A stretch of 64,000 nt of DNA from an uncultured Gammaproteobacteria bacterium (GCA_963848305.1 CAWKDC010000001.1:1056001-1120000), one strand, 5' to 3'. Shown: positions 1 through 64,000, counted from the first letter of the stretch. Notes: generated by a model not told the origin, from the sequence alone. Numbers and translations are program-made.

Positions 1-330
1 GTTTGCCATGATGTTGGGCGCGGTGACATGATCGATCTGGTCTGCTGAAAAAGGCAGACCCGTCCAGGGGTAACCATCAATATGCATGACCGATACCTGG
101 GTTTTTTGTTGCGACACATCAAAGTGTTGCTCAAAGTTAAACATACCCTGACAACAAGGTTCTGCGCGAACCCGCTGCCATACCCGATAACGGTGCAGGC
201 GACCCGGCCAACTGAATGACACCACGCGCACGGCATCGCTTGGAAGCCATAAGCGAATGGATGCCGTCGATACTGGAACGGTACCGACCCAACCCCAAGG
301 GGCAAGGACTATTTCATTGATTTTCATCAT
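1..330 (-). CDS. 5' part of a gene running off the window, possibly PilM/competence-type protein
   Basis: Manually read open frame MMKINEIVLAPWGWVGTVPVSTASIRLWLPSDAVRVVSFSW... from ATG at 330 to the window edge. Divergent from mrcA, where pilMNOPQ usually lies (position only). Confidence 0.5.
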   Translation of the reverse strand, partial: MMKINEIVLAPWGWVGTVPVSTASIRLWLPSDAVRVVSFSWPGRLHRYRVWQRVRAEPCCQGMFNFEQHFDVSQQKTQVSVMHIDGYPWTGLPFSADQIDHVTAPNIMAN

Positions 331-506
331 GTTCTCTTTATTATTATGTTGATGACATGGATTGGCTCGAATTCTATCCGGTTTTTTTTAAAATGCCAAG
401 AGGTTTGCATGATTTTTTTTCAAAAAAATTGCCACAGCGGGCAATACACTATTATACTAATTAGTGATATTATAAAGTCCCTAAATACGTTGGTTGCATA
501 ACCCTG

Positions 507-2912
507 ATGATACGCCTCCTGACACTTATGTTTAATTTAGGTTTACTCGTCGCTTTCGGCGTCGTGATTGCCGTCATTTATATGAGCGATCAGCTCCCCT
601 CCGTGGAAATGATGAAAGATGTTCGCCTGCAAACACCTTTACGTGTTTACACGATCGATGGCAAGCTGATTGGCCAGTTTGGTGAAAAGCGCCGTATTCC
701 CGTCAAACTTGATCATGTTCCCCCGATGATGATCAATGCTTTTGTGTCCACCGAAGATCGCCGTTTTTTCAGCCACGCTGGCGTAGATTTTCGTGGACTG
801 ATGCGCGCAGCCCACCACGTTTTAACTGAAGGCAACCGTGGTCAAGGGGGCAGCACGATCACCATGCAGCTCGCACGTAACATGTTTTTATCACCTCAAA
901 AAACATATGTACGAAAAATCAATGAGATTTTATTGGCACTCCAAATTGAAAAAGAATTTTCCAAAAAAGAAATCCTTGAATTATATTTCAACAAAATTTA
1001 TTTAGGCCAACGTGCCTATGGGATTTCAGCCGCCGCGGAAGTGTATTATGGCAAAACATTGAATGAACTCACCATCGCTGAAATGGCCACGATTGCGGGT
1101 TTACCGAAAGCACCTTCCACGATGAACCCCATCAGCAGTCCCACCCGCGCATTAGAGCGCCGTACGCATGTATTGGATGCAATGTTGTCTGAACATTACA
1201 TCACTCAAGCCGAATATGATACCGCCATGAAAGAACCTATTCAAACATATTACCATGCCCCTCAAGTTGAAATTGAAGCGCCTTACGTCGCTGAAATGGC
1301 GCGTCAAGTCATGTTCAATCAATTGGGTGAAGATGCTTACACGATTGGCCTGCAAGTGTATACCACGCTCCACAGTGATCTCCAATTAGCCGCTAATCGA
1401 GCGCTTGAAAATGGCATGGTTCAATACGACAGGCGTCACGGTTTCCGCGGCGTGATCAAACAAATCAAATTATCTGACGATAAAAATGTCTTGCTCAAAA
1501 CGCTGCATGAAATTCCCAATGCCGGTCCGCTCGAAACCGTGTTGGTCATGTCGATCGACGATGCACAGGCCCATGTCTTGATGCGTGATGGAAAAACTAT
1601 CGTTATCCCTGCCACAGCCCTCACCTTCAGCAACCGCAGTGCCAGCGAATTGAATATCAAACCGGGCAGCGTGATCAGGCTGTTTAAAGGGGAAGACAAT
1701 CAATGGATATTGGCACAGCGGCCTCAAGTGGAAGGTGCTTTCGTCGCCATACGCCCACAAGATGGCGCCATTTTAGCGCTGGTCGGTGGGTTTGATTTTT
1801 ATCATAATAATTTTAATATGGCGACACAAGCGGAACGTCAACCGGGTTCCAGCTTCAAACCATTTATTTATTCAGCCGGTTTGGACAATGGCTTCACCGC
1901 TGCCACCTTGATCAATGACGCGCCCATCGTATTTGAAGAAACCGATCACAGCAGCGCGTGGCGCCCACAAAATTATGAACGCCGTTTTTATGGCCCCACA
2001 CGTTTACGCATGGGATTAGTGCGTTCACGTAATCTTGTGTCTATTCGTGTGTTATCGGGCACCGGTTTGGAAACAGCAATTGCATATGCCGAACGTTTCG
2101 GGTTCAGTCGCGGCACCATGCCACTCGGTTTGTCGCTTGCACTCGGTACAAACATTGTCACCCCCCTACAAATGGCGCGTGGTCTCGCCGTATTTGCCAA
2201 TGGCGGTTTTCTCATCACGCCTTACGTGATTGATCATGTCCGCAATGATGCCGGTAAAGTGATTGAACATGCTACACCTGCTTTCGCCTGCGACCCATGC
2301 GACCCCGAAGAGGTATCACGCTTGTTTAGTCATTCACTCGTGAATATTCATGAAGCGCCCCGTGTGATCACACCCGAAAATGCTTATATCATGAGCGACA
2401 TGTTGCGTGATGTCGTACGTCGCGGCACCGCAGTTGGCGCAAAAGTGTTGAACCGATCAGACATTGGCGGCAAGACGGGCACTACACAAGATCAACGCGA
2501 TGGTTGGTTTACCGGTTTTAATCCTGATATCGTCGCGACCAGCTGGATTGGTTTTGACACAGCACGATCGCTCGGTGAATATGGTGCGCAGTCTGCATTG
2601 CCCACATGGGTTGATTTTATGCGCTATGCTTTAAAAGATAAACCTGAACGTTTCATCCCTCAACCTGATGATGTCGTGAGTGTGCGCATTGATCCCCGCA
2701 CTGGGTTATTGGCATCGCCGAATCAAACCGATGCTGAATTTGAATTGTTTACGAAAGACACTGTCCCGACAGAATACGCTGCTGATTCACAAAATGATGA
2801 CGGCGAAAACGACAGTGATAACGACGGTAGCAATCACACAGATATTCAGGAAGATGGTGATCAAGATACAGGACCCGTATCAACAGAGCAACACGATAAC
2901 AATATGTTTTAG
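507..2912 (+). CDS. mrcA: Penicillin-binding protein 1A
   Basis: Transglycosylase motifs EDRRF and GGSTITMQLARN; transpeptidase motifs SSFK, SRN, KTGT; N-terminal TM anchor. Confidence 0.97.
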   Translation: MIRLLTLMFNLGLLVAFGVVIAVIYMSDQLPSVEMMKDVRLQTPLRVYTIDGKLIGQFGEKRRIPVKLDHVPPMMINAFVSTEDRRFFSHAGVDFRGLMRAAHHVLTEGNRGQGGSTITMQLARNMFLSPQKTYVRKINEILLALQIEKEFSKKEILELYFNKIYLGQRAYGISAAAEVYYGKTLNELTIAEMATIAGLPKAPSTMNPISSPTRALERRTHVLDAMLSEHYITQAEYDTAMKEPIQTYYHAPQVEIEAPYVAEMARQVMFNQLGEDAYTIGLQVYTTLHSDLQLAANRALENGMVQYDRRHGFRGVIKQIKLSDDKNVLLKTLHEIPNAGPLETVLVMSIDDAQAHVLMRDGKTIVIPATALTFSNRSASELNIKPGSVIRLFKGEDNQWILAQRPQVEGAFVAIRPQDGAILALVGGFDFYHNNFNMATQAERQPGSSFKPFIYSAGLDNGFTAATLINDAPIVFEETDHSSAWRPQNYERRFYGPTRLRMGLVRSRNLVSIRVLSGTGLETAIAYAERFGFSRGTMPLGLSLALGTNIVTPLQMARGLAVFANGGFLITPYVIDHVRNDAGKVIEHATPAFACDPCDPEEVSRLFSHSLVNIHEAPRVITPENAYIMSDMLRDVVRRGTAVGAKVLNRSDIGGKTGTTQDQRDGWFTGFNPDIVATSWIGFDTARSLGEYGAQSALPTWVDFMRYALKDKPERFIPQPDDVVSVRIDPRTGLLASPNQTDAEFELFTKDTVPTEYAADSQNDDGENDSDNDGSNHTDIQEDGDQDTGPVSTEQHDNNMF

Positions 2913-2929
2913 TCATGCGGGGGAATACC

Positions 2930-3544
2930 ATGCGTAAAACTTCCAAGCGTCAACTCCAAGTACGTGAAACCATTGCACAAGAAGCTGCCAAATGGATGGT
3001 GACTCACGGTATCATCGATTTTGAATCTGCTAAACGTCGTGCCGTGAAATCTCTGGGCATCGACCGAATTGATTCCAATATTTTACCCTCGCATCACCAT
3101 GTGCAACAAGCGTTGATCAGCTACCAACAATTATTCACGGATCCCCATCGCGAAGCGAACCTGTTCATGCTCCGCCAAAAGGCCTATCGTGGCATGTTGA
3201 TATTGAAAGAATTTGATCCACACCTGACCGGTATGGTGTTGGACGGCAGCGCAACCAATCATGTCAATATTGAGCTACATGTCTTCGCCTCTCGGTCTGA
3301 AGAAGTGATGATCCACCTCATCAATTTAAATATTGCACATGAATCGGATGAATACCGCATGCAACTGCTCGACAAGCAATTTAAATCATTCCCTGTCATA
3401 CGTTTTTATTTGGCAGAAAACACGATTGATGCTGTCATTTTCCCTGAGAAAACGTTAAAATACCATGCACGATGCCAAATTCATGGCAAACCGATGGAGC
3501 GTGCTAATTTGGATGCGGTTAAAGTATTGGTGGGGCTGGCATGA
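2930..3544 (+). CDS. Conserved hypothetical protein, nucleotidyltransferase-like fold
   Basis: RETIAQEAAKWM N-terminus and PHLTGMVLDGSA..NIELHVF resemble a degenerate NTase motif; operonic with mrcA. Confidence 0.6.
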   Translation: MRKTSKRQLQVRETIAQEAAKWMVTHGIIDFESAKRRAVKSLGIDRIDSNILPSHHHVQQALISYQQLFTDPHREANLFMLRQKAYRGMLILKEFDPHLTGMVLDGSATNHVNIELHVFASRSEEVMIHLINLNIAHESDEYRMQLLDKQFKSFPVIRFYLAENTIDAVIFPEKTLKYHARCQIHGKPMERANLDAVKVLVGLA

Positions 3545-4248
3545 TTGGTATTATTGCAGCGATGCACGAAGAAGCTGCTTATTTAATTGAACACATGCAA
3601 AACAAACTCACAACCGAGATTGCGAAAACTGTTTTTACTTCAGGAACACTCAACGGCATGCCCGTTGCGATGGTTGAATGCGGGATCGGCAAAGTCAATG
3701 CAGCTATCGGCACCACATTACTCATTGAACATTTCAAACCCGATTGCGTGATCAACACAGGAACTGCCGGAGGCCTGAACCCCGCACTCACCATGGGAGA
3801 TGTCGTGATTTCAACAGACGTCACGCACCACGATGTTGATTTAACCGTGTGGGGATATGCGCATGGCCAACTGCCCAAATTGCCCGCTGCATTCCTGCCT
3901 GATCTGTCTTTGATCGAGGCTGCTGAGCGTGCTGCATTGAACATGAACATGCACGTCACAAAAGGCCTGATCGTTTCAGGCGACAGTTTTATTTCAACTG
4001 AAAACACTATCGCACGCATCCTCGCATTATTTCCTGCTGTGCAAGCGGTTGAGATGGAAGCTGCTGCCATCGCTCAAGTTTGCCACCAATTTAGTGTCCC
4101 TTTTGTGATCATTCGAGCGATATCAGATGTAGCCGGGAAAGATTCCGTCTTATCCTTCGATGCTTTCTTAAAGCAAGCTGCGCAAAACAGCGCACAATTA
4201 TTGTTGAATACCCTTTCGGAGTGGTCTCATGCAAAAAACCAATGTTGA
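3541..4248 (+). CDS. mtnN: 5'-methylthioadenosine/S-adenosylhomocysteine nucleosidase
   Basis: [36 protein letters not shown] motifs. Confidence 0.96.
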
Positions 4249-4690
4249 AAGTTTTGATTTAGATCATACCCTCGTGAAAGCGCCTTACATTCGCCTGGCA
4301 GGTGAAATCCCCTCTCCCAAGGGAGACATCGCTTATAAATATGATGTGCGATTTTGCCAACCCAATCAAGCGCACATGGACATGAAAGGGTTGCATTCAC
4401 TCGAACATTTGATGGCTGATCGGATCCGAAACCACCTCAGCGATGTCATCGATCTCAGCCCCATGGGTTGTCAAACAGGGTTTTACTTAACTGTTTTTAA
4501 GCACAACTCTGTTGAAGCCATCGAAGCTGCCCTGGCGCTCACACTCGATGATGTGCTTCAAGCGACAGCAGTGCCCGCGTGCAACATTAAACAATGCGGC
4601 TGGGCGGCCAATCATAGCCTGACGGGAGCACAAGAAATTGCACGTGACATGCTGGCGCATCGAGGAAAATGGCTGAAAGTTTTTGAGTAA
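4229..4690 (+). CDS. luxS: S-ribosylhomocysteine lyase (AI-2 synthase)
   Basis: [27 protein letters not shown] motifs. Confidence 0.97.
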
Positions 4691-4742
4691 CACGGATTTT
4701 CATAGCTCTCTTGATCACTTTTTTAACACTACATTAGATGTT

Positions 4743-4904
4743 TTAACACCTGATCGATCTCATTTTGCAGCCAGTGTCTGCCTCAAGGGTTAATTCGCGC
4801 ACTAGTTTAGACAAAGAGATATGTTCTTCCTTGGCAATCTGATTCAGCATGTCGACGGCTTCGCGTTCCAAACTGACATTGACTCTTGGGCTTTTTGATG
4901 ACAT
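4743..4904 (-). pseudogene. Truncated ribbon-helix-helix antitoxin-like gene (53 aa)
   Basis: Manually read MSSKSPRVNVSLEREAVDMLNQIAKEEHISLSKLVRELTLEA then unrelated tail; GAGG RBS upstream; no adjacent toxin. Confidence 0.55.
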
Positions 4905-5237
4905 GAACTTCCCCTCCTCTCTGAGGGCGTAAGTGTGCCACTTTTATATCACATTATCAATTTTGCGCCTTTACATGCAAAAATATTCATAAAAGATATT
5001 GACAATATCATTGATGATAGTTATTATATCTTTGTTGATGCGGCATTGATGATAACAACGATAAATATGCTGCAGCAATGGCAAGTGCATAAGCGATAAT
5101 AACATAGCACTTGCCGGAAATAAGAGAAGAAGAACAATAAGATAATAAGTAGGAGGGCACTCCCCGACACAGCGCAAACGTGGCCCGGCTGGATCGGGGG
5201 GAAACCCCGTTAAAAAATCTCACCATCTACCATCCCC

Positions 5238-5645
5238 TCACATCTCCCCCATCGGACAAACCTCTGCAGGCTCCGGCACACATTCCCACCAAAATTCTTC
5301 CCTGCGCCAACCTGCATGTGGCAAAAGATCCGCCACAATGTTAAATCCCGGTTGCGCGCGCAGTGATAATGTTTGAGCCATTGCTTCATGCGTATATACA
5401 CATATCGCATAACCTGATGCATCATTTACATCGGGTGCTGACGCATAAGTATGATAATAAATGCCAGCCAACACAGGTTGTGTGCGCTTTCCAGGAACCC
5501 ACTGCCAAAACCCACGCAGGGTTTGTTCGAAATGGCATGAATCGACTTGAGCGGCTTCCTCGCAAATTACCTGAGATGGGCAATAAATATGGGCGAGAGT
5601 GCTGACACTGAAGAGTAATAAAAATAACCCGATGATTTTTTGCAT
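5238..5645 (-). CDS. Secreted Cys-rich hypothetical protein
   Basis: Signal peptide MQKIIGLFLLLFSVSTLA, six Cys, AAGGA RBS. Confidence 0.7.
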   Translation of the reverse strand: MQKIIGLFLLLFSVSTLAHIYCPSQVICEEAAQVDSCHFEQTLRGFWQWVPGKRTQPVLAGIYYHTYASAPDVNDASGYAICVYTHEAMAQTLSLRAQPGFNIVADLLPHAGWRREEFWWECVPEPAEVCPMGEM

Positions 5646-5732
5646 AATACATTCCTTATTGTTATTGTGTGAATGATGGGATGCATTGTACAATGCTTTT
5701 TTGGTTTTTTGTCAACATTTGGAATGATCACC

Positions 5733-6473
5733 ATGAAAAAATATATGCTCACGTTCACTGCTTTTTTTATCGCAGCCAGCGCGCAGGCGAACATGGAATT
5801 TGTGGCGATGGGCGGTGCGGGTATCATCGATGTTGACGATTTTACGTTGCAAGTCACTGAATGGGAAACTGACAAACTCTTCCAAACCAATCCGAGTGAA
5901 TGGAGTCCGTGGACAGCCCAAATCGGCATGGGCTACATCTACGCGTTTGAAAAACCTCTGCTCACCGGTGATGTGCGTTGGTTTTCCAGCATCACGCCGC
6001 AGATCAACCTCTATTATATGAATGGATACGACATCACTGGCGAAGTATATCAGTTCGAAAGCCCCGAATACCACTTCCTCAATGAAGAGATGCATTATAA
6101 CAGCACAAGGTTGATGTTTGATCTCAACATCAACATTGCCCAATACCAATGGTTGTCTTTGTATGCGATTGCAGGTGCTGGCGCAGCATGGCATGTTTTC
6201 GATATCCATGCCAAACCGAATGAAGCCGGACTGGATTGCGGTGTGATCGCGTATGATTTTCAAACAGGTCGGCTTAACACCTTTGCGTATGAATTTGGTG
6301 CAGGGGTCACGGTTCCGATTGTGAACCATTTCTCAGTATCACTTGAATATTTGTATGCAGGTTTTCATGATATCTCTTTAGAAAATGATGTCAGCGCGGG
6401 TTTTGATATTGAAGGCTCTGAATTGAGTCTGACATCACAATCCATCCTGCTCGGTTTCCGTTTTGCCCTGTGA
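5733..6473 (+). CDS. Outer-membrane beta-barrel protein (Legionella-type opacity/OmpA-like)
   Basis: Signal peptide, FAYEFGAGV, SLEYLYAG, amphipathic terminal strand ILLGFRFAL. Confidence 0.8.
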   Translation: MKKYMLTFTAFFIAASAQANMEFVAMGGAGIIDVDDFTLQVTEWETDKLFQTNPSEWSPWTAQIGMGYIYAFEKPLLTGDVRWFSSITPQINLYYMNGYDITGEVYQFESPEYHFLNEEMHYNSTRLMFDLNINIAQYQWLSLYAIAGAGAAWHVFDIHAKPNEAGLDCGVIAYDFQTGRLNTFAYEFGAGVTVPIVNHFSVSLEYLYAGFHDISLENDVSAGFDIEGSELSLTSQSILLGFRFAL

Positions 6474-6489
6474 TTGAAAGGAATCAAAC

Positions 6490-6990
6490 ATGTTTAAACA
6501 ACTCTGCACTTTGATCGGATTACTCAGTGTCACCTGCACAGTCATCGCAGACCACTGCCCATTATCCCTCACAGGTCCAACGACAACCACCCTCAATTGC
6601 AGCCCATCTGACACCGAGTTAAATTCGACGGTGCTCACATTCACAGTCACCAACCACACGCACGCACCCATCGGCTTCCACCCTACCATCGGGGGCGCTG
6701 CTCCCACACCATCATCCATTGTCGTGACAGGCGGCAGCTGTCCAAAAAATGTTGTGCGTGCTCGCAACTCGTGTACCGTTGAGGTGACTGTCACCGCAGG
6801 CTTGTGCAGCGCCATTACGCCACCATCTCAAATGATTGATGCCGTACTGGATGTCAAACCTGATATCAATCAAGGTCTTTTGAAACAGCCATTTGAGGTC
6901 ACTGTTAATGGAGCTATCTTTCGCCAAATTTCTTGCGCTGCTCAAAAGGATGGGGAAATCATGTGTCGCTTCCACAAAAATGACATTTGA
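6490..6990 (+). CDS. Secreted hypothetical protein, Ig-like beta-sandwich candidate
   Basis: Signal peptide; LTFTVTN...GSC...SCTVEVTV pattern. Confidence 0.6.
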   Translation: MFKQLCTLIGLLSVTCTVIADHCPLSLTGPTTTTLNCSPSDTELNSTVLTFTVTNHTHAPIGFHPTIGGAAPTPSSIVVTGGSCPKNVVRARNSCTVEVTVTAGLCSAITPPSQMIDAVLDVKPDINQGLLKQPFEVTVNGAIFRQISCAAQKDGEIMCRFHKNDI

Positions 6991-7120
6991 GTAAGTCAAG
7001 GCCTTTGGCCTTGGGAATTGTCTGCCTCCGGCCTGGGACGATGACCGGAGGAAAGGGGGCTTCACATAAGATCCTTGGCACGGTTCTCCTGAAGCCAATA
7101 ACTAATATATGGAAAAAATT

Positions 7121-7648
7121 TCATTTCCACTTGATCGAACAACCCATGCTGGGGATTTGCTCCCGCGAGCCTTGCCCTGTTTGCGCAATTTGCTGCATGG
7201 CCAATAACAATTCTTGCTTGCCATCACCCGAAAATCGCCCACGGTATTGCAGTTTCAATTCTTTGTTGTATCCGAAAAAATCTGGGGTACACACGGCACC
7301 ATAAGCTTTTGCGGTTGCTTGAGTCGCATCAATTAAATAATGGAATGGGAAATCCAGTTTTTGAGCAAGTTTAGCCATATTGTCCGGCGCATCTTCAGGA
7401 TATTCTTCATAATCATTCGCCATGATCGCGACACAGCCGATACCCTCTTTCATGAGTTGTCGTGCATCTTCAACCAATTCGGGCAAAATCTTTTTCACAT
7501 AAGGGCAATGGTTGCAAATAAACATCACGAGCAAACCTTTCGGCCCGCGACAATCTGCCAAATGATACGTCTTACCTTCACTGTCTTTAAGCACGAAATC
7601 GATGGCGTTTGTATCAAAATCACAAACAGGGGTGTGTAACAGTACCAT
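7121..7648 (-). CDS. Thioredoxin-family (AhpC/TSA-like) protein
   Basis: LLVMFICNHCPYV, YGAVCTPDFF, YRGR, PSMGCSIKW motifs. Confidence 0.92.
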   Translation of the reverse strand: MVLLHTPVCDFDTNAIDFVLKDSEGKTYHLADCRGPKGLLVMFICNHCPYVKKILPELVEDARQLMKEGIGCVAIMANDYEEYPEDAPDNMAKLAQKLDFPFHYLIDATQATAKAYGAVCTPDFFGYNKELKLQYRGRFSGDGKQELLLAMQQIAQTGQGSREQIPSMGCSIKWK

Positions 7649-7844
7649 TGCATTTCTCCGTATATTGAATGTTGAGACATGATACCGCATAAAATGACAC
7701 AATACCAATATGCGGCAAATCATAAATCCTGCAGAGCTGAGTTCTAATACTTATATGCAGTCATATGAGAAAGATTTTGAATCTATTCATCCATAAAAGT
7801 TTAAATGATTTGAGATATGATCACCCAAGGTTGTCATATTCCAA

Positions 7845-7881
7845 TATAGATGAACTGGATGCCAATTGGGCCACAGGCTGT
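7845..7881. repeat. Diverged left fragment of the tRNA-island repeat
   Basis: 31/37 nt identical to 10223-10259 (core TATAGATGAACTGGA exact), hand alignment. Confidence 0.75.
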
Positions 7882-7934
7882 GAACCCATTTGATGGGTGA
7901 CTTTGCGAAACAGCCTGTTTCACAATTAGGAAGT

Positions 7935-9538
7935 TCAAAGAGAGGACTCTGCCATACTCATGTCTTTCAACTCTATCTCTGAAGCCGAAACATCCCCCGT
8001 GTGCCGTTCCTGCTGACCTTGCCTCCAGATAAAATACTGTTGCGTTGGGGCGGGATACTTGGCTATCAGCGCTGCACACAGCTGATGCCAATCACTCGTC
8101 CCTGCGGGATCCTGCGCATAACTTTTCCGCAAAATCATCACGATGTGATGAGCTAACGCACGCTCATTGTTTGCATCCACTGGAAGCCTGCATAAACGGT
8201 TCAATTCATCACGATCTGCCTCCGTCACGTGTCTGGCCGGTGACACAAACATCATATTGTATCCACCGATGGTATAGCGAGGCGTTATCTGGTGCAGCAC
8301 CGCATAACCCGCGAGTCTAAAGGGCCGATTATGCCCAATATTGATTGAATTAGTAATATTAAAATGGCTCCAAAAATTCGGACCAAATATGAGATCTCTG
8401 TTGGCGCCCTTCTCAATCAATCGACAGAAAATCTCGTCGTGATCATTCCCCCCGAGCTCCCTCAGAAGAGCATAGCTAGAATCATCTTGTAATGTTTGAT
8501 TGACAATCTCTGCTGTCATATCTGTTTTGTTCAGAGGGCCATGATAATTTTTTTCCATACTTCTGCAGTTTGTGCATGCGCTTGATTATTTTCTGTATAG
8601 TTCTGAAACGCGCGAAAAAAAGCAAGATAATGATGAATTGCAATGCCCAACAATGTATATGATCTACCATCCATATCATGTTTCCATGCCTCAAGCAAGG
8701 AAGATGTTTGAAATACAAATAATGCACTGCTTTGAACGGGGAATTTTTCATCCTGGATGAATGAAAACAAGGCGCCGAATTGATTTTCTGTGATGGCATC
8801 TGCTACCCACTCACGAGTAATCGAATTAGCATGGGTCGAACGATACTGCGGTTCCCACTTGTTATCATTTACATAGGTCTGGAATGCTGGCCAGTTCAAT
8901 GCCATCTCATGCTGACATTGATTCACCAACGAACACCACGCTTTTGGTTTCTTTTTAAGATCAATGCCCAAAAATTGGAAAAAACCTTCGGGATCATGCT
9001 CAAAGGGAAATCCCTTCACATCAAACATCACTTTTCTTTCTACAAAAAATAACGCTACCTTTGGCTTTCTCTCCGCAATCGCACGATTAAGATAGTGACT
9101 ATCTTTCCCAATAGGCAACGATATCCACAATATGTGAAATAGAAAAGTATCATCGACGGCCAAAGCCTCATCAAAAAATTCGCTGGTGTCTGGGATGCGT
9201 CGAAATAAGGCCGAAATAATACGTTCATTTTTTCCGGGTAGAAACTGCTTGGCCAATGACCTAAAATCCAGCGTTGTTTCTTGCGGAATATGGGATATAA
9301 ATGTGTTAATCAGCTGCGACATGTATTCAGGCACAATCACAATAGAGCCTGTTCCAAATGCACGGTATCTCGCCTCGAAAAATTTGAGTACAGCGCTGAC
9401 CTGGGCTATGTCATTCAAGTCGATGCTCTTTAAATACGCTATCAACCCACTTAGGGTTTCAGCATTCCAAAAGTGGATCGCTGAATACTGCCCCAGCTGT
9501 TCGGTTATCTCTTTGATTTTTTCAGGATGACTTGCCAC
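7935..9538 (-). CDS. Effector-like hypothetical protein, probably one gene split by a frameshift near 8531-8558
   Basis: ORFs 8531..9538 and 7935..8558 overlap across an A7 run; one added base fuses them (~534 aa). Weak ankyrin-like segments (YLNRAIAE, TLLGIAIH, LIEKGANRD). Confidence 0.6.
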
Positions 9539-9620
9539 GGTGCACTCCCAATGGGCACTGAATTAAGTCAGCATTGTATCCTGATTTTCAAGCAGAAGGC
9601 AAGGACAGCACGAGGACAAG

Positions 9621-9672
9621 CATAAAAAATGCGTATTCATCAGCCTCGTCAGAGGCGTTAGATGCAGAGCCC
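9621..9672. repeat. Right fragment of the tRNA-island repeat
   Basis: 9640-9672 TCAGCCTCGTCAGAGGCGTTAGATGCAGAGCCC is identical to 13251-13283. Confidence 0.9.
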
Positions 9673-9736
9673 TTTGAGAAAAGAAACGCACTATCTCATT
9701 TTTGTACAGTTTCCACATCCGAAACGGCTCGACGAT

Positions 9737-10114
9737 CTACATATCCGCATCAGAAGGCTTTCCTTCAATCATCCTGACACTTCCATGAATATGAATGATT
9801 TGATCTTCTTTAAATTTGAAATAGGCAATCACTTCAGCCAGAATAGGTTGCCCGGCAAAATTTTTGCCCGTTGGGTAGTACAGTGCAAAAAGCTCATCTC
9901 CCTGCTCAAGGATATGCCGATAATCGATAGATTCCAGCACGATATTTTTCTTTTGCTCAATCACATGCTCAATGTATGCATCTCTTCGCAAGGTAACCCC
10001 GTTGATCGATTGGTCAAAGTCAGGATGAAAATATTCTTTAATCAGCGCTTCGACATCAGCCTGAGGCGCATAAACTTCAGCCCAAATTTTTTGAAGCAGT
10101 GCCTTGTGACTCAT
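9737..10114 (-). CDS. SnoaL/NTF2-like family protein
   Basis: YFHPDFDQSING..L.R..YIEH pattern and terminal beta strands; GAGGA RBS. Confidence 0.75.
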   Translation of the reverse strand: MSHKALLQKIWAEVYAPQADVEALIKEYFHPDFDQSINGVTLRRDAYIEHVIEQKKNIVLESIDYRHILEQGDELFALYYPTGKNFAGQPILAEVIAYFKFKEDQIIHIHGSVRMIEGKPSDADM

Positions 10115-10137
10115 GTATCCAAAAATCCTCGATAATT

Positions 10138-10419
10138 GCTGGGCCACTAGGACTTGAACCTAGGACCAAAGGGTGGTGAGATCAAAAAATAACGATTCTT
10201 GCAAATTCTACATCACTTCTATTATAGATGAACTGGAGGTCACTTGCGGCACAAGCTGTATCGCAAATGATGAATACACATAGGCGGGTCTAACGCCCCT
10301 TTAAAAAGGTTTTGTTACATAAAAATCGAATATTCTTCAGCCTCGTTAGAGGCGTTAGATACAGAGCCCCATATGCAGCCGCCGCAGGCGGCGGAATGGG
10401 GGGGGAATGGGGTATGATT
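10138..10419. repeat. Direct repeat R1 containing a copy of the tRNA-Ile 3' half (att-like)
   Basis: Near-identical to 13051-13321; begins with GGGCCACTAGGACTTGAACCTAGGACCAAAGG matching the tRNA at 14588-14620. Confidence 0.95.
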
Positions 10420-10565
10420 CCCCTCTAAGCCCTGAAGGAGCGTGAGAAAAATAAATAATAACAATCAAATCAAGCTATTAAAAACATCCTATTGTCACCA
10501 TTTATTATCTATTGATAGGAAAAGTTATCTGTGGGTGTCCCGCCAGTGTCCTACGGCACAGTCTA

Positions 10566-10595
10566 TTGCCATTCTCTCCCATTTTCGACTATAAT
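10566..10595 (+). promoter_or_regulatory. Sigma70-like promoter for the abi locus
   Basis: TTGCCA-N18-TATAAT just upstream of the hairpin and abi gene. Confidence 0.55.
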
Positions 10596-10608
10596 CACCA
10601 GTAACACG

Positions 10609-10650
10609 GCCCGCTCCTCTGCACTGAAAGGTGTACGGGTGGGTTTTCTT
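10609..10650 (+). ncRNA. Hairpin RNA candidate upstream of the Abi gene (abiF-motif-like antitoxin RNA)
   Basis: GCCCGCTC/GGGTGGGT outer stem, TGCAC/GTGTA inner stem, GAAA loop, then T-tract; between promoter and AbiF-family start. Confidence 0.55.
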
Positions 10651-10670
10651 TTAGGAGTAGAAGCAAAGGG

Positions 10671-11645
10671 ATGTCCATTTACCTCAAACCCCACCTTTCA
10701 TTTCAAGACCAACTTAATCTACTGAAATCGCGCGGGCTCATCATCACTGATGAGACACTTGCTTTGGCTCACCTTAATCGCTTGGGTTACTATCGCTTGA
10801 GTGGATATTGGTACCCCTGTCGTCAGTTAATCCCAGCTTCTGACCCTAAACGAGGGCACGCTCGTCCTCAAAGATATGATGAATTTATGCCTCAAGCAAG
10901 ATTCCAAGACGCTGTGGCGTTATACGTTTTTGATAAAAAATTAAGACTACATGTCCTAGATGCTATCGAGCGTATAGAGGTAGCTGTCCGCGTGGACATT
11001 GCATACCTAATGGGTAAAAAAGATACATTTGCTTATACTAAACCTGAGTTACTACATGGCCATTTCACAAAAAAGGTTAACCCTAAAACAGGCAAAACCA
11101 AGCATGAAGAGTGGTTGTTGAAACATGAGTTTATGATCAGTCGCTCTAAAGAAGATTTTGTTGAACATTTTAAAAATAAGTATGAATTACCTTTACCGAT
11201 ATGGGTTGCAATCGAATTATGGGATTTTGGTCTTTTATCGATGTTTTATCACGGTATGACCGTTGCAGATAAAACAACGATCGCCAAAAAATATAACGTG
11301 GCTGATTGGCAAGTCATGGAAAGCTGGCTGCGTTGCATAAACTACGCAAGAAATGTTGCCGCACACCATAATAGATTATGGAACCGGAATTTAATTGATC
11401 AACCTAAGATCCCAAAAAAAGGAAAGATGCCTGCGTTCGATTCATTCATTGGGCACACTGAAGCCACATCACGGATATACATCCTTTTGTGTATCTTGGC
11501 ACATTTTATGCAGCAAATTTGTCCTCGTTCTTCCTGGGCAACGAGAGTGAAGACTTTGATCGCCTCTTTCCCAAATACGGAATATTTTGATATTGTACAC
11601 ATGGGCTTTCCACCAGATTGGATGGATCATTCATTTTGGAAGTAG
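10671..11645 (+). CDS. Abi family (AbiD/AbiF, Abi_2) HEPN protein
   Basis: KP.LS..DQL.LLKSRGL, GYYRLSGYW, LY.FDKKLR, IERIEVA.R, PIWVAIELWDFG, RNVAAH HEPN motif. Confidence 0.92.
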   Translation: MSIYLKPHLSFQDQLNLLKSRGLIITDETLALAHLNRLGYYRLSGYWYPCRQLIPASDPKRGHARPQRYDEFMPQARFQDAVALYVFDKKLRLHVLDAIERIEVAVRVDIAYLMGKKDTFAYTKPELLHGHFTKKVNPKTGKTKHEEWLLKHEFMISRSKEDFVEHFKNKYELPLPIWVAIELWDFGLLSMFYHGMTVADKTTIAKKYNVADWQVMESWLRCINYARNVAAHHNRLWNRNLIDQPKIPKKGKMPAFDSFIGHTEATSRIYILLCILAHFMQQICPRSSWATRVKTLIASFPNTEYFDIVHMGFPPDWMDHSFWK

Positions 11646-11799
11646 TCATTTCTATCCGGTATGCTCCGCCTATCTCTAAATCACCAGTGTCAATTTTTTC
11701 ATGTATCCGAACATCATAGTACACACTGTCCAAAGCCCTCCCCCCAACGACCTCAAATCAAGCCTACCTACCATTGAATTAAAGCTACAAAAGCCTAAC

Positions 11800-11910
11800 T
11801 CCATGGGAGGCATATAACGCTGTGAATGAAATATAACCACACTTAATTTAATTCGAATAGCCAGGGCTCTTAAAGTAGAGGTTGGCGATCTGTTGGAAAC
11901 AATATTTTAG
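11800..11910 (+). pseudogene. XRE-family HTH regulator remnant
   Basis: Reads SMGGI*RCE*NITTLNLIRIARALKVEVGDLL, i.e. the YMGGIERGERN..L.NL..IA.AL consensus with two in-frame stops. Confidence 0.75.
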
Positions 11911-11961
11911 GGTATACTTGCGATCATTTAGTGACGTATTTTGCTGTTGATAGTGGGTTAT

Positions 11962-12900
11962 ATGAAATATAAGCTAGATTTGTATAAATATAAGCCTGCC
12001 TTGGGGAAAACCCTCGGTGGTCACACGAAAGGACGCCAACACTTAGATGCTTTTTTAAAGCAAAAACTTTGGATGACCCCATTATACAAACTGAACGATC
12101 CTTTTGAAGGGTGTTTTCATATGTCAATTCCAAAACGAGTAACTTTGATTAAGTATCCTGCTCTTCTTCGTGAACTTCTAATTAAAACTGGTCATAGAGG
12201 AATTGATGAGCTTAACAATGAGGAGATGATCAAAAAAATTCCAGGCCTACGTAAAAAGATAAAATTAGATGGAAGTCATCAAATGAATAACAAATTCGAC
12301 AATTTTGGTGCTTTTTCATTTGCTCACTCTTACTCAAATATTCCTATGTGGTCACATTATTCGAACGATCATCAAGGATATTGTGTGGTTTTTGAAGCTG
12401 AGCTCGACTATCCTTTTGAGCAGATGAAGCTCACTGAAGCACAAAAAGATAAATATAATAAACTCTTCCTAAATGGAGACGAGATCATTCAATTCAAATC
12501 GAACGATGGAGATTTCGTTTTTGCCTTCGCGAAGATAAAATATAGGAAAACAGTACCCATAATTAATTTCGAAGAAAATCTAAAATTGAGAAATGGGGAT
12601 GATTACGTAAAAATGCGTTTTGCTCTTGAAAACGCTTTTGGCGTCAAATCACGTCAGTGGTCTAATGAAAATGAATACAGGCTTATTGTTAATGCAAACA
12701 GTGAAAAGCATGCCGATAATAAATCCATAGATATGAAGTTATACATTCCTTTCCTGCAGGTGACCGGTATTATTCTTGGTGAACAAATGATTGAAGATGA
12801 TAAAGAGATCATTACGAAAGCATGTCGAGATCAAGGGGTCAGAGTTTATCAAGCTAAGCACTCAGCTCAATTATACGCTGTCGAGTTAGACCCTATTTAA
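11962..12900 (+). CDS. DUF2971-domain protein
   Basis: LNDPFEG, MWSHYSNDHQGYCVVF, KS.QW..E.EYRLI motifs; AT-rich. Confidence 0.85.
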   Translation: MKYKLDLYKYKPALGKTLGGHTKGRQHLDAFLKQKLWMTPLYKLNDPFEGCFHMSIPKRVTLIKYPALLRELLIKTGHRGIDELNNEEMIKKIPGLRKKIKLDGSHQMNNKFDNFGAFSFAHSYSNIPMWSHYSNDHQGYCVVFEAELDYPFEQMKLTEAQKDKYNKLFLNGDEIIQFKSNDGDFVFAFAKIKYRKTVPIINFEENLKLRNGDDYVKMRFALENAFGVKSRQWSNENEYRLIVNANSEKHADNKSIDMKLYIPFLQVTGIILGEQMIEDDKEIITKACRDQGVRVYQAKHSAQLYAVELDPI

Positions 12901-13050
12901 ACACTTGGTAACATGCGCTCTATTATCGAGTGCCCGATAAAAAACATCAACGCTTTCCCATCTTTCATACTATTGCCCTACTAAATAACCAGAGCGTTTC
13001 TACAAGCTATCTTATTGCGCTTTATCTATTTGATTTAAATTAACCTTTTT

Positions 13051-13321
13051 GCTGGCCCACTAGGACTTGAACCTAGCGACCAAAGGGTGGTGAGATCAAA
13101 AAATAACGATTCTTGCAAATTCTACATCACTTCTATTATAGATGAACTGGAGGTCACTTGCGGCACAAGCTGTATCGCAAATGATGAATACACATAGGCG
13201 GGTCTAACGCCCCTTTAAAAAGGTTTTGTTACATAAAAATCGAATATTCTTCAGCCTCGTCAGAGGCGTTAGATGCAGAGCCCCATATGCAGGCGGCGGA
13301 ATGGAGGTATTCGGTATGATT
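13051..13321. repeat. Direct repeat R2 containing a copy of the tRNA-Ile 3' half (att-like)
   Basis: Near-identical to 10138-10419 with only a handful of differences. Confidence 0.95.
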
Positions 13322-13394
13322 TCTCAGCAAACCATCAAAAATGGCTGGTCGGAGGCAGTTTTGGGCATGCAAATTGAAACCCGTCTTTATGGAC

Positions 13395-14108
13395 TTAAGG
13401 CTCATCAGGTAAGTCGTTATCGATTTTCTCAGCATAGGCAACAAGATCCTGAGTAATCTGCGGATCAAATGGCTTCCTGTTAGCACATTCAAGCTGCTTC
13501 TCGTATCTTTTTCCCGTCCATGATGTACTGTAAACAAATCCCGAGGCATCACTTCCTTCTGCCCCCCTTGTAGTAGGTTTCCCGTTTATATCATAGGTAG
13601 TATAACTTGGATCATAAATAGATTGTGCATTATATGAGGGCATATCAAACACAACCAATCGACACGTCCCGAAATGGTCATCTAAGAAGTAGGCTGTTAC
13701 ACCAGTCCAATATCCATCATCAAGACCACCACTCGGCACAAAACCCAATAAATGTTCACTATCCACAGATGATATACCTTTGAAAGGGAATGTCATTTGA
13801 AACTCAGAAGGGCTCATCCTTAAGTGTCTAAAATAAGGATCACTGTCTTTTTCTGTGAGTGCAGTAGCCTTTTTGCTCTTTAATGTCAGCAACGTTGCCG
13901 CATTTTCGGAGTAAGTATGATAATACCCATTATTCTTAATTTGACGCCTTATCTCTTCACCTTCCTCTATTTGGCTATATGTTTGTTCTTCCATTATTGT
14001 TGGCTGGTCAGTTGAGCGCACGACGTAGCTTTCATAAGCCATAGAACTTAACGAACATATTGCAGATAACGTCAATGTTAAAAATTGAATTGAATATGCT
14101 TTTGTCAT
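13395..14108 (-). CDS. Secreted hypothetical protein
   Basis: Signal peptide, GAGGAG RBS, operonic with 14120..14494. Confidence 0.75.
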   Translation of the reverse strand: MTKAYSIQFLTLTLSAICSLSSMAYESYVVRSTDQPTIMEEQTYSQIEEGEEIRRQIKNNGYYHTYSENAATLLTLKSKKATALTEKDSDPYFRHLRMSPSEFQMTFPFKGISSVDSEHLLGFVPSGGLDDGYWTGVTAYFLDDHFGTCRLVVFDMPSYNAQSIYDPSYTTYDINGKPTTRGAEGSDASGFVYSTSWTGKRYEKQLECANRKPFDPQITQDLVAYAEKIDNDLPDEP

Positions 14109-14119
14109 CAAAAACTCCT

Positions 14120-14494
14120 CTAAGGTTCCCAGTCCCACCAACCATCATACATACTACAATCCGTAGAGTAACTATTACGAACCCAAATTATTTTATTTGA
14201 ACTGTCCTCAAATAAATAATGTTCTCCACGAACAGTCCACCCTCCCGTACCTTCACCCCAATGGACTGCTGCTGAGCGATGCGTGTTTGCTATTCCTGAT
14301 CCAAACTTATGCGATGCTCCAGTTTTAGAAGTATGAGTACTATTAGTTCCCAGACGATGAGGCTTTAAAGCATCCCAAGAAATCGACTCATTATTACCAC
14401 AATTAGCGCGGCTATGGGTAGTCAACCCATTAAACCCGGCTTGCAATACGCTGGAGAAAATAAGGAAAGAAATGAAGATGATTGTTTTTTTCAT
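14120..14494 (-). CDS. Small secreted hypothetical protein
   Basis: Signal peptide MKKTIIFISFLIFSSVLQA; HSRANC.NNESISW ... DCSMYDGWW. Confidence 0.75.
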   Translation of the reverse strand: MKKTIIFISFLIFSSVLQAGFNGLTTHSRANCGNNESISWDALKPHRLGTNSTHTSKTGASHKFGSGIANTHRSAAVHWGEGTGGWTVRGEHYLFEDSSNKIIWVRNSYSTDCSMYDGWWDWEP

Positions 14495-14586
14495 ATGTTC
14501 CGGTACTCAAAGCGACAACATCCCATCAACTCTTCTACATGGAAAACTGATTTTCCAGAATAAGCAAAAAATATCAATTAAATCAA

Positions 14587-14660
14587 TGGGCCCACTAGGA
14601 CTTGAACCTAGGACCAAAGGATTATGAGTCCTCTGCTCTAACCAACTGAGCTATGAGCCC
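14587..14660 (-). tRNA. tRNA-Ile2 (anticodon CAT), CCA not encoded
   Basis: GGGCTCATAGCTCAGTTGGTTAGAGCAGAGGACTCATAATCCTTTGGTCCTAGGTTCAAGTCCTAGTGGGCCCA folds as a cloverleaf. Downstream of rpoD like E. coli ileX; Ile versus Met identity is inferred. Confidence 0.93.
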
Positions 14661-14773
14661 GAAGCGGGCATTGTAGCATAGACAAAACGATATTGACACT
14701 CAAAAAAGCACAATGTAAGCTGACTAAAGTTTAATGAAAGAAGATTGCATTCACCCCTACAATTTTGGCTCCA

Positions 14774-15598
14774 TTATTCCATGGGGCTCTTCACTTTCAC
14801 CTTAGTTTGAGAAGCCTTTGTTGGACTCGCATATGTCCCGCCTTTTTTACTGTTATATGAGTGTGTCATTTTTTCCTTCACAGGGGTACCAGGTTTCGAA
14901 GAGGTGGATTCGAAAGCCGGACTGTAATGCTCGGTACGTTTTTGCCCATCGCGGACAAGTTTCAAATGTCGCGTCGCATTTTCATTGATCCTGATTTCCG
15001 TTGGAGATTGACTATCATCAACAAAATCTAAAATCACAAGTTCAACGTTTAACATCTTTGCCAATGCATCAATCACTGGTCCTTCAGCCCACTCCTTATC
15101 CTTTTGCATTTTTGCGCAAAAATCATCCAACGTACCCAGTTCTTCATCTGGGCCAAAGCCAACATGGAGCGATTTATCTTTCCTCAAGTAATCAACAGCC
15201 TCGCTTCTCAACTGTGCTGCCGTTTTCTTGGGGAAACGATAATGTTCTAAAAGCATGCTGACAGAAGAAAAGAAACAATTACCATCGCCGGGAACTTCTC
15301 CCTTGATATAACCTTGCTCCGGATGACTACTCTCCTCACTTGTATTGACCCTGGCTTTAACTGTTTTTAACTCATGAACAGTAAAATACAATTTTTCAAA
15401 ATGTTCCAAGAGATCTAATGCTTCTGCTAAATGCACATCGACTGATGCAATTGAACAGATTTTCTTATTTCTCCATGTTATTTCTTCTACGGATTTCAAA
15501 GTTGCATCTTTAAAAATCTCAAGATGCGTTTTTAATCGAACGTGTTCTCTCTCAATCAGATTGTGTAATGTGATGACACATGGAGTAGATTTTTTCAA
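14774..15598 (-). CDS. OTU-family cysteine protease/deubiquitinase domain (probable C-terminal part of a large gene)
   Basis: VPGDGNCFFSSV, LRSEAVDYL, WAEGPVIDALAKML, EHYSP. TTG start without RBS; frame stays open up to ~15649. Confidence 0.85.
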   Translation of the reverse strand: MKKSTPCVITLHNLIEREHVRLKTHLEIFKDATLKSVEEITWRNKKICSIASVDVHLAEALDLLEHFEKLYFTVHELKTVKARVNTSEESSHPEQGYIKGEVPGDGNCFFSSVSMLLEHYRFPKKTAAQLRSEAVDYLRKDKSLHVGFGPDEELGTLDDFCAKMQKDKEWAEGPVIDALAKMLNVELVILDFVDDSQSPTEIRINENATRHLKLVRDGQKRTEHYSPAFESTSSKPGTPVKEKMTHSYNSKKGGTYASPTKASQTKVKVKSPME

Positions 15599-15599
15599 T

Positions 15600-17399
15600 T
15601 CAGCGATGACCTTGGATTTGGTCCGAAAAAGCCTCTTTGTAGTAAATTTTTAGCTCGGGGTACATGGGCAACAGCCATTCTATAAAGAATCTCAATAATG
15701 TTGCATGATCATCCAATGCATCTAATTTTTTGACCAATGCAAGATCTGCTTCAACAACGTCCAATGCTCCGTTAGCATGAGCTTCATAAGCTCTTTTCAT
15801 CAAATCTCGATCAGGGAGTTTCTGTTTATCAGCAGCTGCAGCTTTAGATAATTTCGCGGCGGATCGACTCAATAAAGCTTTGGCATAATTTGTGGCAAGC
15901 GTTCGTTCACCAGGTGACGCCATGGCAGTCGTTACATCTCGCAAATTATTCATGAGTGTGAGCCAGTTATTTTGGTGTGCATTTATGTTTTGCTTGATGG
16001 TTGTAGCAAATCCAAAATCGTAATTTCCCCCAGCGTTTTGATCATCTTTAACACGATTTACCTCATTCTCCATATCCGTATGAATACCCTTAACGGCATC
16101 TTCACAACCACTGAGACTATCACCTATAGCAGGTTGATCAAGATAAGGTCTGAGCATTTCTCGCCCAATCGTTCTCATATGATGGGCATCATGAAAGCGA
16201 ATTTCAGAAGCGCGTAGATTATGCACAAACAAACCAGCGAAAATGTGATAACCAGGATTAGGAAACTGTGCTGCGAGTGAATCAGGCAATGCGTGCGACG
16301 CATGAAATCGATTTGTTGTATTATCTGGGCCTGCAAGCCCACTGATATAATCAGCCAAGACAAGACTTAATACATTTAATCCAGTTGCATGTGCCTGAGT
16401 GGCATTTGCATCTTCTGAGTGAGCTTCTGATTCAGCAGAAGAAGGCCATTGTTTTACATAAAGCGCGACAACAACATCTCGCAATGCGGATTCGTAGTTC
16501 TCAAACAATTTTTCCCAAAATACTTTATTGGTCTGGCATTGCAAGATAAAGTCTTTAAGTTCATTGCCTTTTGTTTGAATTAAATTTAACTGCTCATGTT
16601 GCAATTTTCTAGCGGGGACGTGAGATACGGCATGGCCATATAAAAACGTATGATTATTCATCACAAAGTTAATCAGACCTTTCGACCCTGTAGCCCATAC
16701 AAACGGATTGACATATCGCTTCTTATTTATTTTAGGATCCAAAAAACGCGAATAGGCAGCTATTGAATTGATGCTGGTTTCATATCCATAGCTACCATCT
16801 TCCCGATGCGCAGTTCTCAAAATGGTTGCAAGCATATTTGCTTCATTTTTTTCTGTTAAAGTATTTGAGCCTGCTAATGTATCGCTTGATGCATCCACCG
16901 TTAAAACTGCATAAAACCGTTGATAATATTCAATCAATTTTCTGCGAGCAGCATCATCATTTGGATTTAACTGTTGTCCTAGTTCTTGCTCAGAGTACAG
17001 ATGACTGAACAACAATAAATGTTTAAATTCTTGTGTATATGTATCAGTGAACAATGTTTCATGTCGTCGCGCGATTTCTTCTAGCCCTGTTTGGATAGCA
17101 TTTAATTTATCATATATCGCTGCGAAACCTTTATTGATGTCATTTTTTAATTCATGAATTGCTTCACTGAGTAGTTTATGACTTTCCATAATCAGCGAAC
17201 GCAACTCTTCAACTTTTACGTCGAGATGCGCAGCAAGACCTTCGATATATTTTTCAATCCGATCAAATCGTTTGTCCATATGGAAAGTTAATCTTTCCAA
17301 TTGTCGCAATATAATTTCATCAGGAGTAGCTCTGCCGCCCTTTGCATAAGGCAGCAATGCCCATAACGAGTGTGGCCATAGCACCAGCGAGCGCGACAT
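15600..17399 (-). CDS. Helical/coiled-coil middle part of a probable large toxin/effector
   Basis: TPDEIILRQLERL..MDKRFDRIE heptad region; overlaps the upstream ORF by a one-base shift near 17340. Confidence 0.65.
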   Translation of the reverse strand: MSRSLVLWPHSLWALLPYAKGGRATPDEIILRQLERLTFHMDKRFDRIEKYIEGLAAHLDVKVEELRSLIMESHKLLSEAIHELKNDINKGFAAIYDKLNAIQTGLEEIARRHETLFTDTYTQEFKHLLLFSHLYSEQELGQQLNPNDDAARRKLIEYYQRFYAVLTVDASSDTLAGSNTLTEKNEANMLATILRTAHREDGSYGYETSINSIAAYSRFLDPKINKKRYVNPFVWATGSKGLINFVMNNHTFLYGHAVSHVPARKLQHEQLNLIQTKGNELKDFILQCQTNKVFWEKLFENYESALRDVVVALYVKQWPSSAESEAHSEDANATQAHATGLNVLSLVLADYISGLAGPDNTTNRFHASHALPDSLAAQFPNPGYHIFAGLFVHNLRASEIRFHDAHHMRTIGREMLRPYLDQPAIGDSLSGCEDAVKGIHTDMENEVNRVKDDQNAGGNYDFGFATTIKQNINAHQNNWLTLMNNLRDVTTAMASPGERTLATNYAKALLSRSAAKLSKAAAADKQKLPDRDLMKRAYEAHANGALDVVEADLALVKKLDALDDHATLLRFFIEWLLPMYPELKIYYKEAFSDQIQGHR

Positions 17400-18966
17400 A
17401 AGGTGCGGCAGGCCCAGAGACCGCTACAATTGTGCCCCAGGTACATAAAGTGGCCGCAATACTTAATGCAGGCACAGCGATACTTGTGATGATCGCACCC
17501 ACATCTGATTTACCACATGCAGTGCATAAGACACCAATAAACTGCGCAGCTGATTGCGCAACCATAAGCGTTCTTCCTAGGGATAAATTTTCTTTTCTTA
17601 ATGATGACTGATCATCTGAATGATTGTATTCCGATAAGCTAGGTTTTTTTGATAAACCATCACCATCAATGACAATGTTTTCAGCGCCAGCAGAAGCAAC
17701 CCCATTAAATACCTTGCTCCATGTTTGAGGCGCGTCATCTTCCTTCATCATCGTTGAAATAGGTGAAAAGCTTTCTGAGGCATATTCGAGCTGTTGATCA
17801 AGCAGTGACACCTTGTTTGGTACTTCTTGAAATATTTTTCCTGTACCATAATTGAAGGCTGATAAGGGTTGTGACGTATCCCCGATACCCGTTTTGCTGA
17901 ATATGCTATTTAAATCATTCATGCTATCTGCGGCTGTTTGATAACACGCAGCGGCATTCAAGAATGGTTCTGCAAGTTCTGACAACTTAGCGTCATCAAA
18001 CCCCAAAGAACCCGAAGACAATCCGACGCAATGGGCAATGTTGACATGATCTTTGGCAAGGTCAGATAGTAAGCATGCGCCATGCTTTGTAAATTCTTGT
18101 AGATTATCGAGATTAATTTGTGATTTCGGCGCCTTCAACTCTGCCATACCTATACTCATCATATTCGATAAATGTGTCAGTGGCGATTTTCCATCAATGC
18201 CGATTTTCAACGCTTCATTTTTAAGTTGATCCCCCAGCGGCCCATTCACAGCATTCGCCATTGAAAATGCTTTATCGCGCATCATTTGCAAATAATCCAT
18301 TTTGTCACTGCTTAACAAATGAAGTGACCCAAGCACTTGAGGAAAAACCATTGGGTCTTCAAATTCATATGGTTGGGGATGTGGAATTTTATATTTTTTA
18401 TAAAATGATTCTGGGAAGTCACCTTTTTTCAAACAATCTTGAATTTCAGTGTAACGAACATGTATACCTGTATATTTTATATGATCTCTTTTTTCAGCAT
18501 GAGATGCTTTTCCCTGTAGAAAATTGTCATCCCACTGATCTTTTTTAATAAAACCGGCGACTTCTTTCATCGACACAGGGCTGTTAGCTGCCAAAGAGAT
18601 CGCTGCTGCCTGCCTTGCAGGCGACATTTTTGTAAATCGATCTCCGCCTAATTGTGTCGCTGCAATGATTGCCGCTTCATGAATAACATAATTTTCGAGA
18701 CGTTGTGCTTGAGCAGGCGTGAGTGTTTCACTCGATGTTTTGAGCGCTTGAACCTTATGAGGAATGCCACACGCTTTCAATACTCGAGCGGCATCCTTTC
18801 TATCTAAATTAAAACCGGTGGAAATGGTAGGATGTTTATCACCAGGATTATAAGCTTTTAACTTTCTTCCTTCATGTGCACGCAGAACAGATTTCACGAA
18901 ATCAAAATCTTTAATCAGTACAGGCCCTTGATATTGATAGTGTGTGTGAAATTTTCCATGCGGCAT
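17320..18966 (-). CDS. N-terminal part: GH24/pesticin-like lysozyme domain plus hydrophobic hairpin
   Basis: LRAHEGRKLKAYNP....PTISTGFNL and SPARQAAAISLAAN resemble the T4-lysozyme fold; two hydrophobic helices at the end; GAGGGG RBS. Confidence 0.7.
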   Translation of the reverse strand: MPHGKFHTHYQYQGPVLIKDFDFVKSVLRAHEGRKLKAYNPGDKHPTISTGFNLDRKDAARVLKACGIPHKVQALKTSSETLTPAQAQRLENYVIHEAAIIAATQLGGDRFTKMSPARQAAAISLAANSPVSMKEVAGFIKKDQWDDNFLQGKASHAEKRDHIKYTGIHVRYTEIQDCLKKGDFPESFYKKYKIPHPQPYEFEDPMVFPQVLGSLHLLSSDKMDYLQMMRDKAFSMANAVNGPLGDQLKNEALKIGIDGKSPLTHLSNMMSIGMAELKAPKSQINLDNLQEFTKHGACLLSDLAKDHVNIAHCVGLSSGSLGFDDAKLSELAEPFLNAAACYQTAADSMNDLNSIFSKTGIGDTSQPLSAFNYGTGKIFQEVPNKVSLLDQQLEYASESFSPISTMMKEDDAPQTWSKVFNGVASAGAENIVIDGDGLSKKPSLSEYNHSDDQSSLRKENLSLGRTLMVAQSAAQFIGVLCTACGKSDVGAIITSIAVPALSIAATLCTWGTIVAVSGPAAPYVALAGAMATLVMGIAALCKGRQSYS

Positions 18967-19234
18967 ATCTATTCCCCCTCCTCGATGATATTCGCCGAGA
19001 ACTCTATCACAGTTTGAAAATGAATGTCACGTGTTGAAAGTGAAGCACCCATTGTTCAATATCTGAGGACGCATAGCAGTTTATCCCCGCGAAAGCGGGA
19101 ACGCCCCTACACAAGCGTGGCCATATTTTTATCACGCGGGCGAGAACGATATGCCATCGCGCCGCTACCGATCGTCAGCAGGGAATAGGTGAATGCCATG
19201 GTTAGTGTTTTACCGAGATCTTGATTCTCACCAT

Positions 19235-19341
19235 GATGGGTGTCACCCATCCAAGCGTTTTCCGGGATGACAGCTGGATGGGTGGAACCCATCCAAGCAT
19301 TTTCCCAGATCACAGCTGGATGGGTGGCGCCCATCCAAGCA
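19235..19341. repeat. Three 42-bp tandem palindromic units
   Basis: GATGGGTG-NNN-CCCATCCAAGC at 19235, 19277 and 19319, directly after the rpoD stop. Confidence 0.9.
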
Positions 19342-21200
19342 TTATTTCTTATCTTCCTCGTCCTTTTCCTCTTCTTCGAGGAAACTGCGGAGCAGCTCAG
19401 CGCGAGAAGGATGACGAAGCTTACGCAGGGCTTTAGCCTCAATTTGACGAATACGCTCGCGCGTCACGTCGAATTGTTTACCGACTTCTTCCAACGTATG
19501 ATCGGTATTCATTTCAATACCGAAACGCATACGCAACACTTTAGCTTCACGGGCTGTCAGCGTAGACATCATGTACGCCATGGCTTCTTGCAAACCCTTT
19601 TGCGTCGCGATTTCGAGCGGTGAATAAATATTCGTGTCTTCAATAAAATCGCCCAAAGAGGAATCGTCATCGTCACCCACAGGGGTTTCCATGGAGATGG
19701 GCTCTTTGGCAATTTTCATGATTTTACGAATTTTATCTTCGCTCAATTCCATACGCACTGCCAATTCTTCTGGCGTGGCTTCACGGCCCATTTCCTGCAG
19801 CATTTGACGTGAAATACGATTCAGTTTATTGATCGTTTCAATCATATGAACAGGGATACGGATCGTGCGCGCTTGATCGGCAATTGAACGTGTGATGGCC
19901 TGACGGATCCACCAGGTCGCGTACGTCGAGAATTTATACCCACGGCGATGTTCAAATTTATCCACGGCTTTCATCAAACCGATATTGCCTTCTTGAATCA
20001 AATCCAAGAATTGCAAACCACGGTTCGTGTACTTCTTCGCAATGGAAATCACCAGACGCAAGTTCGCTTCCACCATTTCTTTTTTCGCACGGCGCGCTTT
20101 CGTTTCAGCCGAGGAAATAGCGCGATTCAATTCTTTGATCGCTGCAATGGTTAACTTGTGTTGCGATTCGAGTGCAGCCAACTTTTGCTGCGCTTCAAGG
20201 ATCGCCGGTTTTTTCGCAAGCAGTGCTTCTGCTTTTGATTTCACCGCTTTCTCTTTGGCAAACTCATCTACCCAATTCATATTGGTTTCATTGCCAGGGA
20301 AAGATGCGATGAAAGCATCGCGATCAATTCTCGCTTCCTTCACGCAGATTTTCATGATCGCACGTTCTTGCGCACGGATGGCATCAACCATGTCACGCAC
20401 CACGCCAATCACGTCATCAAATTGTTTCGGCACCAGTTTCGCAGTTTCAAGCACATTCGCCATTTCCAAGAATAACACTTGCGTGCGTGGATCATCAAAA
20501 CCATAAGTTTCCCAAGTTTTGAGATATTCTGGATACAATGTTTGAACAACCGCAAAACGTTTTTGCGTTTCGAGTGGATCGGGCCGGCGTCGGCTTCGTC
20601 CGTCACCACAGCGCCTGCAGATTCCTCTTCATCATCCGCCGCCAAATCAATTTCTTCAGCACCCACTGCTTCTGGCGCGACAACAGGATGATCAGCAGAG
20701 ACATCGATAAAGCCAATCAAGAAATCAACCAAACGCGATTCACCTGATTGAACTTTCACAAATTGCTCGAGCAAATATCCCACCAATGGAGGATAACTTG
20801 CCACGAGACGCATGACTTCTCGAATGCCTTCTTCAATGCGAATGGCAATGACAATTTCACCTTCGCGGGTTAAGAGTTCCACAGAACCCATTTCGCGCAT
20901 GTACATTCGAACAGGGTCCGTTGTGCGACCCAATTCATTCAAAGCAGCCAGCGCTGCCGCCGCTTCTTCTTCCACTTCTTCATCATTGGCGACTTGCGGG
21001 TCGGCCAATAAAGCTTCGTCCTCCGCTGGCGCTTCCTCAACAACAGGAATGTGCAAGTCTTCGGACAGGGTTAACATCAAGTCTTCCAACTGCTCGGTAT
21101 CTGCATCGGGCAAGTAATCGTTTAACTGCTCTATTGTCAAATATCTTTGCTCTTTCCCTAGCGCAATCAATAATTTAAACTTTTCTTCCTCAATCTTCAT
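19342..21200 (-). CDS. rpoD: RNA polymerase sigma factor RpoD (apparent frameshift at ~20582)
   Basis: [52 protein letters not shown]. Adding one base to the G run at 20581-20583 restores the conserved GPDP motif. Confidence 0.97.
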
Positions 21201-21267
21201 ATCTACCTACTTCGTGAACAGTGCCCATATTATAAGAGAACGTATAGACGCCCCCTCAGTCTTTTGG

Positions 21268-21340
21268 ATTGAACTTTTGTGCATGTGCTTACCCGAAGCC
21301 ACACCAATGGGTAAGACCGCACTTTTTATAAAAGTTCAAT
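21268..21340 (-). promoter_or_regulatory. Long nested hairpin in the dnaG-rpoD spacer
   Basis: ATTGAACTTTT/AAAAGTTCAAT outer stem with GTGC/GCAC and CTTACCC/GGGTAAG inner stems. Confidence 0.55.
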
Positions 21341-21346
21341 GTATTT

Positions 21347-23071
21347 TCAGGTTTGGTCTGTACTGGTGAGAAAATCTCGGATTTGCTGTCGCTCGCTGTC
21401 CGTCAGCCCATGGAAACCCACGGCCTTGGCCCTTTCGTGAAGTGTCGTCATCTCTATCTCCCTCAATCTCTTACCCAACTGACCTAGAATACCTTTAAAT
21501 TCTTCTTCTGCTTCTTTTTCTGTCAACACTGAGGGTATAGCGGCAAGTTCGGCTAAATATTTAGCTTCACTTTCATCATGCCACACTGCTAACAACTGCC
21601 CTGTGTTGTTTGCGCCATTTTTCTTCATAGACTGTGCCAATTCAACCAATAAAGTCACTTGCGGATCATTGAGGGTGAGAAGCACATCCTGTGCATCCAT
21701 CCAACGAACCAAAGCGGGTTGCTTGAGCAACATTCCGATAGCGCGTTCATATAACGTTTGTTTGCGCGATGTTTTGTTTAGTACCGTTTCCTCTTTCGCA
21801 ACATGCAATGTTGTGCGAAGTGTTCCGACATCTAAACGTGTGTATCGCGCTAACTCATCTAACAACAAACTTCTGTATACATCACTGCTCATTTTATCAA
21901 GATACGGTTTTGCTAATTCAGCAAGACGCGCTCTTCCATCTAAGCTACTAATCTCGACTTCACTGAGAAGATGTTCAATGATCATAGACGACAAATGTTC
22001 AGATTGTGCAAGTCTTTTTAAAAATTTTTCTTTCCCTTCTGATCTGATTAAGCTATCTGGATCGTGTTCAGTCGGTAAAAATAAAAATTTTATTTGTCTC
22101 CCTTGCGAAACCATCGGCAATGCGTGCTCCAATGCACGCAATGCAGCATTGCGTCCAGCCTTATCACCATCAAAACAAATCACAACTTCGGACGTGACTT
22201 GATACAACAACGATAAGTGTTGTGGTGTCAATGCAGTGCCCAATGTCGCCACTACATTAGACACCCCATGCTGCGCTAATGCAATAACATCCATGTAGCC
22301 TTCGACCACAATGATGGTAGGACATTTCTGATTTATTTGTAAGCATTCGTACAGTCCGTAAAGTTGACCACCTTTATGAAATAAAGCCGTTTCGGGAGAA
22401 TTTAAATATTTCGGTTCACCTTGGTCCAAAATACGACCACCAAATGCAATCACACGTCCGCGTTTGTCACGTATTGGAAACATGATTCTGTCGCGGAAGC
22501 GATCATATTTTTTGCCATCTTCTTTTTGTGTGATCATACCGGTTTGTAATAAATCGTCGTGATCTTTTGGAAAGTGACGCAACACATTATCCCAACCTGC
22601 GGGTGCGTATCCTACACGAAAACGTTTGCAGATTTGTCCTGTCAATCCGCGTTTTTTTAAATATTGAATCGCACGATCAGAGTCTTTTAACTGCTTTTCA
22701 TAATACGTAGCAACTTGGTCAAGTAGCGTATAAAAATGTGTCGTGGCAATCGCTTTAGAAGGTTCTGCATTGCCTTCGCGTGGAACAGGAATACCTGCTG
22801 TTGTGGCGAGTGTTTCAATCGCTTCTACAAAAGATAAATGTCCGTGATTCATTAAAAAACGAATTGCATCACCACTTGCACCACAACCGAAGCAATAATA
22901 AAATTGTTTTTGCGGACTGACTGTGAATGAAGGCGATTTTTCTTGGTGAAATGGACAACATGCAGAAAATTCGCGGCCTTGTTTTTTAAGAGGAACGTAT
23001 TGACTGATGACATCGACAATGTCAATGCGGGAAAGGAGTTCGGGGATGAAGGTGTCGGGGATGCGGGACAT
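21347..23071 (-). CDS. dnaG: DNA primase
   Basis: CPFH..KSPSF..CFGC zinc finger, KYLNSPET, VEGYMDV, FDGD TOPRIM motifs. Confidence 0.98.
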   Translation of the reverse strand: MSRIPDTFIPELLSRIDIVDVISQYVPLKKQGREFSACCPFHQEKSPSFTVSPQKQFYYCFGCGASGDAIRFLMNHGHLSFVEAIETLATTAGIPVPREGNAEPSKAIATTHFYTLLDQVATYYEKQLKDSDRAIQYLKKRGLTGQICKRFRVGYAPAGWDNVLRHFPKDHDDLLQTGMITQKEDGKKYDRFRDRIMFPIRDKRGRVIAFGGRILDQGEPKYLNSPETALFHKGGQLYGLYECLQINQKCPTIIVVEGYMDVIALAQHGVSNVVATLGTALTPQHLSLLYQVTSEVVICFDGDKAGRNAALRALEHALPMVSQGRQIKFLFLPTEHDPDSLIRSEGKEKFLKRLAQSEHLSSMIIEHLLSEVEISSLDGRARLAELAKPYLDKMSSDVYRSLLLDELARYTRLDVGTLRTTLHVAKEETVLNKTSRKQTLYERAIGMLLKQPALVRWMDAQDVLLTLNDPQVTLLVELAQSMKKNGANNTGQLLAVWHDESEAKYLAELAAIPSVLTEKEAEEEFKGILGQLGKRLREIEMTTLHERAKAVGFHGLTDSERQQIRDFLTSTDQT

Positions 23072-23135
23072 TTCATTCTCCTTGAAAAGGTGGCAGCCAT
23101 GTCGGTAGATTGATAGGCTCTTTCGAGCCCATCAA

Positions 23136-23160
23136 GGGTGCAGCATGCTGCACCCCTACA
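23136..23160. repeat. GTAG-family REP-like palindrome (representative; relatives near 19102, 31691, 42478, 45304, 49648, 51301, 59543, 63922-63969)
   Basis: GGGTGCAGCATGCTGCACCCCTACA hairpin with a GTAG foot on the minus strand. Confidence 0.75.
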
Positions 23161-23602
23161 ATAGGTTTTTCACCATCTCTCCGACAGGACCCATCTCTGC
23201 ACGGCCAGCCAGCTTGGGCTTTAAAATCGCCATGACGCGGCCCATGTCTTTAACACTGGTGGCACCTGATTCAGCAATAGCCGCAGCTACAAGGGCTTTT
23301 AATTCGTCAGGAGAGAGCTGCTCAGGCAAATAGACTTGCAGCAGGGTTAATTCGGCGCGCTCTTTGTCTGCCAAGTCTTGGCGAGCGGCAGCATCGTATT
23401 GTGCGATAGATTCACGGCGTTGCTTCACCATCTTTTCGATGATGGCAACGATCTGGGCGTCATCGAGCAGAATGCGCTCGTCGACTTCCCGTTGCTTCAC
23501 GGCCGCCAAGATGAGGCGAATGGTTTGAAGGCGTTCTTTCTCAGCCGCCTTCATCGCCGTTTTCATGTCATCTTGCAAGCGAACCTTTAAGGTTTGACTC
23601 AC
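23156..23602 (-). CDS. GatB/YqeY domain protein
   Basis: DMKTAMKA.EK.RL..IR, KQRRESI.QY, YLPEQLS, KDMGRVM; between rpsU and dnaG. Confidence 0.95.
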   Translation of the reverse strand: MSQTLKVRLQDDMKTAMKAAEKERLQTIRLILAAVKQREVDERILLDDAQIVAIIEKMVKQRRESIAQYDAAARQDLADKERAELTLLQVYLPEQLSPDELKALVAAAIAESGATSVKDMGRVMAILKPKLAGRAEMGPVGEMVKNLL

Positions 23603-23605
23603 AGG

Positions 23606-23885
23606 TTAATCCTTGTCAATGAAACTACCCAAACCACCGCAACCACCGACGCCACCTTTATGATGTTCGCGACCGTTGAGCAATTGCTTGATTTCTCTGG
23701 ATATTTTCTTATGTAGGCGTTTAACAGCCATCTGTTTCGGCCCGGCGACGGGTCTCAGATCTCGTTTGAAAACCTTGCGCGCGGCGACGTGCATTGGCTG
23801 CACGGCCTGATTTATCACAGTACCGTCTGAAACGGCGTAAGAGAGACTCGACTGTTTCATGTTCTCGAGCTTTAATACCCTCCAT
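23606..23885 (-). CDS. rpsU: 30S ribosomal protein S21, divergent, apparent one-base insertion at ~23740
   Basis: MEGIKAREHETVESLLRRFRRYCDKSG... joins AKQMAVKRLHKKISRE after removing one base; GGAGG RBS; canonical position upstream of yqeY-dnaG. Confidence 0.85.
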
Positions 23886-23996
23886 AAGGAACACCTCCAC
23901 CTATTTAGTTTGATATATACGTAACAGCTGTTTAACACAGCTGCCGTAGTATATATGCATTGTAGCGTTTGGGCAAGGGGGTTTAGCGCCCCCAAC

Positions 23997-24031
23997 AAGA
24001 ATGCCGCCCCCATGAAAGGAGCGGCATTCTT
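23997..24031 (-). terminator. Intrinsic terminator after the second OMP paralog
   Basis: AAGAATGCCGC...GCGGCATTCTT stem-loop. Confidence 0.7.
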
Positions 24032-24048
24032 AATTAAACACAATGCGA

Positions 24049-25020
24049 TTAGAACTTGTAGGACAGAGTTGCCACGATGGTGCTTGTGCTGGAGCTCAAA
24101 TCTTGAGCGTGGTCAGCATATTCCAGATGGAGATTCGTGCCCATATCGTCAGAAACGGGGTAATTTGAATCTACGAACAGATGGTTCCCGCCGTTAGCCA
24201 AGGAGTCCAAATCGCCATAATGGGTGTAAGCGTATTCTAACCCCAGGAAAAAATGCTCGGACAACGCTTGGCGGATACCCACACCAGCAGTCACACCCAA
24301 TTGGTATTTGGAATTACTGCTAGAATCGGTCAATGTGGCATCCCAAGCATTATTGCAGCTCACAAGATTTACGCAATTCGTGTCAGTGAGCCCGTTATTG
24401 TTGTATGTGCTGTTCAATGTGCTTTCGAAGTTACCCCAACGTGAACCGACCAATGCATAGATCAAGGTGTTGTGACGCACTACAAACCCGGCCTTGAACA
24501 GGAGGGCAAAATCGTTTTCTAACTCAACGTTTAACGTGCTCGAGACATTAGTATAGTTGTCGAAATAAGCCATATCATCGGTCGTGAAAGCATGATCAAA
24601 CGTGTTCAACGTATTGTTGAACTCCACATTGTTAAAGCCCGCTATCGCGGCAAGACCTAACAGAAAACCATTATGGAATTGGTAAGCATATTCAATACCT
24701 ACCGAGCCGGCGATATTGGCTTCAGCCAATTCCAACTTGTCAGACAAGGTCTCATTGTTTTCAGCAGTGAAACCATAACCAGGGGGCGTGAGAGTTGCCC
24801 CATCTCCAGCAGCGCTTTGGCCAGTGAAATTTTGAGTTGCATCCAACTGCGCAGTAATACCGCCGAGAGCACCCGTGATGCTAAAGCCGTTGAAAAGGCG
24901 TGGGGCAGCGTGGTGTTGAGGGCGCCCTTCGTGCTTGTAAGCAGGCGTATTCATGCCGCCCGCAAAAGCCACATTGGCCAATACGATGGGCGATAAACAG
25001 AGTAGTGCAAGTTTCTTCAT
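24049..25020 (-). CDS. Outer-membrane beta-barrel protein (paralog 2)
   Basis: Signal peptide, GLEYAYTHYG, C-terminal ATLSYKF. Confidence 0.85.
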   Translation of the reverse strand: MKKLALLCLSPIVLANVAFAGGMNTPAYKHEGRPQHHAAPRLFNGFSITGALGGITAQLDATQNFTGQSAAGDGATLTPPGYGFTAENNETLSDKLELAEANIAGSVGIEYAYQFHNGFLLGLAAIAGFNNVEFNNTLNTFDHAFTTDDMAYFDNYTNVSSTLNVELENDFALLFKAGFVVRHNTLIYALVGSRWGNFESTLNSTYNNNGLTDTNCVNLVSCNNAWDATLTDSSSNSKYQLGVTAGVGIRQALSEHFFLGLEYAYTHYGDLDSLANGGNHLFVDSNYPVSDDMGTNLHLEYADHAQDLSSSTSTIVATLSYKF

Positions 25021-25110
25021 GGTCTCATCCTTGAGTTAATGAATAAGGGAACAACGATAATACCGTTGATTGTATCCATCATAGATCAACCTGGCGAAAA
25101 ATGCTAACAA

Positions 25111-25145
25111 AAAATGCCGCCCCTTGTGAAGGAAGCGGCATTCTT
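25111..25145 (-). terminator. Intrinsic terminator duplicated with the OMP gene
   Basis: AATGCCGC...GCGGCATT stem followed by a T-tract on the minus strand; similar to 23997-24031. Confidence 0.7.
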
Positions 25146-25165
25146 ATTTGAGCCAAACGATGTGA

Positions 25166-26113
25166 TTAGAACTTGTAGGATAAAGTCGCCATCACGGTGT
25201 TGGTTCTAGAAGCGAGATCTTGAGCGGCAGCAGAGAAAGCCACTCTTGATGTAATTGCTTCACCACCATGCGCAGGATTAGTAAAAAACTCAGGACCTGC
25301 AGTATTCAACAGCTCATCTAAATCACCATAGTGGGTGTAAGCATATTCCAAGCCCAGCATGACATGATCTGCAATCACTTGACGTATACCCACACCAGCG
25401 GTGATACCCACTTGGTATTTGGAATTGCTGGCTGAGTCAGTTAATGTGCCATTCCAGCCGCTGTCACAATCGTCTGGGCTGTCGCAATCAATGCCCCCAT
25501 TGTTATTGTAACTGCTGCTCAACGTGGTATGGAAATTACCCCAACGTGGGCCGACCAAGGCATAAATCAACGTGTTTTCACGTACTACAAAGCCAGGTTT
25601 GAACAGGATAGCAAAATCATTGTCCAGCTTGGCTTTCAATGTAACATCTGCATTGTTGTAATTAATGTAATTAGTATCTTCGTCATTCAGATAAGTGAAG
25701 TCGGATGTTGTCACAGTATTATCGACATCCACATAGTTAAAGCCTGCGGTAGCCGCAATACCCATCAGAAAACCATTGTGGAATTGGAAAGCATATTCAA
25801 TACCGACTAAGCCAGCCACGTTGGTTTCGGTCAACTCCAAATTATCAGAAGAAGTGAGGCTACTGAAAATATCGGTACCTTCGATACTCATGACTTCTGT
25901 TTCACTGCGGCCCAATACGTTTTGAGCGGCATCCACTTCAGCCGCAATCCCGCCGACAGCACCCGTGATGCTGAAGCCGTTAAAATAGCGTGGGGCTGTG
26001 TGATGATGGTGAGGACGTGCTTCGTGCTTGTAAGCAGGTGTGTTCATGCCGCCAGCAAATGCAACATTGGCGAGCACAAGGGGAGAAATACATAAGAGTG
26101 TCAATCTTTTCAT
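25166..26113 (-). CDS. Outer-membrane beta-barrel protein (paralog 1)
   Basis: Shares GGMNTPAYKHE, FNGFSITGA, GIEYA.QFHNGF and ATLSYKF with 24049..25020. Confidence 0.85.
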   Translation of the reverse strand: MKRLTLLCISPLVLANVAFAGGMNTPAYKHEARPHHHHTAPRYFNGFSITGAVGGIAAEVDAAQNVLGRSETEVMSIEGTDIFSSLTSSDNLELTETNVAGLVGIEYAFQFHNGFLMGIAATAGFNYVDVDNTVTTSDFTYLNDEDTNYINYNNADVTLKAKLDNDFAILFKPGFVVRENTLIYALVGPRWGNFHTTLSSSYNNNGGIDCDSPDDCDSGWNGTLTDSASNSKYQVGITAGVGIRQVIADHVMLGLEYAYTHYGDLDELLNTAGPEFFTNPAHGGEAITSRVAFSAAAQDLASRTNTVMATLSYKF

Positions 26114-26189
26114 GGTGTGTTCCTTTAATCTAAGTGTATAGGGGAAACAACGATAAAACTGTTGATTCTATGTTAGCTTAGTTAAGGAA

Positions 26190-27185
26190 TTATAAAAGAT
26201 CCAGTGACCAGCGTGGTTTGACGTCTATGGCTAAATCAGATCGCTGCCCTCGCATCAAGCGCTGGCAACCGGCGAAGGCAATCATGGCGCCATTGTCTGT
26301 GCAAAACTCTTGGCGCGGGTAAAAGATCTCAACCCCGCGTTCTCGCCCCATGCGGTCAAACACTTCCCGCAGGTAGGTATTCGCACTCACCCCGCCCGAC
26401 ACCACCAACTGAGGATAGTGCCCTTCATCAAGCGCCCGCTCGCATTTAATCCGCAAGGTATTGACAATGGCTTCTTCAAAAGCTGCAGCAATATCCGCTT
26501 TGGCATCGGGATGTTGTGTGAAGGTATTCAGCGCAAATGTTTTTAAGCCGCTGAAGCTGAAGTCTAGCCCAGGGCGATCAGTCATGGGACGAGGGAAACG
26601 AAAACGGTGGCGATTCCCTGTAAGCGCCAATTTGGCTAAGGCAGGACCGCCGGGATATCCCAACCCCAAAATTTTGGCGGTTTTATCGAACGCTTCGCCA
26701 GCGGCATCATCAACCGATTCGCCCAGCACACGGTATTGCCCAAACGCTTGAACATCGATCAGCATGGTGTGGCCACCGGAAACGAGCAAGGCTAAAAATG
26801 GATAACTGGGTTGCTGCTCTTCGAGAAAAGGTGCGAGCAAATGCCCTTCCATATGATGCACGCCAATCGCCGGCACATTCCATGCGTACGCCAATGAACG
26901 CCCCAATGAAGCGCCAACCAATAATGCCCCGACCAAACCGGGCCCCATGGTGTAAGCAACGCCATCGATCTCATTTGCCTTTAAGCCTGCTTGGGCAAGC
27001 ACCCGTTCAATGATAGGCAATATTTTTTGGATATGATCGCGCGATGCCAGTTCCGGCACGACGCCGCCATATTCGGCATGCAGCGCGACTTGGCTGTACA
27101 ATTCATGCGCCAATAAACCACGCTCTGAATCAACAATGGCAATGCCTGTTTCATCACAGGAAGTTTCTATCCCCAATACCTTCAA
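26190..27185 (-). CDS. tsaD: tRNA N6-adenosine threonylcarbamoyltransferase
   Basis: [44 protein letters not shown]. Confidence 0.98.
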
Positions 27186-27767
27186 TTACTTCGCTCCCAT
27201 TTTGGATTCAGTGCCCAAAAGCAACCGTTTGATATTCTCACGGTGACGATAAAGCAAGATAGCAGACATCATAAACCAAGGCAATGCGGCCAGGGGTTGA
27301 AGGATAAATGCAACGGCAGGCACGACCAAGGCCATCATCATGGCGGATAAAGAAGAGTAGCGGGTGATCGCAGCGGTGATCAACCAAATCCCAATCCCGC
27401 CTAAAGCAAGCCAGGGATTCGCGGCCAATAATGCACCTATATAGGTGGCAACGCCCTTTCCTCCTTTGAATTCAAAAAAGAGGGGGTAAACATGACCCAA
27501 AAAGACGCACAATGCCGTGAGGCCAATCATCAAGGGACTTCCGCCCCATATGGCCACAGGCAACACGGCCAGAACGCCTTTCAAGGCATCCCCGAATAAC
27601 ACCAGTGCGGCGAGCTTTTTGCCACCGAAACGCAAAACATTGGTGGCGCCAGGGTTTCCAGAGCCCTGTGAACGCGGATCTGGTAAACCGGCCAGTTTAC
27701 AGAGTATAATGGCGCTCGAGACCGAGCCGAGCAGGTAGGCAATGATAAACCAGACAATATAAAGCAT
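27186..27767 (-). CDS. plsY: Glycerol-3-phosphate acyltransferase
   Basis: YLLGS, GSGNPGATNVLR, FKGGKGVAT, RHRENI.RL. Confidence 0.97.
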   Translation of the reverse strand: MLYIVWFIIAYLLGSVSSAIILCKLAGLPDPRSQGSGNPGATNVLRFGGKKLAALVLFGDALKGVLAVLPVAIWGGSPLMIGLTALCVFLGHVYPLFFEFKGGKGVATYIGALLAANPWLALGGIGIWLITAAITRYSSLSAMMMALVVPAVAFILQPLAALPWFMMSAILLYRHRENIKRLLLGTESKMGAK

Positions 27768-27811
27768 AGGGTCACCTTTCGATATTGCAGACATTTTAGC
27801 GGGTTTTTAGC

Positions 27812-28165
27812 ATGGATACTATCATTATCAAACAATTGAAGGTTCACACCGTGATCGGCGTGTTTCCGATTGAGCGTCAAATCCAGCAAACCTTGCTGCT
27901 GGATCTGGAATTGGCGACTGATGCGGCCCTGATCGCCACCACAGATTCTTTGGTCCATGCGGTTGATTATGCCGCCGTTTCTCTTTTTATAGCACAATTT
28001 GCTTCGACTCATCATTTTCACATGATCGAAACATTTGCACAGCGCTTGAGTGAAGCGCTCTCTGCGCAATTTAAAATACGCCGACAAATCATCACGGTAT
28101 ATAAGACCGGCGCGGTATTAAGCGCGCAAACAGTGGGCATTCGCATTCAGCGAGGGGAAATATAA
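27812..28165 (+). CDS. folB: Dihydroneopterin aldolase
   Basis: IGV...ER...Q.L..D, VDY, IE..A motifs; divergent from plsY as usual. Confidence 0.92.
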   Translation: MDTIIIKQLKVHTVIGVFPIERQIQQTLLLDLELATDAALIATTDSLVHAVDYAAVSLFIAQFASTHHFHMIETFAQRLSEALSAQFKIRRQIITVYKTGAVLSAQTVGIRIQRGEI

Positions 28166-29041
28166 ATGGATGTGATCAATGTCGGCTCTCTCAATTTAGA
28201 TTTTGTGTATCGCGTGGATCATTTCGCCCTGCCCGGTGAAACACAAAGTGCACGTCAATTTGATGTCCACATGGGTGGAAAAGGATTGAATCAATCCATT
28301 GCACTGTCCCGCGCGGGCTTGAAAGTCGCGCATGTGGGCGCGATTGGTAGCGATGGAGAAGCGTTGCGCAACACGCTGAAACAAGATAATGTCGATATTA
28401 CATTTGTGCGCCATTCTGAAAAACGCAGCGGGCATGCAATCATTCAAGTCGTGAGCAGTGGACAAAATGCGATCATCATTGAAGGTGGCGCCAATCATGA
28501 TTTAAGCGCCGAACAACTCGAAGAAGCGCTCAATCATTTTCGGCCGAAAGCATTGGTATTGCAAAACGAAACGAATATCATCAACGACACATTATTGCTC
28601 GCGAAACAACGCGGTTTGAAAATCTTTTACAATCCTGCTCCGCTATTGCCTGAGACAAATCATTTCGCATTAGAGGTCGTGGATGTCTTGATTGTAAATG
28701 AAATAGAAGCACAAGGGTTGTGTGGTAATGGTGCGCCTGAAGAGCAACTCAAACTATTACGCGAACGTTGCCACCCTGATATATTGTGCGTATTAACATT
28801 GGGTGCGCAAGGCGTGTGGATATTGCAGGATCGCGAGCCGGCGCATTTTCCCGCCTTTCCCGTTGAACGCGTGGTCGATACCACTGCGGCGGGCGATACC
28901 TTTATCGGCTTTTTCATGGCTGGGTTATTGCGTGCATTATCGGTCGAAGAAGCGGTTTTGCAGGGCATGCGCGCCGCCAGCATCTGCATCACCCGCGAAG
29001 GTGCCGCGGCGTCGATCCCGCATGATATTGTCACTTTTTGA
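28166..29041 (+). CDS. rbsK: Ribokinase (PfkB family)
   Basis: GSLNLD, GGKGLNQ, NEIE, DTTAAGDTF. Confidence 0.88.
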   Translation: MDVINVGSLNLDFVYRVDHFALPGETQSARQFDVHMGGKGLNQSIALSRAGLKVAHVGAIGSDGEALRNTLKQDNVDITFVRHSEKRSGHAIIQVVSSGQNAIIIEGGANHDLSAEQLEEALNHFRPKALVLQNETNIINDTLLLAKQRGLKIFYNPAPLLPETNHFALEVVDVLIVNEIEAQGLCGNGAPEEQLKLLRERCHPDILCVLTLGAQGVWILQDREPAHFPAFPVERVVDTTAAGDTFIGFFMAGLLRALSVEEAVLQGMRAASICITREGAAASIPHDIVTF

Positions 29042-29093
29042 CGATATTGTGCGAGAATGTTGGCATTGCAGCCATTTTACAAAATAATCAATT

Positions 29094-29319
29094 AGGCCGC
29101 AGGCCTGATAGTTTTTAGCCCAGGGTGAGGTGCGCGCAGCGCACCGTAACCCTGGGTAATATTATGGCACAAGATATCAAGCGCTGAAGGCGCGTGACTT
29201 TGATTGAAATTTTTTCTTTCGCACTTTCAGTGCTCAACGCATTCTCTCATACATTTCCCAGGGTTACGGCGCGCTGCGCGCACCTCACCCTGGGCTAGCA
29301 GCTTTAAGGCCTCCGGCCT
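29094..29319. repeat. REPIN/MITE-like inverted-repeat element
   Basis: TAGCCCAGGGTGAGGTGCGCGCAGCGCACCGTAACCCTGGG (29116-29156) is inverted at 29257-29297, with additional paired flanks. Confidence 0.85.
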
Positions 29320-29324
29320 TCTGA

Positions 29325-31601
29325 TTACTTCGTGAATGATAGGGGAATGGGCATGGCCTGGCGACTAAAATGGCTTGTGCGCCAAAATAAGATGGCGGAT
29401 TGAATAAACATCATGCCTGCACCCACGCCGGGATGATCCAATACTTCTGGATATGTAAATACGAGCGCGCCCGCAGCGCCGATCGCCAGTGCGTTGAATA
29501 TCAGATTGATCCGCAAATTCCAGTTCACGTGATTCACAGTTTTTTCAGCCATCATGAATAATATGATCACCTGATTCAATGAGGGACCCTGAAGATAAGC
29601 GCTCGCTTGCAGAATATCTTTACCCCCGACGGCAACGCCAATATTGGCTGCCTCAAATGCAACGACGTCATTGGAGCCATCTCCAAAATAAGCAACCGGG
29701 CCTTCTTTTTGAAGATCTGAAATCTTTTTGTTCTTTCCCACTCTGCCGTCTTTTTGGTCAATTGGACCACAATTGGCAAAAACATCTTCTCGATCAATGC
29801 CCCATGTATCTGTCTGCGGATAAAGATTGGCTTCTTCGGCGCCTGAAATGACAACGACTTTCTTTCCCATTTTCTTCAATGTCTCAATGACATTTTTCGC
29901 GTCGCTTCTTGGCGTATTTTTCAAGAAAAAACAGCCGACAAATTGCTTATTTTTAAGTACGAATGTTTTTCGGGTGGCGAGATCAGTTTTTTTGTTTTTG
30001 AAAAAAGTCTCCATTTCTTCTATTTTCTTTTCAATATCAGCTTCACCTTTCAAAACATGTCTCATCATTTGAATATCGCCAATCGCATAATGGTCACTGC
30101 CTACACTTCCTGAAACACCAAATGCCGGGACATTGTTATCAAGCGCACATTGAGCGGGTTTAATAGATTTTTCTGTTAAGTATGTTTGAATCGCTTTTGA
30201 AATAAGATGGTCTGATTTTTCTTCTAATGCCAACACCGCAGGGAAAATATTTTCATTATCGCAGCCATTTGATTTCCAATCCATCACTTCAAACTTTCTT
30301 TCTGTCAGCGTACCCGTGAAATCAAACGCAACTGTTTTAATATTGGAAGCAGCTTCCAGCGCCTTATCACTTTTAAAAACCACGTGGCTTTTGGCTTTGT
30401 CACGCCCGACATACATGGCCAATGAACTCAGCATGCCTATGACGCAGGGGCAAGCAACCACCAAGGTAAACAACGATACTTCGATACCATCTGACATGTC
30501 TCCGAAGTATCCTGCAAAAACGCCTAATGTTAAAGAGAGCAAGATCACTGCTGGCACAAAATACCGCATCATTGTATCTGTGAAGTTCTCGTCTTGATTG
30601 TTTGACATTTGCGCGTTTTTGATGGCCTCGGCAATCGCCTGGTCTTTGCGCGCGAGTGCGGAATCTTTTTCAAGTGCTGTGACTTTGATTTTTAAATACT
30701 CTGGGGCACCTTGATATTTTTTGTAAATCATTCCCTGACATAATGAACCATTTTTGCTGACATTGGTTGGCGAGATCTCGCCATCTTCACTTTCGGTATT
30801 GATTGAATAGTTATCTTCGCCCTCACAAATGCCATCCAATGGAATCGTATCGCCAGGCTCGATAAAAATAATATCATCTATTTCGATATCATTGAGATCA
30901 CATTCAGAAGGCTCTGTTTTTCCTTTTTTTTGACACAACCATTGTCGTTTCAAACTTGCGATCAAGGGTGACGGCGCTGTCAACTGTTGTCTTTGCCTTT
31001 CCTTATGGGCTTCATTCAAATGCGCAAACCCAAAAATCATGAGGGCTGAATCAATCAGCATCGGCATATCAATCGGAAATTCGGGATCAATGTGATGGAA
31101 AACATGAAGAATACTCACAACCAGGGCGGTTGCTGTGCTGAGGGCAATGAGCGTATACATGTTAACATGGTATCCCGCTTTCCATGCTTTCACATAAAAT
31201 TGCATACCGATGATTAACGTTAATGCACTGCCGGCTAGGGTCACACCTATCATTTCTTCATCAGAAAATTCGTCACCCCCCAGCATCATGCACATTAAAG
31301 CAAGACCGGTGGCGGTGCCTAGGATGCCTTGGATGAGATGGGGATTGAACTTTTCGGGGACTTTGCTAAATGTGACTGGGCCATAGGCGTCGAGCAGTTC
31401 TGATAATTCTTGCTCTATTTCTTCGGTATTTTTTGTGCATCCATCTCCCACATTAATAGTGACTTTTTTAAAATTCGTATCGACTAATATGTCGCCTTGA
31501 ATATCGAGTGCTTTTCTACAGTTATTTTTGATGAGATCTTTGACGGCGAGACCACAGCATCCGCCCATGCCCTCTAAATATAATTCGATTTTTTTTGGCA
31601 T
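29325..31601 (-). CDS. Divergent P1B-type (heavy-metal) ATPase
   Basis: PGDTIPLDG, ACPC, FDFTGTLT, GDGSND and TM helices; several canonical residues altered. Confidence 0.85.
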   Translation of the reverse strand: MPKKIELYLEGMGGCCGLAVKDLIKNNCRKALDIQGDILVDTNFKKVTINVGDGCTKNTEEIEQELSELLDAYGPVTFSKVPEKFNPHLIQGILGTATGLALMCMMLGGDEFSDEEMIGVTLAGSALTLIIGMQFYVKAWKAGYHVNMYTLIALSTATALVVSILHVFHHIDPEFPIDMPMLIDSALMIFGFAHLNEAHKERQRQQLTAPSPLIASLKRQWLCQKKGKTEPSECDLNDIEIDDIIFIEPGDTIPLDGICEGEDNYSINTESEDGEISPTNVSKNGSLCQGMIYKKYQGAPEYLKIKVTALEKDSALARKDQAIAEAIKNAQMSNNQDENFTDTMMRYFVPAVILLSLTLGVFAGYFGDMSDGIEVSLFTLVVACPCVIGMLSSLAMYVGRDKAKSHVVFKSDKALEAASNIKTVAFDFTGTLTERKFEVMDWKSNGCDNENIFPAVLALEEKSDHLISKAIQTYLTEKSIKPAQCALDNNVPAFGVSGSVGSDHYAIGDIQMMRHVLKGEADIEKKIEEMETFFKNKKTDLATRKTFVLKNKQFVGCFFLKNTPRSDAKNVIETLKKMGKKVVVISGAEEANLYPQTDTWGIDREDVFANCGPIDQKDGRVGKNKKISDLQKEGPVAYFGDGSNDVVAFEAANIGVAVGGKDILQASAYLQGPSLNQVIILFMMAEKTVNHVNWNLRINLIFNALAIGAAGALVFTYPEVLDHPGVGAGMMFIQSAILFWRTSHFSRQAMPIPLSFTK

Positions 31602-31630
31602 ACTTCTTGCCTTTACAATTTTATAACTTC

Positions 31631-31696
31631 TTTCGCGCTGTCAGCGCTCATTCATTGTGGCTAATATTACCCAGGGTTGCGGTGCGCTACGCGCCC
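31631..31696. repeat. Partial copy of the 29094-29319 element
   Basis: TAATATTACCCAGGGTTGCGGTGCGCTACGCGC is a near reverse complement of the left arm. Confidence 0.75.
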
Positions 31697-32320
31697 CTAC
31701 ACATTCAACAACTGATTCATCTTCGCTTTGATAATATCAATCGCAATGCGGTTTTTGCCGCCGCGGGGAACAATGATATCGGCATAACGCTTGGATGGAT
31801 CGATAAATTGCAAATACATGGGCCGCACGGTATTTTGATATTGCGTTAAAATGCTTTCGATCGTACGGTTGCGTTCAACCAAATCGCGCGTCAAACGGCG
31901 TATCAAACAAATATCCATCGGTGTATCGACATAAATGCGAATATCCATCAAATCGCGTAAGGTTTCATCCGTGAATAGCAAAATCCCCTCAAGGACAATG
32001 ATCGTATGCTGACCGACCTTACGTGTTTGCTTGGTGCGGGCATGGGTTGAATAATCATACACAGGGAGCTCAACCCCCTGACCTGCTTTGAGGGATTTTA
32101 AATGCTCAGCCAATAATGCATGATCCATGGATTCAGGGTGGTCGTAATTACGCTGTTCGCGTTGTTCGAGGGGCATGTCGCCTAAATCTTTGTAATAAGC
32201 ATCCTCAGAAATAACCGCCACTTGGCTGGAACCCATTTCATTGACGATGGTCGACGCCAATAAGCTTTTGCCAGACCCTGAGGCGCCTGCAATCCCGATA
32301 ATCACGCATTGATTCTGCAT
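31697..32320 (-). CDS. udk: Uridine kinase
   Basis: [42 protein letters not shown]. Confidence 0.97.
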
Positions 32321-32643
32321 GGTGGATGCTCCCGTTGAAAATGGTTCATTATATTCCAAGACCAGCTAGAAGTCTAGAAATGGAAAACCATGGTGATTCG
32401 GGCGGGTTTTCTGCATTCAATTTTGCCCTCTTGGCCGCCAACCTAGTCTTTGATTGTAGACGAAATGCTATTTCTTTCTCCGCTACTATCTTTGAACAGC
32501 GACAGAACCAAGCCAATGGCACCGCTTCTTCTGCGCGCCAAGAACGGCCACACCTGTACTGCCCACCAGGCCAACGCCCAGGGCTTTTAAATAAAAGCTA
32601 TTCATTCTTATCCCTCTTTTCGATGTTTTATTGAGGATTATTA

Positions 32644-33504
32644 TTAGACGCCGGCCAATTCCCCTTTGAGCTTCAGGAAGGCCGCTTCTTCCAATTGCCG
32701 CACCCGTTCTAATGAAATGCCGAAACGCTCGGCTAACGCTTTCAGGGTGACCTTCTTTTCCTTCAACCAGCGTTCACGCACAATGATCTGCTCGCGCTCA
32801 TTGAGTGAGCGCATGGCCAAATACAAACTGTCCGTTCCCGCTTGCGTTGAGGAACTGATATCAAATTGATAAGCCGGATCGGCTTCTTTGTCTTCTAATT
32901 CAGGGACGGGCAAAGCCATCATTTCGCCGCTTTCAGATTCCCATTCCAGACCCATGTCGTGACCCGTCAAACGTGATTCCATTTCCCGTACATCATTCGG
33001 GCTCACGCCCAATTCTTGGGCGACACCCGCGATGTCTTCTTCATTCATCCAACCCAAATGCTTCTTCATGCTGCGCAAATTGAAAAACAACTTGCGTTGC
33101 GCTTTTGTGGTGGCGACTCGAACGATGCGCCAGTTGCGCAGGATGAATTCATGGATTTCAGATTTGATCCAGTGCACTGCAAATGCAGCGAGGCGCACGC
33201 CTTGCGTGGGATCGAAGCGTTTAACCGCTTTCATCAAGCCGACGGTGCCTTCTTGAATCAAGTCTGCCACGGGCAACCCATAACCCAAGTAACCACGGGC
33301 CACGCGACCGACGAAGCGTAGATGAGAAAGGACGAGCTGACGAGCTGCATCAACATCTTGTTCTTTTTGAAATTTTTCGGCGAGAGCCACTTCTTCTTCT
33401 TGAGTCAGCATGGGAATGCTGTTGGCATGGGCTAGATAGGCTTCAAGACTTGCGCCAGGCAGCGTGACCTGAATGGGCTGCAAGTAATTGATTTTGTTTT
33501 GCAT
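32644..33504 (-). CDS. rpoH: RNA polymerase sigma-32
   Basis: RpoH box ATTKAQRKLFFNLR; DLIQEG; ERVRQLE. Confidence 0.97.
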   Translation of the reverse strand: MQNKINYLQPIQVTLPGASLEAYLAHANSIPMLTQEEEVALAEKFQKEQDVDAARQLVLSHLRFVGRVARGYLGYGLPVADLIQEGTVGLMKAVKRFDPTQGVRLAAFAVHWIKSEIHEFILRNWRIVRVATTKAQRKLFFNLRSMKKHLGWMNEEDIAGVAQELGVSPNDVREMESRLTGHDMGLEWESESGEMMALPVPELEDKEADPAYQFDISSSTQAGTDSLYLAMRSLNEREQIIVRERWLKEKKVTLKALAERFGISLERVRQLEEAAFLKLKGELAGV

Positions 33505-33571
33505 TTTTTCGTACCTCCTTTACAACCCTTTTAGTTTAACACTGTTTTAATTGGAGTGCTAGTCTTAATAA

Positions 33572-34219
33572 ATGGAAAAATATACTGACCGATACCAAGC
33601 AGGCCAACTCTTGGCCAAGCACTTACAAGCCTATGCCCATCAGGCAGATGCTATTGTTCTGGCATTGCCCCGCGGCGGCGTGCCTGTGGGATATGAGATT
33701 GCCCAAGCATTGGGCATCCCACTCGATATTCTGATCGTACGCAAGCTGGGTGTGCCCGGCCATGAAGAATTGGCCATGGGCGCCATTGCTTCAGGCGGCG
33801 CCATTGTCTATAACCAGGACATTATTCGCAGCATTGGGATCTCCGAACAAGCGATTCAACGCGTGATTCAATCTGAACAAGCAGAATTATCCCGTCGAGA
33901 AATAGCTTATCGACAGAATCAGCCATTCCCATCCATGACAGGCAAAAACATTATACTGGTGGATGATGGCATTGCAACCGGTTCAACTATGCTGGCGGCG
34001 ATCAAAGCATTGCGGCAACAAACACCTGCACGCATTGTGATCGCCGTGCCTGTTGCTGCGCGAGACACAGCGCAAGAGATGAAAGCATACGCAGATGATG
34101 TGATTTGTCCGCTGAAACCTGTTGATCTGCATGCTGTCGGATTATGGTATGAAGATTTTTCACAAACGACGGATGAAGAAGTATCACGATTATTAAACGA
34201 AGCCCGCAGACAAGGATAA
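33572..34219 (+). CDS. Phosphoribosyltransferase-family protein
   Basis: LALPRGGVPV, VRKLGVPGHEELAMGA, LVDDGIATG. Confidence 0.92.
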   Translation: MEKYTDRYQAGQLLAKHLQAYAHQADAIVLALPRGGVPVGYEIAQALGIPLDILIVRKLGVPGHEELAMGAIASGGAIVYNQDIIRSIGISEQAIQRVIQSEQAELSRREIAYRQNQPFPSMTGKNIILVDDGIATGSTMLAAIKALRQQTPARIVIAVPVAARDTAQEMKAYADDVICPLKPVDLHAVGLWYEDFSQTTDEEVSRLLNEARRQG

Positions 34220-34223
34220 TGCC

Positions 34224-34868
34224 ATGCATCAACATCAAGGCGTGATCATCCCCAGCCGCGCTGTGTTTTTAAATGGTTTATTGAATGTCCCTAAAAAACC
34301 ACGTGGCATTGTTTTATTTGTGCACGGCAGTGGCAGCAGTCGATTCAGCACACGCAATCAACATGTTGCAGGTGTTTTAAATGAAGCCGGTTTTGCGACA
34401 TTGTTGTTTGATCTATTAACACCGGAAGAAGATACCATCGATGAACAGACGCGCGAGTTCCGTTTTAATATTCCCCTTCTTGCAGAGCGTTTGATTGATG
34501 TCACGCATTGGTGTGACAATGAATTCGCATCACAGCCATTACCGATAGGTTATTTTGGCGCGAGCACGGGCGGCGGCGCAGCATTGATTGCTGCAGCACA
34601 ATTACCGCAAACCGTGAAAGCGGTCGTGTCACGCGGCGGAAGACCCGATTTGGCGGGAGATTATTTACCCTCTGTCAAAGCCCCCACATTATTGATCGTA
34701 GGCGGCAATGATGTAGAGGTGATCGCATTGAACCAAGCAGCAATGCAACGTTTAACCTGTGTGCATCAACTCGCGATCGTGCCTGGTGCGACACATTTGT
34801 TTGAAGAGCCCGGGACACTGGATGAAGTGGCACGATTGGCGACGCAATGGTTTAAGCAACAGTTATAG
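34224..34868 (+). CDS. Dienelactone hydrolase-family alpha/beta hydrolase
   Basis: HGSGSSR.S.RN, GYFGASTG, SRGGRPDLA, GATHLFEE. Confidence 0.92.
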   Translation: MHQHQGVIIPSRAVFLNGLLNVPKKPRGIVLFVHGSGSSRFSTRNQHVAGVLNEAGFATLLFDLLTPEEDTIDEQTREFRFNIPLLAERLIDVTHWCDNEFASQPLPIGYFGASTGGGAALIAAAQLPQTVKAVVSRGGRPDLAGDYLPSVKAPTLLIVGGNDVEVIALNQAAMQRLTCVHQLAIVPGATHLFEEPGTLDEVARLATQWFKQQL

Positions 34869-34932
34869 ACAAATAACCAGCGCTGGGCTACAATGTCCTT
34901 ATTATTAGCATAATCGTAATATAGAGGACATT

Positions 34933-35739
34933 ATGAGCCTGCCCAGATATCTTAAACAGCTAAGACAACAAGGAAATCGTTCATTTACTTTGGCCCAAAT
35001 GCTCGAAGACCTTCAGATCTCAAAGAATGCAGGATTGGTTGCAATACACCGTCTCACTCTTCAGGGGGAACTGATTAGTCCAGCAAAGGGCTTTTACGTT
35101 ATTGTCCCACCTGAACATCAATCTCAAGGTTGCATTCCCGCTGAAGAACTTGTTCCCCTGCTTATGCACCACCTAAAGGCAGAGTACTATGTTGCACTAC
35201 TGTCGGCAGCCCAATATCATGGAGCAGCTCACCAAAAACCTGGACGATTCCAAATCATCTCCAATATGAGAACTAAACACCCCCTTCGATTTGGGAATGT
35301 TCAACTTGAATTGATTCACAAAAAAAATCTTAATGAATTGCCTATTCAAAACATCGCTGTAAAAACTGGGTATCTGAAAGTTGCCAGCCCTGAACTCACT
35401 GCAATGGATCTTTTAAATTATTCGCTAAGAAGTGGTGGATTAAATCATATTGCTACGGTATTATCAGAGCTTATCGAGGTAATGGATCCAGAAAAATTAA
35501 TAAAGCTCGCTGAGGCATCAGGAGAGAAAGCATGGTTGCAAAGGCTTGGCTATATTCTTGAACAAATTGATACCATGGATCCAGAAAAAAATGTGATCCT
35601 AACGAATGCGATAAAATATTACTTAAAGGACAGACTTCATGACTATATCAGGCTAGCATCAGACATGCCAAAAGCGGGATATGAGAGGAATAAAAAATGG
35701 ATGATAATTGTTAATACGAGTATAGAGAGTGATTTATGA
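34933..35739 (+). CDS. Type IV TA antitoxin, AbiEi family
   Basis: GFYVIVPPE, YYVALLSAAQYHGAAHQ.P, SPELTA.DL, QRLGYIL. Confidence 0.88.
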   Translation: MSLPRYLKQLRQQGNRSFTLAQMLEDLQISKNAGLVAIHRLTLQGELISPAKGFYVIVPPEHQSQGCIPAEELVPLLMHHLKAEYYVALLSAAQYHGAAHQKPGRFQIISNMRTKHPLRFGNVQLELIHKKNLNELPIQNIAVKTGYLKVASPELTAMDLLNYSLRSGGLNHIATVLSELIEVMDPEKLIKLAEASGEKAWLQRLGYILEQIDTMDPEKNVILTNAIKYYLKDRLHDYIRLASDMPKAGYERNKKWMIIVNTSIESDL

Positions 35740-36518
35740 TCCCAGAAATTTATGTTGAACAGTGGCGCAAACATTCAAAATGGCAAACACTGGGGATGCT
35801 CGAACAAGACATGATTATCAGTCGAGCACTGATTTGCCTTTACAATAATTCAACAGTGAAAAGCGATTTGCTGTTTCGCGGCGGTACTGCCCTCAATAAA
35901 ATTTATATCCAACCGGCTTCACGCTACAGTGAAGACATTGATTTTGTACAGAAGCATGCCAAACCAATAGGTGAGACCCTAGACCAGATCAGAGACTCAC
36001 TTATCGATTGGCTAGGTGAGCCAAAACGAAAAATCACTCAACGTAGCGCAAAACTTGTCTACAAATATCAAAATATTGAAGGCCTTATTTCTAGATTGAA
36101 AATTGAAATAAATACAACGGAACACATCCAGATCTTGCCTATTGCAGAAATACCATTTTCAATAACATCTGAGTGGTACTCCGGGGAATGCTTGATCTCC
36201 AGTTATGCAATTGAGGAGCTTATGGCAACAAAGCTTAGAGCACTGTACCAAAGAAGAAAAGGCCGTGATTTATTTGATTTGTGGCTGATATTCAGTAAAG
36301 AACATGCAAACATTGACAATGTCATGCCAATATTTCATGAATATTGTCGCCATGAAGGTATTCACATGAGCAAGGCGTTATTTCAAAACAACCTGAGCTT
36401 AAAGCGTCTTAACGCAGACTTTCGGGTTGACATGAACACACTACTCCCCTCGAATGCTAGCTGGGATTTTGAGAAGGCATTCGATTTTGTGCAAGAAAAA
36501 ATAATCAATAAGATTTAA
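35736..36518 (+). CDS. Type IV TA toxin, AbiEii nucleotidyltransferase
   Basis: EQD..ISR, FRGGTALNK, RYSEDIDF, KLRALYQRRKGRDLFDL. Confidence 0.92.
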   Translation: MIPEIYVEQWRKHSKWQTLGMLEQDMIISRALICLYNNSTVKSDLLFRGGTALNKIYIQPASRYSEDIDFVQKHAKPIGETLDQIRDSLIDWLGEPKRKITQRSAKLVYKYQNIEGLISRLKIEINTTEHIQILPIAEIPFSITSEWYSGECLISSYAIEELMATKLRALYQRRKGRDLFDLWLIFSKEHANIDNVMPIFHEYCRHEGIHMSKALFQNNLSLKRLNADFRVDMNTLLPSNASWDFEKAFDFVQEKIINKI

Positions 36519-36547
36519 TGCGTTTTTTGGTCACATACCACTCCCGA

Positions 36548-37507
36548 TTACCTCGGCCGAATTGTGTATAAATAATGCGTTGAAGCAATCCATGCACCGA
36601 TCACGCCTAAAGCAGCGCATAACGCAATGATGCCGATTTGCGCACCCAGGGATAACCATTGTGCTTCCCACTGGCTGCCATAACTTTCTAAAACACGATC
36701 AAGTGCAGGGCTGACCATGGAAAAACTGATGCTGACCAAAATTAAACCTAACACGCTGCCAATGGTGCCTAACCAAAAACCGGCGTATAAAAACGGGCGA
36801 CGCACAAATGCGTCTGTTGCGCCGACCCATTTCGCAATCATGATGTCAGCGGTGTTCGCCATCACGGCGGAGTGAACACTGTGACCCGTCACCAATAATA
36901 AACCCGCGCTCAACAATACCGCAATCACCAATGTGATTTTCTCAATCAGTGACAATAACGCTTGTAGCCGCATCACCCAGGCCGTATCCATTTGAAATTG
37001 ATCCACACGGGGATCTGCCTTCAAAGCTCCCTCCAATCGATCAACCACGACTGAATCAAATGTTTTCGGCGTGATCAACAGTACAACAGGCAATGGATTT
37101 TCGCCCAACGATGTGACCAGATCCTTCATGCCCGAAAAGGTATTAAATTCATTCAGTGCTTCTTCAGGTGAAATCGTTTTCACAGCCAACACATCCGGGT
37201 CCTGTTGGAAGCGAATCGCTATGTCTTGCGCTTGTGTGACCGTCACCCCTTTTTGCATGAATGCGGTGATTTCTCCGCCCTTTGCCCAAGGATCCACCCA
37301 TTGCGACACATTCAGAGTAGCCCAATATAATGCCACGGGCAGACTCATGATCACCGCAAAAATACTGATCGTGAGCAATGATGTGAAGGGATTCGCGCAC
37401 AATGCTTTAAGCGTGGAGGCGGCACTTTCAACATGCGAATCGCGCCAGCGAAAAAGGCGGCTCTGCAAAGAAGGTACATGGCGTGAATGGCGTGCAGAAT
37501 GTTTCAT
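36548..37507 (-). CDS. ftsX: Cell division permease
   Basis: ENPLP, VGATDAFVRRPFLY, four TM helices; follows ftsE. Confidence 0.95.
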   Translation of the reverse strand: MKHSARHSRHVPSLQSRLFRWRDSHVESAASTLKALCANPFTSLLTISIFAVIMSLPVALYWATLNVSQWVDPWAKGGEITAFMQKGVTVTQAQDIAIRFQQDPDVLAVKTISPEEALNEFNTFSGMKDLVTSLGENPLPVVLLITPKTFDSVVVDRLEGALKADPRVDQFQMDTAWVMRLQALLSLIEKITLVIAVLLSAGLLLVTGHSVHSAVMANTADIMIAKWVGATDAFVRRPFLYAGFWLGTIGSVLGLILVSISFSMVSPALDRVLESYGSQWEAQWLSLGAQIGIIALCAALGVIGAWIASTHYLYTIRPR

Positions 37508-38175
37508 TAAGCATACTCCATGGCATCAATTAATTCACCTGAATGCAAGCGTAAAATGCGGTGCGGATGACAATCAATCAGGGTGCTATTATGCGTTGCA
37601 ATCAATACTGTCACCCCCACATCGTGAAAGCGCTCGAATAAACGCATGATTTCCAGACCCAATTCAAAATCCAAATTTCCTGTTGGTTCATCCGCAAACA
37701 AAACCGTGGGACGATTCACGACTGCGCGCGCAATACCCACACGTTGTTGTTCACCGCCAGACAACACAGATGGCATTTCAAATGCTTTATCTAATAATTT
37801 GACCGTGTCGAGTGCCGCATGCACTCGCTTCACAATTTCTTTTCGCCCAAACCCACACACCTTCAAAGGCAGCGCAACATTGTCAAATACATTTTTATCC
37901 GGCAATAGCAAATGATTTTGAAACACGATGCCGATAGATTGACGAAACGCAGCAACCCCACTGTTCGACAGGTTTGATAAATTCGTAGAGCCTACGATCA
38001 TTTTCCCGCTGGTTGGACGCTCAATCGCCGTCAATAATTTTAAGAGCGTGCTTTTGCCAGCGCCGGAATGACCCGTTAAAAAAGCCATTTCACCCCGCTC
38101 CATTTCAAACGTCACATTTTTTAAAGCGGTGATGCCTTTTGTATATTTTTTGGTGACTTGTTGACAAACAATCAT
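37507..38175 (-). CDS. ftsE: Cell division ATP-binding protein
   Basis: GHSGAGKST, LSGGEQQRVGIARA, ADEPTGNLD. Confidence 0.97.
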   Translation of the reverse strand: MIVCQQVTKKYTKGITALKNVTFEMERGEMAFLTGHSGAGKSTLLKLLTAIERPTSGKMIVGSTNLSNLSNSGVAAFRQSIGIVFQNHLLLPDKNVFDNVALPLKVCGFGRKEIVKRVHAALDTVKLLDKAFEMPSVLSGGEQQRVGIARAVVNRPTVLFADEPTGNLDFELGLEIMRLFERFHDVGVTVLIATHNSTLIDCHPHRILRLHSGELIDAMEYA

Positions 38176-38180
38176 GGATA

Positions 38181-39137
38181 TTATTCCCCTGCTGAAAAAA
38201 GTGCGTCCACAAAAACAGACCCATCAAAGGGCTCGAGGTCATCCGCTTTTTCGCCCATGCCCACAAAGCGGACTGGCAAATGGTGCGCCTGGGATAAGGC
38301 AAATACAATCCCTCCTTTTGCCGTACCATCCAATTTTGTGAGCACTAACCCATTCACGCCGACAGCCTCTTTAAAGAGTTTAGCTTGTGAGAGTGCATTT
38401 TGCCCAATCGTCGCATCCAACACCAATAAAACATCATGTGGGGCTGTGGGATCATTTTTCTTGATCACCCGCACAATTTTCTTCAATTCTTCCATGAGAT
38501 GGGATTGAGTGTGCAAACGCCCAGCTGTGTCTGCAATCACCACATCAATGCCTCGTGCTTTAGCCGCTTGCATGGCATCAAAAATCACCGCTGCACTGTC
38601 GGCACCTGATTGTTGAGCGATGACAGGCACTTGATTGCGTTCGCCCCATACTTGCAATTGTTCGACCGCAGCGGCACGGAATGTGTCCCCCGCTGCCAAC
38701 AACACGCTTTTACCTTCGGCCTGAAACCGCTTCGCCAATTTCCCAATCGTGGTTGTTTTGCCCGCACCATTGATGCCGACCATCAAAATCAAATGGGGTT
38801 TTTCAGCAAAATCAGGCCAAGGTGTTTCAGGCACCACCAGCATATTCAAGAGTTGTTCGCGTAACGCTGAAAAAACAGCCTCGCTGTCGTTGAGGGCATG
38901 TCGCTCCAAACGATCCGTTAATGCTTTAATCACGATACCTGTTGCTTCAACGCCGACATCCGCTAAAATCAGCTGTGTTTCGATGGCTTCCAGCAATTCT
39001 GCATCGATCTTTTTATGACCCAATATAATATTGGCCAAGCCATTGCTGAGTTTTTCACGGGTTTTGGTCAAGCCTTCTTTGAAACGCTGAAATAAACTCG
39101 GCTTTTCCGTTTTTTTAAAACCAAACATCTTAATCAC
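38181..39137 (-). CDS. ftsY: SRP receptor (short form without acidic A domain)
   Basis: GINGAGKTTTIGKLA, DTFRAAA, DTAGRLH, TKLDGTAKGG. Confidence 0.97.
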   Translation of the reverse strand: MIKMFGFKKTEKPSLFQRFKEGLTKTREKLSNGLANIILGHKKIDAELLEAIETQLILADVGVEATGIVIKALTDRLERHALNDSEAVFSALREQLLNMLVVPETPWPDFAEKPHLILMVGINGAGKTTTIGKLAKRFQAEGKSVLLAAGDTFRAAAVEQLQVWGERNQVPVIAQQSGADSAAVIFDAMQAAKARGIDVVIADTAGRLHTQSHLMEELKKIVRVIKKNDPTAPHDVLLVLDATIGQNALSQAKLFKEAVGVNGLVLTKLDGTAKGGIVFALSQAHHLPVRFVGMGEKADDLEPFDGSVFVDALFSAGE

Positions 39138-39197
39138 TCCAACTGTTTACTTATCGATAAAAATTCACTATCCTTCATGGGATGACAGGAGAACACC

Positions 39198-40535
39198 ATG
39201 CGTCACATCCTCACCACCTTCACACTGCTCTGCGGTACCGCTTTTGCACAATCCATGCCCACCCATGAATTCACCCTATCGAATGGGCTCAAAGTCCTGG
39301 TGCGCGAAGATCACCGTGCCCCTGTCGCCACAGTTCAATTGTGGTACAAGGTCGGCTCCAGTTACGAGCACAATGGTAACACGGGCTTATCCCACTTGCT
39401 TGAACACATGATGTTCAAAGGCACCAAAGCCTACCCCGAGGGCAAGTTCGCAGACCTCATCACTGAGCGCGGCGGCGTGCTGAATGCATTCACGTATTAC
39501 GATTTTACAGGGTACTACGAATCATTGCCAGTCAATCAGATTAATATTGCCTTCCAACTCGAAGCTGATCGCATGCGCAACATCGACTTTACACATGAGG
39601 CCTTTGCGAAAGAACTTCAAGTGGTGATCGAAGAACGCCGTATGCGCACCGAAGACAATCCGCAAAGTTTGGCCTACGAACGCTTCCAAGCTGTCACTTT
39701 CTTAACCAGCCCTTATCATAACCCGGTGATTGGCTGGATGGCGGATTTGAACCATTTATCTTTTGACAGCGCGCTAGACTGGTATAACCGCTGGTACTAT
39801 CCCAATAACGCCACGCTGATCATTGTCGGGGATGTTGAACCGAAAGCCATGCAATCGCTGGCCGAACAATATTTCGGGAAAATTCCCAATCACGCCATTA
39901 CACCGGTGTTCAGCACACCTGAGCTGCCCGCCATGGGTGAAAAGCGCATGAACCTCAACGTGAACGCAGCATTGCCCGAATTGTTCCTGTCGATTGTTGT
40001 GCCCAGTTATACGGATCCCATCGCCAAAGAAGATGCCGTCGTCCTCGCACTTATCTCACAAATTTTGGATGGTGGATTGAGTGCCCGTTTCGAATCCTCC
40101 CTGGTTCGCAACCAAAACCTGGCGTCGCAGATCAACGCCTCCTACTCGCCTTACATGCGCCTTTCAACCACTTTTGAGGTGAATGCCGTGCCACAAAACG
40201 GCGTCACACTGGATGCGTTAGAACAAGCCATATGGCAAGAAATGACAGCTTTGATCACCACGCCTGTGAGCAGTGCAGATTTGTTGCGGGCGAAAATGCA
40301 ATTCAAAGCCAGTGATGTGTTTGGAAAAGACAGCATCAGCGATCAAGCGATGGAAATCGGTGTCTTAGAAAGCATTGGATTATCTTATCAAGATAAAGAT
40401 GCCTTTTTAACAGCGATCAACCGTGTCGAAGCGGCCGATATTCAAGCCGTAGCACAACGTTATTTCACGCGCGATAAACTCACTGTCGGACGCATTATCC
40501 CTACGCAACACACTCCACTGGAGCAAACACCATGA
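39198..40535 (+). CDS. M16B zinc peptidase, catalytic subunit
   Basis: HLLEH inverted zinc motif, signal peptide. Confidence 0.93.
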   Translation: MRHILTTFTLLCGTAFAQSMPTHEFTLSNGLKVLVREDHRAPVATVQLWYKVGSSYEHNGNTGLSHLLEHMMFKGTKAYPEGKFADLITERGGVLNAFTYYDFTGYYESLPVNQINIAFQLEADRMRNIDFTHEAFAKELQVVIEERRMRTEDNPQSLAYERFQAVTFLTSPYHNPVIGWMADLNHLSFDSALDWYNRWYYPNNATLIIVGDVEPKAMQSLAEQYFGKIPNHAITPVFSTPELPAMGEKRMNLNVNAALPELFLSIVVPSYTDPIAKEDAVVLALISQILDGGLSARFESSLVRNQNLASQINASYSPYMRLSTTFEVNAVPQNGVTLDALEQAIWQEMTALITTPVSSADLLRAKMQFKASDVFGKDSISDQAMEIGVLESIGLSYQDKDAFLTAINRVEAADIQAVAQRYFTRDKLTVGRIIPTQHTPLEQTP

Positions 40536-41911
40536 CGAACCGCTCAAAAAAATGGATGCAATGGGGCATTTTAAGTGCCGTCATTATTGGGGCATTCGCT
40601 TATCTATTCTTGATTCGCGGCTGGGAAATCTCCGCGCTGATGAAACAAGCTTCACTACGGACGGAAAATGGCATGATCCCTATTTACACAGCCAAAGAAA
40701 ACAACGGCGCCACCATCGCGATTGTTCCCATGAAAGAATTACCCATGATCGATATTTTGCTGTGGTTTGATGCCGGCAGCGCACGTGATGATCAACAATG
40801 GGGCATTTCAAATTTAACCGCCCGCCTGATCGGGGAAGACACCACACAACTGAATTCACAAGCCATCCATGATGCATTTGAATCTGTGGGTGCACAATTT
40901 GATGCTTCAAGCTCGCGAGATGTGTTCAGCATTCATTTACGCACATTGTCTGACGATAAAGCACTCGATACGACCGTTAACATGTTAAAAACCGTGTTGA
41001 AAGAAACTACTTTCAAACCAGAAAGTGTGACCCGCGAAAAATCGCGCGTCCTGGCCGCCATTCAATCGAAAGCAGATTCTCCCGCGCAAACCATTTCGGA
41101 TGCTTTCTTCATGAAAATGTATGCCACACATCCCTATGCACATCCCGCGACAGGCACTGCCGAAACGGTATCTGCTATCAGCGAACAAGATTTGCAAACC
41201 TTTTATCAAAACAACATTGTGCAATCGCGTGCGACAGTTGTAGTGGCAGGGGATATCACCAAAGGCGCTGGCAAAAAAATGGCTGAATCATTACTTGCTG
41301 CGCTTCCCGTAGGTGCGCCCGCTCCAGCATTACCCGAGCCCATTTTGCAAGCAGCTTCAACAGATCATATCCACTTTCCTTCTACGCAAACCCATTTGAT
41401 GTTTGGTTTGCCCACACTCGCCAAAGGAAATCCTGATTTTTATGCGATGACATTGGGTAATCATATTTTAGGCGGTTCATCGCTGAACTCTCGTCTCTTC
41501 CATGATGTTCGTGAAAAAGAAGGACTGGCCTACAATGTCAGCAGCCAATTACAAACGCTGCGAGTTCCTGGGCCATTTTATGTTTATTTACAAACGCGCG
41601 CAGATGCCGCGAAAAAAGCATTAGATATTTCGCACGCAACCCTCACGCAATACATGACCACAGGTCCCACTGAAGCAGAAATCAAAGCGGCCAAAGAGAA
41701 TATCACAGGCACGTTTGTGTTATCACTCAGCAGCAATGCGGCGATTGCGGGTCATGTCGCCATGCTCGGTTTTTATGGATTGCCGTGGGATTATACGGAT
41801 CATTTCGCTGAACGCATCAACGCCGTGTCGCATCAAGACATTCTCACCGCATTTCAGAAGTATATTCAACCCGATCATTTCACAGAAGTTGTATTAGGCA
41901 ATGGCCCATAA
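40532..41911 (+). CDS. M16B peptidase, non-catalytic partner subunit
   Basis: DAGSARD, SRLF..VRE..GLAY; lacks HxxEH; N-terminal TM. Confidence 0.9.
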   Translation: MTNRSKKWMQWGILSAVIIGAFAYLFLIRGWEISALMKQASLRTENGMIPIYTAKENNGATIAIVPMKELPMIDILLWFDAGSARDDQQWGISNLTARLIGEDTTQLNSQAIHDAFESVGAQFDASSSRDVFSIHLRTLSDDKALDTTVNMLKTVLKETTFKPESVTREKSRVLAAIQSKADSPAQTISDAFFMKMYATHPYAHPATGTAETVSAISEQDLQTFYQNNIVQSRATVVVAGDITKGAGKKMAESLLAALPVGAPAPALPEPILQAASTDHIHFPSTQTHLMFGLPTLAKGNPDFYAMTLGNHILGGSSLNSRLFHDVREKEGLAYNVSSQLQTLRVPGPFYVYLQTRADAAKKALDISHATLTQYMTTGPTEAEIKAAKENITGTFVLSLSSNAAIAGHVAMLGFYGLPWDYTDHFAERINAVSHQDILTAFQKYIQPDHFTEVVLGNGP

Positions 41912-42455
41912 TCAAGTTCGCATCATTGGCGGCCAATGGCGCTCACGTCGCTTGAATTTCCCGCCTTTGCCGGGCTTGCGCCCGACGCCCGATCGCGTGC
42001 GTGAAACAGTCTTCAATTGGCTCTCTCCCGTGATCCACGGTGCACGTTGTTTAGATGTGTTTGCCGGCAGCGGCGCATTGGGGTTTGAAGCTTTATCACG
42101 CGGCGCGAAACACACCGTTTTTTTAGATGCATCACGTGAAGTCATTGACAGCATTGTCGCTAATGCAGGATTATTAAAAACGGATCAGTTTGAAACACAT
42201 TGTACCGATGCACTCACCTGGTTAAAGCGCGAACCGGATCAACCGTTTGATATTATATTTTTAGATCCGCCGTATGCATTATCTTTAATAGCGCCTTGTT
42301 TGGATTTGCTCGATAAAAATCATTTTTTAACACCTCAGACATTGATTTATGTGGAGGATGATAAACCCATTCCCGATGTCCCAGGATTTGAGAAACATCG
42401 GGAAGCGCGGGCGGGGCAAGTATACTACAGTCTATTGATAAACCGTCCTGCTTGA
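41901..42455 (+). CDS. rsmD: 16S rRNA m2G966 methyltransferase
   Basis: LRPTPDRVRETVFNWL, FAGSGALG.EALSRG, DPPY. Confidence 0.97.
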   Translation: MAHNQVRIIGGQWRSRRLNFPPLPGLRPTPDRVRETVFNWLSPVIHGARCLDVFAGSGALGFEALSRGAKHTVFLDASREVIDSIVANAGLLKTDQFETHCTDALTWLKREPDQPFDIIFLDPPYALSLIAPCLDLLDKNHFLTPQTLIYVEDDKPIPDVPGFEKHREARAGQVYYSLLINRPA

Positions 42456-42496
42456 AACGCTTCTTGCACCATTAGGTGTAGGGGCGGAGCAACCTA

Positions 42497-43270
42497 TTAT
42501 GAGAAGCTGATCCCAATATACACCGAAATATTATCACCGGTATTAACGCCTGAAAATTGCTCATCTCCTCCACCCAATATACCCCCAAAAGTACCAACAA
42601 ACCCCATCAAGAAAAAATTATCCGATTTTCCTAAACGATAACGCCCATCTAGGCCTAGCTGAAGCAATATTTGAGTTTCATTGGTCGTGACAGGCTTGTA
42701 GTCTTCGAAATCAAGATCATACATTTGATACGTGATCACCGGGCCAAATTTAAAGGTCGTGATATATTTATCAGCTGCTGCATAAGCGGACATCGTGAAT
42801 AGCATAGGCACCTCGACCTCGCTGGTTTTTAAGGAACCTGATTCAATACACAGGGGGGCATTTAGACAGCGTTGTTTAGCGAGCACGAAGTCAGTTTTGA
42901 CAGGCGAAGTGTACAGCAACCCTGTTTGAAAACCCGCACGCCAATACGAAGTGGAAACAATCTGATATTGACCATCGACCAACAACCCAATCACACCACC
43001 CAATTCGGTACGATCTGCTGCAATGCTGTTATTATTGAGATTAAATTCATTATCTATATTCTCAATAAAATTTGTATCGATCTGAATGATATCTCGATAG
43101 TTAATGCCAATGATAGGCGAATAAAAATATTCAGCATGACTGCGACCGACCTTTTCAACCACTTCCACATTGGCATCTACCACCGGAATGTTTGGTGATG
43201 CAGAAGCAGCTCCCACATAAATCAGGGACAAGAGCACCGTTGGGATTGATACATATTTAAATAAGTTCAT
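42497..43270 (-). CDS. Secreted/outer-membrane hypothetical protein (paralog B)
   Basis: Signal peptide, amphipathic beta strands, ends VYIGISFS. Confidence 0.75.
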   Translation of the reverse strand: MNLFKYVSIPTVLLSLIYVGAASASPNIPVVDANVEVVEKVGRSHAEYFYSPIIGINYRDIIQIDTNFIENIDNEFNLNNNSIAADRTELGGVIGLLVDGQYQIVSTSYWRAGFQTGLLYTSPVKTDFVLAKQRCLNAPLCIESGSLKTSEVEVPMLFTMSAYAAADKYITTFKFGPVITYQMYDLDFEDYKPVTTNETQILLQLGLDGRYRLGKSDNFFLMGFVGTFGGILGGGDEQFSGVNTGDNISVYIGISFS

Positions 43271-43284
43271 CTATAACTCCTTGT

Positions 43285-44025
43285 TTAAGAAAAACTGATG
43301 CCAATGTAAACGCCAAAGCCTGTGCCAGCATCTACACCTGAAAATCCACCATTACCGCCACCTCCCATGGAGAATGTCGTTTGGAAACCCGTTAGAAAGA
43401 AATTGTCAGATTTACCTAAACGGTATCGACCATCTATCCCAATTTGAAATTGAGCTTGAAATTCATTCTGCGGATCTGCGTCAAAATCAGATAGTTCGAT
43501 ATCATACATCTGATATGAAATCACTGGACCCAGTTTTGCTGTGGTGATATATTTGTCTGAAGCTGCGTAACGTGCAAATGTAAACATCATGGGCACATTC
43601 ATCGAGCTTATTTTCAATGTCCCGTTCGGGATACAATCATTTCCGGGACAATCCCCCGCAAACTCACTCTCGGCAGGGGAATTATAATAAAAGCCGGTTT
43701 GAAAACCCGCACGCCAGTATTCTGTGGCCAAAATCTGGTATTGTCCATCGACCAATAAGCCAATCACGCCGCCCAATTCGGTATGAGTAACAGACAATGA
43801 ATTACCCGATTGATTAGGATCGCCATTGACGAAAGAGTTGCTGATTTGAGTCACATCGATATAGTTGATACCAATGATGGGTGAATAAAAATATTCTGTC
43901 GTGCTGCGGCCAACTTTATCAACCAAATCCAGCTTGACATCCACCACGGGGGGATGGGCTGGGGCTGCATGGGCAGTGGCCATCACGGCGCCATATAATA
44001 TCGAAGCGGCAAAGGAAAGACGCAT
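43285..44025 (-). CDS. Secreted/outer-membrane hypothetical protein (paralog A)
   Basis: AGGAGG RBS; shares EYFYSPIIGINY, YWRAGFQTG, DGRYRLGKSDNFFL with the neighbour. Confidence 0.75.
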   Translation of the reverse strand: MRLSFAASILYGAVMATAHAAPAHPPVVDVKLDLVDKVGRSTTEYFYSPIIGINYIDVTQISNSFVNGDPNQSGNSLSVTHTELGGVIGLLVDGQYQILATEYWRAGFQTGFYYNSPAESEFAGDCPGNDCIPNGTLKISSMNVPMMFTFARYAASDKYITTAKLGPVISYQMYDIELSDFDADPQNEFQAQFQIGIDGRYRLGKSDNFFLTGFQTTFSMGGGGNGGFSGVDAGTGFGVYIGISFS

Positions 44026-44149
44026 AAAACCTCCTTGTTTTAAATGAAACCTGCGGCACTGTGCCATAGATATGAACACTTTGTCAACTTTTTTGACTGG
44101 TTAACTACGGAAGTTGCGATTGACTCTCAGTTCGGGTATAGTGGCTCTC

Positions 44150-45307
44150 ATGAAAAACAGTTTTCAAACCGAGATCCTTCATCAACATGCCCATTCCCAC
44201 GCGCGGATCACCCAGGTATCCACGCCCCATGGGGCATTCGTCACGCCCGCTTTTATGCCCGTGGGCACGCGTGCTGCTGTTAATTGCATGTCGGCCGACC
44301 AATTGGAGGCTTCCGGCTCCCAGATTATTTTGGGCGGCAATACCTATCATATGCTGGTCTCCCCAGGAATGGATGTCCTCAAGGCGGCCGGTGGCATGCA
44401 CACCTTCATGGGGTGGGATAAACCCATGCTCACGGACAGCGGCGGGTTTCAGGTGTTCAGCCTTTCACAGAATTCCAAAATTTGTCGGATTGACCAGCAA
44501 GGCGCTCACTTCAAACACCCGACCACAGGCAAGGTGGTGCATTTAACGCCTGAATCCTCGATTGAAACACAAAAAATCATTGGCGCTGATATTATCATGG
44601 CCTTTGATGAATGCACCCCCGAAAACGGTGGGCGCGACGCGGCATTGGCTGCCATGGAACGCACGCAACGTTGGTTGCTTCAATCAAAAGAAGCCCACGA
44701 AAAACAACCGAATTCAGCATATGGTTTCAGACAAGCCCTTTTTGGTATTATTCAAGGCGGCAGTTTTCGCGATCTGCGCGAAGCATGTGCACAGCATGTG
44801 GTTGACATGGATCTCGATGGCATTGCGATCGGTGGTGAAGCGATTGGTTTTGAAATGGGCAAAACCTGTGAAATCATCGATTGGGTTCGCCCACTGTTAC
44901 CAGAACACAAAGTCCGTTACACCATGGGTGTCGGTTTAAATCCGCAAGATTTGATTGATGTCGTGAAATGCGGCATTGATATTTTCGATTGCGTCGCACC
45001 GACTCGGAATGCTCGCCACGGTTCTCTTTACCATGGATTTGCGGTGAAAGATGGCGATTGGGTTAAATTTGAAAGTGAAGAAGAAAAATCCCGCATCCTG
45101 ATTAAGAAAGCGATTTACGCATCCGACGATCGCCCCCTGTTAGAAGGCTGTGATTGTTATACGTGTCAGCATCATTCTCGTGCTTATTTACATTTTTTAT
45201 TCAAGCAAAGCCAAGCGCTTTATTCCACATTGGCTTGTATTCACAATATTCGCGTGATGCAGAAGACGTGTGAGGTGATGAGGGCGGAAATTGTGCAACA
45301 ATTGTAG
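44150..45307 (+). CDS. tgt: tRNA-guanine transglycosylase
   Basis: TPAFMPVGT, TDSGGFQVFSL, FGIIQGG, DIFDCVAPTRNAR, CDCYTC zinc site. Confidence 0.96.
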   Translation: MKNSFQTEILHQHAHSHARITQVSTPHGAFVTPAFMPVGTRAAVNCMSADQLEASGSQIILGGNTYHMLVSPGMDVLKAAGGMHTFMGWDKPMLTDSGGFQVFSLSQNSKICRIDQQGAHFKHPTTGKVVHLTPESSIETQKIIGADIIMAFDECTPENGGRDAALAAMERTQRWLLQSKEAHEKQPNSAYGFRQALFGIIQGGSFRDLREACAQHVVDMDLDGIAIGGEAIGFEMGKTCEIIDWVRPLLPEHKVRYTMGVGLNPQDLIDVVKCGIDIFDCVAPTRNARHGSLYHGFAVKDGDWVKFESEEEKSRILIKKAIYASDDRPLLEGCDCYTCQHHSRAYLHFLFKQSQALYSTLACIHNIRVMQKTCEVMRAEIVQQL

Positions 45308-45354
45308 GGGCACGAGATTGTCCAAACAGAACCGTTCCGTGAATAGTCGAAAAT

Positions 45355-45380
45355 CTAAAAAAAGCCCCGCATAGCGGGGC
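45355..45380 (-). terminator. Intrinsic terminator
   Basis: GCCCCGC/GCGGGGC hairpin with a T7 tract on the minus strand. Confidence 0.7.
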
Positions 45381-45608
45381 AAATCCTGTCTCTATGGAAT
45401 TGAAGCTTAATGCTTCATAAACTCACGGAGATCCATTTCTTCAAGGCAAATGCCTTTTTCCTTGCTTTGATCTTTCCATTTGCTTGCGGACCATTTTTTG
45501 TCCAAAGCCCTGGAAATTTCACCCGTATGGGCTTTGAAACAGCTTTGCAGCGCATCAAAGTTTGGCGAGGTGTTGTAACATTTACGCAAGGCATCTTGTG
45601 TGATCGAA

Positions 45609-47484
45609 CAGCAGTTCCCGCCAAGCAAATGCTATTATCCAAACTCATTCTCATGATCGGTGTTTAGGAATTTAGGGCGAGCAAAAGCTTCTAATAGAAT
45701 TTAGATAAGATTATTAAAGTTATTTTTTCTGGCTCAAAAATCAAAAAATCATTCGACACTACTTACGCACGTTGATCCAACAGCTTAACTATCAATAATG
45801 AGCTGCGCCCCATATTCTCCGCCACTGGATATAGCCGTAAATAAATCATGCCAACTTTCAATAAAATAACACATAAAAAATGCGCGCATTCTTTCCCATA
45901 GCGACGTTCGAGACCGATATCTTTCTCGAGCTTGCTTAAAAAGATGACAGCTTAATTCTTGAACTTGATCTACAAAAAAAGCCAACAACATAAGCATGCC
46001 AAAAATCGTGCAAAGATTTTTATATCCATGGCCAAAATTGTGTGAAAAATGATAATTTTGATTTTTGAGCGTATTAAATGCATTATTTTCTATTTTCCAG
46101 TTTGAACGTCCTCCTCTCATGATGTCATATAAATTCTCTTGCGTAATTTGAATATCGGTAACCCAGCTAAAATGTTGCACTTTCCCTTTCTTATCTGTCT
46201 CCCAATATTCCAAAAAATTAACCTTAAAATCAGGGTGGCTTCTATTAAGCGGCGCCTGATTTCTATAGCGATAACGGTGTGTTTTTCCATCTGTCGTGCT
46301 CTGACAGTATTCCGTGCAGTCAGCACCTTCAAGCCATTCAAATAAAAATTCATGATCACCTGGCTTAACACCCACAATATAACGCATATCTAAGGCATTT
46401 AAATCTCGCAAATGAGGCACATTAGAAGCCAGCGCGTCTTCAACAACAATAAATTTTAAATGTGGGTGCTCGCGTCTGGCATCAGAATATAAGCGCTTAG
46501 CTGCATTTCGTTCACAATCATTCTTTGTACATCCATCTGTCTTTGCAATCGCTTCAGGGGCAAGTGGTAACACTATTTTTTTGTCAGGATGTACAATAGC
46601 CGCACAAAACATATTGTGATAATAATGAACCTGCTCATCAGGCTGTGGCAGCCGATAGTGCTCCGTCAGCATCTCATGGATAAGCACATGCTCTGTCTCG
46701 AGTAAATCTCGTTTTGTTCTACCTTTTAACAGTGCGTTTAATTCAGGCAGCGCGTTCAGATCAATCATCAGCCACTGTTTCTTCCCATCTACAAAATATA
46801 GCGTCCATTCATCCCCCCATGGAGAATCAATAGGCTTAATCAACACATAAGTATTTTTTTTGGCAGTTTTAGGGCGCTTTGATCGAATGATGACGTGACA
46901 TTGACCATAGTGTTTGCTGCAACAGTTTTCACAATGCACGCTAGGCGATGAAAAAAAACCAGTCCCATCCCCAGCTAACAAATAATGTCCTTTCAGTAAA
47001 TATTCAAATTCTTCCAGCGCTTTCCCACGTTGCACACATGCAAATACCCGCTTAAATGCTTGCCTAACTGCATTAGGCTCTACCTCATCACAGCGCTCTC
47101 GCATATAGGTGTCACAGGGCGCTTGTTCCACTCCAAATAATGTACGTAAATTATGTCGAGTTATTTTTTCACTTAAGCTTTCATCAAATTTCAATAACGA
47201 AGGATATTTTAAAGAAAAAACTGCTAAACCGGACATTAGACAATCAACTAATGTAATAGGCGTGCCTCGTTCAACACGTGCATGAGGCAGATCAATTTTC
47301 GCAAATTGATTGCGAATTATGCCGAGCAGCCCATTCGCCGATAAATATTTTTTTGGTAATTTCATTAACTAACCTTCCTTGGTATGTGCTCATGTTAGAA
47401 ACACTATATTATCCAAAAAGTTTACGAAATGAAATTTAAAAATTACCTATTTATCAAGCGTTTTTTACTTGGCGGGAACTGCTG
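45609..47484 (-). mobile_element. Complete insertion sequence (ISNCY/IS4-like DDE)
   Basis: Perfect 17-bp TIRs CAGCAGTTCCCGCCAAG; 9-bp target duplication GTGATCGAA at 45600-45608 and 47485-47493. Confidence 0.95.
45785..47365 (-). CDS. DDE transposase
   Basis: DCLMSGLAVFSLKYPSLL.F, DGTGFFSS, K.DCE.NAAKR, EDAL, R.NWKIENNAFNTLKNQ.Y...HNFGHG. Confidence 0.93.
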   Translation of the reverse strand: MKLPKKYLSANGLLGIIRNQFAKIDLPHARVERGTPITLVDCLMSGLAVFSLKYPSLLKFDESLSEKITRHNLRTLFGVEQAPCDTYMRERCDEVEPNAVRQAFKRVFACVQRGKALEEFEYLLKGHYLLAGDGTGFFSSPSVHCENCCSKHYGQCHVIIRSKRPKTAKKNTYVLIKPIDSPWGDEWTLYFVDGKKQWLMIDLNALPELNALLKGRTKRDLLETEHVLIHEMLTEHYRLPQPDEQVHYYHNMFCAAIVHPDKKIVLPLAPEAIAKTDGCTKNDCERNAAKRLYSDARREHPHLKFIVVEDALASNVPHLRDLNALDMRYIVGVKPGDHEFLFEWLEGADCTEYCQSTTDGKTHRYRYRNQAPLNRSHPDFKVNFLEYWETDKKGKVQHFSWVTDIQITQENLYDIMRGGRSNWKIENNAFNTLKNQNYHFSHNFGHGYKNLCTIFGMLMLLAFFVDQVQELSCHLFKQARERYRSRTSLWERMRAFFMCYFIESWHDLFTAISSGGEYGAQLIIDS

Positions 47485-47813
47485 GTGATCGAACAGCGTA
47501 TATGTTCGCCACCTTTATTGGCATCTACAAATAATAAATGCTGATTCTGATCGAAGCGTATTTGACCAAAAGTAATGGTCGCTAAACCACCCTTTTGTTG
47601 ACCGTATTGTTTATCTTTATGCAACAATGGGTTAACCTTGTTTTCCCTTTTCATTTCACCCTTGATTTTGCCATTCAATGGCACTGCTTTACGGGTGGTT
47701 GCAGTTTCGCGTGTGCTTGCGGGTCTTTCTCTACTCATGATCGTTACTCCAATCGTTAATGAGAATGCAGGGTTTATGGTCATTCATTCGATTGACATAT
47801 TCCCTCTCGTACA

Positions 47814-48593
47814 TTAACTTTGGACCACGAACTTAGTTTTGTCAAATGACATATAAATCTCATACCTGACCAATCCTGCGAGGATGTTTACATGGGGAGT
47901 CTGGCTATATATAGGGTCAGCCTTGGCCCGTTTGACGACCAATTTTGGGATTTTGTCTAGCACTTTCAATAAGATATCGCTTGAAGGCTCTTCCCCCAAT
48001 AGCAGGTGCATGATTTGCATGTCCTTTTTCACGAGCGCGCTTTTTTGACGGGGAAGGAACATGGGATCGTAATAAGCCACATCAAAGGTGCCGGATGTGA
48101 GTGACTCCAAAAAAGCTTCAGCATCCGTTTTTATCACTGCCATACGTTTTCCTATGGCAGATTCGTCAGGATCCTGACGCAATGCGTCAACCGCCTCCTG
48201 CAGCAATAATGCCAATACGGGATTGCGCTCCAACAGCGTGACGGTTGCACCGCAATAGGCGATCCAGTGCGCATCTTTTCCTAAACCTGCGCTCATGTCT
48301 AACACCCTCGAGGACGGATTTTTATGCAGTCCCAATGCGCGTGAGAGGGGATCTTTTTTCCGTGTGCGTTTTGAACGGCGTTCAATATAAGCAGCAGATA
48401 AAAAATCGATGTGCCAATCCATCACGGAAAGCTTTGCTCCTCTCAAGAAGGATGATTGGCTATCCACCATTAAAATAAGTGAATGTTCTTGCCAATCCTC
48501 TTTGAAGGGAAGCGCCAAATCTTTTGCGATTTGTTTTGCGCGTTCGACCGCGTTATCATTAACAGCACACACCACGATACGATCAGACAACAT
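47814..48593 (-). CDS. rsmJ: 16S rRNA m2G1516 methyltransferase-like SAM methyltransferase
   Basis: VLDMSAGLGKDA, ERNP, YYDPMF...KSALVKKDM, VVKR. Confidence 0.88.
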   Translation of the reverse strand: MLSDRIVVCAVNDNAVERAKQIAKDLALPFKEDWQEHSLILMVDSQSSFLRGAKLSVMDWHIDFLSAAYIERRSKRTRKKDPLSRALGLHKNPSSRVLDMSAGLGKDAHWIAYCGATVTLLERNPVLALLLQEAVDALRQDPDESAIGKRMAVIKTDAEAFLESLTSGTFDVAYYDPMFLPRQKSALVKKDMQIMHLLLGEEPSSDILLKVLDKIPKLVVKRAKADPIYSQTPHVNILAGLVRYEIYMSFDKTKFVVQS

Positions 48594-49290
48594 TGCGTGA
48601 TATTCCTGTGGCAATTAACCCAATCAATCCGCCAAATACGCCGCCCCACACCACCAACCATCCTAAATGTTTGCGGATCATGTCGGAAACAATTTTTTTC
48701 ACCATTTGAGGCGTGAGCTCATCGAGCCGCGTTTGAATGATTCGAGAAACTTTGTCATGAATGGCGATTGAATCCATCGATGCACGTATTTTAGCTTGAA
48801 GGGCTGATTGGAAGGCTTCACTGTGAGCGATACCTTTCATCTCCGATCGTAATTTTTCCAGAAACGATTCACGAAAACTTTCCAACACTTTTGCGCCACC
48901 AAACATATTGATCATAGACCCAAACTGGGAATTTAAAATCAGCTCGACAAAAGCATCAAACGTGTGTGAAATATCAACGGATTCCAACATGTCATCAAAA
49001 TGCATGGCTTGAATAGATTGTGCATCAAAAAAACGTGTAATATTTTCTGGGTTGAAAAACTGCGTCATGATCATCTGATAAATACCTGCTTTGAATTCTT
49101 CAAAGCGCGCGGGAATCACCCCCGATCCATACAAACCAGGCACTTTTTCGAATAACATATAAATCGCAAGATCATTGGTGATTGAGCCAGACAGCGCGAA
49201 CAAACCAATATTCAGCGTGTAAGGTTCATTCAAAAAATACCCTGTGGCGACGAATAATATGGCGACGAGGTGGGTGAGGGTATATTTCAT
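48583..49290 (-). CDS. DUF445-family membrane protein
   Basis: GLFALSG.ITN.LAI.MLFEKVPGLYGSGVIP; HLGWLVVWGGVFGGLIG. Confidence 0.88.
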   Translation of the reverse strand: MKYTLTHLVAILFVATGYFLNEPYTLNIGLFALSGSITNDLAIYMLFEKVPGLYGSGVIPARFEEFKAGIYQMIMTQFFNPENITRFFDAQSIQAMHFDDMLESVDISHTFDAFVELILNSQFGSMINMFGGAKVLESFRESFLEKLRSEMKGIAHSEAFQSALQAKIRASMDSIAIHDKVSRIIQTRLDELTPQMVKKIVSDMIRKHLGWLVVWGGVFGGLIGLIATGISRNVV

Positions 49291-49398
49291 GGCATTTTCC
49301 CGTTAATTTTTCTCATTATATACCGTATCCATGGCGCATGGGCGACGTTTATGGCATGATCAGGATAGTTTGAACTTTAATATGTATGGTAGGTAACT

Positions 49399-49629
49399 AT
49401 GAAATCACCCGATGAACAGTCCCTTATTAACCGCCTGCTGGCCGCCCTGCCCGCCATGAGCGATGAAGTCAAAGCCATGATCCGTGAGAAATGGCAAAGC
49501 GTCTTGTCTGAACAAGGTTTTGTGACACGCGAGGCATTTGACGTGCAAACCAAAGTGTTGGCACGCACCCGCGAGAAGGTTGAGGCGTTGGAAAAGCAAG
49601 TGCGAGAGATTGAGGAAAGGATTAAATAG
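49399..49629 (+). CDS. ubiK: Ubiquinone biosynthesis accessory factor
   Basis: VTREAFDVQTKVLARTREKVEALE; upstream of comM as usual. Confidence 0.88.
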   Translation: MKSPDEQSLINRLLAALPAMSDEVKAMIREKWQSVLSEQGFVTREAFDVQTKVLARTREKVEALEKQVREIEERIK

Positions 49630-49743
49630 TGGGCACCTGCGGTGCATGGGCGGAAATATCCGCCCCTACAGATTACAATTGCTTTTTTTTAAAATCCATG
49701 TTAATTTCTCGCCCAAGAATAACAACAATAAGCGAGTCTCTTC

Positions 49744-51243
49744 ATGTCAACAGCCATGGTTTATTCACGTACGCACGATGGTGTTGGTGCACCATTAATC
49801 CGCGTTGAAGTCGATATTTCAAAAGGCATACCCAGCTTTTCCATTGTCGGATTACCCGAAACAGCGATCAAAGAAAGTCGCGATCGTGTGCGAAGCGCGT
49901 TGCTAAATGTCAATCATGAGATGCCTGTGCGACGTATTTTGGTGAATTTATCGCCGGCGGATCTTCCTAAAGAAGGGGCACGGTTTGATTTGCCCATTGC
50001 CATCGGCATATTAGCGGCATCGCAACAAATCCGCGCAGATCAACTCGAACAATATGAATTTGCCGGTGAACTCGGTTTAGCTGGCGAATTAAGGCCGATC
50101 AATGGGATGCTGCCATTTGGTATCGAATCACACAAAGCCTCGCACACATTGATTTGCCCTGCAGAGAACGCCGCTGAAGCGATGTTGGGCGGCGGAAAAG
50201 TATTGGCCGCTTCACATCTCCTGGATGTGATTTCGCATGTGCAGGGATGGGAATTATTACAAAGTCCTGCGCCGCTCACACTTCCGGAGCATGCATCATG
50301 CACACTGGATATTGCTGATATTCAAGGGCAACCACTGGCGAAGCGTGCACTGTTGATTGCGGCCGCAGGCGGTCACAGCATGCTCATGTGCGGACCACCA
50401 GGTTCCGGCAAAAGCATGTTGGCTCAACGATTACCCACCATTTTGCCGCCACTGTCTCATGCACAATCGCTGGAAATTGCGGCCATCTACTCGATCAGCA
50501 AGCAAGGTTTTCATGTCTCGCGATTCAAAGAGCGTCCTTTCCGGTCGCCGCATCATACTTCATCTCCTGTTTCATTAGTAGGTGGCGGCAGTATTCCAAA
50601 GCCGGGTGAAATTTCACTTGCACATCACGGTGTATTATTTCTGGATGAATTTCCTGAGTTTTCACGTAAAGTCATTGAAGTCCTTCGCGAGCCTATTGAA
50701 AATCGAAAAATCCACATTGCACGCGCATCAGGTTCTGCAGAATTTCCCGCACAATTTCAAATGATTTGTGCGATGAACCCTTGTCCCTGCGGGTATCTGA
50801 CAGATACAGAACATCAATGCCGTTGCACGCCCGCACAGATTGAACGATATCAAGGGCAAATATCAGGACCCATTTTGGATCGCATTGATATCCATATTGA
50901 AGTCCCGCGCGTTAACGTTAAAACGTTGATGGCGTATACACAGAGGGAAGGCGAAACAAGCGTTATGATGCGGGAAACCGTTGTGAAAACGCAAGCTGTT
51001 CAATTCGAACGATCAGGCGTTTTGAATGCGCATTTAAGCAGCGCAGCGATTAAGGAAACACTGATGACGAGTGCTGCAAAAGAAAAACTGGAAAAGCTCG
51101 TTGATGCATTTCACTTTTCAGCACGCGCATTTTATCGGGTCATCAAAGTCGCGCGCACAATTGCTGATTTAGAACAATCTCAATCCATTGAGGTCAAGCA
51201 TATTGTTGAGGCGGCGCAGTATCGGCAGCAGACCTCTTTGTAA
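49744..51243 (+). CDS. comM: YifB/ComM Mg-chelatase-like AAA+ ATPase
   Basis: IVGLPETAIKES.DRV, GPPGSGKS, PFRSPHH, LFLDE, MNPCPCG. Confidence 0.95.
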   Translation: MSTAMVYSRTHDGVGAPLIRVEVDISKGIPSFSIVGLPETAIKESRDRVRSALLNVNHEMPVRRILVNLSPADLPKEGARFDLPIAIGILAASQQIRADQLEQYEFAGELGLAGELRPINGMLPFGIESHKASHTLICPAENAAEAMLGGGKVLAASHLLDVISHVQGWELLQSPAPLTLPEHASCTLDIADIQGQPLAKRALLIAAAGGHSMLMCGPPGSGKSMLAQRLPTILPPLSHAQSLEIAAIYSISKQGFHVSRFKERPFRSPHHTSSPVSLVGGGSIPKPGEISLAHHGVLFLDEFPEFSRKVIEVLREPIENRKIHIARASGSAEFPAQFQMICAMNPCPCGYLTDTEHQCRCTPAQIERYQGQISGPILDRIDIHIEVPRVNVKTLMAYTQREGETSVMMRETVVKTQAVQFERSGVLNAHLSSAAIKETLMTSAAKEKLEKLVDAFHFSARAFYRVIKVARTIADLEQSQSIEVKHIVEAAQYRQQTSL

Positions 51244-51306
51244 GGCCGCAGCATGCAGAGTTTATCGCGAAGGCGGGCAGTCGCATGCCATTTGCATGCT
51301 GGCGCC

Positions 51307-51699
51307 CTACAAACGCTGCTTCCGTTTCTCCAATCTCATTTTCAGTTTCTCAGCATGTTCTTTTTGAACTTGCTGAAACGCTTCATATTGTTTTTCGTCG
51401 AGGAGTTTTTTGACTTCAGTATTCGTCACATCATTGAGTTCCGTCAACTCTTTTTTCATGCTCAGCATCGAAGACAGGCTGGTTTCGCCGTTATAACTTT
51501 CGACGATGTCTTCGCGATCGTTGATGCTGTCATACAACACATTAGACAAATCTCGGATTTGATCATCCGTTAATAATGTGACCTTCAACAGGCGTGTCAT
51601 GAAATCATCGACATATCGATTCACGATGGAGTGAGGCGCAGCAAATGCGCTGAAAAAAAACAGAAAAGACAATACTGACACACACCATTTCATTTTCAT
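51307..51699 (-). CDS. Small periplasmic helical hypothetical protein
   Basis: Signal peptide; LT.DQ and LDEKQY motifs (Spy/CpxP-like pattern); follows glmS. Confidence 0.65.
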   Translation of the reverse strand: MKMKWCVSVLSFLFFFSAFAAPHSIVNRYVDDFMTRLLKVTLLTDDQIRDLSNVLYDSINDREDIVESYNGETSLSSMLSMKKELTELNDVTNTEVKKLLDEKQYEAFQQVQKEHAEKLKMRLEKRKQRL

Positions 51700-51702
51700 T
51701 GA

Positions 51703-53535
51703 TCATTCCACCGTCACTGATTTTGCTAAATTCCGAGGCTGATCGACATCAGCCCCTTTTAAAACTGCCACATGATAGGCTAACAATTGCAAGGGCAAAG
51801 TATGCAATAAGGCAGGCGCAAACAACCCTGCACCAAGCGGAATGTTGATGACCTGAGCATTTAACATCTCGGCATGATCAACATCACTCACCAAAAATAA
51901 CCGGCCACCACGCGCATTGATTTCCTGAAGATTCGACAACATTTTCTCGTACTGACCATCATTATGCAATAAACCGATCACAGGCATCAATTCATCGACG
52001 AGGGCAAGGGGTCCATGTTTTAATTCACCAGCAGGATACGCTTCCGCATGAATGTATGAAATCTCTTTTAACTTCAATGCCCCTTCCAACGCAATTGGAG
52101 ACAATATGCCGCGCGCAACAAACAACGCACTTGTTTTATCAGCGAATGCTTGTGCCATTTTTTTAATGGCCGGGTCTAATGCCAACACCATTTCCATCAA
52201 ACGAGGTAATTGTTCTAAGCCTTCGATATGCAATTTCAAATGCGTGATATGTTTTGATTTTGCCAATGACAATGTCAGGAGTGCGAGTGACACCAATTGT
52301 GTGCAGAATGCTTTCGTGGAGGCGACACAAACTTCTCTGCCCGCACGGGTGAGAAACACGAGGTCAGCTTCACGCACCATCATGGATTCCGGCACATTGC
52401 AAATGGCCAACGTGGAACGATACGTTGAGCTTTTTGCTTTACGCAATGCAGCCAATGTATCTGCTGTTTCACCGGATTGTGAAATGCACACAAATAAAGT
52501 ATTTTTAGGGACAACAACATCACGGTAGCGATATTCACTCGACACTTCCACTGTGCAAGGAATTCCTACGATCGATTCGATCCCATAACGAGCGACCAAC
52601 CCGGCATGATAGCTCGTGCCACAGGCCACAATGTGAATGCATTCTATCTCGGCAAACAAAGCATCTGTGTTAGGGCCGAAAATAGCATCAAGCACTTGAT
52701 GATCACTTAAACGTCCTTCCAATGTTTCCTGCACAACATGAGGTTGTTCAAAAATTTCCTTTTGCATGTAATGATCGTATTGACCCTTATTGCCACTCAA
52801 ATACGCATCACTCGATAATTCTGTCACGTCTCGTGTGATTTTTTCAGCTTTTTTATTGTAAATATCGACTGATTGGGCAGTCACTTCGGCAACATCCCCT
52901 TCTTCTAAATAAATAAATTGTTGTGTCACCGTGATAAGGGCTAAATAATCAGACGCGAAAAAGTTTTCCCCATTCCCGAGACCGACTACTAACGGGCTGC
53001 CTTTTCTCACGGCGAATAATCGATCGGGATAAGCACATGATAATATGCCTAATGAAAAAGCACCTTCCAACTCTCGGATGGCTGCAAAAACCGCCTCACG
53101 CATGGTCTTGCTTTTTTTCAGACAAGAATGGATCAAGTGTGCAATCACTTCCGTATCCGTTTGAGAAGCAAACACATAGCCTTCCGCAATCAGTCTCGCA
53201 CGCAATGTGTCATGATTTTCAATGATCCCATTGTGCACAACCGCAATTTCATTGTCGCCATTTCCAGATGTATGTGGATGTGCATTTTGCTCAGAAGGCA
53301 CACCATGTGTTGCCCAACGGGTATGCGCAATACCAATATGACCCTGAACGGGATATTCTTTGATCGCTTGTACCAAATGGGCGACTTTGCCTTGCGCGCG
53401 AACACGAACCAACCCATTTTTTTCACACACAGCAATCCCTGCAGAATCATACCCGCGGTATTCAAGGCGCTGCAGACCTTCCAATAAAACTGGAGCCACA
53501 GGGCTCTTCATGACCGCACCAACAATACCACACAT
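51703..53535 (-). CDS. glmS: Glutamine--fructose-6-phosphate transaminase
   Basis: MCGIVG, LEYRGYDSAG, HTRWATHG, SQSGETADT, PRNLAKSVTVE. Confidence 0.99.
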   Translation of the reverse strand: MCGIVGAVMKSPVAPVLLEGLQRLEYRGYDSAGIAVCEKNGLVRVRAQGKVAHLVQAIKEYPVQGHIGIAHTRWATHGVPSEQNAHPHTSGNGDNEIAVVHNGIIENHDTLRARLIAEGYVFASQTDTEVIAHLIHSCLKKSKTMREAVFAAIRELEGAFSLGILSCAYPDRLFAVRKGSPLVVGLGNGENFFASDYLALITVTQQFIYLEEGDVAEVTAQSVDIYNKKAEKITRDVTELSSDAYLSGNKGQYDHYMQKEIFEQPHVVQETLEGRLSDHQVLDAIFGPNTDALFAEIECIHIVACGTSYHAGLVARYGIESIVGIPCTVEVSSEYRYRDVVVPKNTLFVCISQSGETADTLAALRKAKSSTYRSTLAICNVPESMMVREADLVFLTRAGREVCVASTKAFCTQLVSLALLTLSLAKSKHITHLKLHIEGLEQLPRLMEMVLALDPAIKKMAQAFADKTSALFVARGILSPIALEGALKLKEISYIHAEAYPAGELKHGPLALVDELMPVIGLLHNDGQYEKMLSNLQEINARGGRLFLVSDVDHAEMLNAQVINIPLGAGLFAPALLHTLPLQLLAYHVAVLKGADVDQPRNLAKSVTVE

Positions 53536-54909
53536 TTATAAATCCCCTTCTTCAGGTGTTTTTTCAGGGCGTTTCCATGTGGGCAAGGTAGTTTGTTTTG
53601 CACGTGCCAGTGTCAATTGATTATCTGGCGCGTCTTTGGTGAGCACCGTACCGGCGCCAATCGTTGCGCCTTCACCCACCGACACAGGTGCGACCAAACT
53701 GGCATTGGATCCAATAAACGCATGGTCGCCAATCACGGTGTGGTGTTTATTCACACCATCGTAATTGCAGGTGATCACGCCCGCACCAATATTAACGTGT
53801 TGGCCCACGGTTGTATCGCCGATGTAGCTGAGATGATTCGCTTTGGAATGGGCACCTAAGGTTGAGTTTTTAATTTCGACAAAATTGCCGACATGCACCT
53901 GATCTTCGAGACAAGCGCCTGGGCGCAAGCGTGCGAAGGGACCCACTGTCACCCCTGATTTAATCGTTGCACCGTCAATATGTGAAAATGGTTGAATCGA
54001 GACATGATCACCCATCATGCTGTTTTTAATGATCACGTTGGCGCCAATGTGCGTATGATTTCCGAGCGTCACATCGCCCTCTATGATCACATTCACATCG
54101 ATAAAGACATCTTTGCCAACCGTCAGTGTGCCGCGCAGATCAAAGCGCGAAGGATCTGCAAAACGTACCCCTTGTTGCATCAATGCATCGGCCTGCTGAG
54201 TTTGCAGGACGCGTTCTGCTTGCGATAATTGTTTCATATCATTTATTCCAAAAGCTTCAACAGGATCGGCAAGGCGCATCGCCTGCACGTGTGTGTGTTG
54301 CTGCGCGAGCGGGACAACATCCGGTAAATAATATTCCCCTGCTTTATTGGCACACCCAACTTGTGGCAGCCATGCCAACCAATCTTGACGTTGTGCAATA
54401 TAAATGCCTGAAGACACTTCTTGAATCTTCCGCTCAACATCGTTGGCATCTTTTTCTTCAACAATACGATCGACCGCCCCATTCGCATGGCGCAGCACGC
54501 GCCCCAAACCGGTCGGATCGGGCGCATCATACGTCAATATGCCTAACGCTTCCGGCGGCGTATTTCGTTCAAAAGCAGCGAGGGTTTCTGCAGTGATTAA
54601 AGGACCGTCGCCAGCCAGTATCATCACCCTTTCGCCTTTGACATGGGGCATCGCCTGTAGGACGGCATGTGCCGTTCCCAGAGGCTCCGGTTGAACCACA
54701 TGATCACAGCCATGTCCCTGCAAATAGTCTTGAATGGCCGCTGAATCAGGCCCTACCACACACACCAACTGCACGGGCTTTAAAACCTTCACTGCGTCAA
54801 TGACATACGACAACATCGGGCGCCCAGCCAACGGCTGCAACACCTTGGGAACGCCAGAGCGCATGCGGGTGCCTTTGCCTGCTGCGAGTATGATGATGCT
54901 GACGGACAT
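53536..54909 (-). CDS. glmU: Bifunctional UDP-GlcNAc pyrophosphorylase/acetyltransferase
   Basis: LAAGKGTRM.S..PKVL, GEYYLPD, GNFVEIK, CNYDG, hexapeptide repeats. Confidence 0.99.
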   Translation of the reverse strand: MSVSIIILAAGKGTRMRSGVPKVLQPLAGRPMLSYVIDAVKVLKPVQLVCVVGPDSAAIQDYLQGHGCDHVVQPEPLGTAHAVLQAMPHVKGERVMILAGDGPLITAETLAAFERNTPPEALGILTYDAPDPTGLGRVLRHANGAVDRIVEEKDANDVERKIQEVSSGIYIAQRQDWLAWLPQVGCANKAGEYYLPDVVPLAQQHTHVQAMRLADPVEAFGINDMKQLSQAERVLQTQQADALMQQGVRFADPSRFDLRGTLTVGKDVFIDVNVIIEGDVTLGNHTHIGANVIIKNSMMGDHVSIQPFSHIDGATIKSGVTVGPFARLRPGACLEDQVHVGNFVEIKNSTLGAHSKANHLSYIGDTTVGQHVNIGAGVITCNYDGVNKHHTVIGDHAFIGSNASLVAPVSVGEGATIGAGTVLTKDAPDNQLTLARAKQTTLPTWKRPEKTPEEGDL

Positions 54910-55095
54910 ATATGTTATTTCTCACCTTTTAAAGGGTTAATCATAACACTGGATCGCGTTAAAAACGAGTCCCGTGGGCTACTCATCATATTCATCACGA
55001 CACTTTTCGTCACGAAACTCTTCGTGATGAGGAATGACGTGAGGAAAGGGACAGCTTCCATTCTTTTTAAATCAATCTGTTAAAAAAATTTATGC

Positions 55096-56619
55096 TCAAT
55101 CCTCGCAAGCCGTTTGGGTACAGAAGATTCCTACAGCGCTCAGTGCGGCCATCACGTCCTCATAGGGGTACCCCAAAAAGGCGGCCGCAATCACCGTATC
55201 GTACCCAGCAGACTCGAAATTTGACCAAGCGTACCAATAGTACATATTCGCGGTGTACATCACATCAAAGGCTGTTCGCACGTCCCACCCAGGGGTGGTT
55301 GCCAACAAATAAAAGACCCTATTGAACACGCCACTCGACTGATGTGGATCCATACGGAATGTAAACCCTGCCACGGTATCAATTGATCGTCCATCTTTGG
55401 AAGGATAATCCATGTATCTCAGCACAGCCCCTGGCGCTTTGAATATATCTGCGCCTATCGTCCAGCCCAGTGGCGCACCATAAAAATAAAATTCGGCCGC
55501 TTTGGCAGCGATATCTGAAAAAGATTCATTCAAACCGCCCGATTGATTGGAGTAAATCAATTGAGAAGCATATTCTGTGACACCATGCGCCAACTCATGT
55601 GAGACAACATCGAGTGTGGTGAGTGGATATAGTTCATCATTCCCATCTCCGAACGTCATGGATTCACCATTCCAAAAGGCATTCGCATAATTGTCACCAT
55701 AATGCACACGCACATCCAGAGGCAGCACAAATGGCTGATGGCCGTACCAATCCTCATACATCTTCACGACGGTATGGGCAAATGAGTAAGCATCGTTTAG
55801 AGGAGAATAGGCGCCATTGATCGCATCATTGCTTTGTTCATATTGTTGAGCAGCTGGATCGCAGGTATATGTATAGATCAGTCCATCACTGGTGAAATTG
55901 GCCATGTTCACGGCAGCCACGTCTTCACTTTGCATCACACAAGTATTTGCAACAACCAAGATATCAAGCGCGGGATAATCGAGACCATATTGATATTCAC
56001 CGGTTTTTCCATTGCCCCCAGGCCCCGTGCCCACTTGTTCTGACGTTAACCCTTCCCAGTGTTCAAGCACTTCACCCGTGACACTGTCCACAATATAATG
56101 GGGACGCGTGGGTGCATTACCTTCTGGTAAATCCGCGAAAAAATGAATGCTCACGGCACGATGGGCGATATTGTTTTGGTCGATATAAATCACAGGTTCA
56201 GCGAATTCATTTTTCAATATCAGCGATGAATTGTGTTGAAGTGCGAAGCTATTTTTGACAGACATCAATATTGCTGCTGGATCCATTGAACGTAATGATT
56301 TTTTCAAGTCTGTTTCAATGCCATCCACCCACACACCTGTCCATGCGGGCAGGGGAAAAATCGATCTTTGAAGACTGGGCACATATTCATGTTCAATCAC
56401 TTGATAGCCAAACACCGGCAACCCTTCATAGGTTTGAACATAACGGGTGTGCACATTCCCTTTTAAATCTTTCGCGCGAGAGACCAGCGTTAAATCTGCT
56501 TCGGGCAGTTGCGCCATGAATCCTGCTTTTTCAGATGGCAGCAAAGATATTAAATGCACCGCATGCGCACTGATTGACACGCATATTGTGGTAATAATCA
56601 CAATTATTTTATTGACCAT
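55096..56619 (-). CDS. M4 family zinc metalloprotease (elastase/ProA-like) precursor
   Basis: Signal and propeptide, GTGPGGN.KTG.Y.YG, NAFWNG, HELAH, GGLNESFSD. Confidence 0.95.
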   Translation of the reverse strand: MVNKIIVIITTICVSISAHAVHLISLLPSEKAGFMAQLPEADLTLVSRAKDLKGNVHTRYVQTYEGLPVFGYQVIEHEYVPSLQRSIFPLPAWTGVWVDGIETDLKKSLRSMDPAAILMSVKNSFALQHNSSLILKNEFAEPVIYIDQNNIAHRAVSIHFFADLPEGNAPTRPHYIVDSVTGEVLEHWEGLTSEQVGTGPGGNGKTGEYQYGLDYPALDILVVANTCVMQSEDVAAVNMANFTSDGLIYTYTCDPAAQQYEQSNDAINGAYSPLNDAYSFAHTVVKMYEDWYGHQPFVLPLDVRVHYGDNYANAFWNGESMTFGDGNDELYPLTTLDVVSHELAHGVTEYASQLIYSNQSGGLNESFSDIAAKAAEFYFYGAPLGWTIGADIFKAPGAVLRYMDYPSKDGRSIDTVAGFTFRMDPHQSSGVFNRVFYLLATTPGWDVRTAFDVMYTANMYYWYAWSNFESAGYDTVIAAAFLGYPYEDVMAALSAVGIFCTQTACED

Positions 56620-56687
56620 CCTTATGTCTCTCTTTCTTGTCCCATTAACCTATATAGTGCATCACCGACAACACTATTGGTGATTGA

Positions 56688-57946
56688 TTATTTCTCCACG
56701 GCAGCCAGCATCACTTTTTTATCTAATTCACCCATGCGCTGCGCAATGAACAAAGCTGCCACGCTATTACCGATCACATTCGTGATAGCACGGCCTTCAG
56801 ACAGGAAGCGATCAATCCCAAGGATCAACACTATCCCCTCAACAGGAATGATTTGAAATGCGGTGAGGGTCGCGGCCAAGGTGATAAACCCTCCGCCACT
56901 CACGGTTGCGGCCCTTTTGACGTGATGATCATCAAGCCCAGCAATACCAAAATTTGATGAAAGTTTAATTCGACTTGCGTGGCTTGGGCAATAAACAAGG
57001 CGGCCATGGTCAAATAAATCGCTGTACCGTCCAGATTGAACGAATAACCCGTTGGAACAACCAATCGCACGACATCTGGGTGCGCACCCAATGCTTCCAA
57101 TTTATTGATCAAACGTGCCAGCACACTTTCAGAGCTGGAGGTTGCGAGCACAATCACCAACTCTTCGCGCAAATATCGCAATAGTTGCATGATGGAAATC
57201 CCGCAGGACAGTTTCAACACCAATCCCAATACGACAAAAATAAACACCGTACATGTCACATAAAAACAGGCCAGCAAGAAAAACAATTGACCCAATACCG
57301 CTAAACCAAAATGCCCGACAGAGAATGCAATGGCCGCAAAAGCCCCAATAGGCGCCAATTTCAATACGTAATCCATCATTTTAAAAAACACATTGGTCAA
57401 CGAATTGATGGGTCCGATCAAGGTTTTTTTATCGTCTTTCAACAAGGTCAATGCAAACGCAAACAACAGTGCCAATAATAAAATCTGCAAAATATTGCCT
57501 TCAGCGAAAGCACTCACAAAAGTTTTAGGAATAATATGAAGCAAAAATGGAATGACCCCATCTTGCTGCTTGGTGGAATCAACATAAGCACTGATGCTTG
57601 CGGTGTTCAGCGTGGAGATATCCACTGTGAAACCACTGCCAGGCTGTAAAAAATGGGACACAAGCACGCCGACAATCAGCGCGAAAGTTGTCATGAGCAT
57701 AAAATAAAGGAACGCAAAACCGCCGACCTTACCCGCTTTCGACACTTGGTTCACTGATAAAATACCTGACACAATCGCCAAAAAAATCACCGGGGGGATC
57801 AGCATTTTCACCAGGGCAATGAAGCCATCCGCCAAGGGTTTGAATTTCACCGCCAGTGCAGCTTCATAGTGTCCAAAAATCACGCCAACTAAAATGGCCA
57901 ATAAAACCTGTACATAAAGATGTTTGAAGAATCGCAGCATTTTCAT
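56688..57946 (-). CDS. dctA: C4-dicarboxylate:cation symporter (apparent frameshift at ~56912)
   Basis: [40 protein letters not shown]. One extra G restores [13 protein letters not shown]. Confidence 0.92.
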
Positions 57947-58060
57947 ATTTGAGGAATCCTACTGTCTAAAAGCGGTTTCCGATTATACCCTATTTGCCCC
58001 ACCTTTGGCGAGCCCTTTCCGATGCGCATAACACCCTGAATAACAAGGCTTTTTACTTTA

Positions 58061-58089
58061 TTGACAGTGATTCATACTACTGATATGAT
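58061..58089 (+). promoter_or_regulatory. Sigma70 promoter
   Basis: TTGACA-N17-TATGAT 30 bp upstream of the ATG at 58120. Confidence 0.75.
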
Positions 58090-58119
58090 GCCGAAACCTT
58101 TCCAATCAGGAGTTTTACG

Positions 58120-58356
58120 ATGAAGTCCAAGATCTTGCGCCTCTGCGCACTTTTATGCCTTCCTTTATTCTCCTTTGCAACGCCCCAGTTTACCTTGAGT
58201 TCCTGCCCAACCGCTTTTATTGACGAGATGTCTTTGTTCAGTCCCTATCATGCGTCTCCCTGCTGGCCTACGGGTACCCCTTGCTGCAACAAATATGGAC
58301 AATGCCGCTGCCCAGGAAAATGTTTTTTTGACCTTACTGTAGGAGTTTTACAATGA
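58120..58356 (+). CDS. Small secreted Cys-rich peptide
   Basis: AGGAG RBS, signal peptide, CWPTGTPCCNKYGQCRCPGKC. Confidence 0.65.
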   Translation: MKSKILRLCALLCLPLFSFATPQFTLSSCPTAFIDEMSLFSPYHASPCWPTGTPCCNKYGQCRCPGKCFFDLTVGVLQ

Positions 58357-59531
58357 AGTCCATGATCTTGCGCCTCTGCGCCTTCTTATTCTTCCCTCTG
58401 CTCGCCCTGGCGGATACTGTGATGGTCATCGATGCCGGTAGCTCCGGAACCCGTGCTTATGTCTACGAAACGACGAATAATGCTGGCGATATCACCGTCA
58501 CAAAAATTATCGATCAAAAGGTATCTCCTGCTGTCACTTCAGTCACCGATTTCAATACGTATTTCAGCAATCTGCTCACACTTGTTCAATCAGGCAGCGT
58601 GGTGAACGCTGATACGCCAATCTATCTTTATGCCACTGCCGGCGTGCGCATGCTGCCACGCGCTGATCAAACCGCGCTGCTGGCCAACATCCGCGCGGGG
58701 CTGAGCGAAGAAGCCGCTGTACTCGGTTATCCAGACATGACAGCGACTTTAAAAGAAGATGTCAGGGTGATCTCCGCTGCAGAAGAAGCCTATTTTATCT
58801 GGATCAACGATCAGTATGTCGCAGGGAAGTTAGAACTGAATACATTGAATAACGAGAACACGTTTGCTGCTGTTGAAATGGGAGGTGCTTCTGCCGAAGT
58901 GGCGTTATTACCCCTACGCGCCCACCCAGCCACACTCAAGAACTCCATTTCATTCCCTTTTTATGATCGTCGTTACTCCATATACAGCGTCGGCTATGAT
59001 GGCTCGGGTCTAGATAAAGCCATTGCACACATGCTGGATGCTTATGAACGTAACGGCGGCGATTTTGCAGCCTGCTTTCCTGTGGGCGCACCCTATCCTT
59101 TAACCAATCCTGTGCTAACCGGAACGGGTGAGTTTGAAGAATGCGCTACTTTTATCAAGAGGCACCCTGCGAATCAGTACCGCAAAGCGCCCAGTGCAGA
59201 TCAGTATTTGTTGACAGGCGGTTTTTACTACACCTTCAAAATACTGGGCTTGGCCAATGACAACAGTCCTTTCTGGGTGTCCTTGGATGATCTCGCCACA
59301 GAAGGGACAGATTTTTGCACCACTTCATGGACCGATCTTCAAAGTGAATATCCTTCGGAAGGCCTAAGCTATTTGCTCAATTATTGCTTCAACAGTGCAT
59401 TCCAACATCATTATTTGGAAGGCATTGGCGTGAACAACAATGACCTCTTGATGAGCACCGATAAATACAATGGGGACCCTACCAAGCCAATGACTTGGAC
59501 GTTAGGTGTTGCGTATCGCAAGGCGCAGTGA
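58353..59531 (+). CDS. GDA1/CD39-family ecto-NTPDase (apyrase)
   Basis: Apyrase conserved regions IDAGSSGTR, LYATAGVR, EEA, EMGGAS, WTLG; signal peptide. Confidence 0.92.
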   Translation: MKSMILRLCAFLFFPLLALADTVMVIDAGSSGTRAYVYETTNNAGDITVTKIIDQKVSPAVTSVTDFNTYFSNLLTLVQSGSVVNADTPIYLYATAGVRMLPRADQTALLANIRAGLSEEAAVLGYPDMTATLKEDVRVISAAEEAYFIWINDQYVAGKLELNTLNNENTFAAVEMGGASAEVALLPLRAHPATLKNSISFPFYDRRYSIYSVGYDGSGLDKAIAHMLDAYERNGGDFAACFPVGAPYPLTNPVLTGTGEFEECATFIKRHPANQYRKAPSADQYLLTGGFYYTFKILGLANDNSPFWVSLDDLATEGTDFCTTSWTDLQSEYPSEGLSYLLNYCFNSAFQHHYLEGIGVNNNDLLMSTDKYNGDPTKPMTWTLGVAYRKAQ

Positions 59532-59603
59532 AACGACCCACTGTAGGGGCGCATATTTGCGCCCTCGCGCGAAAGTGTTACGCCCCACTCAGCACCCCCG
59601 CCT

Positions 59604-60815
59604 TTAAAGGGGGCTTTCATTTTTTGTTTTAAATGCCCTATAAAAAACACCTGAAGTCACCACCCCCGCCACGACCAAAAACATGATCGGCGCGTTGTAC
59701 ATTTGATAATGCTCTGCCAAATATCCTGATATCACTGGCACCAAGCTGCCAAACGATGCGCCCAACATGAAACACGTGCTCACGTAGCGGCCACGACATT
59801 CGGGCGGAAATAAAGGATTCAACACCGCATGAACCGGCGCACCAAACGTGACATTTGCCGCCATCAATAAGAAAACACCCCATAAACTGCCCTGCTGAAT
59901 GCATAATACCCCGACAATACTGAGCGGTATCGACAACACTGCACCCAACATCATCATTTTTTCAGGTTTTAAAAAACGATCCGAGAAATATCCCGCTAAT
60001 GGGGTTAATACAATCGAACAAATCAGTGCGGTAAAAGTCGCCAATAATCCAGCTGATGCAGGATAATGTAAAATTTTCGTGAAATAAAAATTGGTGTACA
60101 TCATCGGGATCCAAATGATCACGTTGGTCAAAACACCTGCAAAAATAGCCACCGATACAGCGCTGCTACGTGGCACATGATATTGCATTGCCTTTGTGTC
60201 GACGGACACGCCCATTTCCTTTTTTAATTTTTCTCTGAAAATGAAACTGATATATGTGGCGAGTGCACCGAATGCAAAAGCATATCGCCATGCCGCTTCC
60301 GATAGATGATCATTCAGATAAAACCACGCAAAACCAAACGCAGCCAAACTGCCAATCGATCCAGAGGCTGCTAATGAACCGCTGATAAAACTGCGCCGCG
60401 TTTTATATTTTTCCATGAGCAACGTCCCCGCTGTCATGTATTCACCGCCAAGCGATAATCCTTGCAGTGCGCGCAACAATACAAATACAACCATCGAAAT
60501 AACACCAGCGATTTCATAGCCCGGCAATATCGCAATGCCAAAACCCGCAAAGCTCGCGTATTTCAATGTTTGACCCAATGCATAACCACGTCCAAGTCGA
60601 TCGGACAATGTGCCAAACACGTACCCCCCGATGGGGCGAATAATAAAAGGGATAGCAAATAGCAACAGGCTAACCAAATGGGTTTGCGTGGGATTAAGGT
60701 TAGGGATAAAAAACCCCGTAATGGCCGCACCCAAATGGGCGAACAGCATGAAATCATAATAATCGAGGATATTGCCCGCGGTAATTAAGCTGATGATTTT
60801 TAAGTTATTTTTCAT
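59604..60815 (-). CDS. MFS transporter, metabolite:H+ symporter (ProP-like)
   Basis: GNILDYYDF, RPIGG..FG.LSDR.GR, RALQGLSLGGEY. Confidence 0.92.
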   Translation of the reverse strand: MKNNLKIISLITAGNILDYYDFMLFAHLGAAITGFFIPNLNPTQTHLVSLLLFAIPFIIRPIGGYVFGTLSDRLGRGYALGQTLKYASFAGFGIAILPGYEIAGVISMVVFVLLRALQGLSLGGEYMTAGTLLMEKYKTRRSFISGSLAASGSIGSLAAFGFAWFYLNDHLSEAAWRYAFAFGALATYISFIFREKLKKEMGVSVDTKAMQYHVPRSSAVSVAIFAGVLTNVIIWIPMMYTNFYFTKILHYPASAGLLATFTALICSIVLTPLAGYFSDRFLKPEKMMMLGAVLSIPLSIVGVLCIQQGSLWGVFLLMAANVTFGAPVHAVLNPLFPPECRGRYVSTCFMLGASFGSLVPVISGYLAEHYQMYNAPIMFLVVAGVVTSGVFYRAFKTKNESPL

Positions 60816-60984
60816 GAAAGAATCCTTGTGTGACGATAACTTCACTCAATATCGAAGGACTATGATAGTGGAATATCGGGGGGATTGAAAGAATATCAAA
60901 CAAAAAAAATGGTGAATGCTCATGACTGACCTTGACATGCCACAGATGCCTACGCACAATTAGACGTACAATGCGAGATTTCCT

Positions 60985-61069
60985 ATGGACGCTATTTCCT
61001 ATTCAAATGCGAGAAAAAATTTTGCCCAAACCATTTATCATCACCAGAATGAATGCTTCTTCTGTTGTC
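60985..61069 (+). pseudogene. YefM/Phd antitoxin remnant
   Basis: MDAISYSNARKNFAQT followed out of frame by IITRMNASSVV; internal deletion, no toxin. Confidence 0.7.
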
Positions 61070-61167
61070 AGGGTTTGACTCATGAACACCGATTGGTTTA
61101 CCAAGTTGAGAAATGTGAGATTATTATTTTTCAATGCTGCTATCATTACTAACAAAGGAATGCCCTC

Positions 61168-61650
61168 ATGAAACTATTGAATAAATATCAGGAACAGGTC
61201 AAAACCTATCAACCCCTGATAGTCATTGTGTTATTTTCGCTACTACTGTCATTTGCACATGGTCATATCCCCCTCATGACCGGGTTTATGGGCTACTTTC
61301 TCATTTTTCTATCGATGTTCAAGTTTTTTGATTTGAAAGGCTTTGTCGAAGGATTTTCCATGTATGACATCGTCACCCAAAAATTTCAACCTTATGGTTA
61401 CGGTTATCCTTTCATTGAATTGTTACTCGGCCTCGCCTATCTGATCCAACTTTTCCCGACGCTGACAAATACCATCACATTGATAGTGATGAGTGTCAGT
61501 GCCATCGGTGTGATCAAAAGCATCAGGGCGGGGATGAATGTCAAATGCGCTTGTTTGGGGACAGTGCTCAAGGTACCATTAAGTACCATCAGCATATTCG
61601 AAAATGTCGGCATGGCCGTGATGGCGCTGTGGCAGTTAGTGTTGTATTAA
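61168..61650 (+). CDS. MauE/DoxX-family membrane protein
   Basis: FK..DL.GF..GFSMYD, YPFIEL.LG, CACLGT...PLS.....EN. Confidence 0.85.
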   Translation: MKLLNKYQEQVKTYQPLIVIVLFSLLLSFAHGHIPLMTGFMGYFLIFLSMFKFFDLKGFVEGFSMYDIVTQKFQPYGYGYPFIELLLGLAYLIQLFPTLTNTITLIVMSVSAIGVIKSIRAGMNVKCACLGTVLKVPLSTISIFENVGMAVMALWQLVLY

Positions 61651-61834
61651 TCCTGGCGAATTAAAGATTTGTATTACGAAGGGCCTGTTGACATTCTCGA
61701 GGCAACCACCTGATTTCAAACATAAAACCTCTATTTTAACCTAATTTTATTTTCCTGATGGCCTTAAGTATTTGACTTTATAGTGTCTTTACGGTATTCT
61801 TCTTTCTAACTTATGTTCTTCGTTGAGGTATTCC

Positions 61835-62953
61835 ATGTTTAAATCAAAGGAACCTGAAGCATCTACAGAACCGGCTTTACCCGCTGCGCTGATTGCCAGA
61901 ATTGCGATGTATTCAACATCCGCCACGGCAGCGACCTTGATTATGAACCGTGAAACTCGCGATTGGATTCAGCCAGACCTTGATGAACGCGCTGCAAAGC
62001 AGCTCATGGACTATGTTTTAAAGCCCACCGAAGAGAATGTCAAAAAAGCAAAAGCGATGATTGCTGCCAATCCCAAAATCATGTTTATTGAATCAACTGG
62101 AGTTGAATGGGCATCGGGTATAGATGAAGACCGAGTGGTGCCAAGAAGGGTTAAAAGCTCTGCCCTTAAAGCCGCCTTAGGTACGGGAGACAGTGAGATT
62201 TACCATTTCATGGCCCAATATTTCGATAAAGTTGTTTATCGGGATGAAAACGGCGAGATTGTCGAAACAGGAATACAGCGCGCACAAAGACAAATGCAAG
62301 AGCAATTCCCCAGTGGTTTTGAGTACCCACAGGTCGAAGCTGAATTTACCACATTGATGGATAAGATAGTCAATGCCCTCACAAATGACCCAACAAGCCC
62401 CGAAACCCAAGCGGTTTTAAATGAATTCAGACACTATTTTCTTCCCAAAGAAGTCACCGAAGGTCATCACTTTAATCTCAATTATTTGATTGAAGCCTTT
62501 AATCGATACGGTCAACACGTTGCCCCCTGGAATGAAAATCAACTATCTCTTTTTTGGTGTCAAGTGATTGGTTATTTAGAGCGTTTGGTTCCGGCCTTTG
62601 ATGCCCAGGCATTCTTCCAGGGTCTTTACGATCGTATAGAACAAAACCAGCCACCCACCCGTTCTCTCACTTTATACAATTTTCAATCATTTTCTGATAT
62701 TTCCTATTTCCCTGCCATTTCTTCTTCGCCGCCGACGGGTTTGGGGGTTGATTTTGGGGTTTATATTGGCCCGGCGGCGGCCGTCACGGGGCTTCGCGCG
62801 TTGCGTTATATGCCTGGGGCGACGACCGACAGCCTTGAACAACTATGTCGAGCAAAAACATCAGCGCTTAACAACTTCAAACAAAACCTTGAACAGCGGG
62901 CTCACCCGACAGCCGGAGAGCAGGGAAACCCTGTGCGCAATTCTTTGAAATAG
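61835..62953 (+). CDS. Effector-like hypothetical protein, possible F-box-like N-terminus
   Basis: Long ORF without signal peptide; LPAALIARIAMY...LIMNRETRDW resembles the F-box pattern. Confidence 0.55.
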   Translation: MFKSKEPEASTEPALPAALIARIAMYSTSATAATLIMNRETRDWIQPDLDERAAKQLMDYVLKPTEENVKKAKAMIAANPKIMFIESTGVEWASGIDEDRVVPRRVKSSALKAALGTGDSEIYHFMAQYFDKVVYRDENGEIVETGIQRAQRQMQEQFPSGFEYPQVEAEFTTLMDKIVNALTNDPTSPETQAVLNEFRHYFLPKEVTEGHHFNLNYLIEAFNRYGQHVAPWNENQLSLFWCQVIGYLERLVPAFDAQAFFQGLYDRIEQNQPPTRSLTLYNFQSFSDISYFPAISSSPPTGLGVDFGVYIGPAAAVTGLRALRYMPGATTDSLEQLCRAKTSALNNFKQNLEQRAHPTAGEQGNPVRNSLK

Positions 62954-63067
62954 CGCTCCTGAAGCAAACCGATTGCGCAAGCTGCAAGGGTTTTATTCCC
63001 ACAATGGTTAATGAACCAGTTTAACAGTTCGTGGTGTTGGCAAGACACTGATGTATTTACCTGTAAT

Positions 63068-63357
63068 TGCCCCCGAATTTATTGAGAAACTGCCAGTGTC
63101 ACATTTCACGATTGCAGACAAAGGGTATGATTGCGAGGAGATTAGGGAACTCATTCGAAAAAAATCATCCATCCTGGTTATCCCCGGAAGATTAATTCAA
63201 TAAAAGGTAATGCTGAAATGGATTGGTGTCTATATAAATATCGGCATTTAGTTGAGAATGCTTTTGCACGTCTTAAGCATTTTCGAGCCATCGCAACACG
63301 GTATGATAAATTGAAGGGAAATTGTGTGTCAATGGTGGCTATGGCTTGTTGTTTACA
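63068..63357 (+). pseudogene. IS5-family transposase 3' remnant
   Basis: IADKGYD, then frameshifted LYKYRHLVENAFARLKHFRAIATRYDK. Confidence 0.88.
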
Positions 63358-63485
63358 GAATATGATTTTTCAAAATCAAAAAAATCTTTATATAAAGAAA
63401 GTCGAAAAAACAAATCACGATTCGATTGGATGGAGCAGAGTCCCCCATGTAAGCACGTGAAGCGTGTCAAATGGGGGGCGAATTA

Positions 63486-63902
63486 TTAATGCTTACGCTC
63501 TTTACTCTTCCGGATAGCGGCCAAAACAGCAGCCGCATTGACGAGCGCGGCACGTGCTTGGGCATAATCAAATTCGCCCTGTTTACCACGCATGGTTTCT
63601 TCGGCTTGCTTCATGGCTTCAATGGCAGCCGCTTCGTCAAGGGAGTCTGCGCGTTCAGCCGTATCGGCCAATACCGTGACGGAATCTGGCTGTACTTCCA
63701 ACATACCACCCGAGACATAAAAGACTTCCTCCGGCTGGCCATTCACCAATACGCGAACCTGACCGGGTTGTAGGCGTGCCAATAGCGGTGCATGCTGAGG
63801 TAAAATACCCAGCTCGCCATTTTCGGCTGTCACGACCACGCAATCCGCTTCACCAGTGTGAAGCATTTTTTCAGCGCTGACTATTTTAACATTTAAACGC
63901 AT
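63486..63902 (-). CDS. atpC: ATP synthase F1 epsilon subunit
   Basis: IVSAE, GELGILPQHAPLL, VSGGMLEVQP..VTVLADTA. Confidence 0.98.
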   Translation of the reverse strand: MRLNVKIVSAEKMLHTGEADCVVVTAENGELGILPQHAPLLARLQPGQVRVLVNGQPEEVFYVSGGMLEVQPDSVTVLADTAERADSLDEAAAIEAMKQAEETMRGKQGEFDYAQARAALVNAAAVLAAIRKSKERKH

Positions 63903-63964
63903 TTTGATACCCTCACCATTTGAGGGCGCAAGTATGCGCCCCTACAAGGACGCATGTATGCGCC

Positions 63965-64000
63965 CTACATTTTTTGCGCTTTCGCAATCGCTTCGTCAAT
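63965..64000 (-). CDS. atpD: 3' end of ATP synthase F1 beta subunit
   Basis: IDEAIAKAQKM* immediately upstream of atpC. Confidence 0.85.
   Translation of the reverse strand: MDEAIAKAQKM

Follow-up and report, generated by a model that had tools for sequence, protein, structure and literature searches.

Integrase-less units and tRNA-derived repeats behind a tRNA-Ile2 gene in an uncultured soil gammaproteobacterium

In an uncultured gammaproteobacterium from soil, two or three small blocks of foreign genes follow an isoleucine tRNA gene and are separated by repeats that contain the 3' part of that tRNA. The locus raises the question whether these blocks are cassettes served by an integrase encoded elsewhere, or remnants of islands whose own integrases have been lost. 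The window is the whole stretch of DNA that was analysed (64,000 nt of contig C1), and positions are counted from its first letter.

Target tRNA and chromosomal flanks

The array is bounded by the following features.

14587-14660, (-) strand: intact tRNA-Ile2 (anticodon CAT), the presumed integration target (ARAGORN; Rfam tRNA, 72.9 bits)
7121-7723, (-) strand: AhpC/TSA-type thiol peroxidase gene, the conserved chromosomal flank at the array's end (Pfam)

The tRNA was assigned to Ile2 by elimination among the three CAT tRNAs of the genome, one of which has an initiator-type GGG/CCC anticodon stem and one of which is elongator-Met-like (sequences read by eye). It is preceded by dnaG-rpoD. A tRNA behind rpoD was found in 59 of 80 gammaproteobacterial rpoD loci, an arrangement that the window shares, and E. 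coli ileX is likewise located behind dnaG-rpoD.

In a genome of the same genus (G002), rpoD and the tRNA are followed by 0.7 kb with a truncated DUF1016_N ORF and then by the AhpC gene, to which the flanking gene studied here has 79.7% DNA identity; here, 6.9 kb occupies that place. The GC content of the array is 41.0%, compared with 45.1% for the window and about 46% (45-47%) for most of C1. The near-empty site and the GC content support the proposal, made in a sequence-only reading of this DNA, that foreign DNA was inserted at the tRNA 3' end. Two parts of an Islander-type signature were found: a tRNA with far-end direct repeats of its 3' part (copies at 13052-13095 and 10139-10181), and DNA that is absent from the same site of a relative (G002) and deviant in composition. 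The third part, an integrase gene inside the island, was absent from the window.

Repeats, units and cargo

Repeat search and BLAST against the own genome confirmed the two direct repeats with different cargo that had been claimed downstream of tRNA-Ile2, R1 (10138-10422) and R2 (13051-13328). With 10138-10419 as query, BLAST matched 13051-13321 (E 3.9e-118). The repeat search aligned 10164-10384 with 13078-13298 (221 nt, 98%, four mismatches only), and over 183 nt (10164-10346 = 13078-13260) the copies do not differ at all. Each repeat is tripartite: a 43-nt copy of the tRNA 3' part is joined to a unique arm of about 120 nt, and a dispersed REP-like hairpin element makes up the remaining ~110 nt. 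The parts and their relatives in the array are as follows.

13052-13095, (-) strand: R2 core, repeats tRNA positions 32-74, anticodon loop changed to CTCACCACC (repeat search, alignment)
13096-13216, (-) strand: R2 unique arm, putative P arm of unit A, inside the 183-nt stretch identical to R1
13217-13328, (-) strand: R2 distal part, truncated REP-like copy (nhmmer, C1:1069217-1069328, E 5.9e-26; aligned with eight other copies)
10139-10181, (-) strand: R1 core, repeats tRNA positions 32-74, anticodon loop changed at three positions as in R2 (repeat search, alignment)
10182-10301, (-) strand: R1 unique arm, putative P arm of unit B (repeat search, alignment)
10302-10422, (-) strand: R1 distal part, full-length REP-like copy (nhmmer, C1:1066302-1066422, E 1.3e-30)
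9616-9678, (-) strand: partial REP-like copy (nhmmer, C1:1065616-1065678, model positions 52-113)
7839-7881, (-) strand: 43-nt relic of the unique arm, 81% (own-genome BLAST, E about 7e-5 to 9e-5)

Of the tRNA tail, R1 repeats 29/29 nt (tRNA positions 41-69) and R2 32/33 nt (positions 41-72), in line with the earlier estimate of a match of about 32 bp, but the likeness of both cores starts at position 32, not 41, and spans 32-74 with three mismatches. The anticodon-loop changes at positions 36, 37 and 39 are common to both cores, and the replacement noticed earlier was verified: CTCACCACC stands in both where the tRNA has CTCATAATC. The R2 core further has one extra base, and its GGGCCC run is one base short. 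Since rpoD is split by a frameshift in the assembly and contigs of other runs show indels, small differences between R1 and R2 are unreliable. GCAA directly follows both cores, as it follows the tRNA in G002. On the tRNA-distal side homology ends at the core, so that a second conserved arm is lacking. The sequences after the three cores are unlike (local alignments at best no better than 9 to 12 of 300 shuffles), with no arm-type motif in common.

The REP-like element gave 12 nhmmer matches at about 11 places in the genome and was intergenic at 10 of the 11 places inspected. The distal repeat edge falls within this element and differs between R1 and R2. A repeat of about 270 bp had been described; the two near-identical copies stand, but they are composite, and their outer ~110 nt are a REP-like hairpin element without relation to integration. 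Similarly, of the supposed fragments of a third repeat, 7839-7881 does match the unique arm, but 9621-9672 is another REP-like copy. The unique arm had no further copy in the own genome beyond R1, R2 and this 43-nt match. Inspection of the sequence revealed no tRNA-like core at the expected place beside the relic, which is probably the remnant of a third, oldest scar.

Unit A lies between the tRNA and R2, unit B between R2 and R1, and unit C beyond R1. Their cargo, on both strands of the array, is listed below.

13395-14494, (-) strand: unit A, a 124-aa ORF (14120-14494) and a 248-aa ORF (13395-14141), with signal-peptide-like N-termini by eye
11941-12900, (+) strand: unit B, DUF2971 protein of the candidate defence family PDC-S31 (Pfam PF11185, E 9.8e-10; PADLOC PDC-S31, E 1.1e-35)
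11830-11907, (+) strand: 26-aa Cro/C1-type HTH remnant, earlier called a dead XRE (stop-to-stop frame; HTH_26, E 0.0054, below cut-off)
10671-11645, (+) strand: unit B, AbiD/AbiF-type abortive-infection protein, Abi_2 (Pfam, E 6.5e-56; PADLOC AbiD, E 1.3e-68)
9737-10147, (-) strand: unit C, small SnoaL-like protein, weak (SnoaL_2, E 3.8e-4, 21.4 bits against a cut-off of 27)
7935-9538, (-) strand: overlapping ORFs of 335 and 207 aa, no family assigned (family searches without match)

The cargo had been described correctly: Abi_2/AbiD, DUF2971, an HTH tail, a weak SnoaL and two signal-peptide-like ORFs were all recovered. Its proposed link to defence holds for cargo B (AbiD, PDC-S31). The unit A ORFs (124 and 248 aa) had no match in Pfam, NCBIfam or PADLOC and fell into Atlas clusters labelled 'hypothetical' only; the 248-aa protein was present in 0 of 11 family genomes. 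The DUF2971 protein occurred in 1 of 300 other genomes of the class, and the AbiD gene has a 69%-identical DNA relative in another genome (G005), at a non-tRNA locus. The HTH_26 match of the 26-aa remnant covers profile positions 39-61 of 63. The 335- and 207-aa ORFs are probably one gene split by a 1-nt frameshift in the assembly: in a contig of run X1 an additional A follows 8532, and by codon arithmetic this base brings both frames into register. For these ORFs the Atlas yielded a weak ankyrin-like lead only.

Recombinases and comparable systems

As had been stated, the array contains no integrase. None of the seven PF00589 matches of the genome lies in the window, tblastn with five integrases of the genome gave no match at E<=1 in 5000-21000, Resolvase (PF00239) had no match over the cut-off anywhere in the genome and Arm-DNA-bind_3 (PF13356) none in the window. 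Integration and transfer genes were likewise absent (family searches, ORFs of at least 50 aa). The five non-Xer tyrosine recombinases of the genome, which is 92% complete, are located at tRNA-Thr genes (twice), at a tRNA-His gene (once) and as a pair at 258-261 kb; a helper integrase specific to this tRNA-Ile2 site was not identified in the assembly.

The unique arm was found in 0 of 60 relatives, in none of five pattern scans and in no plasmid or phage searched. A conserved cis module with variable cargo, as had been postulated, was thus not seen elsewhere, and the same sets yielded no known relative among ICEs or IMEs that shares the att specificity. The suggestion of an autonomous integrase relative at tRNA-Ile2 fared better in part. 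In a distant relative (G046), tRNA-Ile2 is followed at 122 nt by a 357-aa PF00589 integrase, and tRNA positions 33-74 recur, 42 nt with 100% identity, on another contig; this segment is the att repeat of the G046 integrase island. The island uses the same segment, but its arms are unrelated to the R1/R2 arm (best match, E 0.18). A Pseudomonadales MAG (L083) carries an integrase-less 4.1-kb unit between tRNA-Ile2 and a 42-nt copy of its own.

Two classical islands with P4-type integrases and displaced tails of 46 and 44 nt are present at tRNA-Thr genes of the genome studied here (CGT, C1:465.9-475.0 kb; TGT, on C3). They resemble the array in their intact tRNA, their 44-46-nt far-end tail and a non-coding arm of 130-200 nt beside the tail. 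However, they keep a 406- or 433-aa integrase beside the arm, where R1 and R2 have other genes or the REP-like element, and their arms have no sequence in common with those of R1/R2.

Tandem stacks of integrase-less, att-flanked units have already been reported under the names of CIMEs and accretion (available parts of PMC5704250 and PMC3146451). PMC5704250 reviews the ICESt1/ICESt3 paradigm of Streptococcus thermophilus and has Pavlovic 2004 and Bellanger 2011 among its references. With CIMEs as portrayed there, the array shares the lack of integration and transfer genes, att-type direct repeats as boundaries, the position at a target gene's 3' end and the tandem stacking. Cores lie on both sides of units A and B, with the arm conserved on one side only. 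Unlike CIMEs, these units have no known autonomous ICE or IME relative that shares their att arm; they keep one conserved arm, are very small (1.5 and 2.9 kb) and reside in an uncultured gammaproteobacterium.

At ssrA of Dehalococcoides, the available text of PMC3146451 reports 15 islands without an integration module, proposed to be CIMEs or fixed, with a non-ssrA motif just upstream of each repeat. As here, many tandem islands lie behind one small-RNA gene, each closing with a 3'-end direct repeat, and the upstream motif differs from ssrA as CTCACCACC differs from the tRNA. There, however, the target is a tmRNA, the repeat 20 bp long and the module that of a serine recombinase; here these are tRNA-Ile2, 43 nt and no recombinase known. 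In Prochlorococcus, partial tRNAs lie between stacked elements (bioRxiv 10.1101/2020.12.28.424599, as far as its accessible text goes). In these Tycheposon stacks, successive integrations at one tRNA push older elements inwards with partial tRNA copies between them, and the island is also strewn with degenerate remnants and additional partial tRNAs, much as in the array; Tycheposons, however, have tyrosine recombinases, replication modules and demonstrated excision, whereas no such genes are left in the array. Integron cassettes are similar in being short, promoter-poor cargo units in a row with recombination-site-like repeats between them. They differ in that the array has cargo on both strands and tRNA-derived sites and lacks intI/attI and attC-type imperfect palindromes. 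An integron's intI gene with attI and Pc promoter is missing (the window has no tyrosine recombinase), as are attC sites with co-oriented cassettes, the tRNA itself being the only Rfam match in the window.

Origin of the array

The reading that we prefer, and consider slightly on the probable side, is that R1 and R2 are attR scars of tandem, related integrative elements that have lost their integrases, leaving CIME-like remnants; the units are probably immobile or fixed. The anatomy of the array, its composition, the near-empty G002 site, the lack of recombinases and the use of the same tRNA segment by an integrase island in another genome are established; what we infer concerns the origin by integration, the number and order of events, the integrase loss and the immobility. 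The segment 7724-14586 would be horizontally acquired DNA that built up next to tRNA-Ile2, the ileX-type gene behind rpoD, as elements inserted site-specifically into the 3'-terminal 43 nt of the tRNA. With every insertion the tRNA would be restored and an attR scar, made of element arm and displaced tRNA tail, left at the far end of the incoming element. R2 and R1 would be two such scars from elements of one family, and the relic at 7839-7881 probably a third. CTCACCACC would mark the element-derived side, which places the crossover 3' of tRNA position 40, and the three changes shared by both cores are expected if the left side of each scar came from one attP type. The intact tRNA-Ile2 now serves as attL of the proximal unit A. 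Integrase genes and tRNA-proximal arms would later have been lost, resulting in a row of integrase-less remnants with defence genes (AbiD, PDC-S31) and orphan genes. The 183-nt identity may reflect a very close common source, gene conversion across 2.9 kb, or both.

This reading is favoured by the near-empty G002 site together with the deviant GC content, by the patchy cargo (248-aa protein, DUF2971), by the array being free of recombinases and their remnants, and by the same att segment in G046 and L083. The tRNA-Thr islands indicate that such integration happens in this genome, and CIMEs with accretion, the Dehalococcoides ssrA islands and the Prochlorococcus stacks are precedents. The XRE remnant, the truncated REP copy in R2 and the reduction of the third scar to 43 nt are signs of decay. 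Several observations count against it. Had two or three integrases decayed in place, some integrase fragment should be left, yet there is none, no autonomous element with the R1/R2 arm occurs in the searched sets, and related elements should share both arms, whereas the sequences after the three cores are unlike. With simple sequential integration, just one core should be followed by the ancestral flank, whereas GCAA follows both. Perfect identity over 183 nt next to cores with indel differences accords as well with R having been copied recently as with two integrations.

Such copying is central to an unlikely but serious alternative, in which a single integration left one scar and the second R arose by homologous processes, gene conversion keeping the copies identical. 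Possible routes are a tandem dimer followed by differing deletions, unequal crossing-over, or recombination between dispersed REP-like copies. The 183-nt identity and GCAA after both cores look as if core and flank were copied together, and homology stops within the REP-like element. One X1 contig joins 9639 to 13251 through 33 nt that are exact in the REP-like copies 9640-9672 and 13251-13283; a genuine joint would represent a REP-mediated loss of 3611 nt. The joint has a depth of 3.85 and a shared stretch of only 33 nt, with no other X1 cover on 9640-11010, and it may be an assembly chimera if the contigs of these runs were built from 31-letter words. Moreover, cargo A and B have nothing in common, which would require two or more large independent deletions, and the third-arm relic fits repeated integration better.

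We regard as distinctly improbable that the units are active non-autonomous cassettes (functional CIMEs), core and unique arm forming a working site at which an integrase exchanges single-cargo units in trans. Possible sources of that integrase are a helper element, an incoming island and the ~8% of the genome that is unassembled. The arm perfectly kept over 183 nt beside entirely different cargo, units A and B without integrase remnant, as if none had ever been present, the integrase-less unit of L083 and the incompleteness of the genome are consistent with this, and mobilisation of CIMEs in cis is documented in other systems (PMC5704250, available parts). It is opposed by the absence of the arm from every genome and collection searched, by the lack of a second conserved arm or repeated arm-type motif, by outer repeat edges that are determined by an unrelated REP-like element and are not the same in R1 and R2, and by the lack of an identified cognate integrase in the assembly, whose five non-Xer recombinases are located at other sites. 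Cargo variation was not seen, pieces of all three units occurring in contigs of four studies with 0 or 1 differences. Among the contigs listed of four low-depth runs there was no att-to-att excision joint, the cover being too thin to weigh against excision. Very unlikely, in our view, is a portable site for an integrase encoded elsewhere, formed by the 43-nt core and the 120-nt arm, with single-cargo defence or host-interaction units, lacking a recombinase themselves, being captured and exchanged at tRNA-Ile2.

An assembly artefact, with the second R copy or the cargo order due to a mis-join, is extremely improbable: assembly errors do occur (frameshifted rpoD), the first ~150 kb of C1, at 55-58% GC against 42-48% in the remainder, suggest a chimeric join there, and no R copy is bridged among the contigs listed of four runs, but R1 and R2 are told apart by four mismatches, several indels and unlike unique flanks on either side and lie just 2.9 kb apart, and short contigs of four studies match the unique flanks (0-1 differences) and end near the repeat edges, as for a true repeat.

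If the portable site were real, the locus would be a tRNA-anchored platform, integron-like in its working and built from island att sites, and the dispersed REP-like element may help to shuffle cargo beside it. According to the preferred reading of decayed tandem integrations, the array would be an ordinary new example of the known way in which genomic islands pile up and decay.

The tRNA-Ile2 locus and its inserted DNA

The sole tRNA gene of the window (Rfam tRNA, 72.9 bits) carries a CAT anticodon. Three CAT tRNAs were found in the genome. One has a GGG/CCC anticodon stem, which we take to be the mark of the initiator type, and one resembles elongator Met; the gene in the window was thus assigned to tRNA-Ile2 by elimination. 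dnaG and rpoD lie upstream of it. When 80 rpoD loci of named gammaproteobacterial genomes were searched with blastn, 59 had a match to this tRNA 3′ of rpoD; the rpoD relatives in named genomes (63-74% identity) are spread over the class, including Pseudomonas, Berkiella and Coxiellaceae MAGs.

Features around tRNA-Ile2 (window positions)
7121-7723, AhpC/TSA gene, counterpart of the gene behind the tRNA region of the same-genus genome G002
14587-14660, minus strand, tRNA(CAT), tRNA-Ile2
14774-18966, minus strand, three adjoining ORFs (548, 599 and 274 aa); OTU cysteine-protease domain in the 274-aa ORF (Pfam, E 1.1e-11)

In G002, the order is rpoD, tRNA, 0.7 kb with a truncated DUF1016_N ORF, and the AhpC/TSA gene, and the flanks are 80-82% identical to the window at the DNA level. 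As 0.7 kb separates tRNA and AhpC gene there, the 6.9 kb found in the window is extra. Its GC content is 41.0%, against 45.1% for the window. Judged by this comparison, the 6.9 kb is inserted DNA.

ORF and family searches along the window reproduced the layout described in the sequence-only reading. From the tRNA 3′ end, the array consists of ORFs of 124 and 248 aa without a known family, the direct repeat R2, a DUF2971 gene, an HTH remnant of 26 aa, an Abi_2 gene, the direct repeat R1 and a weak SnoaL-like ORF. The 248-aa protein was found in none of 11 family genomes, and Atlas returned 'hypothetical' clusters only, with a recognition value under the tool's mark. Among 300 further class genomes, one has the DUF2971 protein, which PADLOC placed in PDC-S31, a candidate defence family (E 1.1e-35); the Abi_2 protein was identified as AbiD (PADLOC, E 1.3e-68). 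An AbiD relative in another genome (G005; 69% DNA identity) lies at an unrelated locus with neither tRNA nor integrase within 10 kb, and is therefore uninformative on mobility. ORFs of 335 and 207 aa, overlapping by 28 nt, occupy 7935-9538. The former gave a weak ankyrin-like Atlas lead, again with a recognition value under the mark, and one additional A behind 8532 in a contig of X1, one of four public runs compared with the window, would merge both into about 540 aa.

rpoD (19342-21200, minus strand) is split near 20530 into two overlapping frames. Such a split in an essential gene suggests a false indel in the assembly, and other 'pseudogenes' and 1-nt differences in the window require caution. 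Contigs of the other runs differ from the window by single-base indels. A second insertion relative to G002 (4.7 kb, 41.3% GC) lies between rpoD and tRNA-Ile2, upstream of the tRNA. Indels at 17328/17332 and 15625 in other runs' contigs bring, by codon arithmetic, the ORFs of 548, 599 and 274 aa into register; they may form one OTU-domain protein of about 1400 aa, possibly an effector-like deubiquitinase.

Elsewhere in the assembly, contig C1 opens with about 150 kb of high GC content that lie outside the window (55-58% over three 50-kb bins); its 29 remaining bins range from 42 to 48%. The high-GC part holds an NrfD gene (C1:58.5-59.5 kb) and an integrase adjoining tRNA-His (C1:127.6-128.7 kb). 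C1 may be a two-organism chimera or bear a very large foreign segment. Contig C3 (243 kb) has 20 tRNA genes, with 14 clustered inside about 10 kb, as well as a tRNA-Thr island of its own that includes an integrase. It could represent a megaplasmid, a replicon of phage-like type or a further chromosome piece.

Composition of the direct repeats

Parts and partial copies of the repeats (window positions unless a contig is named)
10138-10422, repeat R1
13051-13328, repeat R2
10139-10181 (R1) and 13052-13095 (R2), core, copy of tRNA positions 32-74
7839-7881, near the AhpC gene, 43-nt match (81%) to the unique arm
9616-9678, 10302-10422 and 13217-13328, copies of a REP-like element
C1:158204, 436397, 494885, 495340, 738045, 1185966 and 1557294, and C3:195957, REP-like copies outside the window

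R1 and R2 matched each other with E 3.9e-118 (BLAST within the 1.9-Mb genome). Their identity is unbroken over 183 nt (10164-10346 = 13078-13260), with four mismatches in 221 nt. The repeat had been described as about 270 bp, made of ~32 bp of tRNA 3′ half and ~240 bp of non-coding DNA; the near-identity of the copies and their tRNA-derived part were confirmed, while each copy proved to be a composite of three parts. The cores carry identical changes at tRNA positions 36, 37 and 39 (CTCACCACC for CTCATAATC). In each core the GGGCCC run is one base short, and the R2 core has one additional base, indels that are possibly not real given the indel errors of the assembly. The unique arm, about 120 nt, has no further copy in the genome except the match at 7839-7881. 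Derivation of the arm from a DUF1016/YhcG gene was considered and rejected: the match in G002 is a 32-nt palindrome only (7898-7929, E 6e-4) and the peptide likeness was seen by eye.

The outer ~110 nt of each repeat is part of a dispersed, hairpin-rich REP-like element, complete in R1 and shortened in R2. As this element forms the outer part of both, R1-R2 homology stops within it and marks no defined cassette border. Of the supposed fragments of a third repeat, 9621-9672 is a REP-like copy, and the 43-nt arm match at 7839-7881 stands. A profile built from nine copies gave 12 matches at about 11 places in the genome, intergenic at 10 of the 11 examined and often between convergent 3′ ends. 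The element is about 110 nt and species-specific, none being found in 60 relatives with R1 as query. Directly 3′ of rpoD, three 42-nt tandem units with internal palindromes (19235-19360) make up a separate REP-like array.

A search against Rfam returned nothing at E<=1 but the tRNA and one antisense chance match. An RNA gene was considered and rejected, the fold z-scores of -2.3 and -3.8 being ascribed to the REP-like hairpins. Promoter-like sites in the repeat were not commoner than chance (20, versus 18.2 in shuffles).

Integrases and use of the tRNA segment

All seven PF00589 matches of the assembly lie outside the window, and tblastn with five of these proteins gave nothing at E<=1 within 5000-21000. 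No Resolvase match exceeded the cut-off in the whole genome, and the P4-type arm-binding domain was detected in the two tRNA-Thr islands only. These searches bear out the reported absence of an integrase from the array. Because the assembly is 92% complete, a helper integrase could be missing from it.

The two tRNA-Thr islands are of classical form, with displaced tails of 46 and 44 nt followed by a non-coding arm of 130-200 nt and a P4-type integrase. Non-Xer tyrosine recombinases of the assembly lie at C1:466067-467368, C3:198878-200098 and C1:258-261 kb. The unique arm was accordingly considered as a P4-type integrase-upstream spacer; the layout is alike, but the arms have no common sequence and no integrase N-terminus is left, and this candidate was rejected.

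In G046, a class-level relative, an integrase of 357 aa lies 122 nt behind tRNA-Ile2, and tRNA positions 33-74 are copied on another contig (42 nt, 100% identical), a stretch that matches the window core. One locus of the 80, L083 in an uncultured Pseudomonadales MAG, holds a 4.1-kb unit bounded by tRNA-Ile2 on one side and, on the other, by 42 nt that copy positions 33-74; the unit has three ORFs (esterase-like, P460-like and amidohydrolase-like) and no integrase. These copies indicate that this tRNA-Ile2 segment serves as an att site among Gammaproteobacteria. The search for an integrase-bearing relative at tRNA-Ile2 thus yielded an integrase at the same segment in G046, but no related autonomous element. 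The core changes shared by R1 and R2 fit the element-derived side of attR. In two further named MAGs (L097, 11236-11569; L107, 13698-14011), an insert of about 266 nt follows position 37 of tRNA-Ile2 and interrupts the gene; Rfam identifies the one in L097 as a group I intron (RF00028, 81.8 bits). Group I introns within tRNA-Ile(CAU) are a known situation.

Origin of the array

As the best reading, favoured with slightly better than even confidence, integrative elements would have inserted in tandem at tRNA-Ile2 and then decayed, leaving attR scars. The absence of integrase fragments counts against it. In addition, GCAA stands 3′ of both cores and of the G002 tRNA, and TTGA 3′ of the live tRNA of the window. 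Simple sequential integration, which predicts the ancestral flank behind one core only, does not explain this. Recent copying of the repeat or gene conversion would fit the 183 nt of perfect identity as well as two integrations; a single integration followed by homologous copying is a less likely rival.

The sequence-only reading had proposed active units, mobilised in trans, with a conserved cis module recurring beside variable cargo. Insertion at a tRNA 3′ end and the integrase-less state are supported; recurrence of the arm elsewhere is not, and no second conserved arm was seen. No further occurrence of the unique arm was detected in the collections searched: it was absent from 60 relatives (22 matched the tRNA part alone, query positions 1-43), blastn against plasmids and phages matched nothing, and arm patterns, exact or degenerate, had no match in genome contigs (one pattern), metagenome contigs (two) or viral contigs (two), exact-pattern scans overlooking diverged copies. 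The 3′ flanks of the three cores are unrelated to each other and to G002, L083 and G046; observed scores were reached by 9 to 12 of 300 shuffles at best, which is not significant over 36 comparisons. No arm-type motif recurs on both core sides. A 24-nt inverted match by the tRNA and the R2 core was rejected as flank homology, being best explained by an AT-rich near-palindrome of the AAATCAA type; this motif stands behind tRNA-Ile2 in 5 of 19 relatives (manual count).

The four public runs, from four studies, provided low-depth contigs that leave several bins uncovered, presumably assembled from 31-letter words; one run may be the source sample. Each of the three cargo blocks is partly covered by these contigs (0-1 differences), and no cargo variation was seen. 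No core-to-core joint was present among them, at a cover too thin to weigh against one. The sole structural variant, a 594-nt X1 contig, joins REP-like copies rather than cores (9639 to 13251, via 33 nt common to both) and reflects either a homologous-recombination deletion or an assembly chimera, X1 having no other cover on 9640-11010. In view of the arm, flank and cargo results, active units are improbable. An assembly artefact, with the second repeat copy or the cargo order owed to a mis-join, is very improbable.

In PMC5704250, integrase-less, att-retaining units in tandem with other elements are termed CIMEs and the process accretion. In Dehalococcoides, islands stand in rows behind ssrA; 15 have no integration module, and a non-ssrA motif lies directly upstream of each repeat (PMC3146451). 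Prochlorococcus islands contain partial tRNAs between stacked elements, and degenerate remnants (bioRxiv 10.1101/2020.12.28.424599). The array resembles these three in form. Beyond form it differs from a CIME, as the searches yielded no autonomous relative and conservation is limited to one arm, and it is not an integron.

Alone, the array is an added example rather than a new principle. In a soil gammaproteobacterium with a small genome, it is a small-scale case of how a tRNA by the essential dnaG-rpoD operon gathers orphan genes and genes for defence, and of how little may survive of the elements that delivered the cargo. It offers a clean case for the question whether att-flanked, integrase-less units are fossil or helper-moved, and bears on whether dispersed hairpin repeats remodel such arrays.
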